DNA of 64,000 bases from an uncultured Dialister sp. (GTDB lineage Bacteria; Bacillota; Negativicutes; Veillonellales; Dialisteraceae). This document shows positions 1-64,000 of the stretch, in pieces. Positions within the stretch are counted from its first letter, which is position 1. Each line of letters begins with the position of its first letter. The stretch spans positions 17,863 through 81,862 of the forward strand of contig CAKPUX010000002.1 in assembly GCA_934193095.1 (NCBI GenBank), written 5' to 3'. Both the position numbers and the translations under genes were made by a program. Below the pieces are notes generated by a model. It was not told the DNA's origin, ran no database searches, and worked only from the letters and a program-made list of their open reading frames with translations.

Positions 1-59
1 AATATGAAATAAAGTGAAAACAGCGCAGGTCATATCGAGCTTCATGTATGACTTCATAG

Positions 60-400
60 GGGGCAGCCGGATCTGAAGGCTCAATGGGTTCCATGACGGT
101 GATGTACGAATGCCTTTTTCCCTCCTTCCTTTGGAAGGAGGTGGCGCGAAGCGCCGGAGGTTGGCTTCTACGCTCTTCTGGCAGAACGGAATCAATGAAT
201 TTCTTCAGGCGGTACGTTTTCTGGATGATCATGGGATAGGGCTATGACGCAGAAGACCATGCGACTATTGCATTTACTCCCCGGGACGATGCAGGGAGAG
301 CACTTGTGACTTTCCCCTCCCAAGTGCTTCCTGCCTCGTCCCCTATGTAGAGCTTTCCCCTCTACATATCACTCCTTTTTCTCCTCTCTCTTTTTTCTTG
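60..400. repeat. Intergenic mosaic repeat and palindrome block at the window edge
   Basis: Contains ggaggtggcgcgaagcgccggaggttgg (GCGC-cored hairpin), which recurs at 30780-30810, plus imperfect palindromes at about 283-345 and 344-372. No credible ORF. Confidence 0.5.
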
Positions 401-404
401 AGAA

Positions 405-446
405 GCACCATACCGATGTCATTTTGGCATCGGTATGGTGCTTTTT
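405..446 (+). terminator. Rho-independent terminator
   Basis: Perfect 14-bp stem gcaccataccgatg / catcggtatggtgc followed by TTTTT. Confidence 0.8.
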
Positions 447-476
447 AATGAATTTATAAAATTCCAAAAATATTTC

Positions 477-505
477 TTGACTGTATGACTATCATACAGA
501 GTACC
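477..505 (+). promoter_or_regulatory. Promoter (-35 TTGACT) with palindromic Fur-box-like operator in the spacer, copy 1
   Basis: TTGACT at 477-482 is followed immediately by palindrome GTATGActaTCATAC (483-497). The same architecture occurs at 8920-8948 and 13895-13925. The -10 hexamer is not clear by eye. Confidence 0.55.
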
Positions 506-782
506 ATGCATGTAAATCATAAAAGGAAACGAATGGGGAATACTGGTGAGAATCCAGAGCTGTCCTGCAACCGTATGGGGAAAAGAAGCAGTGTTACGTC
601 TCTCACAAAGAGCTGCTTCTTTGAGGAACTCAGTCGGAGTGCCATGAAATTTCTTATATCCTATGAAAGTAAGCTGTAAATTTTACTTTTATATCAAAGA
701 CCTGCGAGGTATGGGTTGGATATCTTTTGCCGTTTTTAGCGTGCCAAAAGGATAGTCCAATGCATACCTGGCAGTTTTTTTT
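505..782 (+). promoter_or_regulatory. Cobalamin (B12) riboswitch-like leader with intrinsic terminator, copy 1
   Basis: Core GGGGAATACTGGTGAGAATCCAGAGCTGTCCTGCAACCGTATGGGGA (534-582) matches the cobalamin aptamer consensus as I recall it (GGGAA..GGTG.GAA.CC....C.G..C.GC.AC.GTA). A 10-bp hairpin lies at 582-591/613-622. A B12-box-like AGTCGGAGTGCC lies at 632-643. A long hairpin 702-730/745-774 is followed by T8 (775-782). Confidence 0.7.
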
Positions 783-883
783 ATTTTCTTGAGATACGAA
801 ACATAGAGTTCATTGGAAGTAAGGATCACACCGATTCGGATAATGACTGCAAAGCGTGTCTCGGCCAGAAAGGAGAAAGGAAA

Positions 884-3800
884 ATGCAAAGAAAGTGGGT
901 AAAACGGATGGTATTGGCGACCCTGTTTTTGGGAGGGGGCGCATTATTTCCTGCCGGGCAGCAGGCGCTGGCACAGGATGAGGCGGCTACTACAGGCCGT
1001 TCCTATGCGGTTCTGATGGGAGACGAGGATGTGACGCTGAGCGGCTATAAAACATCCAATGTCTATCTTTGGAAGCATGAGAAGGAAGCTCCGGATCAGT
1101 TGATCGGCGGGTCGGTGAAGGTATCCAGTGCCGGCTTACAGAATTCAGGTGACAAGGCAAGGATCACACTGGTCACCGACAGTGATGGGTTAGATCTGTC
1201 CAATGACGCCCAGGTGAAACAGGTGCTGGGGGCTCTGGCAGATAAATTGACATACACCGCATATACCAGGGGCGAAAAAAATCTGGAAGGCACCGCAGAA
1301 ATTTATGAAGGCTTGACCTTTGCTTCCGCTTCCAAGAAATTGTCTGCTTTGGATTTTGATGAAACTACGGGCAAGGCACAGCTGGCTGGAGAGGTCAAGA
1401 CCCCGTATTCCGGTGTCTTAGGTGTCGATGATGAATATGAAAAACGAGGCATCAAACAGGCCGATGGGACGTATCGCTTCCAGGAAGATGCGGTGATTCA
1501 CCCCGGCTTTAATATCACAAAGGATGATAATTACCTGAGAGATTTTGCCTCTGTGATGATTGGCAAAGATACCACCATTGATATGACAGGTCATAATCTG
1601 GATGTCATCATGCATGGCACGATTTATAATGGCGGCGGTTTTACCAATCGTGCGGCAGCTTTGTATGTACCGGGAAATGCGACCTTAACCATTAACAATC
1701 CGGGACAGATCCGTCTGGATACGGACTCTGACTATTATTACTATGCCGATATTGGTGCCATGAAGGAAGACAGCCATGTGGTCATTCATAATGATGACGA
1801 TCCAGCCCATGCCGTAGTGATGCGCGTCACTACCCCACTTAAAGGATATGAAATGAATGTGACTGCGCTGAAAACATTTGCAGGGACCATTGATATTGAC
1901 GGATTGGTCGATATTTATACCAATGGAGGATGGGCGACCAATGCAGCCAGTGGACGGATTTCTATTGGTGGCGGTTCTATTGTGACGCAGGCCTATAGTA
2001 GTGTCACCGCTCGAAGCGGGGGCGTGATGAACGTCAATGTATCGGGGTCTGTAGAAAAGGGATTGACGCCAGGAAATCATACGGTCAATATCACGGCGAA
2101 AGGAGCCACTTCTTGGGATAAAAATAGTTATGCTGCCTTGGCTTCTATGGGAGCCTGGGTAGGTGCAGACACCAATGCTACAGTAAATGCGGCATTGACG
2201 ACGGCAGATTCTACTTTGTGCGGGACAATCAAAGAAGCGGCTGGTACTCGTGATGAAGATACAACTGGTGTTCGTCTTTTCCTGCAGAATGGTGCACAAT
2301 GGACCAATAAGGGATCTTCTTCGATGCGTCATTTGTATGGCGGAAAAGATGCGGCGCATGCTGGGTATATCGATATGTCAAAGCCGGCAAACTCCAACGT
2401 CAATTCTGATCTGACGATTGCCAATTACACCGGAAATACAGTGATTTATTATAGCCAGGAAAGAGGAAGAAAAATCCAGGGAGGAAATATTCACATCGGT
2501 CATGCCGAGATGACAGATGGAAAGAAAGCCTCCATTACGATTCGTACCGATAGCAAGGGAATCAGCCAAAGCAAATTAACCAATGAAAGTTTCATGAGGA
2601 ATATGCTGAATACATTGGCTAATAAATTGTACTATGCGGCTTATGCGGAGGGGGAAAACAATCTGAAAGGAATAGTACAAATTGCTGAAGGGTTGACCAG
2701 CCAGAGTGTTTCAAGGGAAGAAGAGATTCACTTTACCAAAGGCGGCAGTGGCTATGTGGAAGGCTTTAATCAGAAACAGACCGATTTTACCACGGCTTTG
2801 ACTTGGGATATGACCAAAGATGTTGATTATGTAAATGCTAATGTACTGCGGGAAAAGGATAAAGCGACGTTTACAGAAGACACAAGTATCACCGTCAATG
2901 ATGAAGCTGCTATGCAGGCAAAAGGGGGGGATTTCGTAAAGATTGATGCCAAGCAAATCAATTTTAATTTGAAGGCAGCAGGTATTCAGGGTAAGGGAAT
3001 TGAAGTAACTGGTGAAGGCACGGAGTTTGATTTGAATAATCCAGGAGACGTTGAAATTGATGCGTCGACAGGTATAGTGACAGATGGTTCAAGGGCGGAC
3101 TTTGAGTTTAGTGGGGATAACTCTAATATTACCTTGCATCATGCAAAGACTGGTATACTAGCAACAAATAAATCTAATATTCTTATCAAGAATAAATTGG
3201 GTACTACTACCATAAATAATGAAAATACCGATGATTCTACTTTTGTTGGGGTGCAAACTCAAAATGGGGGATCTATTATAATAGCCGGACGGGCGAATAT
3301 AGACGCTGGCGCAGGGACTGCGTTAGCTGCGTTAGGAGGACGTATTGATGTCAATCATGGCGCTACGATTCAAACAAATGGAAGTACAGCGCTGGTAGCA
3401 GGTAATGGTAGCAGAATTTCTATCGCATCTTATAACTTTAACAAGCCAGCAGATATTTCTATTGATGCAGGAGATGGTTTTGCTATCGATGCTAGTGATG
3501 GCGGTTTTACCATTGGTAGTCAATCTGGTAGTCTTCGAACAACTAACGGTACAGTAAATATAAAAGGACATATCAAACTAGGGAAAGGCTATGGCACTTT
3601 AAATCTGACTAAAGAAAATTCCATTTGGACGGGTACGGCTGTGGATGGTACTGATGATGGTAGCGGGGTATTGCATCTCGCTATGGAACCGGATGCAGTT
3701 TGGAATCATGTAGATAAGGATGGTGATGCCGGGAGTGAAGTGAAGGTAGAGTTAGAAGGTGCAAGGTATATCGGATCTTCTGATGATCAGATTACCGTTT

Positions 3801-6800
3801 TGCAAAATAGTAAAAAGGGCATCCATTTTAAGGAGATTAGTCAAGTAGATGGCACGCTCAGACTTGTATTTGCCCATGAGGCAGATTCTCCGACTTCTAT
3901 CAAAGGTGGAAATATCACTATTGATACGGTAAGTACCCGGTATGTGGGTGGTACCGCTAAAGTTTTGGCTGTAACCGATAGTGATGGCATCAATATGTCT
4001 GACGATACCATGGTGGGAAATGTATTAAAGGCGTTAGCCAAGAAGATCACCTATACCCATCCGGAAGAAGCTAAATTAGTCGGGAAAGTAGGGATAGCAG
4101 ATGGCTTGACCGCCAAGAGTGCTATGCTGACAGAAGGGTTTATTCGCTTTGACCCGGATACGGGGGTAGGCAGCTATACACCACAAATGGTGGATACGTT
4201 TACCCGCTCCATGACGGGTGATGAGGCCTACGACAAGATTTATACGGATCAGGGGGTTCGCCAGAGCCAGTTCCTGTATTCCCTCGGGAAAGATACCACC
4301 ATCACCGCCGATAAATCCATGGATTGGAAAGTCAACAGTAATAGTAATGTTGTGCAGATTGTGGGACAGGGACATACGCTGCATCTGGATGCTGAAACCG
4401 CAGGTATTTATATCGGGAATGAAGAGAAAGATACTTCAAAACGTACTCAGCTGGAATTTACAGAAATGCCAGACCTGAATATAACAGCTGGTACAAATGG
4501 TAGTGGGATCCTGGTGAAAAACAGTAGTGCGAACATTGATCTAAAAGATAGCAGAATGCATATAGCAAGTAAAGATGGTGCAAAAGGTTTTGTCGGGATC
4601 AAAGTCGTAGAAGATCGTGATGTGGGAGATACAAAGGCAGGAGATACCAGTTTAAGTGTAGATGGCACTCTGGATATAGAAACGCCAGAAGGAATCGCTC
4701 TTTGGCTCGATGGAGGGAAAGGCTTAAGTCTTCTTAGTCCTGCTAATGTGATTCATGCAGAGGGCGGTACGCTGCTCAAAGTGACTAAGAGTCAGAACAA
4801 TAGTCAAGTTTCCATCAACGGTAAACAGTTAGTCGGAGACCTGGATCTTTTGGGAGCTACTGGCGGTACATATCGGATCACTTTAAATAACGGTGCTACC
4901 TGGACAGGCGGTATTGTTAACGACGTAGCGAAATCTGGCGCAGTTAGTCTTGATCTTTGGAACGATCAGTACAATATCACACCTACCGTATGGACTTATC
5001 AGTGGGAACAGAAAGATAAAGCACAGGATAGCTATATTCACACGGTGGAAGGATGGGCTCCTGGTATCGCTGAAAGTGCTATCTACATGAAAGCGGACAC
5101 AAACTTGACTATCGGCATGCTAAAACGGGGAATCCGAATCCTCTACGATCATGATGCTTCAAATCCAACGCAAATCCTTGGCGGAAATGTAACCATCAAA
5201 GAAGCAAAGAAAGTCGATCCGCAGACCACCCTTTATGTACGGACGGACAGTGATGGGATCAACATGGCAGATGAAACGCAGGTATCCGGTGTACTAAATG
5301 CCCTGGCTCAGAAAATCTACTACAAAGGAACGCCAGAAAACCTGGATAGCTATGCGGAAATCGCAGAAGGCCTGACTTCCGCTTCTGTGCTGAAAACAGG
5401 AAAATTTACCTATGACGAAACAACATATCAGGGTCATTTCTCTGGAGCGATCGAGACGCCTGGTCAGGATGGTACGTTATTTGTTACGCCTTTGTATGCC
5501 CCAAAAAGCTCTGGAAAGGATGAAAATAATACGGCCTATGCCAATGCAGGTGTCCAGCAGGATGGCAAGTACTTCATTTTCCGTAAGGATTCCAGGCTTC
5601 AGATTTCGCAGAGCGGGGAAATGCCTTACACCAGTGCTATCGATGCTTCCAATGACACTGGGGGATATGCAGCCATCAAGATGGACTTGACAGATCATCA
5701 GCTGGATGTACATATCGACGGTGGAGAAGAGGGTCTCAATGAAGCTGTAGCAGGGATCAAAGGGGTTGGCTGGAATGTGTCTGCCCAGAATGGTACCCTT
5801 CATATAGAGGCATCCAATGCCAAGGGGGATGCCATCGGTGTACAGACGGCTGGAAAATCGGAAACTTCTTCCATTATCGATTTGAAAACATTGACTCATA
5901 TTGATGCAAAGACTGGTTTCGACGTGACGGGTGGTACGGTCCGCGTCAATGCAGGAACTATTCATGCGGATACTCTGGGCAGAGTCGGTGCGAATGGCAT
6001 CCTGTCTATCGGAAATACGGGAGATGCGTCTGCCGTATGGACGGGCGACATGTCTCAGAGCGATGGACAGCTGGATATGAACCTGGATGGGGAAGATTCT
6101 ATCTGGACAGGCGCTATGGACTGGACCGGCGGCTCGAACAGCCTGATGCTTACGAATGGAGCGACCTGGAAAAATACCGGGGATTCCCATGTGGGACAGC
6201 TCGTCAGCGGCATTACGAGAAGTGTCGGCGGCGTGATTGACATGACCGGAGATTCTGGAAATATCCAGCTCGATAAGTTCAGCGGAAATGCTTCTATCCT
6301 GTACAAGCATGATGCCAATGACCTGACGAAGGTGTATGGCGGCGATGTGACTGTCACCAGCGCAGAGGCCGGCTCTCGGATCACATTGATCACGGATCGG
6401 GATGGTATCAGCGATGATGGACTTCGTGAAAAGGAAACGGTAAGCTCCCTTTTCCAGGCGATGGCAAACAAGCTGTACTACACCAATTATCAGACAGAGG
6501 GCAATCTCACCGGCATTCTCCAGATTTCGGAAGGGCTGACGGCGAGAGCGGCTTCCAAGGTCACCGGGGCTATGGAATTTGCCGGAGAAAATGGACAGGG
6601 GCAGTATAAAGCGGATAGCGCTTCCCCGTCGATTTATCCGAAAGACCAGCAGAAGGAAACCTTTACGACGGTCATGACAGGTAATGAGAGCACGGATAGC
6701 GAGTACCTCGATGGCGGTGTCATGAAGGTCGGGAATCCTTCGGATATCCGTTATGAATTCACCAAGGATAAGACCGCTGTAGAATTGGCTACGGCTTCTG

Positions 6801-8698
6801 ATACGGCGATCCAGGCGAAAGATACGAAGTATTCCATCGATATGAATGGCCATGATCTGACCATCAAAAACGAAGGGAATGCAGGTATCACCGTAGATGG
6901 CAAAGCCTTGACTTTCCGCAACGGAAAGACCACGGAGCTTACGGCGGACAAGGTCGGTATCGAAGCGAAGAACGGCGGCAATTTCAGTACCTATAACGGC
7001 GGCGTGTGGAATATCAGCGCCGATACAGCGGCGAAGGCCGATGGGGCAGGCAGTTCTATTTCCTTAGGCGCCGGTAAGGTCCAGAGCACCACGCTGGCAG
7101 AAGCTTCGAACGGCGGTACTATTGAGTTCGTTGTACCGAATGACAAGACAGCGACGGAATATGTGGGGGATGTGAAGGTCAATGACGCGGACAGTAAGGT
7201 AAGATTAGGCATTGCTACCGAAGGCTCTACCTGGACAGGCGGTCTGACCAATCATGGCGGCACCTTTGAAATGGGGCTGCAGAATGGCGGCGTATGGAAC
7301 AACACGGGAAAAGAAGAAGCCAATATTTCCCTGCTGGATGCAACGGACACCGGAAATGGCGTGATCTTCCAGAACAAGGACAGCGGCGGTATTACGGTAG
7401 ACCAGTTCCGTGGTCATGCAACGGTGCTGTATAGTCATAATGCAGCAGATCCGACCGATATTCTGGGCGGTGATGTGACGGTCAAGAAGGCCGCCGGCAA
7501 TAGCTTCCTGACCCTGCGGACTGATCGCAGCGGCATCAATATGGGCGATTATCATGGCGTAGAGAATGTGCTCGATGCGCTGGCCAAGAAACTCACCTAT
7601 ACGGATGCGGTCAATGGTGCGACCAACCTGAATGGCCGGGTAGAAATCGCAGAGGGGCTCACGGCTGCGAGCGCTGCTAAACAGTATGGTACGATCGATT
7701 TCAATAAGACCACGGGACAGGGTAGCTATAAAAAGAACAGCATGACGCCAGGCGAGGCGGATCCGGATATCATCTGGGGCAGCTCGGAAACCATGATGAT
7801 GCGTGGTGCGAAGAATGCCATGAATACGTCTATGTTGTCCTGGAGAAGCAATGTTTCCGATATGACGACTCGTATGGGAGATCTCCACTATGGCGTGGAT
7901 GATGGGATCTGGGCAAGAACCTTCGGTGGAAAGATCAAGTACGATAAAGGAACCTCTTCCTTCAGCAATAGCTTCTGGGGCGCGCAGGTCGGTGCGGATA
8001 AGCTCTTCAAGAATGGCTGGCATTTTGGCGGTGCTTTCGACTACAGCAAGGGAAGTGCCAAGTATGAAATGGGCGGCGAAGGGGATCCCAAACTCTACAC
8101 CTTCTCGCTCTATGGCACGAAGCTTTTCGAGGATGGTCAGTATGTAGATATCGCTGTCAAGGCAGGTCACACGACAAACAGCTATACCGTATACAATGAT
8201 ATGGGACATAAGCTGGATGGGGACTACAGTGCTAATGGCTTCGGCATTTCTGCGGAATACGGAAAACGGTTTGGCGGGGCCGATGGCTTTGTGGAACCAC
8301 AGCTGCAGCTGACGCTTTCCCGCCTTGGAAGTGCAGACTATGATGGCATCAGTGACTATACCGGCGGAAAGAAAATGCACGTCAGCCAGGACGGCATGAC
8401 CAGCTTCATCGGCCGTCTGGGTGTAGCCGCAGGAAAAACAACGGAACGCGGTAATTTCTATCTGAAGGCAGGCTTGCTCCATGAATTCAGCGGAAAAACA
8501 AGCACGACATTCAGCGCAGAAAATGAACCGACCTCTACCGTGGATCAGGACTTTGGTGATACCTGGGCAGAATTGACTCTGGGCGGTACCTATAGACTGT
8601 CTCCTTCGAGCATGCTTTATGGTGATATTACCAAGAGCTTTGGTGGAGATTACAAGGTACAGTGGAAGGCCAATGTGGGTGTCCGCTTCACCTTCTGA
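884..8698 (+). CDS. Giant classical (type Va) autotransporter, 2604 aa
   Basis: RBS aaaggagaaagg lies upstream. Signal peptide MQRKWVKRMVLATLFLGGGALFPAGQQALA/QDE. The C-terminal ~300 aa have autotransporter linker and barrel hallmarks (MMRGAKNAMNTSMLSWRSN..RMGDL, GIWARTFGGK, FWGAQVGADK, terminal VGVRFTF). The passenger is built from six super-repeats. Confidence 0.9.
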   Translation: MQRKWVKRMVLATLFLGGGALFPAGQQALAQDEAATTGRSYAVLMGDEDVTLSGYKTSNVYLWKHEKEAPDQLIGGSVKVSSAGLQNSGDKARITLVTDSDGLDLSNDAQVKQVLGALADKLTYTAYTRGEKNLEGTAEIYEGLTFASASKKLSALDFDETTGKAQLAGEVKTPYSGVLGVDDEYEKRGIKQADGTYRFQEDAVIHPGFNITKDDNYLRDFASVMIGKDTTIDMTGHNLDVIMHGTIYNGGGFTNRAAALYVPGNATLTINNPGQIRLDTDSDYYYYADIGAMKEDSHVVIHNDDDPAHAVVMRVTTPLKGYEMNVTALKTFAGTIDIDGLVDIYTNGGWATNAASGRISIGGGSIVTQAYSSVTARSGGVMNVNVSGSVEKGLTPGNHTVNITAKGATSWDKNSYAALASMGAWVGADTNATVNAALTTADSTLCGTIKEAAGTRDEDTTGVRLFLQNGAQWTNKGSSSMRHLYGGKDAAHAGYIDMSKPANSNVNSDLTIANYTGNTVIYYSQERGRKIQGGNIHIGHAEMTDGKKASITIRTDSKGISQSKLTNESFMRNMLNTLANKLYYAAYAEGENNLKGIVQIAEGLTSQSVSREEEIHFTKGGSGYVEGFNQKQTDFTTALTWDMTKDVDYVNANVLREKDKATFTEDTSITVNDEAAMQAKGGDFVKIDAKQINFNLKAAGIQGKGIEVTGEGTEFDLNNPGDVEIDASTGIVTDGSRADFEFSGDNSNITLHHAKTGILATNKSNILIKNKLGTTTINNENTDDSTFVGVQTQNGGSIIIAGRANIDAGAGTALAALGGRIDVNHGATIQTNGSTALVAGNGSRISIASYNFNKPADISIDAGDGFAIDASDGGFTIGSQSGSLRTTNGTVNIKGHIKLGKGYGTLNLTKENSIWTGTAVDGTDDGSGVLHLAMEPDAVWNHVDKDGDAGSEVKVELEGARYIGSSDDQITVLQNSKKGIHFKEISQVDGTLRLVFAHEADSPTSIKGGNITIDTVSTRYVGGTAKVLAVTDSDGINMSDDTMVGNVLKALAKKITYTHPEEAKLVGKVGIADGLTAKSAMLTEGFIRFDPDTGVGSYTPQMVDTFTRSMTGDEAYDKIYTDQGVRQSQFLYSLGKDTTITADKSMDWKVNSNSNVVQIVGQGHTLHLDAETAGIYIGNEEKDTSKRTQLEFTEMPDLNITAGTNGSGILVKNSSANIDLKDSRMHIASKDGAKGFVGIKVVEDRDVGDTKAGDTSLSVDGTLDIETPEGIALWLDGGKGLSLLSPANVIHAEGGTLLKVTKSQNNSQVSINGKQLVGDLDLLGATGGTYRITLNNGATWTGGIVNDVAKSGAVSLDLWNDQYNITPTVWTYQWEQKDKAQDSYIHTVEGWAPGIAESAIYMKADTNLTIGMLKRGIRILYDHDASNPTQILGGNVTIKEAKKVDPQTTLYVRTDSDGINMADETQVSGVLNALAQKIYYKGTPENLDSYAEIAEGLTSASVLKTGKFTYDETTYQGHFSGAIETPGQDGTLFVTPLYAPKSSGKDENNTAYANAGVQQDGKYFIFRKDSRLQISQSGEMPYTSAIDASNDTGGYAAIKMDLTDHQLDVHIDGGEEGLNEAVAGIKGVGWNVSAQNGTLHIEASNAKGDAIGVQTAGKSETSSIIDLKTLTHIDAKTGFDVTGGTVRVNAGTIHADTLGRVGANGILSIGNTGDASAVWTGDMSQSDGQLDMNLDGEDSIWTGAMDWTGGSNSLMLTNGATWKNTGDSHVGQLVSGITRSVGGVIDMTGDSGNIQLDKFSGNASILYKHDANDLTKVYGGDVTVTSAEAGSRITLITDRDGISDDGLREKETVSSLFQAMANKLYYTNYQTEGNLTGILQISEGLTARAASKVTGAMEFAGENGQGQYKADSASPSIYPKDQQKETFTTVMTGNESTDSEYLDGGVMKVGNPSDIRYEFTKDKTAVELATASDTAIQAKDTKYSIDMNGHDLTIKNEGNAGITVDGKALTFRNGKTTELTADKVGIEAKNGGNFSTYNGGVWNISADTAAKADGAGSSISLGAGKVQSTTLAEASNGGTIEFVVPNDKTATEYVGDVKVNDADSKVRLGIATEGSTWTGGLTNHGGTFEMGLQNGGVWNNTGKEEANISLLDATDTGNGVIFQNKDSGGITVDQFRGHATVLYSHNAADPTDILGGDVTVKKAAGNSFLTLRTDRSGINMGDYHGVENVLDALAKKLTYTDAVNGATNLNGRVEIAEGLTAASAAKQYGTIDFNKTTGQGSYKKNSMTPGEADPDIIWGSSETMMMRGAKNAMNTSMLSWRSNVSDMTTRMGDLHYGVDDGIWARTFGGKIKYDKGTSSFSNSFWGAQVGADKLFKNGWHFGGAFDYSKGSAKYEMGGEGDPKLYTFSLYGTKLFEDGQYVDIAVKAGHTTNSYTVYNDMGHKLDGDYSANGFGISAEYGKRFGGADGFVEPQLQLTLSRLGSADYDGISDYTGGKKMHVSQDGMTSFIGRLGVAAGKTTERGNFYLKAGLLHEFSGKTSTTFSAENEPTSTVDQDFGDTWAELTLGGTYRLSPSSMLYGDITKSFGGDYKVQWKANVGVRFTF

Positions 8699-8730
8699 TG
8701 CTTTTGATTTCGATAGCTCATCTCTGATCG

Positions 8731-8781
8731 TATAACAAAAAACTCGTGAATCGTAATGAGATTCACGAGTTTTTTGTTATA
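8731..8781. terminator. Bidirectional rho-independent terminator
   Basis: Palindrome TATAACAAAAAACTCGTGAATC ... GATTCACGAGTTTTTTGTTATA, 33 nt after the autotransporter stop. Confidence 0.85.
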
Positions 8782-8919
8782 TTAAGTTGCATTAGTTGTT
8801 GGAATCAAATAACCAGCAACTTACAACAATCAACAATTACTCATCCGCTATCTTATCAGTTGAAAAAGTGAATGAGAAGCTACTGCATTAAAGATTTTCA
8901 AATGTTTTTAATTTTCTCC

Positions 8920-8948
8920 TTGACTGTATGATAATCATACGGAATATC
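8920..8948 (+). promoter_or_regulatory. Promoter (-35 TTGACT) with Fur-box-like operator, copy 2
   Basis: TTGACT at 8920-8925 followed by GTATGATAATCATAC (8926-8940). The core ATGATAATCAT equals the centre of the classical 19-bp Fur box GATAATGATAATCATTATC. Confidence 0.6.
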
Positions 8949-8949
8949 A

Positions 8950-9200
8950 TTTCCTTAATGAAATGGTATGGGGAATGCTGGTGTAAATCCAGAACTGTCC
9001 TGCAACCGTATGGGGAGAAGGTTCATTGCACGTCTTTCACAAAGAAATGAATTCATCGAGGAACTAAGTCGGAGTGCCATGCTTTTTCGTAACTATCACA
9101 TCATGATGGTGTTCAAAGATCTGCGAGGTATGGGTCGGATAGAGTGATATTTCTTTTGTGATGCTCAAAATCCGGTCTATACTTGGCAGCTTTTTTATTT
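8950..9200 (+). promoter_or_regulatory. Cobalamin riboswitch-like leader with intrinsic terminator, copy 2
   Basis: GGGGAATGCTGGTGTAAATCCAGAACTGTCCTGCAACCGTATGGGGA, B12-box-like AGTCGGAGTGCC, and terminator arms 9121-9140 / 9170-9189 followed by a T-run (9191-9196). Relative to copy 1 the internal stem sequence differs while the loop ACGTCT.TCACAAAGA is conserved (covariation). Confidence 0.7.
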
Positions 9201-9233
9201 AATCAGTATATCTGAGAGAGGAGTGCGTGATTT

Positions 9234-12200
9234 ATGAAAAAGGAAATGAAAAATTGGCTTCGCAGTAGCATTGTTTTGGCTTTGGCGGCGGGTGCCTTGG
9301 TCGGAGGTTCGTCTGTGCAGGCGGCTAATACGTATGATATGACCCAGGGGGAGTTTCTGACCAATGGACTCAATTATACGACTACGAACACGTACCAAGA
9401 TAGGGATACATTGATTTATAAATGGGATGCAAAAAACAAGAAAATCATTGGGGGAAATGTTAGCGTTGGTCAAGATGTCTTGAATTCATCTTATGATGGT
9501 GTCAATGTGAATCTGGTGATTGATGCATCAGATTTGTCGAGTATGAGCAACGATGATGTCAAAGAAGCTATGACGCAGTTGGCCTCTAAAATTAAAAATT
9601 ATGCAGAGACTAACCGATATCGGCTGAATGCCTATGTACAAGTACGAGAAGGATTGACCGCTTCTTCCAAGGTTCTTCGTTCTTATCAGTTGGAATACAA
9701 AACTCCTGGTTGGAATGATCCAGATCAAGAAATCAAACCAGATGCAAATGTCGGAGATCTAGAGGAGGGTGTCTTTGCCACTTCTATTATCAATGGCGCA
9801 GCAGGCAGTGAATATGAATTTGATGAAAATGGGGTTTGGCGATATAAAGGCTTTAGAGGAGCAGTGGATGTTAATTTTACTACTCCCGCTACAGATAATG
9901 TGTATGCGGCTATTCGTACAGATGGGAAAGATACAGGAATTTCAAATCTGACGGAAAATAGTTCGTTCAATTCTACTTTACAGATGAATGCAGATGCGTC
10001 TTCTTTAGCTGATTCCAAAGCTTACTTGGCGTATAGTGGGACAGGAAATCAGGTCAGCGTGATTGCTAATGAATTGAATGCTACGGTCAAAGGGACGGAA
10101 GCAACTGGGATTTATGCAGGGCATGAAAATGGTGATACCACGAGTAAGGTAGTGGTTAATGGTGGCATTAATCTGACATTGGATGGTAAGAAAACTACTG
10201 GTGTTGAAGCAGGAAAGAATGGGGAAGTCTCCTTATTAACTGGTCAGAAGACTTATAATAGAACCAATACTGTTAGTATTGAATCACCCAATGGTCATGC
10301 CGTATATGCACATGACGGAGGTAAGGTTACTTTAGATGCTGTGAAAGTCAAGAAAGCAGATAAATCTGCCATTTACGCAGAAAAAGGTGGCAACATCACA
10401 CTGGGCATTGTAAGTGGGTTAACAGATGAATCGATTAGTACAGATGACGATGCAGATAGTCAGGTCTCTTTATCTGTGGATGGAAATTACACAGGGCAAG
10501 TTAAGGGGAATGTCAATGTAGCCTTTACTAAGGGTTCTACTTATAAGGCAGATAATGATAGCATTGGCACTGTGACTTTGAATGGTTCCACATGGGTGGG
10601 TTCCATGTTGCGTGATAATGGCTCGGTATCGATCAATTCTAATGGTCAGTGGAATATGGGAGAAACTGGTCGAGATATCAAATTATCTGCTTTGACCGGC
10701 GGTAAAACGACGGCCAGTCGTGGCTATGTGAAGATGGGCAGTGATAATCTTCACATCGGTACTTACAGTGGAAATGGCACATTTATTTATGATCATGATG
10801 CTTCTGATCCGACGAAGATTCTTGGTGGGAACATTACTATTGAAGAATCTAAGCCACTAAGTCTTTCTAGCTCTGGTTTAGGGGATAAGGGTGATTCTAC
10901 GGCAGAGGGAACTTCCGCATCTACGATTGCTATTGCTACCGATAGTGCCGGTATCGATACCACGGATAATGCTTTAGTTGAAAAAGTGCTGGATAATTTG
11001 GCAAGTAAATTGGCTTATCTGAACTATACTAAAGGGGAACGCAACTTGAGTGGTACCGTAGAATTGTTGGAAGGACTGACCAGTAGTTCTGTGACCAAGC
11101 ATTTTGCCAATCTGACTTTTGATGAAAAGACTGGTCAGGCCAAACGGGATTCGGAAGTCTATCATCCCTATGTCACCTATATCACAGGGGACGCTTCTAT
11201 CGATACGGCCTATGCAGATGCTTACAATGCAGATACCAATACCTATGATTTCAATCAGGATGTATTTATTCGAGAAGCAAAGTCTACAGATTCCGTTTGG
11301 ACTCGTGGCAGCTTGTACTATGGGCTGATTACCAATTATGGGACAGAATACGAGAAGCCAAGTAAAGGTTGGGGTATGTTTAAGAGTTCTAAACCAGATG
11401 GTGGCCCTTCCTATACAATGGATCTTCACGGAAATAATTTGACTGTTGATTTGGAAGCCTTCCCTGAAGCAAATGCCACAGGAAGCCAGCCTATGTGGAC
11501 TACAGCCGCTATCATGGCAGCTCGTGAAGGGACCATTACAATCACCAATCCTGGGGAAATTCATCTGACTTGCAATGCCAATTACTATTATGGTAGTGCC
11601 ATTCGCGCTTCGACCAGTGCTGGTACGACGAATGGTGCCCATGTAATCATTGAAAATGATCAGGGAAATTTGAAGGACCATATCGTATACCTTCGTGGTG
11701 GCATTGATACACCAGGGTATCAGCTTGATTATCGTACTATTGAGACTTACGGGAATGCTAAAGCTAAGGATATAACACAAGAAAACTCGGTATACATCAA
11801 AGGCCTCGTAGACATTGAAGCAGATAAGCATGCGGCTGTTTTTGCACGAGGCGGTTGGATTCGTCTGGGTGGTGGTCGTATTTCTGTGGATAATTACGAT
11901 GCGCTTTGGACGGCAGGTAAGGGTCGCATTGATATCAATATGCTGGTCGATGATGATGGCACTGTGAAAGGTGCTGGCAGTAATGATTTTGTACTGAAGG
12001 GTAATGCAGTGACCGCTACTCCTTACTATGGGAATAAGGGGACATTGAATTTGGCCTTTACCACAGCAAACTCCAGGTTTGATGGGGAAACTGGAGGTAC
12101 CGGTGAACAGAATCTCTATGTACAAAATGGAGCGGTTTGGAACAATACACCAGAATCGTATAACATCTGGAATTCCGGTGAAGTTGTAAAATCAGATCTA

Positions 12201-13652
12201 GCAAGTATTGCTACCCATTTATACGGGGGACAAGATGCAGCGCATACAGGTTACCTGATTCAGGACAGTGCGAAAGATTTAACAATTAAGAATTATAGTG
12301 GCTTTATGAAAGCCTATATAGCACGGGATAAATCCAAATCTGCAGGTGAAGATGGAACTGATGCAACTAGCCAGTTTAGTCAAAAAGGAAATATTATTAT
12401 CGAAAAAGCGGATCAGACAGATGGACAGAATGCAGATTTCACTTTATTGACAAGTCAGGAAGGCATTGACACTTCCAATAAAGAAGAAGTACTTTCAGTA
12501 ATGAAGGACTTGGCTGGCAAGCTGATCTATAAGGAGGCCACTGACAGTGAAAATCCGGCAGTTCATCTTAATGGACATGTAGGCTTGGCAGAAGGGCTGA
12601 TTGCTGGTTCAGTAGAAACGAGATTGGCTGATTTGACGTTTGATGGGACGTCCGATGGAACGGGTAGTGTCGTGGATAGTACCTATCAGATTCCGAAGAA
12701 TTATCCGGCTATCCTGTATGGACCTAAAGAAACTGCTATGATGCGTGGTGCTAAATCTGCCATGGCTTCTACAGCTATGATTTGGCGGGCTATCAATAAT
12801 GACGTGGAACGCCGGCTGGGCGATTTACGTGTAGGCAATGCTGAAAAGGAAAATGGTATGTGGGCTAAAGTGGGCGCTGGGCGTATGTCTTACGACGAAG
12901 GAACCACAGATTTCCGTACCCGCTTTAATGAATATCATATCGGTTATGATCATGCCGTAGGCAATGCAGGATGGAGAGCTGGTGCTTCTGTCAGCTACAT
13001 CGACGGGAAGAGTACCTATGAAAAGGGGACTGGTGATAATGATGTAACCAATTTCCATGTATATGCTACAAAGACCATGCAAAATGGGGCTTACTTGGAT
13101 ATCATTGGCAGAGTTAGCCATGCCAAGAATAAGTATCGTATTATGAACGATGCAGGGAATAAACTGGACGGCGATTATGGAACCAATGGATATGGTCTAT
13201 CTGCAGAATATGGGAAACGGTTTGTCAAAGATAGTGGATTCTATGTAGAACCACAAGCAGAACTGACTTGGGGTAGATTATCTGGCAAATCTTATGATGC
13301 TGCTAGTGATTATGGCGGAGGCCGTGCATTGCATGTCGATCAGGATGATTTTAATAGTTTGATTGGACGTATCGGTGTTGGATTTGGTTTAGTGAAAGAA
13401 CGAAGCAGCATCTATGCAAAACTTTCGCTTCTCCATGAATTCCAAGGTGGTTTTGATACACAGTATACGGCAAAAGGTGAACCTTCTAATGCGACACATA
13501 TGGACTTTGATGGTACTTGGGTATCTGCTATGTTTGGCGGTACATACCAGCTGGGAGACAGAGCCAATTTCTATGGGTATCTGGAAAAGACTTATGGTGG
13601 CGATTTAAAGACCGATTGGCGCTATAATGTAGGACTTCGTTTTACCTTTTAA
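9234..13652 (+). CDS. Classical autotransporter, 1472 aa
   Basis: RBS gagaggag. Signal peptide MKKEMKNWLRSSIVLALAAGALVGGSSVQA/AN. C-terminal translocator (MMRGAKSAMASTAMIWRAINNDVERRLGDL, GMWAKVGAG, terminal VGLRFTF). Three copies of the conserved module occur in the passenger. The central region is homologous to the N-terminal part of the 2604-aa protein. Confidence 0.9.
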   Translation: MKKEMKNWLRSSIVLALAAGALVGGSSVQAANTYDMTQGEFLTNGLNYTTTNTYQDRDTLIYKWDAKNKKIIGGNVSVGQDVLNSSYDGVNVNLVIDASDLSSMSNDDVKEAMTQLASKIKNYAETNRYRLNAYVQVREGLTASSKVLRSYQLEYKTPGWNDPDQEIKPDANVGDLEEGVFATSIINGAAGSEYEFDENGVWRYKGFRGAVDVNFTTPATDNVYAAIRTDGKDTGISNLTENSSFNSTLQMNADASSLADSKAYLAYSGTGNQVSVIANELNATVKGTEATGIYAGHENGDTTSKVVVNGGINLTLDGKKTTGVEAGKNGEVSLLTGQKTYNRTNTVSIESPNGHAVYAHDGGKVTLDAVKVKKADKSAIYAEKGGNITLGIVSGLTDESISTDDDADSQVSLSVDGNYTGQVKGNVNVAFTKGSTYKADNDSIGTVTLNGSTWVGSMLRDNGSVSINSNGQWNMGETGRDIKLSALTGGKTTASRGYVKMGSDNLHIGTYSGNGTFIYDHDASDPTKILGGNITIEESKPLSLSSSGLGDKGDSTAEGTSASTIAIATDSAGIDTTDNALVEKVLDNLASKLAYLNYTKGERNLSGTVELLEGLTSSSVTKHFANLTFDEKTGQAKRDSEVYHPYVTYITGDASIDTAYADAYNADTNTYDFNQDVFIREAKSTDSVWTRGSLYYGLITNYGTEYEKPSKGWGMFKSSKPDGGPSYTMDLHGNNLTVDLEAFPEANATGSQPMWTTAAIMAAREGTITITNPGEIHLTCNANYYYGSAIRASTSAGTTNGAHVIIENDQGNLKDHIVYLRGGIDTPGYQLDYRTIETYGNAKAKDITQENSVYIKGLVDIEADKHAAVFARGGWIRLGGGRISVDNYDALWTAGKGRIDINMLVDDDGTVKGAGSNDFVLKGNAVTATPYYGNKGTLNLAFTTANSRFDGETGGTGEQNLYVQNGAVWNNTPESYNIWNSGEVVKSDLASIATHLYGGQDAAHTGYLIQDSAKDLTIKNYSGFMKAYIARDKSKSAGEDGTDATSQFSQKGNIIIEKADQTDGQNADFTLLTSQEGIDTSNKEEVLSVMKDLAGKLIYKEATDSENPAVHLNGHVGLAEGLIAGSVETRLADLTFDGTSDGTGSVVDSTYQIPKNYPAILYGPKETAMMRGAKSAMASTAMIWRAINNDVERRLGDLRVGNAEKENGMWAKVGAGRMSYDEGTTDFRTRFNEYHIGYDHAVGNAGWRAGASVSYIDGKSTYEKGTGDNDVTNFHVYATKTMQNGAYLDIIGRVSHAKNKYRIMNDAGNKLDGDYGTNGYGLSAEYGKRFVKDSGFYVEPQAELTWGRLSGKSYDAASDYGGGRALHVDQDDFNSLIGRIGVGFGLVKERSSIYAKLSLLHEFQGGFDTQYTAKGEPSNATHMDFDGTWVSAMFGGTYQLGDRANFYGYLEKTYGGDLKTDWRYNVGLRFTF

Positions 13653-13671
13653 TAGGAGCTAGAAGCCAAGA

Positions 13672-13707
13672 CTAGGGAAACACTGGTAATGATTAAATCA
13701 ATGTTTC
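13672..13707. repeat. Solo hairpin of the AGGGAAACACTGATTAAATC repeat family
   Basis: agggaaacactgg..caatgtttctct, 20 nt after the autotransporter stop. Same terminal sequence as the 163-bp elements at 28873 and 45854. Confidence 0.6.
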
Positions 13708-13741
13708 TCTGGTATGTGTGACTGCTATTTTAGGAGAATAA

Positions 13742-13781
13742 AGAGCTGTGAATTTGAAAGGAAATTCATGGCTCTTTTTTC
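13742..13781 (+). terminator. Rho-independent terminator
   Basis: agagctgtgaattt / aaattcatggctct stem followed by TTTTT. Confidence 0.75.
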
Positions 13782-13894
13782 TTTATGAGGAAGGGGAGAG
13801 TCCTTCACATAGAAGCAGGTGTGATTAGGCAAAATCCTGCACACAATTATTGCCTGTTCGTTGTTGGAGCCTTGATAACCATAAATAGGGGACT

Positions 13895-13925
13895 TGACTA
13901 TATGATGGTCATACGGTTGATACTA
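13895..13925 (+). promoter_or_regulatory. Promoter (-35 TTGACT) with Fur-box-like operator, copy 3 (no riboswitch downstream)
   Basis: TTGACT at 13895-13900 followed by aTATGAtggTCATAc (13901-13915), then ttgatact as a possible -10. The leader to the receptor gene is only about 90-100 nt. Confidence 0.55.
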
Positions 13926-14019
13926 AATAAGAATATAAAGTATAAAAGGATAGGTGTCATATTTTATTTCATGCCCCATATTCATCGAGCAAGAGGGCAA
14001 AATGGAAGGACTGGAGAAA

Positions 14020-16656
14020 ATGAAGAAATGGAATTCATCTTGGCGTAGGGAGTCCAAGAAATCTTACCTAACAATTGGCTTACTGCTAGGAATGATCTCT
14101 ATGGGACAAATGTCTGTGTCCGCTAACGAACCAGAACAGGCGGAAGGACCCATATATACATTGCAAGGGATTACTGTAGAGGCTAAAAGGCCAGATTGGG
14201 AAGCAAAGCTTTCTCCGGGGACTGTCACCGTGATTCGCCCTCAGGATTTCAAAGGGGAGCAGAAGACGCTGCCGGATATGCTGAAAACGGTGCCTGGTGT
14301 CCATGTGCGTGAAGTGAATGGGCATGGACAGTATACGACGGTCACGGTGCGAGGCTCTACCGCGGCACAGGTCGGTGTCTTCATGGATGGGATACTGACA
14401 AACCTCGGGGGAGATGCTGCCGTCGATATTTCCACCCTTCCGGTCAAGAATGTGGAGCGTATTGAAGTGTATCGCGGCTATGTGCCGGCACGTTTCGGCG
14501 GGACTTTTATCGGCGGTGTCATCAATATCGTGACAAAGAAACCGGATAAACCCGGCATTTCTGCAGAAGTTGGAAAGAGCTCTTATGGCGGGAAGAGTAT
14601 GTCCCTTGAGTACACGGCTCCACTGGCAAGTGGTACGTTGATGGTGGCAGGAAATTATGAGTCAAGTGATAACGATTTTTCCTATACCAACTATGCGGCG
14701 GAAAGATATATCCCCTATTTGGAAAAGCAGATTAAGGGTTACCAGGGTGTAGTTGATAATTTCAATAAGGATAAAATAGACTTTTTTACAGAACCTACCA
14801 AAAATGATTGGGGGGAGGAAGGAACTCCGCTGGTTTCACTTACGCAGGATGAAATCGATCATTTCAAGAATAATCCGAATGACTGGCTGGAGTTTGTTCG
14901 CGGAAGCGGAGAGTATAGCCTTGCAGGAAAATTGACAGAGAATGCAGGAGAGACAGGCCTTGATGCAAAGGATATAGCGGATTATAAGACACAGGCAGAT
15001 CCGGAAACGAGCCCTGAACTAGCTGAATATAACAAAACAACCAAAGCGTATATCGACAAATTGAAGGAAGCCAAGGAGGCTAAACGCTGGCGCAAGTATA
15101 ACGATTATAAAAACAGCAGTGCGTTGGTCAAGTGGCAGAATGAGAACTGGGTGGTGAAAGGTTCCTGGAATCGGATTGACCGCCATTTGCCGGATGGACT
15201 TTGGGGTGGGAACGCGAATCAGGCAATCGAGAACAATGCTGTGGATTTGCGTGACCTCTATCGATATGATAGCCGCCATCAGAAATTGGATAATACGGAG
15301 GTGATGGTGCAGAACCGGAATCAGAATGGCCGTTTGGAATGGGGATGGACGGCGGACTACCTGCATCAGAAAAAGAGTTACCGGGCGGAGCATATTGTAC
15401 AGGATGCAGTGACTGATTTTGATGAGCTCAATACACCTCTTCGTAAATGGAGCCGTTATACATCCAATAAGTATAATCTGCAGCTGGACGGGACGTACAA
15501 GATTTCCGAGCGAAACATGCTGGATTTCCAAACGAATATGTCTCATGAACGGTTAAAAATCAATGGGTCTTTGATGGATAAGGTGCTGGGGGATTCTGAT
15601 CTTGGGAATGTTTTAGGACAGACCAGGAATCGATATGATCAGGATATATGGAATGTGCAATTGCAGGATACGATTACGCTGGACAAGAAGTCCAGCTGGT
15701 TTCTGACACCAAGTCTTCGTTACAACCGTTCAAAAGTCACTGGCTACAGTGACGGGAAGCGATTCGCGGAAAATCAGGAAAACCGATTCCACTGGATTCA
15801 TCCGAAGGACAGTCAGGTGGATGATAAGGTAACCTGGCAGTTGGGCTTAAAGAAAATAGTCAATGACCAGCTGACGCTTCGCATGACAGGCGGGACGTAC
15901 TATCGTCTTCTTAATATGTATGAGATTGCAGGGGATGGCGCAGGGATTCTTCCGGCACCGAGAAAGGATGCGCAGACTTCTACCTTCCCACTGCCGGAAG
16001 AAGGAAAGCAGTTCGACATAAGCGCCATCTGGAAAGGGAAGCTGCTGCATGCGGATAATAGTACGCAGCTGACATATTTCTGGAGAGACTCGACCAATAT
16101 GCTGCAGCTGGTACGCACCGGGAAAGATTACTGGTCATATTTCAATGATAATCGCGGCAAGGTACATGGCGTGGAATTCCAGTCCAATTTCAGCTGGAAG
16201 AAGGTAGATCTGGATTTGCGGGCCACTTATATGCAGACACATATGCAAAGGAAAAATAGTGCCGTAGGCTATGGTTATTCGGATATCTGGGCTACCTATC
16301 AGCCGGAGTGGGAAGGGAATGCAAGATTGACTTATCGCCCAAACCAGCATGTGGATCTATTTGGCGAAGTCCATTATACCGGTGGTTATTATACGGATTG
16401 CAGTAAAGACCCCAAGGGTGGTGAGTATGCGCATTTGTCAGGGCGGCCGGTTAATGCACTGACGACCATCAATGGCGGTGTGAAATGGAAACCGGCTGAC
16501 AGCTGGCAGTTTACTTTTGGCTGTAATGACATATTCAATAAGGGACCGAAGATGAAGATCCGAAGTAATACAGCTTTTACGGTGCCGGGATACATTAATC
16601 CGGAATTTCCTATCCAGGGGCGGACGTATTATGCATCGATCCGTTATCAATTCTAA
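14020..16656 (+). CDS. TonB-dependent outer-membrane receptor (about 880 aa)
   Basis: Signal peptide ..LLLGMISMGQMSVSA/NE and a TonB-box-like YTLQGITVEA. Plug motifs VTVRGSTAAQVGVFMDGI and IERIEVYRGYVPARFGG..GGVINIVTKKP. Terminal GRTYYASIRYQF. The start is ambiguous (ATG 14002 or 14020); the track start at 13954 is unlikely. Confidence 0.88.
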   Translation: MKKWNSSWRRESKKSYLTIGLLLGMISMGQMSVSANEPEQAEGPIYTLQGITVEAKRPDWEAKLSPGTVTVIRPQDFKGEQKTLPDMLKTVPGVHVREVNGHGQYTTVTVRGSTAAQVGVFMDGILTNLGGDAAVDISTLPVKNVERIEVYRGYVPARFGGTFIGGVINIVTKKPDKPGISAEVGKSSYGGKSMSLEYTAPLASGTLMVAGNYESSDNDFSYTNYAAERYIPYLEKQIKGYQGVVDNFNKDKIDFFTEPTKNDWGEEGTPLVSLTQDEIDHFKNNPNDWLEFVRGSGEYSLAGKLTENAGETGLDAKDIADYKTQADPETSPELAEYNKTTKAYIDKLKEAKEAKRWRKYNDYKNSSALVKWQNENWVVKGSWNRIDRHLPDGLWGGNANQAIENNAVDLRDLYRYDSRHQKLDNTEVMVQNRNQNGRLEWGWTADYLHQKKSYRAEHIVQDAVTDFDELNTPLRKWSRYTSNKYNLQLDGTYKISERNMLDFQTNMSHERLKINGSLMDKVLGDSDLGNVLGQTRNRYDQDIWNVQLQDTITLDKKSSWFLTPSLRYNRSKVTGYSDGKRFAENQENRFHWIHPKDSQVDDKVTWQLGLKKIVNDQLTLRMTGGTYYRLLNMYEIAGDGAGILPAPRKDAQTSTFPLPEEGKQFDISAIWKGKLLHADNSTQLTYFWRDSTNMLQLVRTGKDYWSYFNDNRGKVHGVEFQSNFSWKKVDLDLRATYMQTHMQRKNSAVGYGYSDIWATYQPEWEGNARLTYRPNQHVDLFGEVHYTGGYYTDCSKDPKGGEYAHLSGRPVNALTTINGGVKWKPADSWQFTFGCNDIFNKGPKMKIRSNTAFTVPGYINPEFPIQGRTYYASIRYQF

Positions 16657-16666
16657 GGAGGAATAG

Positions 16667-19600
16667 ATGATGTGGAAAATGAGTAACAAAAAACGCAAGA
16701 TGGCTTTCCTGACTGCTCTGATAGGGAGCCTCATGGCGGGATCCAGTGTAGGGGCGGCCAACCTGATGGCAACGATCCCATCGGATTATCACAATAGCCA
16801 GATGGGGGGCGTGACAGGTTCCCGCGTGACTACAACGGTTGATGCGGCTCCAGTGGTAGGAGCGGTGAAGAATTTGAACGGGGATCCGGCTACGTTCTCT
16901 GTGTTTATCAACGGAGAAAGCCAGATTTTTCTTCGTCAGTATACCTATAGTACCGTCGCATTAAAGGGCAGTGTATTGATGGATGCAGATGGAGATTGGG
17001 CATCTGTCAATAATCCAACGGGAGAAATTACGGCGGTACCAAATGCACATGCAGCAGTTGGCTATTGGAATACCCTTTATACGACAGGTTATGATAATGG
17101 GCAAATTGGCCTTGCGAAGGTTAATGGTAAGCAGCTGGTCGAGAATAAACTGAAGACGGTCAATCTAAAAACAGATATCAAAGAAAAAACGGGGGATGTA
17201 GATGCTGCCTCCTATGATACCTACAAGGATACAAATGGAAAGGTGCAATTCACCAGCGTCCATGGTGAAGGTCTTCTCATAAAGGATGGATATTTGTATG
17301 TGGCGGCCAGCGTTAATAAGAAAGGTGGCACTGACGATTATGATAATGGCTACCTTTTGCAATATAAGATTAAAAATGATGGGGGTCTGGAGTATCGAGA
17401 TTATGCCCGTATCGGAAAGAATACGAACAATGTTCGGCTGAATTCATACAATAATCTGATTCTTGCAACAGCTGTTGGCGGGTATCAGCATTATGGAAAG
17501 TTGAATCCGGAATCGGCTCTCAATTATGTGGATGTGTCGGATAATCATATCGGGCAGATACATGAGACGCGATCGGTTCATCTGCCTGAACAGGTCAAAA
17601 ATGACGGATATGATTTCCGTGATATGAAGGTACTGCCGGATGGTACTGTTTATGTGATGAAGTATACTTTGAGTGCTACAGGAGGGGAATTTACCGGCCG
17701 TGTGTACCAGACGACCATGGCCAATCTGATGTCGAAAAATCCCGATGATTGGCAAGTGGTTTTGGATGGGAAAGTAGATGATGGTTGTTTTGGTCGGCTG
17801 AATGCGGAGTATTATACCAAACGGTTATGGGTAGAATGGGGTAACAATCTCTATGTGTACGAAGATGGAGATACGAAACCTACGCACCAATGGGTGACGA
17901 AGGACTTTTCTACTGACACGCAGTTCTATCAGTTCAATTCAGTCACCATGTTGCCGACCGACCAGGTCTGGGGAAATCTTGCCAAGTTAACGACGTATCG
18001 TCCTGAAGGTTTGACTGCGTCTTCGGAAACAAAAATCACCGTGGAGAATGCAGATGCCAAGGTAGGAACTGTGACTAGAAAAGCGGGCATTACGGGGACA
18101 TCGGCGGACCAGACAGCTTTTAGTGATGTCACTTCAGATGATGGAACGTATTCCTTTACCAAGGATGAAGTGCTGAGCATCAATCTGGGGAAAGAAGGGG
18201 ATCATGCCACCAATGCAGCAGCGGTCATTCAGGCGAAAGATGGGAAGGACATCACGATCGATGCTTCTGGACACAGCCTGCAGCTGGCTTCTAAAAACTA
18301 TATAGCATCTCCTGTCGGCATTTATGCCGGAAATGGTAAGAATGTATCGATCACAGCAGACAAAGTGGATGTCGTGACTTCTGGATATTCCAGCGGGAAT
18401 TCTTTGACCAATGCGATCTGGAATGATGGCGGGAAAAATACAGCCAGCCAAATCACTGTGAATGGGGATGTCAATATTTCCATGTCTGGTGGTTACGGCG
18501 GTAATGGTGTCGCTATCCAGAAGTCGTTCCGCTGGGGAGAAAACAGTCAGGAATCGACGGCATCTTCTGCTATTACGATTCATGGCAATCTGAAAATTGC
18601 CGGGGAGGACAGTGCAACGTGGGGCATTCCTGTTAATCGGGAGAATGTTTTGTCTCGTTTTAATAATGCAGGTATCCTGACGAATATTGAAAAAAGCAAA
18701 GTCACTGTCACTGGTGATGTAGATATGGCGGTGTATGGCAATGGGATCACCACCAATGCAAGAGATAGCGAGGTATCCATTGGCGGCGGACATATTACTG
18801 TGCCGCAGGGAACGAAATACGGCTATTATACACTGGGTGCCTATGCAGGTACGATCAATGTCAATATGAATGAGGCAGGCTCCGCAGCCGGTACACATGA
18901 TGTACAGCTGGATGGAGATGTATTTGCTTTAAAATCGACGGGCACCATCAACTTGGGGCTGACAACGAAGAATTCCTACTTGAATGGTATCATTGACAAT
19001 GGCGGCAAGGTCAATATGTGGCTGCAGAATGGAGCCGTCTGGACCAATGAAGCGAAAAATACCCGCTATAAACAGGACGATGAGGATGTAGGAAGCAATG
19101 AGGTCAGCCGTGTGACATTCCTGCATGGGGGTACGAAGTCCGGTACCAGTGATACAGCGGGTGTCATCATTCAAACAGAAAACAGCAAGTCGCTGACGAT
19201 CGATAAATTCTCTGGAGCGGCCAAGGTACTGTACTCACATGATAGCAATACCCCCACGAAGATATTGGGCGGGGATGTGACCATCGGCAGCGCTATTCGT
19301 GGGTCAGAAATCGTTCTCCGGACGGATTATGATGACAACATGCAGTCTGATGCAGTAAAGAATCAGGTTTTGAATGCATTGGCGAAAAAGCTGTACTATA
19401 AAGATGCCGTCAATGAAAAAACTGCCCTTTCAGGGAAAGTGGAAATCGCGGAAGGCCTGACGGCTTCCTCTGCGGCTAAATATATCGGAAATATTGCATT
19501 TAATCAGACGAATGGGCAGGGCAGCCTTGGCAGTGGAGAAACGCCGGAACCTCCGGCTGAACAGTCGAAGACACTCTTCACGTCTTCGATGACTGGCGGA

Positions 19601-22600
19601 GATGACAAAGAGTACAAAGATGATCATGTATGGCAGGATCAGGTGTACACCTTTACCAAGGATAAAACGACTGTCCAGGTAGAGGGAGGCGCAGCTGTCG
19701 ATGCAGCGAAAGACGTGACCATCACAGCCGACGGGAATGAACTGGATCTGACCGGCGGCGAAGCTGGGATCCGTGCAGCGGCTGGAAAGACGGTAGACAT
19801 CACGGCAGGTATACTGAAAGTCAATGGCAAGACGGGGATCGATGCGGCTGGCACCGTGACACTCAAAGGCAAGAGTGAAATCACTGGGACTGAAAAGGCT
19901 GTCAACGTACAGAAGGGCGGAAGCGTAACGCTTGGCACATCGACCATCTCTGGAGATGTAGAAAACAGCGGCCATCTGACACTTGATGCAGCGACGACCG
20001 TGAGCGGCAGCATCGCCAATGCGGGCGTCCTTGCGGTAAACGGTGAGACCCATGCCAAAGATCTGACCACAACGGGAACGATGACTGTAGGAACTGATGG
20101 TGTGCTTGCGGCAGACAATATCAATGTCAATGGAGGTACCTTCACAGCCAATGGCAGTGTGAGCAGCACAGTCAAAGCTGACAAAGGCGGCAAGGCCATC
20201 CTGAAAGGAAAGAAGACCGCACTGAAAGGTCTGGTGAGTGGTGATCATTCCAGCATCGAAGCGACCCTTTCCGGAAAAGACTCCGCATTAAACGGCAGTC
20301 TTGATGGAGCAGGGAGTGTGACTCTGTCATTAGCAGATCAAGCAAACTGGACAGGGAATGCCGTTGGAAACGGAGATTACGCCGTTACCATCGGGAAAGA
20401 CAGCACCTGGACGGGAAGCAGTGCAGGAAACAATACCAGCCTCACCCTTGGAGGCACTTGGAACAACCGTGGAACAAGCAGCCTGAAGCAGATGGCAGGA
20501 AACGGCGGCGTCATCGATATGACAGATGCAAAGGCTGGCACTGTCACCATCCAGAACTATGGCGGCAGCAGCACCTATATCTACAAACACGACACAACAA
20601 AACCGGCAGACGCCAACAGTGGTTACGCTATCCTTGGCGGAGATGTGAAGATTTCCCAGGCAGACAAAGGCAGTGAGATCACCCTTCTTACCGATCGCGC
20701 TGGTTTGGATTTCACTTCGACCAAAGCAGACGAGAAGAATCTCATCAGCGGTACGTTGAATGCGCTCGCAGGAAAACTCTACTATACCGGCTACGCAGAT
20801 GGAAATCTTAGCGGAACGGTCAAGATCGCAGAAGGCCTGACAGCATCTTCTGCCAGCTTGAGATCTGAAACCATTACTTTCTCCACCGCTGATACAGGTA
20901 CCAAGAAGGCAGGACAGGGCTTCTACGATTATACTCCTGCGACGGATGATAAACCTTATGAAACCGGTCCTATTGTAAAATCTGAAAACATTGATGAAAC
21001 ACGTGTTGGCGATGTCAACGGCATTGTTTCTATTAATGTTACCGAAGCTCAGGATAGTGTAGCTGCTAGCGCGCCCAGCGCTATGTATGTAGCAGGCGAC
21101 GCAGTAAGCCCGCTTGTTGTTGACTTACAAGGGCACACCTTAAAGCTTAACACCAGCGGTGATGCAAAGATATATTTGTCTACAGTTTACGTTGATGCAG
21201 ACAAGAGCATGGAAATTAAGGATTCCAAAGGCAATGGCATCCTGAAGGTTTCCGCCGGTCTTGGTGCTGATGGCAATGCTGATACTAAAGCTAACTATGT
21301 TTATGGCATTCGTGTAGGTGAAAACGGCAGCTTTACCGCAAATACTGATGTTGAGATAGATGGAGTTAAATCTAATTCTAAACAGCGTGCTTATGGTGTA
21401 TATGTAAGTACCAAAGGCAATGTTGTATTCGAAAAGGATTTGACCATCAAGAATGTTCAGACCGGCAACAAGGTTGGACCGAATACAGCAGGTATTTATG
21501 CAGACAGTTCTTCAAGTGCAGATGCTCCTATCAATATAACTGTTAAAGGCAATCTTAATATTGAAAACGTATTGGGAAGTGCAATCCGTGCACTGAATTC
21601 TTCCACTATATCTACTGCTGGCGCAACAATTAAAGCTGCGGATATGTCTAACGGTACGGATTATAGCCAATATTATGCTTTGCAGGCCAACAAGGGTACC
21701 ATTAACCTGAATACCGGTGAAGGCATTACTGCCGGAATTCTGGATGTTACCGGTGATATGAAGGTAACAGATTACGCTGCTTCTGTTATCAATGTCAATA
21801 TGACGAAGGGTTCCAAATGGACAGGCGCAGTAAGCAATATTCCCGGCAGTACTTATAATGCACCTGCTGGTCAGTTTAATCTGACAATGGCAGAAGGATC
21901 CGTATGGAATCATGAAACCGGGCGTTCAGTAGATACGCTGAAGACAACGTTTGCCGGCAGCAATGTTTCTAAGCTGGACGGCTCCGGTGTAATCTATCAG
22001 AATTCCGACAAGGGTATTACCGTATATAATTACAGCGGTGACACAACGGTTGTTTATGGTCATGATGCAAATGATCCGCTGACCATCCATGGTGGTGATT
22101 TTACGATCAAGGCTGCCGCTGCCGATTCCAAGATCACTTTGGTCACCGATAGCCAGGGGATTACCGGTGGCTTTGAAGCTAGTGATACGGCAGCAGAAAA
22201 GAATCATGTCAAGGAAGTACTGAACAAGCTGGCTAATAAGCTGTTCTATACAGGCTACAAGGATGCAAATCTGTCTGGCGTTGTCAAGATTGCAGACGGT
22301 CTGACGGCATCTAGTGTAAGCGCTACTGTCAAAGCTTCCGGCGATGTGACCTTCTCTGACGGAACTAATGGGACGAAAAAGGCAGGGCAGGGATTCTATG
22401 CCTATACGCCGGAACAGGAAAAGCCCAATTATAAAACGGGTGCTATTACCAAGTCTGAAGATATCAGCCTGAGTCGTGAGCTGGATGAAAGCGGCGTAGC
22501 ACATGTTACTGTAACCGAATCGAATGTTACTAGTAATTTTGCCAGTGCTATTTACGCAGGCGAATCAACTGATCCGTCCAGCCCGATGACTGTAAAAATG

Positions 22601-25600
22601 TCCGGCAAGGGACTGGCTTTGAATGCTGCTCAATCGAGTGGACAGGCAGCAGCGATTTACGCAGGCGCTAATACCTATATCAAGGTTGTTAACCCGTCTG
22701 CTGACCAAAAGCTTTCAATTAGAGCAACCAATACGGATACCAGAGCCTCTCATGGCATTTACGCTCTAGGCAATGCGCACCTCAATATTTCCGGTCCGGT
22801 AGAAATTACTGAGGTTATCACTAAGGGTGATGCTGCAAATGGCATCAATATCCAGGGCCAGCAGAGCGAGATTACTATTGATGGTCCGCTGACAATCAGC
22901 AATGTCAAAGGTCTTAGAGAACGCGGCGCAGGCGTGAGTGCTTCCGGTATTCTGGTCACCGGTGACAGCTCCACTGTAACTGTCAGCGGTCCGGTCGACA
23001 TTTCCGGTGTACGCGGCAGCGGTATTAAGCTGGTGGGCGCTAATACCAAGGTATCTGTTGGCGGCGGCACTATTACTGCAGCCGAAGACAGCGATCATTC
23101 GCATAATTTCTATGCAGTCCGCGTAGATAAAGGCACGCTGGACATCAACATGAAGGACGGCGCTGCAGGCGATACGACCACCAAGATTACCGGGGATATG
23201 TATGCCACCGGCCAATATGGCAAGAAGGTCGTGGAATATACCGGCGGTGAGCTGATCGACTGGAATGACGCAGGCATTCTTAATGTGGCTTTGACCGATA
23301 AGGATTCCTTCTGGAAGGGCGTAGCAGCTTATGACCAGTATACTGATGACTATGGCACCGGCGGCAACACCACGCATGATATCGGGCAGTTCAACCTGTA
23401 TCTGCAAAACGGTGCCACCTGGACCAATGAGCAGCAGTCGCACGTGACAACAACGACCATAGCGTCCAAAAATCCTGTATGGGAAGGCAGCACGCTGGCT
23501 ACACTCAATGGCGGTAAGGATACGAATAGCGCAGGCTTGATTTACCAGAAGGATACCAATCCTATTTCTGTTGTCAATTACAGCGGTCATACCACGGTAT
23601 TCTATGATCATGATGCGAGTGACCCGACCAAGATCATCGGTGGCAACTTTAATATCACGAATGCAGCAGAAGGTTCTGCTATCACCTTTATTACCGATAA
23701 TAAGGGTATCACCTCCGGCTTTGCAGATGGCGATTCCAGTGTTGCCAAGGATAAAGTAGCAAACGTACTGAATAGCCTTGCAGGCAAGCTGTTCTACAAG
23801 AACTATACGGATGGTCATCTGACTGGCGTAGTGAAGATCGCTGATGGTCTGACCGCTTCTTCCGCGGCACTGAAGACTGGCGATATTTCCTTCTCTACGG
23901 ATCAGACGGGGACCGGTGTAGCTGGACAGGGCTATTATGCCTATACGACCAGCAAGCCTGGAAGCCAGACAGACAAAGAGTTCACAGCGGCCATCACTGG
24001 CGATGCATCGGTCGATACGGTATATGTGGATAAAGGCGTACTGAAGGACGATGGCACGTATGTATTCACGGCGGATAGCACGACTATCACACCTGAAAAG
24101 CATCTGGTTGCCGGTGGTGCGTGGGTTCCGCAGATTGGCGCAGCGATTTCCGGCTCCGATGAAAATCATAATGTGACCATGGATATGAATGGTAACAAGC
24201 TGACGGTAGATACAACAACCGATACCCATACAACCGGTATCGCGGCGATCGACAAGGGTGTGGTGAACATCAATCATGCCGGTGCCATGTCTATCAGTGC
24301 GGAAAGCACCAAGGGAGGTCAGACCGGTGCACTCTTTGTCAATGCCGGTGGTGCGATTCATATTCACAATGCAGGGGATAACAATGTACTGACTTTGCGT
24401 GCGAAGAGCACATCGCCGGCAAATGCTGCCGTGATCAAGAGCATGAACGGGGTAAACGGCGTGATGTCTTCTATCACCGTGGACGGTCTTGTCGATATTT
24501 TAGCTGAGAAGAGCGGGGGCTCCGGTGCGAATGAAGCCATCAGTGCAGTTGCCTCCAAGGTTGAGGTTGGCGGCGGCGTCATCAAGGCGATCAACGGAGC
24601 TGAATATGCGATTCGTGCTTATGGTGAATTCGCTTCCAAGAACCGCGGACAGGTGAATGTGAATGTCAAGAAGGATGCCAAAGGTGCTATCATCGGTGCA
24701 GGCAGCAATCATGTTCAGCTGGAAGGCAATATCTATCTCGGTGGCGGCATGGATAATGCCGGTGCCAGTGCAGATGTCAGTCTCGGTCTGAATACGAAGG
24801 ACTCTTTCTGGAAGGGTGATGTAAGCAATACCAATGGCAGCAGTGCAGGCATCGTCAATCTCTATATGGGAAGCGGTGCCACCTGGACTGGCAATAACCT
24901 TTCTGGCAATACGGTGAATGCAAGTCTGGATCATGCCACCTGGACCGGCTCTAGCAGCGGCAATGCGATGCACCTGAAGCTGGATAATTCTATCTGGAAT
25001 ATAAATGGCGCCAGCAAGCTGGCTTCCTTCTCCGGTGATAAAGGCAGCATCTCTGTGGCAAGTGATGCAGGCAACATCAGCGTAGGTGATTACAGCGGCA
25101 ATACCACTGTGATTTACAACCACGATGCTGATCATCCGACGAATATTCTCGGCGGCAGCTTTACTATCGGTCAGGCGAAGGACGGCTCCCATATCACGCT
25201 CATCACGGATAACCAGGGCATCACGAAAGGCTTTAACGCCTATGATAAGGCTGAAGACCAAAATACGGTCAATGAAGTTTTGAACAAGCTGGCACAGAAG
25301 CTCTTCTACACCGCGAATGATGGAAAACTGGCAGGCACTGTCAAGATCGCTTCTGGTTTAACTGCTTCTTCTGTGGCTTTGAAGACTGGCGATATTTCCT
25401 TCTCTACCGATGCAACCGGCACAAAGACACCTGGTCAGGGCTTCTATGAATATACCGAAGCAGACGATTCTGTCATTACCGATCCGATTACCGGTAACCT
25501 TGATAAGAAATATGTCAATCTGGGCATTGAAACAGAAAAAGGCATTTACAATTTCACAAAGGATGCGATTATTGATGTTACGAAGGGCGATTACAGCTTC

Positions 25601-28600
25601 AATTTGGGGGCTATCGAATCTAGGGGGGGTCCGATCACGATTCATGCGGATGGCTTGAATCTGGATGTATCCTACCATGTTCTGAAGGGCAGCAATGTGG
25701 CACGCGCAGTAGCTACTGGTAACAGTTATGGCATTAAGGATGTTACCATCAAGGCTAAGAGCCTGAAGCTCAGCACGGATACCACAGGCTTCTATGGTCA
25801 GGGTGTTTATGCAACCGGCGGCAAGATTAGCATTGATGCAGATACCACCATTTCTACCTCTGCTCAGACAGAAAGCAATGGTATTTACAGCGGCAACGGC
25901 GGCACTGTGACTATGAACGGCAACCTGACTATCCAAAAGGATAGCAAGGCAGCGAATTACTTTGCGCTGAAGTCTGATGATAATGGCGTGATCAACGTCA
26001 ATATGAAAGACGGCAAGGAAGGTACAGGCATCGTGAAGATCGATGGCGATGTCTTCACCAAGTCGGCAGAAAGCTACGATTATTGGGAGGACGAAACAAC
26101 TTCTACTTCTTCCACCGTTAATCTGGCATTGCAGGGCAAAGACAGCAGCTGGAACGGCCGCAGTCTCTACGAGGTTACTTCCTCTGGCGATGATTCAACT
26201 GATTATGGCGCTTTCAACCTGTGGTTGGCTGATGGTGCTTCCTGGACTAACGAGAAGAACGGCAAGGAGGTTCCGAGCGGCTTTACTGGTAGCCGTGTAA
26301 CTAAGTTTACTGGCGGCAGCGATGCGGCACACGCAGGCAACATCTTCCAAAACGATGCGAAGAATATCACCATCGACAACTACAGCGGCTATGCGAACAT
26401 TTACTATGCGCATGAAGGAAATGGCGAAGCGGCAGAAAACTACAAAGCGGGTGACACCATCATCAATAAGGCAGCTGCCGGCTCCCAGATTTCTCTCATC
26501 ACAGATAACACCGGTATCGCGATGGATAATGAGTACAGCGTCGCTAATGTCCTGAATGCACTGGCAGGCAAGCTCACCTACAGCGCGTATGTAAACGGCG
26601 AGAGGAATCTCACCGGCTATGTGAAGATCGCAGAAGGCTTGACGGCATCGAGCAAAGCCCAGCAGACCGGCGACATCGCCTTCAGCGATAAAGATGGCAA
26701 AGGCAGCCTGGCAGAAGGGACAGTCACACCTGGAGTCAAGTATCCGGAAACCCAGACGCCTGAAGCTACTGAAAAGAACCAGGGTATTACCGGCGATGCC
26801 AAGACTGACTATCAATACAAGAAGGACGGCATTCTGAAGAAAGACGGCTCTTATGTATTCACTCAGAATCCGACTAAGATCACGGTAGAGGAAGGAGCCG
26901 CTATCGATGCCAAGGCAGATATCACCATCGATACCAGCAAAGCGAAGCTGGAACTCACCGGCGAAGACGCCGGCATCAAGGCGGATGGTCATCAGGTATC
27001 CATCACCGGCAGCACCGTGATCACCGGCAAAGACGCGATCTCCGCTTCCAATGGCGGCAAAGTCACGCTGAATGGTATGACCGACATCAAAGCAGTTGGC
27101 GAGGATGGCACAGCGATTTCTGTAGCTGGCGAAGATAGCGAGGTCGCTATCACAGGCAATGCAGCCGCTTCGATCACGGGCGCTGTCTATGTCGCAGGCG
27201 GAAACCTTACTGTAAATACCGGGGCCACCACCACCATGACGGGAGATGTAGTCATCGATGGCGGCAAGGCTGACATCACCCTCGGAGACAAGGCTTCCAC
27301 CCTGACAGGCAATCTGTCTGTCAGCAACAATGGTCAGCTGACGCTCAATGTTAGCAATGGAGCCAAGGCGACAGGCAGCTATGCAGCAGGCAATGGCACC
27401 CTCACCATGAACGTCAAGGATGGCGGCTACTGGATCCTGAAAGATGCAGAAAACACCACCAGCCTGTATGCGATCAGCCTCGCTGATGCAGCAGAGGATG
27501 CGAACGCACCTGCAGCAGGAACCCTCAACGTCAATGGCGGCAGAGATAAAGCGCACACCGGCTACATCGACATGAGAGAGAGGACCCAGAACCTCGATAT
27601 CGCAAACTTCAGCGGACACGAAACCTTTATCATGGCGCATAAAGACGACGGCACTTTCACCAGCGGCAACGTGAACATTGCCAAAGCAGCTAACGGCTCC
27701 GGACTGACGCTTTACACAGCCAACAATGGCATCCAGATGACGGACAAAGCTGCCGTAACCAATATCTTGACAGCATTGGCACAGAAGGCCATCTATGCAG
27801 AGGGGAACGACGCAGGCAATGGCAAGAACCTGACTGGCGAAGTAAAGATCGGCGAAGGTCTCACCTCCTCCAGCGCCAAGACCGGAAAGATTGACTTCAG
27901 CAATTTGAGAGGACAGCTGGTCGTTGGCAGCATCCAGTGGGAACCGACCATTGAAACCGGTGACTACGAGACCTTCGTCATGAAGGGCGCAAGGAGCGCT
28001 GTCACCACCTCCTTCCACAGCTGGCGTGACAACATGCAGGACACCTACACCGGAGCAGACCTTGCTGATGAAGACGGCATCTTTGCCAAAGCTCTTGGCG
28101 GCAAGACCTCCTCGGATGTCAGCGGACTGAAAGACAGCAACAGCTACTGGGGCGCACAGGTGGGCTACGACAAAGCCCTTGCAAATGGCTGGAACACCGG
28201 CGTAGCCTTCGACTACCGTGATGGCGACAGCGATTACCTCCTGGGCGGCAAAGGCGACAACAAACTCTACAGCTTCGGCGTCTACGGCGTGAAGAAGATG
28301 GACAATGGCAGCTACTTCAGAGTGGCAGCCAAAGCCGGCCGTGTAGAAAACGAATACGACGTCTATACCGAACTCAGAAACAAACTGCATGCAGACTACA
28401 AAGCCAATGCCTATGGCCTCACCGCAGAATACGGCAAGACCTTCGGCAGCGAGATGAGCTACATCACCCCGAAAGTACAGCTCACCTGGTCCCGTGTAGG
28501 AAGCAAGGACTACACCGGCAGCGCAAACAATGGCGCAATCATGAACATCTATCAGGACAGCTACGACAGCCTTGTTGGCCGCCTCGGCTTCGAAGCGGGC

Positions 28601-28864
28601 ATGAAGAAAGCCAATGGCAGCCTTCATGCAGGGCTGTACCTGGCGCATGAATTCAATGGAGACATCGATACCCGCTACTTTGCCAAAGACGGCGGATGGA
28701 AATCCACCTCCTTTGACGGAGATGACACCTGGGCAGAACTGGTGCTCGGCGGAGAGTATCGCCTTGGCGGTAACACCCAGCTCTACGCAGACTTTGCCAG
28801 AGATCTGGGCGGTGACTTCCAGAGAAAGTGGAAGCTGAATGCCGGCATCCGCTTAAGATTCTGA
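16667..28864 (+). CDS. Giant classical autotransporter, 4065 aa, with a non-repetitive N-terminal ~440-aa domain
   Basis: RBS aaggagg lies 5 nt before the ATG, and the start is only 10 nt after the receptor stop. Signal peptide ..MAFLTALIGSLMAGSSVGA/AN. Seven conserved modules. C-terminal translocator (FVMKGARSAVTTSFHSWRDN, GIFAKALGGK, YWGAQVGYDK, terminal AGIRLRF). Confidence 0.9.
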   Translation: MMWKMSNKKRKMAFLTALIGSLMAGSSVGAANLMATIPSDYHNSQMGGVTGSRVTTTVDAAPVVGAVKNLNGDPATFSVFINGESQIFLRQYTYSTVALKGSVLMDADGDWASVNNPTGEITAVPNAHAAVGYWNTLYTTGYDNGQIGLAKVNGKQLVENKLKTVNLKTDIKEKTGDVDAASYDTYKDTNGKVQFTSVHGEGLLIKDGYLYVAASVNKKGGTDDYDNGYLLQYKIKNDGGLEYRDYARIGKNTNNVRLNSYNNLILATAVGGYQHYGKLNPESALNYVDVSDNHIGQIHETRSVHLPEQVKNDGYDFRDMKVLPDGTVYVMKYTLSATGGEFTGRVYQTTMANLMSKNPDDWQVVLDGKVDDGCFGRLNAEYYTKRLWVEWGNNLYVYEDGDTKPTHQWVTKDFSTDTQFYQFNSVTMLPTDQVWGNLAKLTTYRPEGLTASSETKITVENADAKVGTVTRKAGITGTSADQTAFSDVTSDDGTYSFTKDEVLSINLGKEGDHATNAAAVIQAKDGKDITIDASGHSLQLASKNYIASPVGIYAGNGKNVSITADKVDVVTSGYSSGNSLTNAIWNDGGKNTASQITVNGDVNISMSGGYGGNGVAIQKSFRWGENSQESTASSAITIHGNLKIAGEDSATWGIPVNRENVLSRFNNAGILTNIEKSKVTVTGDVDMAVYGNGITTNARDSEVSIGGGHITVPQGTKYGYYTLGAYAGTINVNMNEAGSAAGTHDVQLDGDVFALKSTGTINLGLTTKNSYLNGIIDNGGKVNMWLQNGAVWTNEAKNTRYKQDDEDVGSNEVSRVTFLHGGTKSGTSDTAGVIIQTENSKSLTIDKFSGAAKVLYSHDSNTPTKILGGDVTIGSAIRGSEIVLRTDYDDNMQSDAVKNQVLNALAKKLYYKDAVNEKTALSGKVEIAEGLTASSAAKYIGNIAFNQTNGQGSLGSGETPEPPAEQSKTLFTSSMTGGDDKEYKDDHVWQDQVYTFTKDKTTVQVEGGAAVDAAKDVTITADGNELDLTGGEAGIRAAAGKTVDITAGILKVNGKTGIDAAGTVTLKGKSEITGTEKAVNVQKGGSVTLGTSTISGDVENSGHLTLDAATTVSGSIANAGVLAVNGETHAKDLTTTGTMTVGTDGVLAADNINVNGGTFTANGSVSSTVKADKGGKAILKGKKTALKGLVSGDHSSIEATLSGKDSALNGSLDGAGSVTLSLADQANWTGNAVGNGDYAVTIGKDSTWTGSSAGNNTSLTLGGTWNNRGTSSLKQMAGNGGVIDMTDAKAGTVTIQNYGGSSTYIYKHDTTKPADANSGYAILGGDVKISQADKGSEITLLTDRAGLDFTSTKADEKNLISGTLNALAGKLYYTGYADGNLSGTVKIAEGLTASSASLRSETITFSTADTGTKKAGQGFYDYTPATDDKPYETGPIVKSENIDETRVGDVNGIVSINVTEAQDSVAASAPSAMYVAGDAVSPLVVDLQGHTLKLNTSGDAKIYLSTVYVDADKSMEIKDSKGNGILKVSAGLGADGNADTKANYVYGIRVGENGSFTANTDVEIDGVKSNSKQRAYGVYVSTKGNVVFEKDLTIKNVQTGNKVGPNTAGIYADSSSSADAPINITVKGNLNIENVLGSAIRALNSSTISTAGATIKAADMSNGTDYSQYYALQANKGTINLNTGEGITAGILDVTGDMKVTDYAASVINVNMTKGSKWTGAVSNIPGSTYNAPAGQFNLTMAEGSVWNHETGRSVDTLKTTFAGSNVSKLDGSGVIYQNSDKGITVYNYSGDTTVVYGHDANDPLTIHGGDFTIKAAAADSKITLVTDSQGITGGFEASDTAAEKNHVKEVLNKLANKLFYTGYKDANLSGVVKIADGLTASSVSATVKASGDVTFSDGTNGTKKAGQGFYAYTPEQEKPNYKTGAITKSEDISLSRELDESGVAHVTVTESNVTSNFASAIYAGESTDPSSPMTVKMSGKGLALNAAQSSGQAAAIYAGANTYIKVVNPSADQKLSIRATNTDTRASHGIYALGNAHLNISGPVEITEVITKGDAANGINIQGQQSEITIDGPLTISNVKGLRERGAGVSASGILVTGDSSTVTVSGPVDISGVRGSGIKLVGANTKVSVGGGTITAAEDSDHSHNFYAVRVDKGTLDINMKDGAAGDTTTKITGDMYATGQYGKKVVEYTGGELIDWNDAGILNVALTDKDSFWKGVAAYDQYTDDYGTGGNTTHDIGQFNLYLQNGATWTNEQQSHVTTTTIASKNPVWEGSTLATLNGGKDTNSAGLIYQKDTNPISVVNYSGHTTVFYDHDASDPTKIIGGNFNITNAAEGSAITFITDNKGITSGFADGDSSVAKDKVANVLNSLAGKLFYKNYTDGHLTGVVKIADGLTASSAALKTGDISFSTDQTGTGVAGQGYYAYTTSKPGSQTDKEFTAAITGDASVDTVYVDKGVLKDDGTYVFTADSTTITPEKHLVAGGAWVPQIGAAISGSDENHNVTMDMNGNKLTVDTTTDTHTTGIAAIDKGVVNINHAGAMSISAESTKGGQTGALFVNAGGAIHIHNAGDNNVLTLRAKSTSPANAAVIKSMNGVNGVMSSITVDGLVDILAEKSGGSGANEAISAVASKVEVGGGVIKAINGAEYAIRAYGEFASKNRGQVNVNVKKDAKGAIIGAGSNHVQLEGNIYLGGGMDNAGASADVSLGLNTKDSFWKGDVSNTNGSSAGIVNLYMGSGATWTGNNLSGNTVNASLDHATWTGSSSGNAMHLKLDNSIWNINGASKLASFSGDKGSISVASDAGNISVGDYSGNTTVIYNHDADHPTNILGGSFTIGQAKDGSHITLITDNQGITKGFNAYDKAEDQNTVNEVLNKLAQKLFYTANDGKLAGTVKIASGLTASSVALKTGDISFSTDATGTKTPGQGFYEYTEADDSVITDPITGNLDKKYVNLGIETEKGIYNFTKDAIIDVTKGDYSFNLGAIESRGGPITIHADGLNLDVSYHVLKGSNVARAVATGNSYGIKDVTIKAKSLKLSTDTTGFYGQGVYATGGKISIDADTTISTSAQTESNGIYSGNGGTVTMNGNLTIQKDSKAANYFALKSDDNGVINVNMKDGKEGTGIVKIDGDVFTKSAESYDYWEDETTSTSSTVNLALQGKDSSWNGRSLYEVTSSGDDSTDYGAFNLWLADGASWTNEKNGKEVPSGFTGSRVTKFTGGSDAAHAGNIFQNDAKNITIDNYSGYANIYYAHEGNGEAAENYKAGDTIINKAAAGSQISLITDNTGIAMDNEYSVANVLNALAGKLTYSAYVNGERNLTGYVKIAEGLTASSKAQQTGDIAFSDKDGKGSLAEGTVTPGVKYPETQTPEATEKNQGITGDAKTDYQYKKDGILKKDGSYVFTQNPTKITVEEGAAIDAKADITIDTSKAKLELTGEDAGIKADGHQVSITGSTVITGKDAISASNGGKVTLNGMTDIKAVGEDGTAISVAGEDSEVAITGNAAASITGAVYVAGGNLTVNTGATTTMTGDVVIDGGKADITLGDKASTLTGNLSVSNNGQLTLNVSNGAKATGSYAAGNGTLTMNVKDGGYWILKDAENTTSLYAISLADAAEDANAPAAGTLNVNGGRDKAHTGYIDMRERTQNLDIANFSGHETFIMAHKDDGTFTSGNVNIAKAANGSGLTLYTANNGIQMTDKAAVTNILTALAQKAIYAEGNDAGNGKNLTGEVKIGEGLTSSSAKTGKIDFSNLRGQLVVGSIQWEPTIETGDYETFVMKGARSAVTTSFHSWRDNMQDTYTGADLADEDGIFAKALGGKTSSDVSGLKDSNSYWGAQVGYDKALANGWNTGVAFDYRDGDSDYLLGGKGDNKLYSFGVYGVKKMDNGSYFRVAAKAGRVENEYDVYTELRNKLHADYKANAYGLTAEYGKTFGSEMSYITPKVQLTWSRVGSKDYTGSANNGAIMNIYQDSYDSLVGRLGFEAGMKKANGSLHAGLYLAHEFNGDIDTRYFAKDGGWKSTSFDGDDTWAELVLGGEYRLGGNTQLYADFARDLGGDFQRKWKLNAGIRLRF

Positions 28865-28872
28865 TGGGAACT

Positions 28873-29035
28873 AGGGAAACACTGATTAAATCGTTGTCAG
28901 ATTTTACTCTTGAATTTTTATGCATGGCGAGGAATAACCTGACGCGAATAGCGAGCTATTTAAGGAAGGCTATGACGAAGCCATGTATAAAAATTCTTGT
29001 AGAATCTGACTCTGCGATTTAATCAGCGTTTCCCT
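28873..29035. mobile_element. 163-bp MITE-like palindromic element, copy A
   Basis: Terminal inverted repeats AGGGAAACACTGATTAAATCG (28873-28893) and CGATTTAATCAGCGTTTCCCT (29015-29035), plus internal inverted repeats (gaatttttatgcatggc / gccatgtataaaaattc). A near-identical inverted copy lies at 45854-46016. Confidence 0.75.
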
Positions 29036-29053
29036 GGATTGACCGCGTGAGAA

Positions 29054-29112
29054 CGCAAACAAAAAAGGATGAAACTGAGCGTAAGGCTTGGTTTCATCCT
29101 TTTTTATTTGCG
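29054..29112. terminator. Bidirectional rho-independent terminator
   Basis: CGCAAACAAAAAAGGATGAAAC ... GTTTCATCCTTTTTTATTTGCG. Confidence 0.85.
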
Positions 29113-29167
29113 TGAAAGAGGTTCAGCTGGTTCTATAGGTCAATGGGTGTTGTGCGGTGTGAAAAGT

Positions 29168-29647
29168 AATAAAGCGACGTTTGTTAGATGAAGAAATTCC
29201 CGTATCGTCATCTCGAGCGAAGTCCAGGGATCTTTCTTGCGGGCTGGTTATATGGCACAGGCGAGACAGTGGTATAACGTAGCAACGAGGCGTCGTTACT
29301 GAGTCTATGCATACGTGCTGATTACCGCAGTGCAGTAGAGATCCCTCGGCTACGCTCGGGATGACGAAACGCTGATTCAATCTTGCAACGATTGAATCAG
29401 CGTTTCCTTAGGTGTCAGATATGTGAGATAAAGAAGAGCCCGTATCGTCATCTCGAGCGAAGTCGAGAGATCTTTCTTGCAGGACGGTATACGGCACATG
29501 CGAGACGGTGGTATAACGCAGCAACAAGGCATTGCTGCTGTGTCTATGCATACGTGCCGATTACCGCAGTGCAGTAGAGATCCCTCGGCTACGCTCGGGA
29601 TGACGATACGCTGATTCAATCTTGCAACGATTGAATCAGTGTTTCCT
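29168..29647. repeat. Tandem duplication (2 x 240 bp) of a long palindromic element
   Basis: cccgtatcgtcatctcgagcgaagtc occurs at 29199 and 29439, giving a 240-bp period. Each unit has arms cgtatcgtcatctcgagcgaagtc.ag.gatct / agagatccctcggctacgctcgggatgacga.acg and ends in the hairpin gctgattcaatcttgcaacgattgaatcag.gtttcc. Confidence 0.85.
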
Positions 29648-29743
29648 TAGAAATGAGAAATGGCGATACGCTATCTCATGAATCTCAATAGAAAAGCGCG
29701 AAAATCTTTGCTGGATTGTCGCGCTTTTGTGTTTGATGAAATA

Positions 29744-30634
29744 CTATTTCACTGGATTTCTGAGTGTCCCGATGGGGTCGATATTGATTTCTACCACATC
29801 GCCTTTATGAAGGAATTTCGGCGGGTTGAAGCCCATGCCTACGCCCTGCGGGGTGCCGGTGGCGATGACGTCGCCCGGGAGGAGGGTCATGCCGTCGGAG
29901 AGGGTCGCGATGAGTTTCGGAATGGAGAAGATGAGGTCGGTGGTGGTGCCTTCCTGACGGAGGCTGCCATTGACTTTCGTGTAGATGGTGAAGGGGAGCG
30001 GCCAGTCGCCGACCATGACGGTCGGGCCCATCGGGCAGAAGGTGTCGAGGCTCTTGCCGCGGAACCACTGGAGGTGTTTTTTCTGCAGGTCTCTGGCGGT
30101 GACGTCATTGATGATGGTGTAGCCATAGACGTACTTCATCGCATCTTCTTCTGCGATGTTCGCGCCTCGTTTGCCGATGATGACGCCGAGCTCGCCTTCG
30201 TAGTCGACTTCTTTTGTGACGGAAGGATGGCTGTCGATTTCTTCATCCGGCCCGATGATGGAGGTGGTGGCTTTGGTGAAGAAAATCGGATCCTCCGGGT
30301 TCTTGGCATTGGCGTTCTGGTCAAATTCTTTGACGTGGGCCTGATAGTTCTTGCCTACGCAGAGGACGTTTCTTCTGGGATAGAAGGGGGCTTCGAGGCG
30401 AACGTCTGCGAGCAGGATCGGAGTGACGGCTTTGTCCTTGCCGTTCATCTCGAGCGCGTGAGCGAGGTTCAGGAGGCCTTCTTCACCGCTTTCGATGAAA
30501 TCGCCCAGTGTCTCAGCGAGGGGGATGAAGTAGGTTTCTTCGAGATCAATGGCGGGGTAGATGGAAGTGCCGTCAGCGGACAGGACGCCCCACTGGCGTT
30601 CGCCTTTGTAGTTGTAGGATACAAGTCTCTGCAT
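29744..30634 (-). CDS. Fumarylacetoacetate hydrolase (FAH) family protein
   Basis: 296 aa with RBS aagaaagaagg. Typical FAH-family C-terminal half (..YEGELGVIIGK.., ..DVTARDLQ.., ..GDVIATGTPQGVG..). The opposite-strand ORF 29660..30655 has no recognisable features. Confidence 0.85.
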   Translation of the reverse strand: MQRLVSYNYKGERQWGVLSADGTSIYPAIDLEETYFIPLAETLGDFIESGEEGLLNLAHALEMNGKDKAVTPILLADVRLEAPFYPRRNVLCVGKNYQAHVKEFDQNANAKNPEDPIFFTKATTSIIGPDEEIDSHPSVTKEVDYEGELGVIIGKRGANIAEEDAMKYVYGYTIINDVTARDLQKKHLQWFRGKSLDTFCPMGPTVMVGDWPLPFTIYTKVNGSLRQEGTTTDLIFSIPKLIATLSDGMTLLPGDVIATGTPQGVGMGFNPPKFLHKGDVVEINIDPIGTLRNPVK

Positions 30635-30654
30635 AATAGACCTTCTTTCTTATA

Positions 30655-31135
30655 ATATAGAGTGTGGACATATTATAGCATAAATACAGGAAATATGGTT
30701 GATTGGTTCATGGCCTGGATAGCGGGGGATAACAGGTTCAAGTGGTTCAACGGGTTCGATGGGTTCAAAAGGTTCAATGGGGGTGGTGCGGCGCGAAGCG
30801 CCGCGGAGTATAGATAGTGGCGATGCCCGAAGGTTTCTTGATAGCAGGTTTCCCGCTTGGGGTTTCCTGACATTGACCGTCTTACCGCGAATGACAAAGA
30901 TCCCTCGACTTCGCTCGGGATGACGAAACGAGGGCACGGCTATGCCCACGTCCTTCGGGCATCGCCTTATTTATACTTCGCGGCGCTTCTATATTCTTAT
31001 GCGCCGCACCAGCCCCCGTTGAACCCTCTGAACCTGTTGAACCCGCCGAACCTCTTTTGCCCGCAATCAAAGGACGGCACGCCCGCGGGGCTAACCCCGA
31101 ACCCCGAACCCTGAACCCGCCAACCTGAACCTTTC
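30655..31135. repeat. Mosaic intergenic repeat block
   Basis: Contains module gcggcgc..gcgccgcac, module ttgaaccc.ctgaacc.., module caatcaaagg.cg.cacgccc...gggctaaccc.gaaccc, module gatccctcga/gcttcgctcgggatgacgaaacg, and atgcccgaagg / ccttcgggcatcgcc. All recur at other loci listed below. Confidence 0.8.
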
Positions 31136-31159
31136 CCTCAAACTTTCTCTATTTCTCCC

Positions 31160-31188
31160 TTGCATTCTGCTATCCCGTTTGTTATAAT
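31160..31188 (+). promoter_or_regulatory. Sigma-70-type promoter for rpmE2
   Basis: TTGCAT (31160-31165), 17-nt spacer, TATAAT (31183-31188). Confidence 0.7.
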
Positions 31189-31228
31189 AGCAAAGAATTA
31201 TCTATGTAGTTGAAATGAGGTGCAACAA

Positions 31229-31480
31229 TTGAAGAAGGGACTTCATCCGGATTATCATCCAGTCGTTTTCCGCGACATCGGTGCTGACTACTCTTTCCTG
31301 ACCCGTTCTACAGCAACTTCCAATCAGACTGTAAAATGGGAAGATGGCAATGAATACCCGCTGATCAATATCGATATCAGCAGCAAATCCCATCCATTCT
31401 ATACAGGACAGCAGCGTTTCGGTAAGGCTCGTGGCCGTATCGAAAAGTTCAACAAACGTTATGGCAAATCCGCAGAATAA
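31229..31480 (+). CDS. rpmE2: 50S ribosomal protein L31, type B (Cys-less paralogue type)
   Basis: [16 protein letters not shown]....FLTRST...W.DGNEYP....[11 protein letters not shown] with no CxxC motifs. The likely start is TTG 31229, 6-7 nt after GAGGTG. The track start GTG 31220 overlaps the RBS. Confidence 0.88.
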
Positions 31481-31483
31481 GGA

Positions 31484-31507
31484 ACAGGGCGCAAGCCCTG
31501 TTTTTTA
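31484..31507 (+). terminator. Rho-independent terminator
   Basis: acagggc gcaa gccctgt followed by TTTTTT. Confidence 0.8.
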
Positions 31508-31975
31508 TTGCCTTTTTTTGATATACTAGGAAAGATGGATTATAGGGTTCAGCGGGTTCTATAGGTTTTACGGGTTCGAAGGGGTTGGGGCGGCGCAGAA
31601 AAATAGAAGCGCCGCATATTAGAAGGTCAGATGTCTGACTGCGCTCTTCTCGTATCGTCATCCCGAGCGTAGCCGAGGGATCTCTACGGCACTGCGGGAA
31701 TCAGCGTGTATGCGCTGAGGGGAAACGATGTCTTGGCGCTGTCTCACATCAGGCGATGAGCGTTCTGCGATAAAGATTTCTCGGCTACGCCCCTCTGACA
31801 ACGGCGCGAAGCGCTATCAAAACTCCGCGGCGCTTTTGATTTTTATGCGCCGCACCACCCCCGTTGAACCTCTTGAACCTCTTGAACCCGCTGAACCTCT
31901 TTCGCACGCAATCAAAGGGCGATACGCCCCATGGGCTAACCCTGAACCCATTTTCTACCTATCATTTCACAGGAG
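31508..31975. repeat. Mosaic intergenic repeat block
   Basis: Uses the same modules as 30655-31135, some in inverted order. The block runs to within about 10 nt of the prfA RBS. Confidence 0.8.
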
Positions 31976-31983
31976 TAACCAAT

Positions 31984-33066
31984 ATGCAGATCAGCAAATT
32001 AGACGGTATGGAAGCCAGATATATGGCGCTGGAAGATCAGCTGAGCGATCCTTCGGTGATCGCCGATCAGAACCGCTGGAGAGAGCTCTCGAAGGAGCAT
32101 GCGGAGCTGGGAGAGATCGTTTTCAAGTATAGAGAATATAAGGAGGCGCTCAAGGGGATCCAGGATGCACTGGAACTTCTGGACGATAAGTCGCAGGCCG
32201 ATCTCCATGAGCTGGCGAAGGAAGAGCTGAAGGAAAATGAAGAGAAGCGGGATGCGCTGGATCTGGAAATCCATAAGATGCTGATCCCGAAGGATCCGAA
32301 TGACGGGAAGAATGTCATCCTGGAAATCCGCGCGGGTACGGGCGGCGAGGAGGCGGCGCTCTTTGCATCGGATCTTCTCAAAATGTACCTGAAATTTGCA
32401 GAGCGCAAGGGCTGGAAGGCAGAGATCGCGGATGCGAATGAGACGGATCTTGGTGGGTTCAAGGAAGTCACCTGCACCATCGAAGGGAAGAATGCGTATT
32501 CGATCCTGAAATTCGAGAGCGGCGTACACCGCGTGCAGCGTATCCCTGAAACGGAGAGCCAAGGGCGTGTGCATACGTCGGCGGTCACGGTGGCTGTCCT
32601 TCCGGAGGCGGAGGATGTAGATATCGAGGTGCGCCGCGAAGACCTGCGTATCGATGTATATCGTTCTTCCGGTGCGGGCGGTCAGCACATCAATAAGACG
32701 TCTTCGGCGATCCGACTGACGCATCTTCCTACGGGCATGGTGGTCACTTGTCAGAATGAACGAAGCCAGCGTCAGAACAAAGAGAAGGCGCTGCAGATCC
32801 TGAAGTCTCGTCTCTATGACCAGGCGATGCGGGAGTCGCAGAGCAAGGAAGCGGCGGACCGCAAGAATCAGGTCGGCAGCGGCGACCGTTCGGAGCGTAT
32901 CAGGACGTACAATTTCCCGCAGGGCCGCGTGACAGATCACCGCATCAATATGAGTATTTACCAGCTCGATGATTTCATGAATGGGAACATGGACGCGATC
33001 CTTGACCGGCTGATGGAAGAGGATCTGGCGCGCCGCATGAAAGAAGGGGAAGCGAATGGCCGCTAA
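31984..33066 (+). CDS. prfA: Peptide chain release factor 1
   Basis: MQISKLDGMEARYMALEDQL.. with RBS caggag, GGQ motif (SSGAGGQHINKT) and RF1-type PxT tripeptide (PET). The upstream part of the track ORF (31864-31983) is repeat sequence. Confidence 0.93.
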   Translation: MQISKLDGMEARYMALEDQLSDPSVIADQNRWRELSKEHAELGEIVFKYREYKEALKGIQDALELLDDKSQADLHELAKEELKENEEKRDALDLEIHKMLIPKDPNDGKNVILEIRAGTGGEEAALFASDLLKMYLKFAERKGWKAEIADANETDLGGFKEVTCTIEGKNAYSILKFESGVHRVQRIPETESQGRVHTSAVTVAVLPEAEDVDIEVRREDLRIDVYRSSGAGGQHINKTSSAIRLTHLPTGMVVTCQNERSQRQNKEKALQILKSRLYDQAMRESQSKEAADRKNQVGSGDRSERIRTYNFPQGRVTDHRINMSIYQLDDFMNGNMDAILDRLMEEDLARRMKEGEANGR

Positions 33067-33934
33067 TACGCTCTGGACGATCCAGCGCCTGCTCGCATGG
33101 ACGACGCAGTATTTCCAAAATCACGAGATCGAGACGCCGCGTCTGGACGCAGAGCTCTTGCTTGCGAAGGTTCTTCACAAGCAGCGGATCTTCCTCTATA
33201 CGGATTTCGAAGAAATCGTGAATCCGGAGGAACTCGCACTTTTCAAGTCTTTCATACAAAAGCGTGTGAAGGGAATTTCCACGGCGGCTATCATTGGTGA
33301 GAAAGAATTCATGGGGCTCACATTTCATGTGAATGAGGATGTCCTGATTCCTCGCCCGGACACAGAGACATGGCTGGAAAAGGTCATCCAATACCATAGA
33401 AATGACGGCGCGATCGAGGTCGCGGACCTCGGGACAGGGAGCGGGGCGATCCTCCTCTCCTTCCTGTATTATTGCAAGGAAGCGAAGGGGGTCGGCATCG
33501 ATATTTCTGAAAAAGCCCTCGCTGTCGCGAAAGAAAATGGGAAAGAGCTTGCGATGGATGAGCGCGCGGCGTGGCTTGTCGGAGACTATATCGATGCGCT
33601 GCCGGAAGATACCCTCTATGACGGCATCCTTTCGAATCCTCCCTACATCCCGAGCGCCGACATCGCCCATCTTCAGGAGGAAGTGAAGCATGAGCCGATG
33701 CTCGCGCTCGATGGGGGAGAGGATGGTCTCGTCTTCTACCGCCGGCTGGCGGAAAAGGCGGCGGGCCACTTGAAAGAGGGCGGTTTCCTCGCCGTCGAAT
33801 TCGGCATCCACCAGTGGGAAGACATTCTTTCGCTTTTGAAGGAAACGGGCGAGTTCGAAGATTTCGAAGTCATCAAAGACTACGGTGATATCGAGCGCGC
33901 GATCTATTGCAGAAAGAAGAAGCAGCATGACTGA
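33056..33934 (+). CDS. prmC: Release-factor glutamine N5-methyltransferase
   Basis: Overlaps the prfA stop by 11 nt. AdoMet motif DLGTGSGAI and catalytic NPPY. Confidence 0.9.
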   Translation: MAANTLWTIQRLLAWTTQYFQNHEIETPRLDAELLLAKVLHKQRIFLYTDFEEIVNPEELALFKSFIQKRVKGISTAAIIGEKEFMGLTFHVNEDVLIPRPDTETWLEKVIQYHRNDGAIEVADLGTGSGAILLSFLYYCKEAKGVGIDISEKALAVAKENGKELAMDERAAWLVGDYIDALPEDTLYDGILSNPPYIPSADIAHLQEEVKHEPMLALDGGEDGLVFYRRLAEKAAGHLKEGGFLAVEFGIHQWEDILSLLKETGEFEDFEVIKDYGDIERAIYCRKKKQHD

Positions 33935-34961
33935 AAAAGTAGAAGTCAACGACATATATTATAAGGATAAAGTAAAGGAGCTCGGCCGCATCATTCGTGA
34001 GGGCGGCCTTGTGGCTTTTCCAACGGAGACGGTCTATGGTCTGGGAGGAAATGCGCTCGATGCGAGTGCGGCGAAAAAGATCTACGCTGCGAAGGGCCGC
34101 CCCTCGGATAATCCGCTCATCGTCCATGTGGCGGATCCCTCCGAAGTGGAGAAGTACGCAGCCGAGGTCAGTCCGCTCGCAAGGCGGCTGATGGATACCT
34201 TCTGGCCGGGGCCTTTGACCATTGTTTTCCCGAAGAAGGATTGCATCCCGATGGAGACATCCGGGGGACTTTCCACCATCGCCATCCGCTGCCCAAGGAG
34301 TGAGGCGACACGCGCTCTCATCCGTGCAGCCGGCGTCCCCATCGCAGGTCCCAGCGCGAATATTTCCACCCGCCCGAGCCCGACAACCGCAGACGATGTG
34401 CTGCATGATATGGATGGACGCATCGCAGCCGTCATCGACGGCGGCTCCTGCCAGATCGGCCTCGAGTCCACCGTGGTGGGCATCGAAGGAGATGAGATCG
34501 TCATCTACCGCCCCGGCGGCACGACGAAGGAAGCGCTCTCTGCCATCGCACCGACCACGGTCGACAGCGCACTTGCCAAAGACGGTGCGCATCCGAAGGC
34601 ACCCGGCATGAAGTACCGCCACTATGCGCCTTCCGCGCCGCTCACCGTGTACACGGGAGAGGCGGACAAAGTGGTAGAGGAAATCCTCTCCTTTGCGGCA
34701 AAGACGGACAAGAAGTATGGTTTCTTCGTCAGCGAAGAAACCGCGCAACTTCTCCCGAAGGGACTTCCGCTCTTCGTCTGGGGACAGCGGACGGATAAAG
34801 AGAGCTTCGCGCACAATCTCTTCTCCGGCCTTCTCTATTTTAACAGCCATCCCGTCGATGCCATCATCGGCGAAGGCACGGATACCGCGGGCCTTGGCCT
34901 CGCGATCATGAACCGCCTCACCAAGGCGTCGGGGTATCATATAGTGGTGGAGAAGCGATAG
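33927..34961 (+). CDS. tsaC: L-threonylcarbamoyladenylate synthase (Sua5/YwlC long form)
   Basis: MTEKVEV... with FPTETVYGLGGNA, SANISTRPSPT and a C-terminal Sua5 domain. The start at 33927 overlaps the prmC stop by 8 nt. Confidence 0.88.
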   Translation: MTEKVEVNDIYYKDKVKELGRIIREGGLVAFPTETVYGLGGNALDASAAKKIYAAKGRPSDNPLIVHVADPSEVEKYAAEVSPLARRLMDTFWPGPLTIVFPKKDCIPMETSGGLSTIAIRCPRSEATRALIRAAGVPIAGPSANISTRPSPTTADDVLHDMDGRIAAVIDGGSCQIGLESTVVGIEGDEIVIYRPGGTTKEALSAIAPTTVDSALAKDGAHPKAPGMKYRHYAPSAPLTVYTGEADKVVEEILSFAAKTDKKYGFFVSEETAQLLPKGLPLFVWGQRTDKESFAHNLFSGLLYFNSHPVDAIIGEGTDTAGLGLAIMNRLTKASGYHIVVEKR

Positions 34962-35300
34962 GGGCTGACGGGTTCTGAGGGTTCAAAAGGTTCACAGGTT
35001 TTCCATCTTTCATGAATACCACATGTCTTAAAACTCCGCGGCGCTCGGGTACTGCCGTACATCGCCTGCTTGAGACGCTCTTTCCCGCTCTTTTTCATAC
35101 CGCCTGTGCCCTATCCGCCCCTTCGGGGCACCTTCCCCTCGAGGGGAAGGCTGACGATACGAGAGTACCGCTCATCTAAAATTCGCGGCGCTTCCATATT
35201 TTTATGCGCCGCACCTTCCCCATTGAACCCGTAGAACCTGCAGAACCCTCCGAACCTCTTTCGCCCGCAATCAAAGGATGGCACGTCCCCTGGGCTCAAC
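34962..35300. repeat. Mosaic intergenic repeat block (lies between the tsaC stop and its terminator)
   Basis: Modules gggttctgagggttcaaaaggttcac, cgcggcgcttccatatttttatgcgccgcac, ttgaacccgtagaacc.., and caatcaaaggatggcacgtcccctgggctcaacc. Confidence 0.8.
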
Positions 35301-35328
35301 CTGAAATCTCAAACCATTTCCCTAAAAG

Positions 35329-35363
35329 GAACAGCTCGCCAGCTGGCGGGCTGTTCCTTTTTA
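35329..35363 (+). terminator. Rho-independent terminator
   Basis: gaacagctcgcc / ggcgggctgttc stem followed by CTTTTT. Confidence 0.75.
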
Positions 35364-35424
35364 CGCGGCGCTGTTGTATACTGAAGTGGTACAGTAATCC
35401 TATTTTCCAAGGAGGGCAAAGAGA

Positions 35425-35868
35425 ATGAAAATTGCTATGGCCAGTGATCACGGTGGGTTTGCGCTCAAGGCTTCTCTTATGAAGCATCTGGACGAAGAGA
35501 AGATCGAATACATAGATTGCGGGACGTACTCAGAAGAGTCCTGCGACTACCCGGACTTTGCAGAGAAAGCGTGCAAGCTGGTGCAGCAGGGCGAGGCGAC
35601 GTATGCGATCCTTGTCTGCGGGACGGGCATCGGCATGTGCATTGCCGCGAACAAGATGAAGGGCATCCGTGCGGCGCTCTGCGGAGATACGTTCTCCGCG
35701 CATTTCACCCGCGCGCACAATGATGCGAATGTCATGACGCTGGGGGCGCGTGTCGTCGGACCGGGGCTTGCGGAATTCATCATGGACGAATTTTTAAAGA
35801 CTCCGTTCGAAGGTGGCCGCCATGCCAGAAGAATTGCAAAGATTGCTGCGATCGAAGAGGTGCAATAG
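35425..35868 (+). CDS. rpiB: Ribose-5-phosphate isomerase B
   Basis: MKIAMASDHGGFALK, CGTGIGMCIAANK and RBS aaggaggg. A possible extended -10 TGtTATACT lies at 35374-35382. Confidence 0.92.
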   Translation: MKIAMASDHGGFALKASLMKHLDEEKIEYIDCGTYSEESCDYPDFAEKACKLVQQGEATYAILVCGTGIGMCIAANKMKGIRAALCGDTFSAHFTRAHNDANVMTLGARVVGPGLAEFIMDEFLKTPFEGGRHARRIAKIAAIEEVQ

Positions 35869-36416
35869 TGTTTGAAGACTTACAGGAACAGGCAGTAAAA
35901 GCTTTCCATGAGCTTTGCGAAATTTCTCATTTCAGAAAAGGGAGCCTCATCGTCATCGGTGGCTCGTCGAGCGAGATCCGCGGCGGACACATCGGCAAAG
36001 ACAGCTCCTATGAAGTCGGCACGGCTGTCGTGACGGCTTTGATGGAAGCTGCAGAGAAAGAGGGACTTGCTCTGGCTTTCCAGTGCTGCGAGCATCTGAA
36101 TCGGGCGCTCATCATGGAGCGCAGCGAAGCAGAGAAGCGCGGCTATGAGGAAGTGACGGTCGTCCCCTGGCTGCATGCCGGCGGCGCCTTCTCGACGAAT
36201 GCTTTCTATCATTTCAATGACCCGGTCGCCGTGATGGAGATCAAGGCTGACGGGGGACTCGATATCGGGCTTACGATGATCGGGATGCACTTGAAGCGCG
36301 TGGCTGTCCCTGTCCGTCTGGCGAATAACCATATCGGGGCAGCCCTTGTGGCAGCTGCCCGCACCCGCCCGCTGCTCATTGGCGGAGAGAGAGCGCACTA
36401 TGTGAGGGAAGACTGA
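35868..36416 (+). CDS. UPF0340 / YwlG-family protein (TIGR01440-like)
   Basis: The GTG start overlaps the rpiB stop. GSLIVIGGSSSEI..G and synteny rpiB-ywlG-glyA as in Bacillus. Confidence 0.75.
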   Translation: MFEDLQEQAVKAFHELCEISHFRKGSLIVIGGSSSEIRGGHIGKDSSYEVGTAVVTALMEAAEKEGLALAFQCCEHLNRALIMERSEAEKRGYEEVTVVPWLHAGGAFSTNAFYHFNDPVAVMEIKADGGLDIGLTMIGMHLKRVAVPVRLANNHIGAALVAAARTRPLLIGGERAHYVRED

Positions 36417-36419
36417 AGA

Positions 36420-36660
36420 TTGAAAGCAGGGATTAGGGATTAGTGGCTAGGGATTAGGAGCCTCGAGTGACTGGTGACTGGTGACTTACATGCCATCTTC
36501 GGGCATCGTCCTATTTATACTCAGCGGCGCTTCCATATTTTTGTGCGCCGCACCACCACTCCTCACTCCTCACTCCTCACTCCTAACTAGAGAGCGCGAA
36601 TCTTTCGTACGCAATCCATGGGCGCCCCGCCCACGGGCTAGCCCTGAACCTTGAACCCTA
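36420..36660. repeat. Mosaic repeat block with 7-mer word arrays
   Basis: gggatta x3, gtgactg x3, cactcct x4 (36557-36584), cagcggcgcttccatatttttgtgcgccgcac, and caatccatgggcgccccgcccacgggctagccctgaacc. Confidence 0.8.
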
Positions 36661-36666
36661 TTTCCT

Positions 36667-36695
36667 CTTTACTTCTTCCTTATTTGTGCTATACT
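36667..36695 (+). promoter_or_regulatory. Candidate extended -10 promoter for the glyA leader
   Basis: TGcTATACT (36687-36695) with a TTTACT-like -35. It would give a leader of about 340 nt. Confidence 0.4.
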
Positions 36696-37043
36696 ATCCT
36701 TGTGAGTGATTTCACGAATAGCATACCTGCTCAACGGAAGGGCTTGGCCATGTATCCTGAAGGGTACACGCTAAGCTCTTTTTCTATATCAAGTATGCAT
36801 ATTTCAAACCCAAAGATGCATTCGTGTGCGCCTCATGATACAATAAATCAAATGTATGCAGGAACCGAAAATGAGTGACTGGGGGATATTTGGGTCAGAG
36901 AGTGCTGCTTTAGAGAGCGGTGCTTGGTGAAATGGTGCGATGCGCCGATATTTCTCCACTCTCATTGATGAAAGTTTTGCATCATGGGGTGTATGAATCG
37001 ATCCATTCGATTTCACTTTGAAAAATGAAGGGAGTTCATTTCA

Positions 37044-38282
37044 ATGAAACACTTAAAAGAAGACAAAGCGGTTTATGAAGCCATTCAGAAAGAGTTGAAC
37101 CGTCAGAGAAACAAGCTGGAAATGATCGCATCTGAAAATATCGTCAGCTATGCTGTCATGGAAGCACAGGGCAGCGTCCTCACAAACAAATATGCAGAAG
37201 GCTACCCGGGCAAGAGATATTACGGCGGCTGTGAATATGTCGATGTCGTCGAACAGCTGGCGATCGATCGTGCGAAGGAGCTCTTCGGTGCGGAACATGT
37301 GAATGTACAGCCGCATTCCGGCTCGCAGGCGAACTTCGCTGTCTACTACGGTCTCTTAAAACCGGGCGACACCATGATGGGCATGAACCTCACGGATGGC
37401 GGTCATCTGTCGCACGGCAGCCCGGTCAATATTTCCGGCAATTATTTCAATGTCGTTCCTTACGGCGTCAGAAAAGAAGATGAACTTCTGGACTATGAAG
37501 CCATGGAAAAGACCGCGAAGGAAGTCCAGCCGAAGCTCATCATCGGCGGCACCAGTGCATACTCCCGCATCATCGACTTCGAACGCATTGCAGCGATCGC
37601 CCATGAAGTCGGCGCACTCTTCATGGTCGATATGGCACACTTCGCCGGCCTTGTCGCAGGCGGTGAATATCCGAGCCCGGTGCCGTGGGCAGATATCGTG
37701 ACCACCACCACCCACAAGACTCTTCGCGGACCGCGCGGCGGCATCATCATGTGCAAGGAACAGTATGGCAAAGCCATCGATAAAGCGGTATTCCCGGGCA
37801 TGCAGGGCGGTCCTCTCATGCATGTCATCGCAGCAAAGGCTGTTGCTTTCGGCGAAGATCTCTGCGATGATTTCAAGCAGTATGCGAAACAGATCAAAAA
37901 GAATGAAAAGGTCCTCTCTGATGAGCTGCAGAAGAATGGCATCCGCGTCGTTTCCGGCGGCACCGATACCCATGTTCTCCTCGCTGATATGAAAGCGATC
38001 GGCATCACAGGTAAGGTCGCACAGACAGTTCTCGATGAGATCGGTATCACCGCAAACAGAAACACCATTCCGTTCGAGACACTCTCTCCATTCGTCACGA
38101 GCGGCATTCGTCTCGGCTCCCCGGCTCTGACCACCAGAGGATTCAAGGAAGATGACTTCAAGGAAGTCGCAGACATCATCTCGACAGTCGTCAAGAATCC
38201 GGAGGATGCGGCAGTCAAGGCGGACTGCGCAAAGCGTGTCCATGCTCTCTGCGTGAAGTACCCGCTCTACGAAGATCTGTAA
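37044..38282 (+). CDS. glyA: Serine hydroxymethyltransferase
   Basis: 412 aa with RBS gaagggag and PLP-lysine motif [14 protein letters not shown]. Confidence 0.95.
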
Positions 38283-38297
38283 TGAATACATCAAATA

Positions 38298-38326
38298 AAA
38301 GCCAGTCCGCATGGGCCGGCTTTTAT
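38298..38326 (+). terminator. Rho-independent terminator
   Basis: aaagccagtccgcatgggccggcttttatt. Confidence 0.65.
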
Positions 38327-38523
38327 TGTTTTTGTAAATGAATATTTTTTCGTTTTTGAGGCAATGTGACATCCCTTGATTCAGCGTAAGTCCTTTTTCA
38401 TAAGTACAGAAGCAGGCGGAAGGGGAAACTTTGGTGGGATACGGATGCGGTAGGGTCACTCACGGCATACTAAAAAAGCCGTCTTTGTCAGGTGCTGCTC
38501 CGCATTGCGGATAAACTTTCCCC

Positions 38524-38552
38524 TTGACTTTCCCCGGCCAATCCCGTATACT
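38524..38552 (+). promoter_or_regulatory. Sigma-70-type promoter for rpmF
   Basis: TTGACT (38524-38529), 17-nt spacer, TATACT (38547-38552). Confidence 0.7.
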
Positions 38553-38647
38553 ATTGAAGTTGATAAATTTCTCTAACGCGTTTAGAGCACTGGCGAAACA
38601 GTGAAAGACAAACGGCATAACGGCCGATAGGTAAGGAGGTGCGAGAA

Positions 38648-38833
38648 ATGCCGGTTCCGAAGACAAAAAGTTCTAGATCCCGTCGCGACAAGAGACGTGC
38701 AAATTGGAAACTGACTGTTCCGGGTCTTGTGGAATGCCCACAGTGCCATGCACTGAAAAAACCTCATCATGTATGCCCAGTATGCGGTTTCTATAAAGGC
38801 AAACAGATCATCACCAAGACTGTTGAAGAATAA
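38648..38833 (+). CDS. rpmF: 50S ribosomal protein L32
   Basis: MPVPKTKSSRSRRDKRRANWK.. with zinc ribbon CPQC..CPVC. RBS aggaggtg lies 6 nt before ATG 38648. Confidence 0.92.
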   Translation: MPVPKTKSSRSRRDKRRANWKLTVPGLVECPQCHALKKPHHVCPVCGFYKGKQIITKTVEE

Positions 38834-38844
38834 TGGTCAAAGGA

Positions 38845-38875
38845 AAATGCTTCTCGATAGAGAGGCATTTTTTTA
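38845..38875 (+). terminator. Rho-independent terminator
   Basis: aaatgcttctc gatag agaggcattt followed by TTTT. Confidence 0.8.
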
Positions 38876-38934
38876 TTGCAGAAATTACTTCTCACTATGG
38901 CGCGATATGATACAATAATAGGTGTTTCTCGAAG

Positions 38935-39105
38935 AAATAGGGTTCAGCAGGCTCTGCGAGCGAGAGCAGAAAAGGCGGCGATCATATTCACAAGGCGCCG
39001 CTGAACCTTCTTTTTATTAAAAGCTGCGGCGCGCTTTATTTTTGCGTTGTATCGCTCTCGCTCAAAAGCAGAGCCCTATTGAAGCTGTTGAACCTGTTGG
39101 ATAAA
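38935..39105. repeat. Long palindromic member of the mosaic repeat family
   Basis: Arms gggttcagcaggctctgcgagcgagagc / gctctcgctcaaaagcagagccctattgaagctgttgaacc flank a gcgccgc..gcggcgc core. Confidence 0.7.
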
Positions 39106-39127
39106 CAACGACCATCAAGGAGGAAGT

Positions 39128-40396
39128 ATGGGGAAGCATTTTTCTTTTATCCATTGTGCGGATCTGCACCTCGGAGAACCATTCGGAGGCGTGCGCCTCG
39201 GGACGAAGGGACCGTGGAATGAGCAGATCGGGAAAGCCACCTTCAAGGCCTTTGAAAAGGTGGTGGATGCGGCACTGGAAAATCGGGTAGATGCGATCTT
39301 GATTTCCGGAGATGTATATAATTCAGACCATCACAGCCTCGCGGCGCAAATGGCTTTCGGCAGGGAGCTGTATCGAGCGGCGCAGGCGGGGATCGAGGTC
39401 TTTATCGTGCATGGAAATCACGACCCGGGCGAGGCCTGGCGTGCGGATATCCCGCTGCCGGAGACGGTGCATATTTTTTCTTCCGAAGAAGTGACAGGCA
39501 TCCCGCTCATGAAGGATGGGGAAAAGGCGGCCACGATCTATGGCATCAGTTACAAGACACGCCATACGAAGGATGATCTGGTGCGCTCTTTCCATGTGAA
39601 TCCGGAGGATGGATTCACCATCGGGATGCTGCACACGGAAGCCGGCGTCGATGGGAGTCCCTATGCGCCTTGCACGGTCGAGGAGCTGAAGACTGCGGGC
39701 ATCGACTACTGGGCACTGGGGCATGTACATACGAGAAAGACGCTCTCGATGAAGCCCTATATCGTCTACCCGGGCAATACGCAGGGGCTGGATGTCACGG
39801 AAATCGGTCCCCGTGGCTGTTACCTGGTCGATGTGGGGGCCTATGGTACAGTGACGTTGAAGTTCATCGAGACGGATGTGATTCGTTGGATGGACATGGT
39901 CATCGACATCGCCCCTTTCTTGACCGCAGATGATCTTTTGAAAGATGTGGCACGCCGCCGCGCGGGGCTGAAGGAGCTGACCGGTAGGCCGAATATGGTG
40001 CGTCTGGTACTGACGGGGCATGGCGCGCTGCACAAAGCGATCGCGACGGAAGAGGGACGTGATTTCCTTCTGCAGTCTTTGAATGAAAAGGAGCAGTTCC
40101 GCCATCTCTTTGCTTATTTCACCCGCATCGAGGATCGGACGCGGCCATTCCTGAATCTGGCTGAGCGCCGCGAGCTTCCCGATGTGACGGGGAATTATCT
40201 GAAGGCTTTTGATGCGGTCATGGATCTTCCGTCGGAAGAAAGGGCGAAGATGCTCCGTGAGATGGCTTCTTCGCAGCCGGAGCTTTCGAAGTATAAGAAT
40301 CTATTGGGCAAGGTGTCTGATGAGGCACTTCTTGCTGCTTTCCGCCGGGCGGAGGTGCTGGGAGCGGAAATGCTGACAGAGGAGGATGGACGATGA
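39128..40396 (+). CDS. SbcD/YhaO-like DNA repair exonuclease (metallophosphoesterase)
   Basis: IHCADLHLG, SGDVYN and HGNHD motifs. Translationally coupled to the downstream ATPase. Confidence 0.85.
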   Translation: MGKHFSFIHCADLHLGEPFGGVRLGTKGPWNEQIGKATFKAFEKVVDAALENRVDAILISGDVYNSDHHSLAAQMAFGRELYRAAQAGIEVFIVHGNHDPGEAWRADIPLPETVHIFSSEEVTGIPLMKDGEKAATIYGISYKTRHTKDDLVRSFHVNPEDGFTIGMLHTEAGVDGSPYAPCTVEELKTAGIDYWALGHVHTRKTLSMKPYIVYPGNTQGLDVTEIGPRGCYLVDVGAYGTVTLKFIETDVIRWMDMVIDIAPFLTADDLLKDVARRRAGLKELTGRPNMVRLVLTGHGALHKAIATEEGRDFLLQSLNEKEQFRHLFAYFTRIEDRTRPFLNLAERRELPDVTGNYLKAFDAVMDLPSEERAKMLREMASSQPELSKYKNLLGKVSDEALLAAFRRAEVLGAEMLTEEDGR

Positions 40397-43383
40397 AAAT
40401 CACGGATTTGCAGCTCTCAGAGTACGGCATCTATCGGGGCGCGTCCTGGCAGCCGTCGACGTCTTCGCTGAATGTGGTCATGGGAGAGAATGAGAGCGGG
40501 AAGACGACGATGCTTCGTTTTATCCGCGATATGCTCTTCGGCTATGGGCGCGGCAAGTGGCAGGGACGGAAAGGAAATATGGCCTTCGTCCGCGCGGACG
40601 GGCAGGAGTACCGCGTCTTCCGGGAGGAGAAGGAGCGCTGGTTCGAGAATGCGAGCCATGTGAAATACTCTGAAGAACTGCCGACACTCTGGTGGCATGG
40701 TCTCACGCGCTCGATGTATGAGCAGATTTTCGCCGTCGGATTAGAGGATCTGCAGGGGGCTTCCTTCCTTGCGAATGACTCCATCCGCAGCCGTTTCTTC
40801 ATGCTGCAGGGCGGTGATAAGCTCGCCAGTGCCAAGAAGGATATCCAAGAGAATAAGGAAAAGCTCTTCGTGGCTTCGTCTCAGGGAAAGCGCAAGATCA
40901 ATCAGCTGATGGCGGATCTGGATACGGTGAATCAGGAGCTGGATCATCTTTCTCATCAGGAAAAGGATTTCGCCGAGCTGCAGAAGAAGCAGGAGCTTTT
41001 GAAAAAGCAGATCCGTGAGCTCGAGGCTTCGCTCGCCAAGGACCAGGAAAAGGACAGAGAGCTCTCGAAGCGGCTTGGCGCCTGGGAATACTACAAGCGG
41101 GCGCGTGATATCAAGCACCAGCTGGATCTCTCCTCGCAGGTGAAGATGTTCCCGTCGAATGGTAAGGAGCAGTGGAATCAGCTCATGAACCGCATGAAGG
41201 TGATCCACGACCAGAAGGCATCGCTCCAGGAAAAGATCGATGAGTACACGCCGAAGAAGAAGGAAGACATCATCCCATGGGCGAGAGAGGCTGAAGCGCT
41301 GGAAAAACTCTACGTCGATCTGGGGCAGTGGCGCCAGACCATCGTCGATGTGGAAGCATTGGAAGAGGAAAAGGAAAACTGGAAGCTCGACTTTGTGAAT
41401 CTGGGCTATTCCCTGCCGCTCTGGGACCGCGCGCTGCCCTTGGAAGATGCCTGCGTCCATGTGGACTGGGCAGAAGGACGACGCCTTGCGCAGAGCGTGA
41501 GCGTCAGGGGCAATGAGCTCCATTTCTGGGAGCAGAGAGAGCCGGAGGTCGAAGCCGTCGCTGAAGAGGCGAAGGACGGAGATATCCAGACCGAGGAAGA
41601 TTTCCAGCAGATGGAGGACATGGCCTCCTTGCTCGAGCAGCTTCTCCATCAGGAAGCAGAAATCAGGGGCAAGATCGATGCCGCTTCGCAGCTCGAAGAT
41701 AAGAAATTCACCTTCTGGTTCTGGCTGGGCATCCTCTGCATGGCAGGAGCCGCAGCTGGCATCGCCTCCTTCTACATGGCCATGGCAGGCACCGCGGCGC
41801 TCTATGGCGCAGCAGGCGGGCTCATGCTGGGTATTCTCTGCTTCCTATTCAATAATAAGAGCATCCACAAGAAAGGGAATGACCTTGAGAAATGGAATGA
41901 TTCGCTGGCTTCTCTCGTGAACGAGAGGAAGGCGATCTCCGACAAATTCCCGGGACAGGCACCGGAAGACATAGCTGATCTGCAGGCCTTCCATAACCTG
42001 ATGCAGAGCCGTCGCTCCGATTTCTACAAAGACCAGGCAAAGCGGCAGGCCATCTCCTGGAAACGGGAAACAGTACGAAAGCAGCAGCTCGCGCACCAGA
42101 AGTGGACAGAAGAAGGCAAGCTGCTTCGCGAAAAAAAGGAAAAAGCAGACAAAGACTGGGATGCCTTCCTCGCGAAAAACAAGCTCCCAAAGACCGGCGC
42201 AGAGAATCTCTCTGCTCTGCAGGAGCAGTGGCAGAAGATCTACTCCGCCGAAGGCAAGGGCAAGATCCTCGACCTGCGCTTGGAGCAGATGGATGCGCGC
42301 CTTGATGCCTACAGCCGCCGTGCAGAGAGCATCATCTCGAAGACGAAGATGCCCTACACCGTCGATCCGGACGGCATCCAGGAGCTCTACGAGGAAACGC
42401 ATACGCGCAGCCTGACGTGGCAGTCCATTCAGGAAAAGAACAACCAGCACGATGCGTACCGGAAGGAAATGGATAAGCTTGATGACGGCTGGGCCTCCTG
42501 CCAGCGGGAGATGGATACCCTTCTCCATCTGGTCAATGCAAAAAATGCGGAAGAATTTGCGGAAAAGGTGAATGCCCACGAGCATCATGACCAGCTGACG
42601 AAGGAATGGGAGGCCGTGAAGCAGGATCTGCGCCTCTATGCAGGCAGCGATGAAGAATTCCAGTCCCTCTGGAACTTCCTGGAAAGCGGACAGTACGATG
42701 ACTGGATGGAAACCCATCAGAACCTTGAAAAACACATCAAAGAAGAGACGGCGTCACTGGGTGAGCTCCAGAAGAATCAGGGAGCGGTGGAAAATGAGAT
42801 CTTCCGTCTGGCGGGGGATAATACCATCACCGATACCCTGCAGAAAAAAGAAAAGATCGAAGCCGAGCTTGCCAATGCACTCTCCGAATGGCTGACCTAC
42901 ATGTACACAGAAGAAATCCTGAACCGCGCGCAGGCCGCCTATGAGTCCGGCCGCCAGCCGCAGATCATGAAGCAGGCGAATACTTTCCTCTCTGCTATGA
43001 CCAGAGGCAAGTACGCTCTTCAGATCTCCGAAGACGGGAAAAATATCGGCATCGTGGACAGCGAGCACCGCGTGAAAGAGGCCAAGATCTGGTCCTCCGG
43101 TACAGGCGATCAGGTCTTCCTCGCTATTCGCCTCGCCATGGCGCTCTCCTTCGGAGAGCAGCTCGAGCCGCTCCCCATCGTTTTGGATGATATCTTCGTG
43201 CGCTTTGATGAAGAGCGCCAGCGTGAGACATTGCGCTTCCTCATGGAGCTAGGCAAGACCCAGCAGATCTTCCTCTTCACCTGCCACGCACAGACCATGC
43301 GCATCGCAGAAGAAGTTGGGAAGGAAAAAGCGACCGGCGAGTTCATCCACCTGAAGTCCGGGACCATCGAGCTCGGAGCATAG
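40393..43383 (+). CDS. YhaN/SbcC-like AAA ATPase with long coiled coil
   Basis: ATGA overlap with the upstream gene. P-loop GENESGKTT, C-terminal SSGTGDQ signature and Walker B LPIVLDDIF. The central part is rich in charged, heptad-like sequence. Confidence 0.85.
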   Translation: MKITDLQLSEYGIYRGASWQPSTSSLNVVMGENESGKTTMLRFIRDMLFGYGRGKWQGRKGNMAFVRADGQEYRVFREEKERWFENASHVKYSEELPTLWWHGLTRSMYEQIFAVGLEDLQGASFLANDSIRSRFFMLQGGDKLASAKKDIQENKEKLFVASSQGKRKINQLMADLDTVNQELDHLSHQEKDFAELQKKQELLKKQIRELEASLAKDQEKDRELSKRLGAWEYYKRARDIKHQLDLSSQVKMFPSNGKEQWNQLMNRMKVIHDQKASLQEKIDEYTPKKKEDIIPWAREAEALEKLYVDLGQWRQTIVDVEALEEEKENWKLDFVNLGYSLPLWDRALPLEDACVHVDWAEGRRLAQSVSVRGNELHFWEQREPEVEAVAEEAKDGDIQTEEDFQQMEDMASLLEQLLHQEAEIRGKIDAASQLEDKKFTFWFWLGILCMAGAAAGIASFYMAMAGTAALYGAAGGLMLGILCFLFNNKSIHKKGNDLEKWNDSLASLVNERKAISDKFPGQAPEDIADLQAFHNLMQSRRSDFYKDQAKRQAISWKRETVRKQQLAHQKWTEEGKLLREKKEKADKDWDAFLAKNKLPKTGAENLSALQEQWQKIYSAEGKGKILDLRLEQMDARLDAYSRRAESIISKTKMPYTVDPDGIQELYEETHTRSLTWQSIQEKNNQHDAYRKEMDKLDDGWASCQREMDTLLHLVNAKNAEEFAEKVNAHEHHDQLTKEWEAVKQDLRLYAGSDEEFQSLWNFLESGQYDDWMETHQNLEKHIKEETASLGELQKNQGAVENEIFRLAGDNTITDTLQKKEKIEAELANALSEWLTYMYTEEILNRAQAAYESGRQPQIMKQANTFLSAMTRGKYALQISEDGKNIGIVDSEHRVKEAKIWSSGTGDQVFLAIRLAMALSFGEQLEPLPIVLDDIFVRFDEERQRETLRFLMELGKTQQIFLFTCHAQTMRIAEEVGKEKATGEFIHLKSGTIELGA

Positions 43384-43451
43384 ATTTGGAGTGGCTGGTG
43401 GCTAGGGATTGATTAGGAAAATCTCGCAACGCGGTGTGATAAAAAATTGAG

Positions 43452-43490
43452 AAAAGTGACTCTCTTCGAAAAGAAAGGGGTCACTTTTTT
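43452..43490 (+). terminator. Rho-independent terminator
   Basis: aaaagtgac ... gtcactttttt. Confidence 0.7.
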
Positions 43491-43831
43491 CATATGTGTG
43501 CGATGCTATGTATAGAAGCGGGAGAGAGCATCCCGGAGATGATCGATTGACAGATTTCCCTCATCCTAGGCAGAGGGAAAAAAGGAAATCGGGCATCATG
43601 CGGCTCTCAAATGCTTCTCCCTTCGAAGGTTCTGCCCGGGAGAAATCGGCAAAGGGGGCAAGACAAGTGAAAAAGACAGGATGAAAACCTAATTACGAAA
43701 CAACTCAGATAGCTCTGACGACAAGATCAGGCTCGCCTCTAAGTTAGTAGAAGTCCTTGTTTCGTCAAGGCCGCCCTCGAAGACTCTACGCCTCCCAGCC
43801 TGGCGCCCGATTCATTGGATCTGATTCATTC

Positions 43832-43856
43832 GACAGGATGACATCCTGTCTTTTTT
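43832..43856 (+). terminator. Rho-independent terminator closing an ORF-free ~370-nt region
   Basis: gacaggatg a catcctgtc followed by TTTTTT. Confidence 0.75.
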
Positions 43857-43871
43857 GCATGGGTAATGCTT

Positions 43872-43915
43872 GGAAAACACTGATTAAATCGAATAACGGT
43901 TTAATCAGTGTTTCC
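43872..43915. repeat. Solo hairpin of the GGAAAACACTGATTAAATC family
   Basis: ggaaaacactgattaaatcgaataacggtttaatcagtgtttcc. Confidence 0.7.
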
Positions 43916-43935
43916 ATAAGGGAAATGAAAAAGTT

Positions 43936-43970
43936 CTGCAGGACTAGAGATAGTCTTGCAGGGCTTTTTT
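43936..43970. terminator. Hairpin/terminator of the CTGCAGGACTAGA..TCTTGCAGGGCTTTT family
   Basis: ctgcaggacta gaga tagtcttgcag ggctttttt. Related copies lie at 45392-45437 and 51341-51378. Confidence 0.6.
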
Positions 43971-44029
43971 ATTGTTTTGGCTATTTGTTTTCCAAATGCC
44001 GGGGCGGTCATTGATTATGTATTTAATTA

Positions 44030-45076
44030 TCAAAACATTCGGCGATAGCAGGTGTTTTTCCCTTTTCCTTCTTTGGTTAGCTCGCCCGTTGTTACCATTT
44101 TACGAAGAGCTCCTTCCACTGAGCTGAGACTCAGTGCCGGGCAGAGGTTATGGATTTCTTGCTTGGTAACACGCCCGATTTTTTGCTGACAAGCCATTCT
44201 CACTATTTTAAGTGCAGACCGTTTTCCTTCCATAAGAGCGACCCGATCGTCTAAATCCTTATATGCAGCCAAAATGGTTCCCAAGAGAAATTTCATAAAA
44301 GGAATCACATCTTCTTTTCCTTCATGCCAGCCTTTTTGAGAATCTCGAAGAGATTCGTAATATAAACTTTTATTGACTGCAATTTTTGCTTCCAAAGAAA
44401 TATATTTCCCTACAAAGAATCCATTTTGATGCAGTAACAAAGATGTCAGTAAACGGCTCATACGGCCATTTCCATCATTAAAAGGGTGAATGCAAAGAAA
44501 GTCATGGATAAAAATGGGGATAAGAAGAAGCGGATCCGCTATGAAGTTTCCAATTGCCAGATTATAGGTGGCACATAAAGCATCCAGTGCATTTGGGGTT
44601 TCATCAGGAGCGAGCGGAGTAAAAAGAGTGACGGTTTGACCGTTTGAATAAGTAGCATTGATGTAATTTTGAGTTGTTTTTGTACGTCCGGCTACTGGAT
44701 TATTCGTGTGACTATATAAAATCTTATGCAGCTGAAGTATATCATTTTGGGTGATAGGAATGGCATCATAATTTTCATAAATTAACGATAAATCATCGCG
44801 ATAACCTGTAATTTCTTGTTCATTACGGTTCCGGGGCGTCGTTTTTTCTAATGCAAGCTGTCTGAGATGGGTGCGCGTTGTCGTGATTCCTTCAATGGCA
44901 TTTGAAGATTCTATACTCTGAATTTTGGCAATTTCAATCAATTTTTCCAGTTTTGCCGGCCATTGCTTTAAAAATATCTCCTGCTTTCCTGTTTCTTTGT
45001 AAATAGCCGCGATAAGTCCAAGTAAATCGGTATCCCATTTTCGGTCACGCAGCCATGCATAATTAAATGTCCTCAT
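44030..45076 (-). CDS. Fic/DOC family protein with internal inhibitory motif and C-terminal wHTH-like tail
   Basis: Fic motif HPFNDGNGRMSR (HxFx[DE]GNGRxxR) is intact. An N-terminal SNAIEG matches the [ST]xxxE[GN] auto-inhibition motif. Confidence 0.88.
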   Translation of the reverse strand: MRTFNYAWLRDRKWDTDLLGLIAAIYKETGKQEIFLKQWPAKLEKLIEIAKIQSIESSNAIEGITTTRTHLRQLALEKTTPRNRNEQEITGYRDDLSLIYENYDAIPITQNDILQLHKILYSHTNNPVAGRTKTTQNYINATYSNGQTVTLFTPLAPDETPNALDALCATYNLAIGNFIADPLLLIPIFIHDFLCIHPFNDGNGRMSRLLTSLLLHQNGFFVGKYISLEAKIAVNKSLYYESLRDSQKGWHEGKEDVIPFMKFLLGTILAAYKDLDDRVALMEGKRSALKIVRMACQQKIGRVTKQEIHNLCPALSLSSVEGALRKMVTTGELTKEGKGKNTCYRRMF

Positions 45077-45391
45077 TTTCGTATCAGCACCTTCTTTCCC
45101 TTAAAGTATAGCAAAAATTAAGGGTATTTTGTATCCGGCTACATAGTAAGTCAAATTGCCAAGCCTTTAGCGTGAAGTGAGGAGCCATAACGCATCATTT
45201 GAAAATTTGAAGTTCTCCTGGCCGATTAGCAAATGAATGGCTTCGATCCGTATTATATCAATCAGTCGACAAGTGCTTCATTTCCGCTGGGGATGAAGGG
45301 AAAGACGGATGATCATTGTGCTGGGGAGAGTATGCGCCGGATATCAATCAGGAAAATCAAAAACGGAGGCGATAGCGTATGGGAGAAAACG

Positions 45392-45437
45392 AAAAAAGCC
45401 CTACACGACTAACCGTAGTCTTGCAGGGCTTTTTATT
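45392..45437. repeat. Hairpin of the ..TAGTCTTGCAGGGCTTTT family
   Basis: aaaaaagccctacacgactaaccgtagtcttgcagggctttttatt. Confidence 0.55.
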
Positions 45438-45499
45438 TATATCCATATAGTGCATCGTTATATTTACACTATTTAATTCACTGTAATTTACGGTAAATT

Positions 45500-45552
45500 A
45501 GTCTAAATAAGACTAAATAAGACTAAATAAGACTAACTTAGAATAAATAAGT
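45500..45552. repeat. 10-bp tandem repeat (TAAATAAGAC x3 plus degenerate copies)
   Basis: agtctaaataagactaaataagactaaataagactaacttagaataaataag. Confidence 0.8.
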
Positions 45553-45853
45553 ATACTTTTTCTCAGCCGATCTTTAGATTTCTCGTAAAAAGTACATTTT
45601 TTAGGTTGCAAAACGTGAAAGGAAGGAGTATGTTAGAAAAGAAGGCCGGAAGGATTAGGGCTGTATGTCAGAATACTTTGTTGAAGAGGACGGATAATGC
45701 ATGACAGCTGGCAGATGTCGAAAAGGCTGAACAGCGTATATGTTCCTGTTGGCTTGAAAACAGGGATAATGACTATTGCATGAGAGCAGGCGGGATTGTC
45801 ATGCTTGTGGTGCTGGCTGGAGAGATCAGGTATGAGAGATATACTTCGTTTCT

Positions 45854-46016
45854 AGGAAAACGCTGATTCAATCGCAGAGTCAGTTTTTACAAGAATTTTT
45901 ATACATGGCTTCGTCATAACCTTCCTTAAATAGCTCGCTATTCGCGTCAGGTTATTCCTCGCTATGTATAAAAATTCAAGACTAAAATCTGACAACGATT
46001 TAATCAGTGTTACCCT
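45854..46016. mobile_element. 163-bp MITE-like palindromic element, copy B (inverted relative to copy A)
   Basis: AGGAAAACGCTGATTCAATCG ... CGATTTAATCAGTGTTACCCT. The interior is the near reverse complement of 28894-29014. Confidence 0.75.
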
Positions 46017-46154
46017 GGCACTTCCTCTTTGATCTGTGAGCGGCGTATGAGCTGGCATGGTTTTATCCATTATGATAGTAGTCCTTCCTTCATTGGTTGA
46101 CTGCATTTTACCATAAGATGAGCGATGGAATGAATGGCAAAAGGAGGAAATAAT

Positions 46155-46688
46155 ATGAGCTGTCACGATATTGGACGTGGAATGAATTCTGTGGTGCTGG
46201 TTGTTTTGGACTTGTATGATCACGGGAAGATGTCTTTGGAATCTGCGCGTCAAGTGATAAAAGCTTGCCGCGAGGGGACCCAATGGTGTGATGGCAACGA
46301 GAATGAAGCGGTCATGTGTTGCTGCGAAAATCGCTGCGGATACTGTCTGGAACGATTGAAGCCAGGCGATGCTCTCTACTGCCTTTATGATATAGTCGGA
46401 GTCGCTGAAAGTGAGGGACTGCTTAAAGATTATGAACCTGTGAAAGATTTTAGGAATAGGACAGATCAGGCATATAAACTGGCAGGAAAGGATTTGGGAT
46501 ATGACTGGATTTGTGCCAACTGTTTTGAGGAGATTATTAATAAAATCACAGGGGATTCCGAAAAGACCGGGGTCTTAAAACAACTGGTGGAAAGCATATC
46601 TTTAAATGAATGGCACGTAGCAGCAAACAATATGAGTGATTACTATATGGCAAAGTATATGGAGCAGAAAGATGATGAAGCAGACTAA
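46155..46688 (+). CDS. Hypothetical Cys-rich (zinc-ribbon-like) protein
   Basis: RBS aaaggagg lies 8 nt before ATG 46155. Cys cluster CCCENRCGYC ... CANC. No family recognised. Confidence 0.6.
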   Translation: MSCHDIGRGMNSVVLVVLDLYDHGKMSLESARQVIKACREGTQWCDGNENEAVMCCCENRCGYCLERLKPGDALYCLYDIVGVAESEGLLKDYEPVKDFRNRTDQAYKLAGKDLGYDWICANCFEEIINKITGDSEKTGVLKQLVESISLNEWHVAANNMSDYYMAKYMEQKDDEAD

Positions 46689-46706
46689 CTGTAGAGACAA
46701 AATGGT

Positions 46707-47774
46707 ATGAAGGGCGTGAAAAAGATAATGAGCGTTTTTTACTTAATGAACAAAGATACACCTGCCCTGCGCGTGGAACTGGAAGCACAGCGGCATATCT
46801 GCAAAGAGGTGCAGCCGATCAATCTGGAAGCCGGCCCGATTTATCTGGCTTGCCAGGAACACCGCGTGAGTAGCGCTTTTACGGAATGGATGCGCCTAAG
46901 AGCGCCTCTGTGGGAGATTGCTTCCAGACGTAAGGAAATCCTTCAAAACTATGCAGTCAACCTTTCTGACCAATACTGGCTGCAGTCGCAGGGATCCGAT
47001 ATTACCTGGAAAGATATTACTCCATTCCGGAATGATTTTACGCTGAAAGCAGTACCCTCGCCGAATCCCTGCACGGATGGGAGACTCCCTAAACACTGGG
47101 CGATCATAGATGATAAAAGAGTACTGATCAAGGAAAGCAGCGACCCGTATTATCGCGAGGCAAAGAATGAAGTGCTGGCGTCTCTTTTGCTGGATGTCTT
47201 AGATGTGCCGCATGTTACATATACAGAGCGAAGGAATCTCTCTTACTGCGAAGACTTTATCACAGAGGATAGCGAGCTTGTTCCTGCCTGGCAGGTATTA
47301 GGCGCTTGCGAGAAGAAGGAACAAGAAAATCGATTTGACTTTTTCCGGAGGTGCTGTGATACCCTGCAGATTCCCGTCACGGAAAAAGAACTGGCGAACA
47401 TGCTGCTGTTCGACTGGCTGATCTTCAACGAAGATCGGCATTTCGGAAATTTTGGGTTCATCCGCAGCGTAAGCGATGGAAAGTTTCAGGGAATGGCACC
47501 ATTGTATGACCACGGTAATTCGCTGTGGTTTGATTTGCCGGCTGCCGACTTCCATGGCAGATACCTGAAATGTATGCCATTTGCCAAAATCTTTGAAAGG
47601 CAGAGCCAATTCATGCGGGCATCAGACCTGGATTTAGGACGACTGACGGATCGCGTAGTGGCAGAGATTTTCCAAAAAGTATGGGGTGAATGTATCCAAG
47701 AGAAAACCATCGCAAAGATGCTCTATCTGGTGCAAAGACATATTTCTTCTGTGCGAAAGCAGATGGGAAGATAA
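46707..47774 (+). CDS. HipA-like Ser/Thr kinase
   Basis: Catalytic-loop-like FNEDRHFGNFGF (compare HipA ..TDGHAKNFS..) and APLYDHGNS (compare HipA ..PLYD..). The start is ambiguous (46707 or 46728). Confidence 0.7.
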   Translation: MKGVKKIMSVFYLMNKDTPALRVELEAQRHICKEVQPINLEAGPIYLACQEHRVSSAFTEWMRLRAPLWEIASRRKEILQNYAVNLSDQYWLQSQGSDITWKDITPFRNDFTLKAVPSPNPCTDGRLPKHWAIIDDKRVLIKESSDPYYREAKNEVLASLLLDVLDVPHVTYTERRNLSYCEDFITEDSELVPAWQVLGACEKKEQENRFDFFRRCCDTLQIPVTEKELANMLLFDWLIFNEDRHFGNFGFIRSVSDGKFQGMAPLYDHGNSLWFDLPAADFHGRYLKCMPFAKIFERQSQFMRASDLDLGRLTDRVVAEIFQKVWGECIQEKTIAKMLYLVQRHISSVRKQMGR

Positions 47775-47887
47775 GGAAATGCCAGATTATGATGGCAGTG
47801 ATGCAAGGGATTGCCGACGTACATGGCTGGTTTCATCGGGCGATGCAGAGAGTTATGACTTTTTAGAAAAATCTTGGGAGATGCACT

Positions 47888-48559
47888 ATGCTATGGATCA
47901 TCACTGATACACACCTTGGCCATTACGCCATGATAAAGAGCTGCGGAAGGCCGGAAAACTTTGACGCGATCATCTGCCGGAACTGGCGAGAGAGGGTGAA
48001 GCCACAGGACACAGTCATCCATCTTGGCGACTGCGCCTGGCGCCTGGAAGGGATGAAGCGGCTTCTGGGGTTGCCGGGGAAGAAAATCCTTGTGCGCGGC
48101 AATCATGATGACAAGTCGCTGGGAAAGTACATGGAAATGGGCTGGGACTTTGCCTGCGATTCCATCGTCATGAAACTCGGCGGTGTAGTGATCCTTTTCT
48201 CCCACAAGCCTCGCTTGGGACATCGGGCAGACATCAATATCCATGGGCATTACCACAACCTGCATCGTGAAGATTTCTCCCGTCTCTATCTTCCGCTGTC
48301 ACTGGAGGCGATGGGGTATCAACCAATTGCGCTTGACACGGAGTTTCTGGGAACGATAGCGAGCTGGGTTAGTAAAAAGCGCATCCCCAAGCTAAAAGAA
48401 ATCTACGAGCTCAAGCAGAACCATCGGACACTTTGCCAGAGAGATATTTATGGACGACAGGGGAAAGAGTGTTTCTTTCGTAAATTTGAGGGGACGCCAG
48501 AGCTGAACATCCATGCAATGATGGAAAAGTTCTGCACGATTCCTGCTGATTCTACCTGA
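47888..48559 (+). CDS. Small metallophosphoesterase (COG4186-like, phage-type)
   Basis: ITDTHLGH, HLGDCAW, RGNHD, FSHKP and HGHYH form the calcineurin-like metal-binding motif set. Confidence 0.8.
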   Translation: MLWIITDTHLGHYAMIKSCGRPENFDAIICRNWRERVKPQDTVIHLGDCAWRLEGMKRLLGLPGKKILVRGNHDDKSLGKYMEMGWDFACDSIVMKLGGVVILFSHKPRLGHRADINIHGHYHNLHREDFSRLYLPLSLEAMGYQPIALDTEFLGTIASWVSKKRIPKLKEIYELKQNHRTLCQRDIYGRQGKECFFRKFEGTPELNIHAMMEKFCTIPADST

Positions 48560-48574
48560 TCTTGGGGAAGGGAA

Positions 48575-49180
48575 ATGACTATGAAAAAATACGAAAAAGG
48601 GTATCATGATGCACAATGGGAGATGGCGAACCGGCTTTATGAGTGCTATTTAAATAAATACATATTTGGCATGAGTTGGCAAATGATTGAATATATTACC
48701 GGACTATCGCTTGATGACCTTGAAAAGTTGCTATTTGAGTATGACGAGGAATTGACTGCTGCCTGTCTGGCAGAGTCGGACTCGCTGGAGGAAAAGATAT
48801 ATCGTCTGCATATTGAACGATACAGCAATGAATATATTCAGGAACAGCTTGGCGTAACGGAAGAGAAAATAAGATCGGTGATCGAAGGGAAAAACGGATG
48901 CTGCAAAGACGTTTACTATACAGTTTACAAAAAGCTCAAGGCGAAAAAACACAAGAATATTGCGGAGTATCAGTATTATCGCAATTTTACTATAGGCCGG
49001 AAAACTGGACATGAAGAGGTGCGATGGGAATGGGTACATAGGCTGCATGAAGCAGGAATGAATACGGATGAGATTTCTGAAATCCTTAAATATCTGCAGA
49101 AAGATGTAGAACGCCTATTGATGATGAAAAAAGAAGAAATCGAAGACTGGGTCAAGGATCATTGGCAAGATGAAAACTAA
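48575..49180 (+). CDS. Hypothetical protein with three HTH-like repeats
   Basis: Repeats GMSWQMIEYITGLSLDDLEKLL, YSNEYIQEQLGVTEEKIRSVIE and GMNTDEISEILKYLQKDVERLL. RBS ggggaaggg. Confidence 0.6.
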   Translation: MTMKKYEKGYHDAQWEMANRLYECYLNKYIFGMSWQMIEYITGLSLDDLEKLLFEYDEELTAACLAESDSLEEKIYRLHIERYSNEYIQEQLGVTEEKIRSVIEGKNGCCKDVYYTVYKKLKAKKHKNIAEYQYYRNFTIGRKTGHEEVRWEWVHRLHEAGMNTDEISEILKYLQKDVERLLMMKKEEIEDWVKDHWQDEN

Positions 49181-49687
49181 GGGGAAAATCTATAAGATTG
49201 GTGTCGGACCCTGAAGCAAAAGAAAAACTGCTAAATAATTTGGATAAGACAGTCATGTAGGCGGCTGTAGGAAAGAGTCTCCTAAACTGCTGGCTGCAGA
49301 ATTGAAGTCAAATAAAATCTGCGGAAGACCGTTGACACTAGAATAAGTCGGGTACTATCTGGATTCTTCTATTGAGAAGTACGAGGATCACGCGGCTTCC
49401 GTTGGCAAAGAGTAGTGAGGTTGACAGAAGAATACAATTGGTGGGTACTGTGCTAGCAAAAGGAAGTCGCGATTTTTTATGATTAAAGATTGGCTCACTT
49501 TTTCATTGACATTCACACCTTTGCCAAAGAAGAAGCCGATGCGGCCCTTAAAGCCATCGACGTCGATAACCTGTAGCAGCTCATCGAAGCGCAGATGAAG
49601 AACCTCACCGAATCTGAGATGCCAGATGTGTATTTCATAAATCCGCTCTTCTTCTTTGTTGGAAAAAGGGAAAATTTGCCAACAAAT

Positions 49688-49720
49688 TAAAAAGAGAGCA
49701 GATGTGTCTGCTCTCCTTTT
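49688..49720. terminator. Bidirectional hairpin terminator
   Basis: aaaaagagagcaga tgtg tctgctctcctttt. Confidence 0.7.
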
Positions 49721-49730
49721 GAAATGGTGT

Positions 49731-49964
49731 TTAGCGCTTAAATCTACCAGCGTAGTAAGATGCTATTCCGTACCCGTCGTTGGCTCCATCATCATACCCT
49801 AAATGGTAACCTTGGCGGCGTCCCCGAATATAAGCGGCTTTCTTCTCTTCCTCCATTTGTTGCTTTAAGCGACGAATCCGTTCTTCCGTCTGCACTTCTT
49901 TCTGGTAAATCATACTTGCTTCCCTAAAGTTATCTGCTTGGTCGCTTATCAGATAGCCCGCCAT
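49731..49964 (-). CDS. Hypothetical small protein (77 aa, Gly/Tyr-rich C-terminus)
   Basis: ORF followed by the terminator at 49688-49720. Charged helical centre and GYHLGYDDGANDGYGIASYYAG tail. No family recognised. Confidence 0.4.
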   Translation of the reverse strand: MAGYLISDQADNFREASMIYQKEVQTEERIRRLKQQMEEEKKAAYIRGRRQGYHLGYDDGANDGYGIASYYAGRFKR

Positions 49965-50066
49965 CTTTTGTCAGGCAGCCGCATTATAGATAAATTTTTT
50001 TATACAGTTATATGTCTTGGTACTATAATATGGTTAATACACTTTTATTGAAAGGATTTGAGAACT

Positions 50067-51296
50067 ATGATCTTGTTGCATATTCCTGAGGCCAAAGGCT
50101 ATACTAAAGAAAAACAAGAATTTAGAGACAAGATAAAAAAGGAGTTTGGTGTTAGATGGAATCGAGACTTAATAAACCCAGTAACCAATACTAAAGGTTG
50201 CTGGTGCATTTCTGGTGATAAGGCCGCTGGTATTCCCTCCAAATGGTTAATTAGCCAGGAAATAAATTTTGCAGATTTTCTTATGAACGCTGGTAAGCAG
50301 GTACAAGTTCCTAACCTTTTATACACATTCAAAGCGGATGTGCATGATGTATATTGCGGCCCTAATGAAGCTTTTTACATGTATACCTTGTTTACGGAAC
50401 ATAATCTTAAAAGAACCATTAAAGTAAAGGTGCCTTTTAACCTGCTCGAAGATAAGCATTACAAGGAATTCATTGATAAAGAAGTTGAAGTGACCGGTCG
50501 TGTTTTTGTATACAAGCCTTACCTTACATTCCAGATAGAGGCAATTAGCTTTAAACTGGTTGGGTCATGCACGCGGTTAAAAGAGTTAGAAAAATGGCAA
50601 TCTGTATGTGATGAATTGGTTACGAAAAAAGTAGCAAATAACGATCCCTGGCCAGATGGAATCCAAAAAGTTGGATTGATTGCAAATACGAATAGCAGTG
50701 GTTATGTTGATTTTATTGATGAAATAACAAAGCATAATGCAATACTATCAGAAAATATCATCACAAAAAATGTTACGATGAAGCTGGAAGATATAGTGAA
50801 CGCATTGCAAGAATTAAATAAAGAGTCTAATTGTGATGTTATTTGTATTGTTCGTGGCGGGGGAGATCCGGAAACCCTCATAGACTATTCTCGGCCAGAA
50901 TTCTTGGAAGCTATTGTAAATTCAAAAATACCAGTTGTAACAGGCATTGGGCATTCCACTGATAATCTATTGTGTAAACAAGTGGCATTTCATGCATCTA
51001 AGACTCCTACTGCTGCTGCTAATTATATCAATACACAGGTATATAAGAAGAAAAAAGAAAAGCGGGGAGAACAACAAGCCAAGTTCTTCAATCAGCAATT
51101 AGAAAAAAGGGAAAGGGCCGCTATTAATTGGAAGGAAAGATGCCTAAACGCGGAGAAAAAAATAGAAGAACTTGAAAAAGAAATCAGTGCGTTAAATACT
51201 CAAATTGCGAAATTAAGTCAGAAGAAAGCAGAGATAACCTCTGAAAAACAGCCAGAGCCTAAGAAGCAGAATTGGTTTTCAAAACTCTTCAAGTAA
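50067..51296 (+). CDS. XseA-like (exonuclease VII large subunit-like) protein with extra N-terminal domain
   Basis: OB-fold-like VEVTGRVFVYKPYLTFQIEA. XseA catalytic-domain signature VICIVRGGGDPETLIDY...IPVVTGIGHSTDNLLCKQVAFHASKTPTAAANYI. Coiled-coil tail. The N-terminal ~60 aa (..IPEAKGYTKEKQEFRDKIKKEFGVRWNRD..) resemble a DUF5710-type module. ATG 50067 is preferred over TTG 50058. Confidence 0.7.
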   Translation: MILLHIPEAKGYTKEKQEFRDKIKKEFGVRWNRDLINPVTNTKGCWCISGDKAAGIPSKWLISQEINFADFLMNAGKQVQVPNLLYTFKADVHDVYCGPNEAFYMYTLFTEHNLKRTIKVKVPFNLLEDKHYKEFIDKEVEVTGRVFVYKPYLTFQIEAISFKLVGSCTRLKELEKWQSVCDELVTKKVANNDPWPDGIQKVGLIANTNSSGYVDFIDEITKHNAILSENIITKNVTMKLEDIVNALQELNKESNCDVICIVRGGGDPETLIDYSRPEFLEAIVNSKIPVVTGIGHSTDNLLCKQVAFHASKTPTAAANYINTQVYKKKKEKRGEQQAKFFNQQLEKRERAAINWKERCLNAEKKIEELEKEISALNTQIAKLSQKKAEITSEKQPEPKKQNWFSKLFK

Positions 51297-51340
51297 ATCC
51301 TAAGTTGATATAAATTGCCGTAAAATCAAGGAAAATAGAA

Positions 51341-51378
51341 CCTTACAGGACTAGAAATAATCTTGTAGGGCTTTGTTC
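51341..51378. repeat. Hairpin of the ..CAGGACTAGA.ATA.TCTTG.AGGGCTTT family
   Basis: ccttacaggactagaaataatcttgtagggctttgttc. Confidence 0.55.
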
Positions 51379-51454
51379 TAAATAAAGTTTTTCTATATAG
51401 CCATATATTGTCATACTGTTATAGTATAATAAAGGAAACAGGAGGTGATACAGG

Positions 51455-51818
51455 ATGCTGAGATGGAAAAACTATTGCATCGCCGGATTATTATGTTCGC
51501 CTAAGAGATATACAAATTTCATTAGGCCTGGAACTAAAGCAAATGGGCAATCTGATATGCATTCCTGAAGTTACCTATTTATACTATGAACGTGCTAATA
51601 CAATTGAGATGTCTTTAGAAACTTTGATTCAATTTGCTGTTAAAACTTGGCGTCTCACTTGATTTCCTGATGGGCTTAACGGATGAACTAGCGCCATATA
51701 CATCTGCTTCAAACTCTGCGCCGCTGGAGAGAGCAGACACTTCAAGGGTTAGAGAAATGCGGCTTGAACAGGGGATTACGGGAAAAGCCATGGTGGAACA
51801 GTTAGAAGTTTCCGGCGG
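51455..51818 (+). pseudogene. Frameshifted XRE-family HTH regulator remnants
   Basis: Pieces in different frames: MEKLLHRRIIMFA*, LRDIQISLGLELKQMGNLICIPEVTYLYYERANTIEMSLETLIQFAVK and LGVSLDFLMGLTDE. A second HTH start REMRLEQGITGKAMVEQLEVS is cut off at the recombinase junction. Confidence 0.55.
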
Positions 51819-52805
51819 ATGATAGCAGATGCAGAAGCCGGGAAGATTGACATCATCATCACCAAATCCATACAGCGCTTCGCGAGAAATACTGTCGACC
51901 TTCTCCAGACAGTACGACAATTAAAAGAACAAGGGGGCGAGGTCTGGTTCGAAAAAGAGAATATCCATACCATGAGCGGGGATGGGGAACTGATGATGAC
52001 CATTCTCGCATCCCTTGCCCAGGCGGAAAGCCGTTCCATCAGTGAAAATGTCAGATGGAGAGTAAAGAAACGATTTGAGAAGGGCATCCCCAATGGGCAT
52101 TTCCGAATTTATGGTTATCGCTGGGAGGACGACCAGTTAGTTGTCATTCCTTCGGAAGCGGCCATCGTCAAACGCATCTTCCAGAATTTCATTGACGGGA
52201 AGTCCCGGCTGGAAACAGAGCTGGAATTTGCTGCGGAGGGGATCAAGACGCGAAACGGTTGCCAATGGCTGGATTCGAATATCAAAAAGATTCTTACTAA
52301 CATCACCTATACAGGCAACTTGCTATTACAAAAGGAGTACATTACAGACCCCATCACCAAGCATCGGAAGAAGAACCAGGGTGAGCTGACAAAGTACTAC
52401 GTCGAGAATACTCATGAAGCCATTATCGATAAAGAGACATTCGATTATGTGCAGCAGGAAATGGCACGGCGGCGTGAGCTGGGTCCATTGGCAAACAAAG
52501 CGCTGAATACCTCCTGCTTCACGGGAAAAATCAAGTGCGGTATCTGTGGCAAAAGCTTCGTCCATTGTATCCGTCATGACAGAGGTGGTTCAGAAGTATG
52601 GGAATGCCAGTCTCATAAAGTAAGGAACTGCAAGTGCAGCATGAAGGGCGCTGTTCCTGCTAAAGTGCTGCATGAAGAATGCGCTGCGGTCCTCAGTCTG
52701 GAAGAATTCAACAGGCTATGGTGCAGTCTGGTAGACTTCATCACCGTTTACAGCAAAGAAGACATTCGGGTAACCTTCAAAGACGGGACAGAAATCAAAG
52801 CATAA
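51819..52805 (+). pseudogene. Large serine recombinase lacking the N-terminal catalytic-Ser segment
   Basis: Begins inside the resolvase domain (..GKIDIIITKSIQRFARNTVDLL..LAQAESRSISENV..). The recombinase domain and zinc ribbon (CGICGKSF..C..C.C) are present. No upstream in-frame Y.R.S..Q segment exists. Confidence 0.7.
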
Positions 52806-52809
52806 AAAG

Positions 52810-52854
52810 AAATAGAGACAGCTTGTCCGAACAAACAGCAAGCTGTCTCTATTT
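52810..52854. terminator. Bidirectional terminator between convergent genes
   Basis: AAATAGAGACAGCTTG ... CAAGCTGTCTCTATTT, a perfect 16-bp stem flanked by A and T runs. Confidence 0.85.
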
Positions 52855-52859
52855 TCTTT

Positions 52860-54017
52860 TTACAAGGAATTCAACATAGCCCGAAGCCTTTTTTCAGCGG
52901 TACTGTAAATATTATCTAACGTGTCCAAGTCTTCTGCGAGTTCAGCCATAACGATTTCGACACATTCTTGATTGGTAAAGATGCGCCGATACAGGCTGAT
53001 GGATTCAAAGTGGTATAAAAGTTTTTGCCGAAGTTCCCCATCAGAAAATTCTAAGCGCCCCTGTAGATTTGCAAGCCATTGCTTTATTGCAGGGGGCAAT
53101 TTAACAGATGAGTGATCATAGGGGAAATCATATTCTAAAGCAAGTTGCAATCTGAATTTTTTACCGATGTCATCGAATTCATTATTATCCATACCGCTCA
53201 AATCATAAGCGATTACTTCACACAATAGGTTGAATGCCTGGTCATATCGCTTTTCTTCGAAGAGAAATTCATACATATTGAGCCTGGTATTGCGATAAAG
53301 GCCCATGTCACCTTCGTGCAGGTGTTTAAGTGATTCCTCATTGAAGAACTGCCAGATAAGATCCCGATAGCCAAAATGGCGGGGATTCTTATGATTCAGA
53401 CGGTCGTTCATCTCCCAGACGGACATGTACTTATGGCGGTGGAGATAGGGGACATATTGGTTTTCCGCAAGCTCCTGCTGCCCGGATTCTGTCAGTTCAT
53501 AAAAACGCACAGGAAATTTTTTCTCCAAGTCTTCGAGCGATGCATTTTCTAATAAACGGTCGATCAGCTCCGCTTTCTTTCCGCTTACCTTCTGGCCGAT
53601 GGCCTTCAGTTCCTTTTTAATCATTGGCACCGTCAGATTTTGAATGGCAGACCGTAAATCCCCTGGCTGGATGAATCCTCTTCTTTCGAGTGATTTCAGC
53701 ACAGCACCAGGATGCTCTACCGAATACTCATAATACCAAAATCCCTGGAAATGATTATTCCTGGAACTGGTAGAAAACGTGTGTGCATAGTCCAGCATCA
53801 AGATTTCATGCGGGTACAAACCTCTTTTTGTAGGGACCGCTTTTTTTAGAAGCACATTGAGCGGGACTATATCTGGCGACGGGCTGTCAGCAGGAGGTTC
53901 CTGTGAAAAGGTAATTTTCACAAGAGGAGGATTATCTTGCGCAGTCGTCTGCTCTATTACTGGCAGGTTGTCGGTGGAATTGTGAAATATTTTTTTGAAA
54001 ACGTCGAATAGGCCCAT
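52860..54017 (-). CDS. Hypothetical SAP-domain-containing protein
   Basis: RBS aaggag lies 8 nt before ATG 54017 (MGLFDVFKK..). SAP-like helix-extended-helix LTVPMIKKELKAIGQKVSGKKAELIDRLLE. Confidence 0.65.
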   Translation of the reverse strand: MGLFDVFKKIFHNSTDNLPVIEQTTAQDNPPLVKITFSQEPPADSPSPDIVPLNVLLKKAVPTKRGLYPHEILMLDYAHTFSTSSRNNHFQGFWYYEYSVEHPGAVLKSLERRGFIQPGDLRSAIQNLTVPMIKKELKAIGQKVSGKKAELIDRLLENASLEDLEKKFPVRFYELTESGQQELAENQYVPYLHRHKYMSVWEMNDRLNHKNPRHFGYRDLIWQFFNEESLKHLHEGDMGLYRNTRLNMYEFLFEEKRYDQAFNLLCEVIAYDLSGMDNNEFDDIGKKFRLQLALEYDFPYDHSSVKLPPAIKQWLANLQGRLEFSDGELRQKLLYHFESISLYRRIFTNQECVEIVMAELAEDLDTLDNIYSTAEKRLRAMLNSL

Positions 54018-54124
54018 GTAATCTACTCCTTCTCGTTGGATTTCTTTTCCTTCAGTATACCATGCTGACGGAGATTTGTAAGGGAAACGTTCTACATACC
54101 GATGCACACGGGGGTGTTCAAAAT

Positions 54125-54480
54125 CCTTGCAATCGTTTCATTGTATCAATTACGTGACCTGTTGAGATTCTTGCTGTGGATCCGGGGAAGAAAAAATGTT
54201 TGTGCAGTCCATGAAATTCATCGAAACGCACAGCGGGCGCAATGATAATGTTTCCATCTTCGGACAGAAATCAAATCCGGACACCTGAAAATGGCGGAAA
54301 TCAATATGGCCATCCGTGGAATTGAGGCAAATCTGGGGGTGTATCCGAAGGATACCTTTGTTATAGACTTGCAGTCGTGAGCGCTTCGACTTCATCATGG
54401 CCCCTTCAGCCTGTCGAACTGAGGGCAGAAAAATCTGGTGGATGACCTGCGTTCCCTCCTCACTTGATTCGGAAATCAAT
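54125..54480 (+). pseudogene. hsdM: Type I restriction-modification methyltransferase (HsdM) remnant, 5'-truncated and frameshifted
   Basis: Frame 1 reads DSCCGSGEEKMFVQSMKFIETHSGRNDNVSIFGQKSNPDT* (AdoMet motif D..CGSG and GQ.SN). After a shift it reads LKMAEINMAIRGIEANLGVYPKDTFVIDLQS*. After another shift it reads RERFDFIMAPSA.., with the NPPF motif destroyed. Confidence 0.65.
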
Positions 54481-54510
54481 TGACCGGTGTCTTACCACAT
54501 AACCTCAAAT

Positions 54511-54548
54511 CAAAAAACGCTATCCACGAAAATGTGGATAGCGTTTTA
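54511..54548 (-). terminator. Rho-independent terminator for fabK
   Basis: aacgctatccac / gtggatagcgtt stem with a T-run on the minus strand. Confidence 0.8.
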
Positions 54549-54596
54549 TCATGTCTAAAGTCTAATGGCTGATGTCTAGTCACCAGTCGCCAGCGA

Positions 54597-55655
54597 TTAG
54601 TCCTGGGTCAGTTCCTGGATGAGCTCATGGACGGTCGTGATCTTATCGATGCGATAGGCGTTCGCACCGCAGAAGACGAGGCCGTGGTCTACATCGCCGT
54701 GGACGGCGTGGATGAGGGCCATGGTGATGCAGTAGGGGGTGGTCGCCGGGTCGCAGGTCTTGAGGCAGTGGAAGCAGCCCTGCGGCGGGATGCGGTGCTC
54801 GGTGAAGGCTTTGACGAAAGGGTTCAGGAGCGCGCGGCCTGGCATGTGGACCGGGCTCTGTACGATGGTGACGTCGCTCTCTTTGGCATTCACATACATC
54901 TGTTTGAATTCGTCAGCGGCGTCGCATTCTTTGGTGGCGACGAAACGGGTCGCCATCTGCACGCCGGAGAGACCGAGGGAGAGGTAGTGCTCGATGTCTT
55001 TCTTATCGAAGACGCCGCCGCCGAAGATGACGGGGATCTTCTTTTCGAATTTTTCTTCAAATTCTTTGACAACGGCAAGGATTTCTTTGATTTCATTTTC
55101 ATAGCCGTCGCTTTCGTGCTCCTTTACCTGTTCTCTGGTGTAACCGAGATGGCCGCCGGCTTTCGGGCCTTCGATGACGACCATGTCAGCGGTACGGTGA
55201 TGGTGGCGTTCCCACAGCTTCAGGATGACGCGGGCTGCTTTCGGGGAGCCGATGATCGGGGCGATCTTGGTGTCTGTGCCTTCCACGCAGGCGGGGAGAT
55301 CGGCAGGAAGTCCCGCGCCGGAGAAGATGATGTCTGCACCGTTTTCTGCTGCGCAGCGGGCATAGTCTTCATAGTGATGGCCTTTGGACATGATGTTCAC
55401 GCCGATGATGCCGGTCTTTGCTTTTTCTCTGGCTTTCAGCAGTTCGGATTTCAGTGCGCGAAGGTTAGCATTCACTGTATTTGTTTTGAAGTCTGGTTCA
55501 TTGAAGCCTACGTTGGCAGCAGAGATGACACCTACACCGCCTTCATTGGCTACGGCACTTGCGAGGCCTGAGAGGCTGACGCCGATGCCCATGCCTCCCT
55601 GTACGATCGGTACGGTAGCGGTCAGGTTGCCAATGTGTAATGCTGGTAATTTCAT
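54597..55655 (-). CDS. fabK: Nitronate monooxygenase-family enoyl-ACP reductase II (FabK-like)
   Basis: FMN-binding NMO fold motifs IVQGGMGIGVS, EGPKAGGHLG and GVQMATRF. Positioned divergent to the fapR-fab operon. Confidence 0.7.
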   Translation of the reverse strand: MKLPALHIGNLTATVPIVQGGMGIGVSLSGLASAVANEGGVGVISAANVGFNEPDFKTNTVNANLRALKSELLKAREKAKTGIIGVNIMSKGHHYEDYARCAAENGADIIFSGAGLPADLPACVEGTDTKIAPIIGSPKAARVILKLWERHHHRTADMVVIEGPKAGGHLGYTREQVKEHESDGYENEIKEILAVVKEFEEKFEKKIPVIFGGGVFDKKDIEHYLSLGLSGVQMATRFVATKECDAADEFKQMYVNAKESDVTIVQSPVHMPGRALLNPFVKAFTEHRIPPQGCFHCLKTCDPATTPYCITMALIHAVHGDVDHGLVFCGANAYRIDKITTVHELIQELTQD

Positions 55656-56146
55656 GTGATTTTCTCCTAAAATATTCTACAAATCTCACTTTTAAATAAC
55701 TATACGGTATCACAGATATGTTTGACAAAATAGCAAGCATGAAGTATCCTGTATTTACTGTAGTTTATGCCATGAGATGAAATAAGTCAATGGATAAGTT
55801 TTTAAACAATCCTGAATTTTTAGCAAACGAATTACGCGGCGCGTTTAAATTATCACCTGGTGATAAAATCCGAGGCGAAAAAAGTCAGTAAATGTGGGCG
55901 ATTTCCCTGATTCGGAAAGAAGCCCATCAGGGAGATGCTTTACAAAGTATCTTTTAGAAATCGCTAAAACAAATGAAATTTTAATCTACGGATTCAGTGA
56001 GTCGCCCATGATATCGATGAAAATCTAAGGAATGTGAAAGAAATATGATTTCCTGCATATGTCTCAAAGAAAGGCTCTTTGCTTATTCAATTTCTTCGTG
56101 CAATCCTTGACTGCTTGTGATATAGTATTATCAGCAGGTGATAAAA

Positions 56147-56683
56147 ATGAGCAGAAATTTCAAAATGGATAAAACCCAAAGACGCGATGCGATACAGAGC
56201 CTGCTCCGCCAACATCCATGTCTGACAGATGGAGATCTGGCAGAGAAATTTTCTGTATCAAGAGCTACGATCCGTCTGGACAGGCAGGCGCTTGGCATCC
56301 CACAGATGCGTGACCGTATGGAGCACCTCGTGGCAGGAAGTCCGGAGGCGCGCGGGCTGCAGATCTTAGACAAGGATATCGGTATCAAAGGCGTGGGTCT
56401 CTTTCAGACCAGCGATGAGATGGCGGATAATCTCGGCGTGGTGGCTGCGGAAAAATTATATGGCGCAGCTGCTGCATTCGCCGAGTCGCTGGCCGGTGTG
56501 CCTTTCGCTTCGACGCAGGTCGGAAATATCAAATATAAGATCGCTGTCGAGCCCGGCACGGCGCTTGTCGTGAAAGGGCGGATCGTATTGGTCAGAGGAA
56601 ATAAAAAACATATCTATATCAGTTTCTTTGACGGTGATAAAGAAGTATACCGCGCAAAATTTATTATGCAGATCCTGCAGTAA
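56147..56683 (+). CDS. fapR: Fatty acid/phospholipid synthesis regulator FapR
   Basis: MSRNFKMDKTQRRDAIQSLLRQHPCLTDGDLAEKFSVSRATIRLDRQALGIP parallels the B. subtilis FapR N-terminus. Has a hotdog-type C-terminal half, lies upstream of plsX, and has RBS aggtga 5 nt before ATG 56147. Confidence 0.88.
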   Translation: MSRNFKMDKTQRRDAIQSLLRQHPCLTDGDLAEKFSVSRATIRLDRQALGIPQMRDRMEHLVAGSPEARGLQILDKDIGIKGVGLFQTSDEMADNLGVVAAEKLYGAAAAFAESLAGVPFASTQVGNIKYKIAVEPGTALVVKGRIVLVRGNKKHIYISFFDGDKEVYRAKFIMQILQ

Positions 56684-56695
56684 TGGAGGCGTCCT

Positions 56696-57712
56696 GTGAA
56701 AAAAATAGCTGTTGACGCGATGGGCGGGGATTTTGCACCGCTGGAAATCGTGCTTGGCGCCATTCAGGCGGTCAAGGAATACAAAGTGCCTGTCGTTCTT
56801 GTGGGAGATGAGGATGCGATCCGCCCCATCCTGGAGAAGCATCATGAGGATCAGAACCCTCTGATCGAGATTCATCATGCATCAGAAGTGATCGAGATGG
56901 GAGAGCATCCCGGGCTGGCGTACCGCAAAAAGAAGGATGCGTCTGTCTCTGTCGGCGCTCGCCTTGTGCGAGAGGGGGAGTGCGGAGCTCTCGTGGCTCC
57001 GGGATCGACCGGGGCAGCCGTTACGGCAGGACTTCTCGGCATCGGCCGTATCAAGGGCATCGAGCGTCCGGCCATCCTGACGCCGATCCCTAACCAGAAG
57101 GGCGGCTATACGTACCTGATCGATTCCGGCGCGAGCGCGCAGCCGAAGCTGGAGACGTATATCCAGAATGCTCTTCTGGGCTATATCTATGCGACGAAGG
57201 TCGCGGGTATCCAGCAGCCGAAGATCGGTCTTCTCAATATCGGGGAAGAGGCGACGAAGGGGAGCCCTTTGGTCACGGAAGCGAATGAGGCGCTTTCCGC
57301 ACAGAAGGTCATTCCTTTTGCGGGCAATGCGGAAGGCCGCGATGTGATGACGGGAGAATTTGATGTCATCGTCACGGATGGATTTACAGGGAATGTAGTC
57401 CTGAAATTTGGGGAAGGCGCCGGGAAACTGGTGGCTGCCCTTTTGAAGAATGCTGTCATGCAGGGGGGACTTCGCGCGAAGATCGGCGGGCTGCTCCTGA
57501 AGCCGGCACTCAAGAAATACATGGCAAAGCCTCTTGACTATGCTGAATACGGCGGTGCGCCGCTCATGGGTATCAAAGGCGGCCTCATTATCTGCCATGG
57601 TGCTTCGAAAGCGAAAGCGATCAAGAATGCCATCCATATGGCGATGGGCGTTTGTCAGGAGCATCTGGATGAGATCGTGATGGATGCACTGAAGCAGATG
57701 GAAAGTAATTAG
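56696..57712 (+). CDS. plsX: Phosphate acyltransferase PlsX
   Basis: GTG start after GGAGG, and MKKIAVDAMGGDFAP. Confidence 0.93.
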   Translation: MKKIAVDAMGGDFAPLEIVLGAIQAVKEYKVPVVLVGDEDAIRPILEKHHEDQNPLIEIHHASEVIEMGEHPGLAYRKKKDASVSVGARLVREGECGALVAPGSTGAAVTAGLLGIGRIKGIERPAILTPIPNQKGGYTYLIDSGASAQPKLETYIQNALLGYIYATKVAGIQQPKIGLLNIGEEATKGSPLVTEANEALSAQKVIPFAGNAEGRDVMTGEFDVIVTDGFTGNVVLKFGEGAGKLVAALLKNAVMQGGLRAKIGGLLLKPALKKYMAKPLDYAEYGGAPLMGIKGGLIICHGASKAKAIKNAIHMAMGVCQEHLDEIVMDALKQMESN

Positions 57713-57860
57713 GAATTAGGAATGAGGAATTAGGAATGAAGGTGGCGGCTTCGCCGCGAGTATATATGAGGCGATGCCCGAAAGTCGTATTCAAGTCACC
57801 AGTCACAAGTCACTAGTCACCAGTCACCCCTAATCCCTAATCCCTAGTCACCCAAAACTC
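57713..57860. repeat. Short-word repeat block inside the fab operon (plsX-fabH spacer)
   Basis: ggaat[tg]a x4, ggcggcttcgccgc hairpin, gatgcccgaaag, agtcac. x5, taatccc x2. Confidence 0.8.
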
Positions 57861-57890
57861 TTTTCAACGAACGGAAAGGACATTATATAT

Positions 57891-58883
57891 ATGAGTGAAT
57901 TATGTTCTGCAGGAATCTTGGGCACCGGTCATTATGCGCCGGAGAAGATCCTTTCCAATGCAGACCTTGAAAAAATGGTCGATACCAGTGATGAGTGGAT
58001 CCGCACCCGCACGGGCATCGAGACCAGACATATCGCTTCCCGGTCGGAGACGACTTCTGATCTTTGCGTGAAGGCGGCTCTTCCGGCACTGGAAATGGCG
58101 GGCCTTACCGCAGATGACATCGACTACATCATCGTAGCGACGGCATCTCCGGACTATGTGGTGCCATCCACGGCCTGCATGGTCCAAGATAAGCTCGGCT
58201 GCAAGCATGCCGGTGCGATGGATATTTCCGCTGGCTGCTCGGGCTACATCTATGCAGTAGCTCTGGCATCGAATCTGGTGAAAGCCGGGATGTACAAGCA
58301 CATCCTGATCATCGGTGCGGAAATCCTTTCCCGCCTCGTGAACTGGCAGGACCGCTCCACCTGCATCCTTTTCGGCGATGGGGCAGGGGCCGCTGTCATC
58401 GGAAAGGTCGAAGATGGCTATGGTCTTCTGGCTTCGGATCTTGGCTCAGACGGCAGCCTGGGCAAGATCCTGAATATCCCGGCGAGCGGCGTCGCTGAAC
58501 TTGTGACCCACCGCGCCATCGACTCCGGCCGTATCTATATCCATATGGAGGGGCCGGAAGTATTCAAAGCCGCGGTCCGTCACATGGGTGCGACCACGCT
58601 GAAGACCTTGAAAGCCGCTGGCATCACGAAGGAAGATATCAATATGTTCATTGCCCATCAGGCAAATAATCGCATCATTCAGGCGATCGCCAAGCGTCTG
58701 GCTCTGCCTGAGGAGCATATGTATGTGAATGTCAATCGCTATGGCAATACATCGGCTGCGTCCGTCGGCATCGCGCTTGATGAAGTCGTCCGCGCCGGAC
58801 GCGTGAAGCATGGCGACTACGTTGTCCTGACCGGTTTCGGTGCAGGCCTCACCTGGGGCTGCGATGTCATGAGATGGATGTAA
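57891..58883 (+). CDS. fabH: 3-oxoacyl-ACP synthase III
   Basis: Catalytic triad contexts DISAGCSGYIYA, AHQANNRI and YGNTSAASV. Confidence 0.94.
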   Translation: MSELCSAGILGTGHYAPEKILSNADLEKMVDTSDEWIRTRTGIETRHIASRSETTSDLCVKAALPALEMAGLTADDIDYIIVATASPDYVVPSTACMVQDKLGCKHAGAMDISAGCSGYIYAVALASNLVKAGMYKHILIIGAEILSRLVNWQDRSTCILFGDGAGAAVIGKVEDGYGLLASDLGSDGSLGKILNIPASGVAELVTHRAIDSGRIYIHMEGPEVFKAAVRHMGATTLKTLKAAGITKEDINMFIAHQANNRIIQAIAKRLALPEEHMYVNVNRYGNTSAASVGIALDEVVRAGRVKHGDYVVLTGFGAGLTWGCDVMRWM

Positions 58884-59165
58884 AATAGGGGAAAAGGGTT
58901 CATGTTGATGGGTTCAGGGTTAGCCCAAGGGGCGGCTCGCCCCTTGATTACTTTTGAAAGCCTCGATTGAATGAGAAATTAGAAATGAGAAATGCGAAAT
59001 GCGAAATGGTGGTGCGGCGCATAAAAATATGGAAGCGCCACGGAGGTTTGAAACTAGCGGTTTTCTCGTATCGCAAACCTAATCCCTAGCTACTCATCCC
59101 TAGCTACCAGTCACCAGTCACCAGTCACTTCTAATCCCTAGTCCCTAGTCCCTTTTAATCCCAAC
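58884..59165. repeat. Mosaic and short-word repeat block inside the fab operon (fabH-fabD spacer)
   Basis: Inverted copy of the gggctaaccc..caatcaaagg module (ggttcagggttagcccaaggggcggctcgccccttgattac), gaaatg.g x4, ggtggtgcggcgcataaaaatatggaagcgcc, and taatccctag / cagtcac arrays. Confidence 0.8.
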
Positions 59166-59203
59166 CAACAAAAGTATTTATCATATAAACGGAGTGTGAC
59201 AAC

Positions 59204-60142
59204 ATGAAAACTGCATTTCTGTTCCCTGGACAGGGATCTCAGAAGGTGGGCATGGTACAGGATCTGTTTGAAAACTATGATTCTGTCAAAGCCCTGATCA
59301 AAGAAGCGGATGAAACGCTCGGCTTCTCGATTTCCAAAATGATGTTCGAAGGCCCGGACACAGAGCTGATGAAGACCGAATTCACCCAGCCGGCCATTCT
59401 GACGGCCAGTGTCGCTGTATGGCAGGTGCTGAAGGAACACGGCCTCACGCCGGACATCGCAGCCGGTCACAGCCTTGGCGAATACTCTGCGCTGGTCGCA
59501 GCGGGTGCAATTTCCTTCGCGGATGCCGTGCATACCGTACATCTGCGCGGCCGCTTCATGCAGGAAGCGGTACCGCTGGGAGAAGGCGGCATGGCAGCTG
59601 TCATCGGTTCCACTCCGGAAACCATCGTGAAGGTCTGCGGTGAAGTTTCAACGGAAGATCTTCCGGTACAGGCGGTCAATTTCAACTGCCCGGGGCAGGT
59701 CGTCATCGCCGGTGCGACGGTAGCTGTCGAGAAAGCCTGCGAAGCACTGAAAGAAGCAGGGGCTCGCCGTGCCATCATGCTGAAGGTCAGCGCGCCATTC
59801 CATTCCACTCTGATGGAACCAGCAGCTCTTCGACTGAAGGAAGTCCTTGACAAGATCGACATCCATGACACCGCCATCCCGGTCGTAGCCAATGTCAATG
59901 CCAAGGAAGAGACCAAAGCGGACGAGATCAGAAAGAATCTGGTCGATCAGGCGGCACATCCTGTACACTGGGAAGAATCCATCCGGAATATGATCGCCGG
60001 CGGTGTCGATATGACTGTCGAAGCCGGCCCCGGCACGGTTCTTACCGGCTTCATGAAGAAGATCGCCCGCTCCGTACCCTGCCACCATGCAGAAGATGTA
60101 GCCACCATCGATGAAGTCGTGACTGCACTGAAGGGAGAATAA
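59204..60142 (+). CDS. fabD: Malonyl-CoA:ACP transacylase
   Basis: [11 protein letters not shown] and active-site [10 protein letters not shown]. Confidence 0.94.
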
Positions 60143-60888
60143 TGATGGAAACTATCGAAAAGACTGCTCTCGTCACGGGGGCTTCCCGCGGTATTGGCAG
60201 AGCCATCGCTCTTACATTGGCTGCGAAGGGCTATGCTGTCGCACTGAACTATGCCGGCAGCCAGGCTGCCGCAGAAGCTGTCAAGGGAGAAATCGAAGCC
60301 GCTGGCAGCAAAGCCTTCACCATCCAGGGCGATGTCTCCAAAGCAGAAGATGTGGATCGCATTTTCAAAACGATCAAGGAAGAATTCGGACAGCTGGATG
60401 TCCTTGTGAATAATGCAGGGATCACCCGCGACGGACTTCTCATCCGCATGAAAGAAGAAAGCTGGGATGCCGTACTCTCGACTGACCTCAAGAGTGACTT
60501 CCTCACCATCAAAGCCGCTGCGCAGATGATGATGAGAAAGAAAAAAGGCTCCATCATCAATATCGCATCCGTAGTCGGCATCATGGGCAATATCGGCCAG
60601 GCCAACTACGCAGCAGCAAAAGCAGGCGTGATCGGTCTCACCAAGGCCTGCGCCAAGGAGCTCGCTGCCAGAAATATCCGCGTCAATGCGGTCGCACCCG
60701 GCTTCATCGCGACTGACATGACTGATGCCATCCCGGAAAAGAATAAAGAAGCCATGCTGACAGCCATCCCGCTCGGACGCATGGGTCTTGCCGAAGACGT
60801 CGCCAAAGCTGTCTCCTTCCTGGCTTCCGATGATGCAAGTTATATCACCGGACAGGTTTTAAAGGTGGACGGCGGAATGGTTATGTAA
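60142..60888 (+). CDS. fabG: 3-oxoacyl-ACP reductase
   Basis: [16 protein letters not shown] and YAAAKAG (Y-x3-K). The start overlaps the fabD stop. Confidence 0.93.
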
Positions 60889-60953
60889 TATAATCAGTAG
60901 GGTACAATACAAGGAGACGTCTGTCTTCTATGAGAAAGGTGGTGAAATGAGTA

Positions 60954-61184
60954 ATGAGCACTTTTGACAGAGTAAAGAAGATCGTTGTTGACCAGCTGGG
61001 CGTTAGCGAAGCTGATGTCACCATCGACTCCACTTTCATCGATGACCTCGGCGCTGATTCCCTGGATATCGTTGAACTGATCATGGCATTTGAAGAAGAA
61101 TTCGACATCGAAATCCCGGATGATGCTGCTGAAAAGATCAAGACCGTAAAGAACGCTGTAGACTACATCGACAGCCAGATGTAA
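60954..61184 (+). CDS. acpP: Acyl carrier protein
   Basis: [26 protein letters not shown] (phosphopantetheine-attachment Ser). Confidence 0.95.
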
Positions 61185-61215
61185 TGCGCATTCGCATTTC
61201 AACATCATATTGGAA

Positions 61216-61239
61216 GCCGGAGGGGGGATCCCCTCCGGC
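61216..61239 (+). other. GC-rich perfect hairpin in the acpP-fabF spacer
   Basis: gccggagggg ggat cccctccggc with no adjacent T-run. A weaker hairpin with T7 follows at about 61270-61300. Confidence 0.5.
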
Positions 61240-61439
61240 ATGCCATATGACTTCCTTTGGGGGAGAATATTTCAAAAAAGCGAATGACCGTCGTGGTTCG
61301 TTTTTTTGAGGTCTTGTCCATGCGTGATGGATTTGAAACAGGCGGAGCCATGCCTTTTCAAGTCCTATAATTTTTGCTTAAAAACCTAACACGCGATAAA
61401 TAATGTTTAAAAGAAGTTTATAAGAGAGGTGCCCTTTTT

Positions 61440-62687
61440 ATGGAAAGAAGAAGAGTTGTTGTGACCGGCATGGGTGTCGTTTCCCCAGTCGGTATCGGTG
61501 TCGATGCATTTTGGAATGCCCTTTTGGCGGGGAAATCCGGCGTAACGCCGATCACAGAATTTGATGCCACAGATTTCCCGGTCAAGATCGCAGGCGAAGT
61601 CAAAGATTTCGACCCCGTCAAGTATGTGGGCGACAAGAAGACCGTCCGTCATATGGATAGAAATGCCCAGTTCGCTGTCGCTGCGGCGAAAATGGCTGTG
61701 GAAGATGCGAAGCTCGATATGAGCGCAGAAGATCCGAGCCGCGTCGGCACCATCATCGGTACCGGCATCGGCGGGATCAAGACCATGGAAGATACCGTGG
61801 AACGCATCGAAAAACGCGGTCCGGGAAAGGTGAATCCTTTCGCAGTCCCGATGATGATCGCAAACATGGCCTCCGGCATGGTTTCCATCACCTTCGGCCT
61901 GCAGGGACCGGTTCTGACTGACGTCACCGCCTGCGCTTCCGGCAACAATGCTCTTGGCAGAGCGACCCGCATGATCCAGTGGGGCGATGCGGATGTGATG
62001 TTTGCCGGCGGTACCGAAGCGGCTGTCGCAAAGACACCGATGGCTGGTTTTGCTGCCATGCATGCGCTCTCTTCCCGTGAATGCCCGCCGGAAGAAGCAT
62101 CCTGTCCCTTTGATGTCCGTCGTGACGGTTTCGTACTCGGTGAAGGCAGTGGTGTTCTCATCCTTGAAGAACTTGAACACGCAAAGAAGAGAGGCGCGCA
62201 CATTTATGCAGAGGTCATCGGCTATGGTACGAATGGCGATGCCTACCATATTACAGCTCCGCGTCCGGGTGGTGAACTCGCAGCTCGCTGCATGAAGAAT
62301 GCCATCGCGGATGCAGGTATTTCTCCGGAAGATATCGACTACATCAATGCACACGGCACCTCCACCGGCCTCAATGATAAGAATGAGACCAAGGCGATCA
62401 AGGAAGTCCTCGGCCAGCATGCCTATGACATCGTTGTGAACTCCACCAAGTCCATGACCGGCCATCTTCTGGGCGCTGCCGGTGCGATCGAAGCTGTCGT
62501 CTGTGTACTCTCTATCATGAACAACAAAGTCCATCAGACACTGAACCTTCAGACTCCTGATCCGGAATGTGACCTTCACTACGCGGCTGAAGGCCCGGAA
62601 GACCGCAAAGTCGATGTGACCATGTCCAATGCTTTCGGCTTTGGCGGACACAATGCCGTTGTCATCATGAGGCGCTATGAAGAATGA
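61440..62687 (+). CDS. fabF: 3-oxoacyl-ACP synthase II
   Basis: ACASGNNALG (Cys), NAHGTSTGLND (His) and STKSMTGHLLGAAG (His). Confidence 0.94.
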   Translation: MERRRVVVTGMGVVSPVGIGVDAFWNALLAGKSGVTPITEFDATDFPVKIAGEVKDFDPVKYVGDKKTVRHMDRNAQFAVAAAKMAVEDAKLDMSAEDPSRVGTIIGTGIGGIKTMEDTVERIEKRGPGKVNPFAVPMMIANMASGMVSITFGLQGPVLTDVTACASGNNALGRATRMIQWGDADVMFAGGTEAAVAKTPMAGFAAMHALSSRECPPEEASCPFDVRRDGFVLGEGSGVLILEELEHAKKRGAHIYAEVIGYGTNGDAYHITAPRPGGELAARCMKNAIADAGISPEDIDYINAHGTSTGLNDKNETKAIKEVLGQHAYDIVVNSTKSMTGHLLGAAGAIEAVVCVLSIMNNKVHQTLNLQTPDPECDLHYAAEGPEDRKVDVTMSNAFGFGGHNAVVIMRRYEE

Positions 62688-62716
62688 GACATGCTGAAAT
62701 GAGAAGAAGAGACCGT

Positions 62717-63418
62717 ATGGCAGAAATTGAAAAGTTTGCTGCGGAAAATGAAATTCCCGTGCAGAATGCACAACTTCTCAATACAGCACTCACCCATACC
62801 TCGTATGCGAATGAACATAAAAATGAAGTTATTCATGACAATGAACGACTGGAATTCTTAGGGGATGCCATCCTGGATCTGGTCATCGGGGAATACCTTT
62901 TTCTGCGTTTTCCCAGCTGGCCGGAAGGGGAGCTGACCCGAGCGAAGGCGAGCGTCGTCTGCAAGCCTTCCTGTGCGGAATGCGCAGCGAAATTCCATGT
63001 GGGCGACTACATGCGTCTGGGCCGCGGAGAAGAAATGTCCGGCGGCCGTACCCGCATCTCGATCTTAGGCGATGCCTTCGAAGCGGTCATCGGTGCGATC
63101 TATCTCGATAATAACTATGAGGTAGCATCCCGCTTCATCTTGGGGCACATGAAGAAATTCCTCGATCTGATCGATCAGGGAGACTATGACCATGACTACA
63201 AGTCTGACCTGCAGGAAATGGTGCAGAAGCACGGAGATGTGAATATCTCCTATGTTGTCACCAAGGACGAAGGCCCGGCTCACGACAAGACCATCTGGAT
63301 GGAAATCCACATCAATGGCAAAGTCATGGGCGAGAGCATCGGAAAGAATAAAAAAGAAGCAGCCCAAAGGGCTGCCAAAGAAGCCATCCGAAGGATCCAG
63401 CTTGGAGAAACGGTATGA
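62717..63418 (+). CDS. rnc: Ribonuclease III
   Basis: ALTHTSYANE and NERLEFLGDAILDL signature, with a dsRBD at the C-terminus. The start is uncertain (62684, 62699 or 62717); MAEIEKF matches the usual N-terminal length. Confidence 0.9.
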   Translation: MAEIEKFAAENEIPVQNAQLLNTALTHTSYANEHKNEVIHDNERLEFLGDAILDLVIGEYLFLRFPSWPEGELTRAKASVVCKPSCAECAAKFHVGDYMRLGRGEEMSGGRTRISILGDAFEAVIGAIYLDNNYEVASRFILGHMKKFLDLIDQGDYDHDYKSDLQEMVQKHGDVNISYVVTKDEGPAHDKTIWMEIHINGKVMGESIGKNKKEAAQRAAKEAIRRIQLGETV

Positions 63419-63422
63419 CAGA

Positions 63423-63472
63423 AAACAGGGGTTGTGAAAAAATGATGCATCATTTTTTCACAACCCCTGTTT
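63423..63472. terminator. Bidirectional terminator (25-bp perfect palindrome arms)
   Basis: aaacaggggttgtgaaaaaatgatg / catcattttttcacaacccctgttt followed by TTATTTTTT. Confidence 0.85.
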
Positions 63473-63757
63473 TTATTTTTTCAGATGAGGCATTCTTTTT
63501 AAATCTCTGTAAAAATTTTCATGAACCCCAAGCATAATCAGCGTCAAGGTGACCGGATCAAAAGTATACGCTAAGAGGTACAGCTGCGCGTCCACTTTAA
63601 ATTTGTACACAAAGACTTCACAAAGATCACCTTTCTTTTGCTCACCGACCGATGGGTCCTCGATAATAAGCCGAATCGCATGATCCACGTTTTTTCGCTG
63701 TTTTGGGAAAAGTCGTTTGTATGCGCTTTTAAAAATGCGAGTTTGTTTAATTTCCAT
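63473..63757 (-). CDS. RelE/ParE-family type II toxin
   Basis: MEIKQTRIFKSAYKRL..DPSVGEQKKGDL..VYKFKV..LYLLAY......LIMLGVHENFY. The start overlaps the upstream antitoxin stop by 11 nt. Confidence 0.75.
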   Translation of the reverse strand: MEIKQTRIFKSAYKRLFPKQRKNVDHAIRLIIEDPSVGEQKKGDLCEVFVYKFKVDAQLYLLAYTFDPVTLTLIMLGVHENFYRDLKRMPHLKK

Positions 63758-63971
63758 GATCTTCCTCGAAGGTGAAAGGCTCTGTTTCCTGATTCTTCGC
63801 AATGAGAATGTCACGAATAAAATCTACAGGTAAATCAGGATTGGCGAGTGCATTTTTTCCGACCAAAGCCCAAAAATTGAGCTGCTGAGCGGCAGAACGA
63901 AATTCTGCTTTGCCTTCAATACTGGCAGAATCAAAAAGCGCTTTATCCATGCGAACAGGAATCGTATTCAT
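63747..63971 (-). CDS. ParD-like antitoxin
   Basis: RBS aaggagg lies 7 nt before ATG 63971. MNTIPVRMDKALFDSASIEGKAEFRSAAQQLNFWALVG.. resembles the ParD_like family. Coupled to the toxin gene. Confidence 0.65.
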   Translation of the reverse strand: MNTIPVRMDKALFDSASIEGKAEFRSAAQQLNFWALVGKNALANPDLPVDFIRDILIAKNQETEPFTFEEDHGN

Positions 63972-64000
63972 GATATATCCTCCTTGTAGCAATTTACTAC

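Follow-up and report, generated by a model that had tools for sequence, protein, structure and literature searches.

A TonB-dependent receptor and a giant autotransporter of Dialister as a candidate corrinoid acquisition pair

What does a gated outer-membrane importer have to do with the giant autotransporter that is encoded directly behind it? This question is raised by a stretch of 64,000 nucleotides from an uncultured Dialister sp. (hereafter the window), in which the gene of a TonB-dependent receptor is followed by that of an autotransporter of 4065 amino acids (AT-4065). A first-pass annotation of the window had drawn attention to the two genes and did not recognise the pairing of a TonB-dependent receptor with a type Va autotransporter as a characterised one. 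Our full-text searches of the literature agree with this, as they returned no description of such a pair, nor any report linking a cobalamin riboswitch to an autotransporter. A Pelobacter genome paper in which the words riboswitch, cobalamin and autotransporter all occur was set aside; the three are unconnected there. Going beyond the first-pass annotation, the present analysis points to a corrinoid (B12) as the most likely substrate, and shows that what is conserved next to the receptor is the predicted N-terminal propeller domain of AT-4065, here called HEAD, and not the autotransporter itself.

The receptor, the junction and AT-4065

The receptor gene lies at 14002..16656 (+) and encodes 884 amino acids from ATG 14002. 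The open reading frame begins at GTG 13954, and ATG 14020, giving 878 aa, is an alternative start, but ATG 14002 is the likely one because of homology with the ortholog at the related locus L001. Position 13895, previously taken as the start of the gene, had to be abandoned, since stops run throughout that frame; it falls in a −35-like TTGACT (13894-13899). Transporters of the TonB-dependent class have a 22-stranded C-terminal β-barrel around a plug, with a TonB box near the mature N-terminus, and draw their energy through TonB. The receptor has a plug domain at ~14212-14520 (Pfam PF07715, E 5.3e-19; 69 bits, the cut-off being 23.9), a candidate TonB-box-like stretch (...LQGITVEAKR, the consensus in the receptor family being LEGITVEAKR), and a C-terminus reading ...RYQF. 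The window receptor gave no match to the Pfam barrel model PF00593, which does recognise relatives at 58-73% identity. In the AlphaFold model (pLDDT 68.6, ~80 in the barrel blocks) a predicted barrel encloses the plug, with a helical insertion of ~130 residues (residues 225-352; ~14692-15075) between barrel strands. Foldseek matched this model to many solved TonB-dependent transporters (E ~1e-26), confirming the fold without separating substrate classes.

With regard to substrate, the closest PDB sequence match of the plug is E. coli BtuB (E 1.5e-20), and the receptor also matches the TonB-B12 model TIGR01779, in the plug part only. The scores stay far short of the equivalog cut-offs for BtuB (TIGR01779, 107 vs 599.7 bits; NF007926, 82 vs 836), with the alignment confined to the plug. 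The plug matches haem and siderophore models as well (TonB-hemin, E 7e-25; MxcH; FepA).

Between the receptor stop codon TAA (16654-16656) and the autotransporter ATG at 16667, which is followed by another ATG at 16670, there are 10 nt. Their only feature is GGAGG (16657..16661, +), the ribosome-binding site of the autotransporter, immediately 3' of the stop codon. The adjacency noted earlier is thus borne out by the sequence, as is the statement that no terminator or promoter intervenes, since a gap of just 10 nt can accommodate neither. We infer that the receptor and the 4065-aa autotransporter are co-transcribed; a long hairpin with 28-nt arms and a T-run (29053..29113, +) is the probable terminator of the unit.

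AT-4065 is a single unbroken open reading frame of 4065 codons (16667..28864, +). It begins with a predicted N-terminal Sec signal peptide, MMWKMSNKKRKMAFLTALIGSLMAGSSVGA (aa 1-29, ...SSVGA; 16667..16753, +), cleaved before ANL, and the mature N-terminus AANL is conserved in the alignment. HEAD, a domain of ~420 aa, follows at aa 30-448 (16754..18010, +). Next come a passenger stalk of seven divergent modules (18026..27874, +), which are 407-516 aa long, share 27-40% mutual identity and each terminate in GLT(A/S)SS, and a linker with the C-terminal autotransporter β-barrel, or translocator (27875..28864, +). A Pfam scan of the whole 4065-aa protein gave no match, and the barrel became visible upon scanning the C-terminus alone: the final 399 aa, ending in ...IRLRF, match PF03797 (E 7.8e-39) and TIGR01414 (E 1.8e-33). 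The hallmarks of a classical type Va autotransporter, namely a C-terminal translocator barrel of 12 strands, an N-terminal Sec signal and a passenger on the same chain, are all recognised in the sequence of AT-4065.

HEAD has no meaningful sequence match in Pfam, NCBIfam or the PDB. Its model (pLDDT 87.8, pTM 0.88) predicts a seven-bladed β-propeller, and structures of the Bacteroides B12-capture protein BtuG are among its top single-domain Foldseek matches (8bmx_D, E 1e-7), with target-normalised TM-scores of 0.62-0.69 against 8bmx_D, 8bai_A (0.69), 8bn0 and 8bmz_B. However, generic seven-bladed propellers, such as the lactonase-like 4qrj and 3fgb, match about equally, so that the fold by itself is no pointer to B12. 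When HEAD was searched against PDB sequences, BtuG was absent even at E ≤ 10, and the identity with BtuG in structural alignments is 11-12%. No catalytic family, DUF4465 or other Pfam family is matched by HEAD at the sequence level; one member of the HEAD family has a marginal Pfam Lactonase match (E 0.13). The family is small, comprising 376 clusters at E ≤ 0.001 among 1.84 billion representative proteins. Its invariant residues are Y12, R61, Y63, Y65, N97, H99, Y113, D114, H170, E172, N188, N223, Q245, W333, R357 and W359.

Conservation of the pair and its cobalamin riboswitches

The first-pass annotation had named conservation of the gene pair in other Negativicutes as a check. Among the related receptor genes with downstream DNA, 64 of 76 directly precede a HEAD gene, and the remaining 12 have different neighbours. 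The 64 HEAD genes comprise 23 complete autotransporters, 27 long open reading frames that run into the locus end, and 14 genes that stand alone. Given that the HEAD family has only 376 clusters, this association exceeds chance. It extends over Negativicutes, with Dialister, Phascolarctobacterium, Selenomonas, Schwartzia and Sporomusa among the genera that have it, and is kept at 90%, 67% and 61% receptor identity amid different flanking genes. Receptor and HEAD gene are 10 nt apart in the window and at L001, and the distance grows to 16 nt at L002 and 23 nt at L005, again with differing flanks.

The scaffold that carries HEAD varies. With an identical receptor, the protein is 2662 aa long at L002 and 3174 aa at L003 owing to a difference in stalk length, and HEAD retains 49-52% identity across autotransporters with differing stalks. 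In Anaerosinus gibii a stand-alone HEAD homolog of 422 aa follows a second receptor (30% identity, E 1e-36). Stand-alone HEAD proteins have a non-lipoprotein signal peptide or none, and one class of them starts exactly at the mature N-terminus without a signal peptide. More distant HEAD homologs bear Synerg-CTERM sorting signals and also follow BtuB-like receptors, downstream of cobalamin riboswitches; at one such locus the order is riboswitch, BtuF-like protein, ABC ATPase, FecCD permease, ExbB, ExbD, TonB, receptor and HEAD. Judged by the sorting signal alone, their carriers are probably Synergistota. A metagenome scan with P0214, a single Synerg-CTERM HEAD protein, found nothing. In these gene neighbourhoods and alignments it is HEAD, and not the autotransporter scaffold, that is conserved beside the receptor.

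Riboswitch calls were judged against the Rfam gathering score (clan CL00101; 36.5 bits for AdoCbl-II). At L002, L005 (with its HEAD homolog at 7691-8959), L035, L050, L059 and L074, the receptor is directly preceded by a cobalamin riboswitch that exceeds this score, and a profile built from these riboswitches matched within 1 kb upstream in 55 of 74 receptors. At L085 the riboswitch precedes the HEAD gene itself. The riboswitch-controlled pairs include homologs at 57-67% identity and a second Dialister locus. Ahead of the receptor in the closest relatives, L001, L011 and L028, there is no cobalamin riboswitch, and their DNA upstream of the receptor does not align to the window past the 3' end of the upstream gene.

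In the window, two cobalamin riboswitches and two further autotransporters lie just upstream of the receptor, an observation beyond the earlier annotation. The first unit, riboswitch 1 followed by AT-2604, is headed by a putative promoter/operator motif of 23 nt, TTGACT-N-TATGA-N3-TCATACaG (copy 1, 477..499, +). Aptamer 1 (521..652, +) is riboswitch-like and of AdoCbl-II type; its 31.2 bits (E 2e-5) are below the gathering score of 36.5, and nhmmer matched it at E 2e-15. It is a paralog of riboswitch 2, being 77% identical to 8919-9081, with a conserved core common to both, and a hairpin with a U-run is present 3' of it at ~701-787. AT-2604 (884..8698, +; 2604 aa; PF03797, E 5e-45) is a type Va autotransporter that lacks a HEAD and has repeat modules of the same type as those of AT-4065; an intrinsic-terminator-like hairpin follows at ~8734-8778. 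In the second unit, a pattern search placed copy 2 of the motif at 8920..8942 (+), ahead of riboswitch 2 (AdoCbl-II; 8955..9087, +; 41.3 bits, above the gathering score). The latter has a terminator-type expression platform at ~9120-9200, consisting of a hairpin (dG −53.8 kcal/mol, z −4.3) and a U-run, and controls a second headless type Va autotransporter, AT-1472 (9234..13652, +; 1472 aa; PF03797, E 4.9e-36). The boundary to the receptor unit is marked by another intrinsic-terminator-like hairpin with a 16-pair stem and a T-run (13740..13777, +).

Copy 3 of the motif (13894..13916, +) heads the receptor/AT-4065 unit, and a −10-like GATACT follows its TTGACT at a distance of 19 nt. A leader of ~70-90 nt precedes the start codon, too little to hold a riboswitch, and none of the cobalamin type was found in 13600-14150, even at E ≤ 5. 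The B12 link of the window's copy, having no riboswitch of its own, accordingly comes from the homologs at 57-67% identity and from the locus context. As for that context, the motif, which was recognised by eye and then searched as a pattern, has three matches in the window vs none expected from shuffled sequence, and heads all three transcription units at the locus, whose predicted promoters have their −35 boxes at 477, 8920 and 13894. Sharing it with two riboswitch-controlled headless autotransporters suggests a single co-regulated locus. The dyad in the motif was considered as a Fur box and rejected: of the three copies a single one resembles the Fur core, and a spacing of 3 nt separates the conserved half-sites GTATGA and TCATAC.

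A proposed route of corrinoid capture

Among the micronutrients of the gut, B12 is a keystone, and to our knowledge its capture at the cell surface has so far been worked out for Bacteroides lipoproteins only. The control of the pair by a B12 sensor across its relatives makes it probably a B12 capture route not described before. We consider it rather likely that the receptor and AT-4065 form a two-gene acquisition unit for corrinoids (the vitamin B12 family), made up of a BtuB-like importer and HEAD as the capture domain. In this unit, the C-terminal barrel of AT-4065 would insert in the outer membrane, and the long modular stalk would then be displayed with the propeller at its distal tip. 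HEAD would pick up corrinoids at the cell surface or outside it and hand them to the BtuB-like receptor for TonB-dependent import. Such a unit would be a functional counterpart of BtuB-BtuG, with type V secretion replacing the surface lipoprotein. However, for a capture domain at the distal tip of a long stalk, direct hand-over to a membrane receptor is geometrically awkward, and the stand-alone HEADs that lack a signal peptide do not fit surface capture and are unexplained. Also to be set against the B12 reading are the window's missing riboswitch, the BtuB cut-offs that the receptor does not reach, the lack of sequence similarity between HEAD and BtuG, and the 12 of 76 receptors with other neighbours.

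In the BtuB-BtuG system of Bacteroides, a TonB-dependent B12 transporter is combined with a surface-exposed, B12-capturing lipoprotein that has been reported as exclusive to Bacteroidetes (PMC6143338, PMC10404256). The likeness of the two systems lies in a receptor gene that adjoins a seven-bladed β-propeller gene (a predicted one in our case), in gut anaerobes dependent on B12, and in cobalamin-riboswitch control of the locus, here in relatives of the window. In contrast, BtuG is a lipoprotein of ~330 aa with a lipobox and an export signal that forms a lid on BtuB, whereas HEAD is the N-terminal tip of a 4065-aa autotransporter and, being a passenger domain, has neither the lipobox cysteine nor the Bacteroidetes export signal; as described above, no similarity to BtuG is detectable in its sequence. 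Unlike BtuB, the receptor is ~880 aa long, has the helical insertion of ~130 residues and a barrel unmatched by BtuB models. Bacteroides btuB loci also encode the accessory extracellular B12-binding proteins BtuH and BtuJ/DUF4465 (PMC8941943, PMC13398666, PMC13616437), from which HEAD differs in fold and family, including the absent DUF4465 match.

A gated importer gene beside a gene for an extracellular ligand-capture protein is likewise the arrangement of HasR-HasA, HxuC-HxuA, TbpA-TbpB and XusA-XusB, where HasA is a haemophore, HxuA is two-partner-secreted and XusA-XusB come from Bacteroides. These systems differ from the present pair in their substrates (haem or iron) and in their unrelated binder folds, and their binders are exported by type I, type Vb, Slam or lipoprotein routes, none as a type Va passenger. 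AT-4065 itself resembles classical type Va autotransporters, such as pertactin-like adhesins and the SPATE Hbp/Tsh, in its signal peptide, long repetitive passenger and C-terminal PF03797 barrel. Known passengers of this type are adhesins, proteases and toxins, and Hbp/Tsh binds haem; we know of none, and met none in the literature searched, that is conserved as a pair with a TonB-dependent receptor or that stands behind a vitamin riboswitch.

On a wider scale, HEAD may represent an unrecognised cross-phylum family of surface corrinoid-capture propellers, a BtuG analogue or very remote homologue outside Bacteroidota that works with a dedicated BtuB-like receptor and, in Negativicutes, is borne at the tip of giant type Va autotransporters; we put the chances of this as even. 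If true, AT-4065 would be the first autotransporter passenger to harvest a vitamin for a TonB-dependent importer, and the capture of nutrients for TonB-dependent import would be a functional class new to autotransporters. Diderm Firmicutes and the Synerg-CTERM organisms (probably Synergistota) would then solve B12 capture by another route, with an unannotated propeller family anchored in three ways, of which type V secretion is one, and hundreds of giant genes annotated as 'hypothetical' or 'autotransporter' would acquire a function. Dialister and Phascolarctobacterium make their living by converting succinate to propionate, which requires B12 (PMC11441152). The pair, if its proposed role is correct, would offer a handle on their B12 supply for this conversion, and could be one of the factors that decide how these main succinate consumers of the gut compete for B12.

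Alternative readings of the pair

The strongest of the other explanations accepts B12 acquisition and questions the part of HEAD, which might dock on B12 carriers, act enzymatically, or do no more than cap or regulate the receptor instead of binding free corrinoids. Intrinsic factor, haptocorrin or the binders of other bacteria would be candidate carriers, and an enzyme could have corrinoids or the carriers as its target. The association with riboswitch and receptor does indicate the pathway and not the ligand of HEAD, and enzymatic propellers of lactonase type fit the HEAD model no worse than BtuG, in addition to the one marginal Lactonase match. On the other hand, no catalytic family is recognised in the HEAD sequence, and BtuG, the nearest functional precedent in fold and gene neighbourhood, binds B12 directly (PMC6143338). 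We give this explanation a small but real chance.

Less probable is a reading in which the autotransporter serves adhesion or aggregation and simply has a nutrient importer in its operon, the two proteins cooperating neither physically nor functionally. Adhesion is the usual function of giant repetitive autotransporters, of which three are encoded in a row here, and the different stalk lengths beside an identical receptor (L002, L003) are typical of surface-variable adhesins. What such a reading leaves unaccounted for is that the receptor-HEAD adjacency survives the exchange of the scaffold for a stand-alone protein or a Synerg-CTERM anchor; control by a vitamin riboswitch would also be unexpected for an adhesin.

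There is a slim chance that the imported substrate is iron, haem or a siderophore and that the autotransporter works as a haemophore would, or binds haemoglobin. The TonB-hemin, MxcH and FepA matches of the plug would suit this reading, as would a window copy without its own riboswitch and a promoter dyad that could be the operator of a metal regulator. However, BtuB is the best match of the receptor, the dyad GTATGA-N3-TCATAC lacks the 7-1-7 form of a Fur box, and cobalamin riboswitches precede the homologous pairs at most loci.

Finally, it is very improbable that the receptor, instead of importing, is required to export the HEAD protein or to assemble it on the surface, as the Myxococcus receptor Oar is reportedly required for PopC secretion. 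Receptor-dependent protein secretion has a precedent (PMC6434023), and one stand-alone HEAD class does begin at the mature N-terminus without a signal peptide. Riboswitch control and the BtuFCD/ExbBD/TonB operon context, however, indicate import, and in the window such a route is unnecessary, since HEAD belongs there to an autotransporter of the classical kind, which brings its signal peptide and barrel along.

The receptor-autotransporter pair

The TonB-dependent receptor gene ends with a TAA codon (16654-16656), which is followed directly by GGAGG (16657-16661) and by the ATG (16667) of a second open reading frame that extends to 28864 and encodes 4065 aa. These positions bear out the translational adjacency of receptor and giant autotransporter reported in the first-pass annotation, and we infer that the two genes are co-transcribed. 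The start placed there at 13895 can be discounted: stops fill that frame, and the coordinate falls on a -35-like TTGACT. On homology with the ortholog in locus L001, the receptor most likely starts at ATG 14002.

The upstream protein carries a TonB-dependent receptor Plug domain (E 5e-19), and in NCBIfam and PDB it matches BtuB-type sequences best, over the plug only and far under the equivalog cut-offs. Its AlphaFold model (pLDDT 68.6) was matched by Foldseek to solved TonB-dependent transporters (E ~1e-26). Between early barrel strands, the model contains a helical insertion of ~130 residues (225-352; window 14692-15075), which may serve as an extracellular docking platform. Seven helices are predicted in it at pLDDT 76-88; its length varies across the family, and the 597-672-aa receptors paired with the sorting-signal forms described below have none. 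The receptor family is large (at least 2945 matches). The window belongs to a Dialister species, and Dialister assemblies contain contigs with 98%, 94% and 86% identical receptors. The record of the contig with the 98% identical copy names Fusicatenibacter, probably through mis-binning.

A whole-length Pfam scan of the 4065-aa protein gave no match; an autotransporter beta-domain occupies its last 399 aa (PF03797, E 7.8e-39; TIGR01414, E 1.8e-33), and its stalk consists of seven modules of 407-516 aa with 27-40% mutual identity. In relatives with 90%, 67% and 61% receptor identity, a giant autotransporter again comes next, after a gap of 10-23 nt and among different flanking genes. What is conserved in these proteins is the N-terminal domain of ~420 aa, here called HEAD (49-85% identity), while the stalks differ. 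An identical receptor protein, P0008, is shared by strains whose HEAD autotransporters measure 2662 aa (L002/L004, 12828-20816) and 3174 aa (L003, 12828-22352), a difference of about one stalk module, which suggests that stalk length varies at the strain level.

A receptor-alignment scan with one genome per species yielded 80 loci, all plausibly from Negativicutes, in which receptor, HEAD and barrel were located by HMM search. Where downstream DNA was available, a HEAD gene directly followed 64 of 76 receptor genes, as a complete autotransporter (23 loci), as a long ORF running past the locus end (27) or as a stand-alone protein of 414-479 aa (14). The pairing is real and conserved in other Negativicutes, and more specific than had been supposed. 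In the autotransporter forms, the distance from receptor stop to HEAD domain is nearly constant (~94-105 nt). Stand-alone HEADs fall into two classes, one with an ordinary signal peptide, ending in ...GLKTINGQRILSF, whereas the other has none and begins exactly at the mature N-terminus. Members of the latter (L005 7691-8959; L035 12721-14055; L064, L068, L069; P0156, P0158) open with MSENLFAYT... at the position of the mature autotransporter HEAD N-terminus, and end with a conserved basic helix, RLAREARELAEKxKK. Where the receptor has no HEAD gene behind it, its neighbour is often a protein of 170-200 aa bearing a signal peptide (L033, L045, L047, L057 and L084), which may be an alternative partner; at L053 it is a 1502-aa HEAD-less ORF.

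Predicted fold and distribution of the HEAD domain

HEAD has no sequence match in Pfam, NCBIfam or PDB. Its AlphaFold model is confident and all-beta (pLDDT 87.8, pTM 0.88), and Foldseek relates it to seven-bladed propellers. The leading single-domain matches include structures of Bacteroides BtuG, some of them complexes with BtuB or with cyanocobalamin (E 1e-7, target-normalised TM-score 0.62-0.69). Lactonase-type propellers match about as well, and identity is only 11-12%. A BtuG-like role is likely from the fold and the gene context together; the likeness is one of fold and context, and membership of BtuG, which has been reported as exclusive to Bacteroidetes (PMC6143338), is not claimed.

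The family is small, with 376 clusters at E <= 0.001 among 1.84 billion representatives. Remote members of ~420 aa with Synerg-CTERM sorting signals (P0214, P0299, P0271) belong to it. At one of their loci (L087, HEAD 7001-8287), the genes for a BtuB-like receptor and HEAD lie behind a cobalamin riboswitch; at another (L089, HEAD 7001-8260), an AdoCbl riboswitch precedes a complete operon for a BtuF-like binding protein, ABC ATPase, FecCD permease, ExbB, ExbD, TonB, receptor and HEAD. Since riboswitch and receptor also accompany these HEADs, the association outlasts a change of anchoring: it persists over three HEAD anchoring modes and probably over two phyla.

Cobalamin riboswitches and the shared promoter motif

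Directly upstream of the receptor, cobalamin riboswitches reach the Rfam gathering threshold at L002, L005, L035 (in tandem), L050, L059 and L074, and a sequence profile built from these matches detects a riboswitch in the upstream 1 kb for 55 of 74 receptors. A weaker class occurs in Phascolarctobacterium, as the sole Rfam match in the region (25.1 bits, below gathering), and at L085 the riboswitch stands ahead of the HEAD gene itself. L059, L058, L060 and L078 represent a second Dialister locus, in which a riboswitch accompanies a receptor of 1020-1075 aa and a HEAD autotransporter of 1283 aa; given this paralogous unit, the window organism probably has one riboswitch-controlled and one riboswitch-free pair.

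In the window, no riboswitch was found in the receptor leader, which is too short for one. Two more type Va autotransporters, of 2604 aa (884-8698) and 1472 aa (9234-13652), lie upstream, both lacking HEAD. An AdoCbl-II cobalamin riboswitch (8955-9087, over the Rfam gathering score) precedes the 1472-aa gene, and a 77% identical paralog (521-652, just under gathering) precedes the 2604-aa gene. A long hairpin and U-run (~701-787 and ~9120-9200) come after each riboswitch as a terminator-type expression platform, and a terminator-like hairpin comes after each of these autotransporter genes. Headless autotransporters are likewise under riboswitch control at L074, and L002 has a riboswitch-like match ahead of another autotransporter.

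The 23-nt motif TTGACT-N-TATGA-N3-TCATACGG has exactly three copies in 64 kb (0 expected), at 477-499, 8920-8942 and 13894-13916, one heading each of the three transcription units, and it recurs at equivalent places in Dialister relatives. As the copy at 13894 heads the receptor unit, that unit appears to have its own promoter, and a promoter/operator common to it and both riboswitch-controlled units is apparent from the sequence. Between the -35-like and -10-like boxes, the 19-nt spacer holds the dyad GTATGA-N3-TCATAC, a geometry reminiscent of MerR-type operators.

A putative corrinoid-uptake system

The receptor and the 4065-aa autotransporter probably form a corrinoid-uptake pair that uses a type Va autotransporter to deliver a propeller of a new family. 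Low B12 would induce the unit, through riboswitch relief in relatives and through the shared promoter/operator in the window; the autotransporter would display the propeller at the cell surface on its seven-module stalk, the propeller would capture corrinoid, and the BtuB-like receptor would import what it is handed, using TonB energy. The proposal fits the physiology of Dialister and Phascolarctobacterium, the main gut succinate consumers, whose pathway needs B12 (PMC11441152). Its main difficulties are that the window receptor copy has no riboswitch, that hand-over is awkward for a capture domain carried at the far end of a long stalk, and that one class of stand-alone HEADs has no signal peptide.

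The closest known system is BtuB-BtuG of Bacteroides (PMC6143338, PMC10404256). A receptor paired with a surface capture protein is a known principle; what would be new here is a propeller family on a type Va autotransporter. BtuH and BtuJ appear in a 2026 review of cobamide relay components outside Bacteroidota, which mentions neither Negativicutes nor autotransporters. No account of the arrangement emerged from full-text searches, which reached part of the journals, so that an earlier description is possible; they paired autotransporter with riboswitch, cobalamin or BtuG, and B12 with Negativicutes and TonB.

Downstream of the 4065-aa gene lie the housekeeping genes rpmE, prfA, prmC, sua5 and glyA. 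The intergenic space that comes first (28870-32000) is dense with repeats: a stretch of ~240 nt is duplicated in tandem (29182-29662), GGTTCA-rich and hairpin-forming elements occur in several copies (30740-30930, 31013-31104, 31546-31713, 31847-31949), and one element (28871-28903) is similar to DNA that follows the 1472-aa gene (13672-13700). Farther on, between sbcCD-like and fatty-acid synthesis genes, an apparent accessory island (44030-54107) encodes a Fic-domain protein (minus strand), a HipA_C kinase-like protein, a serine recombinase and a SAP-domain protein.
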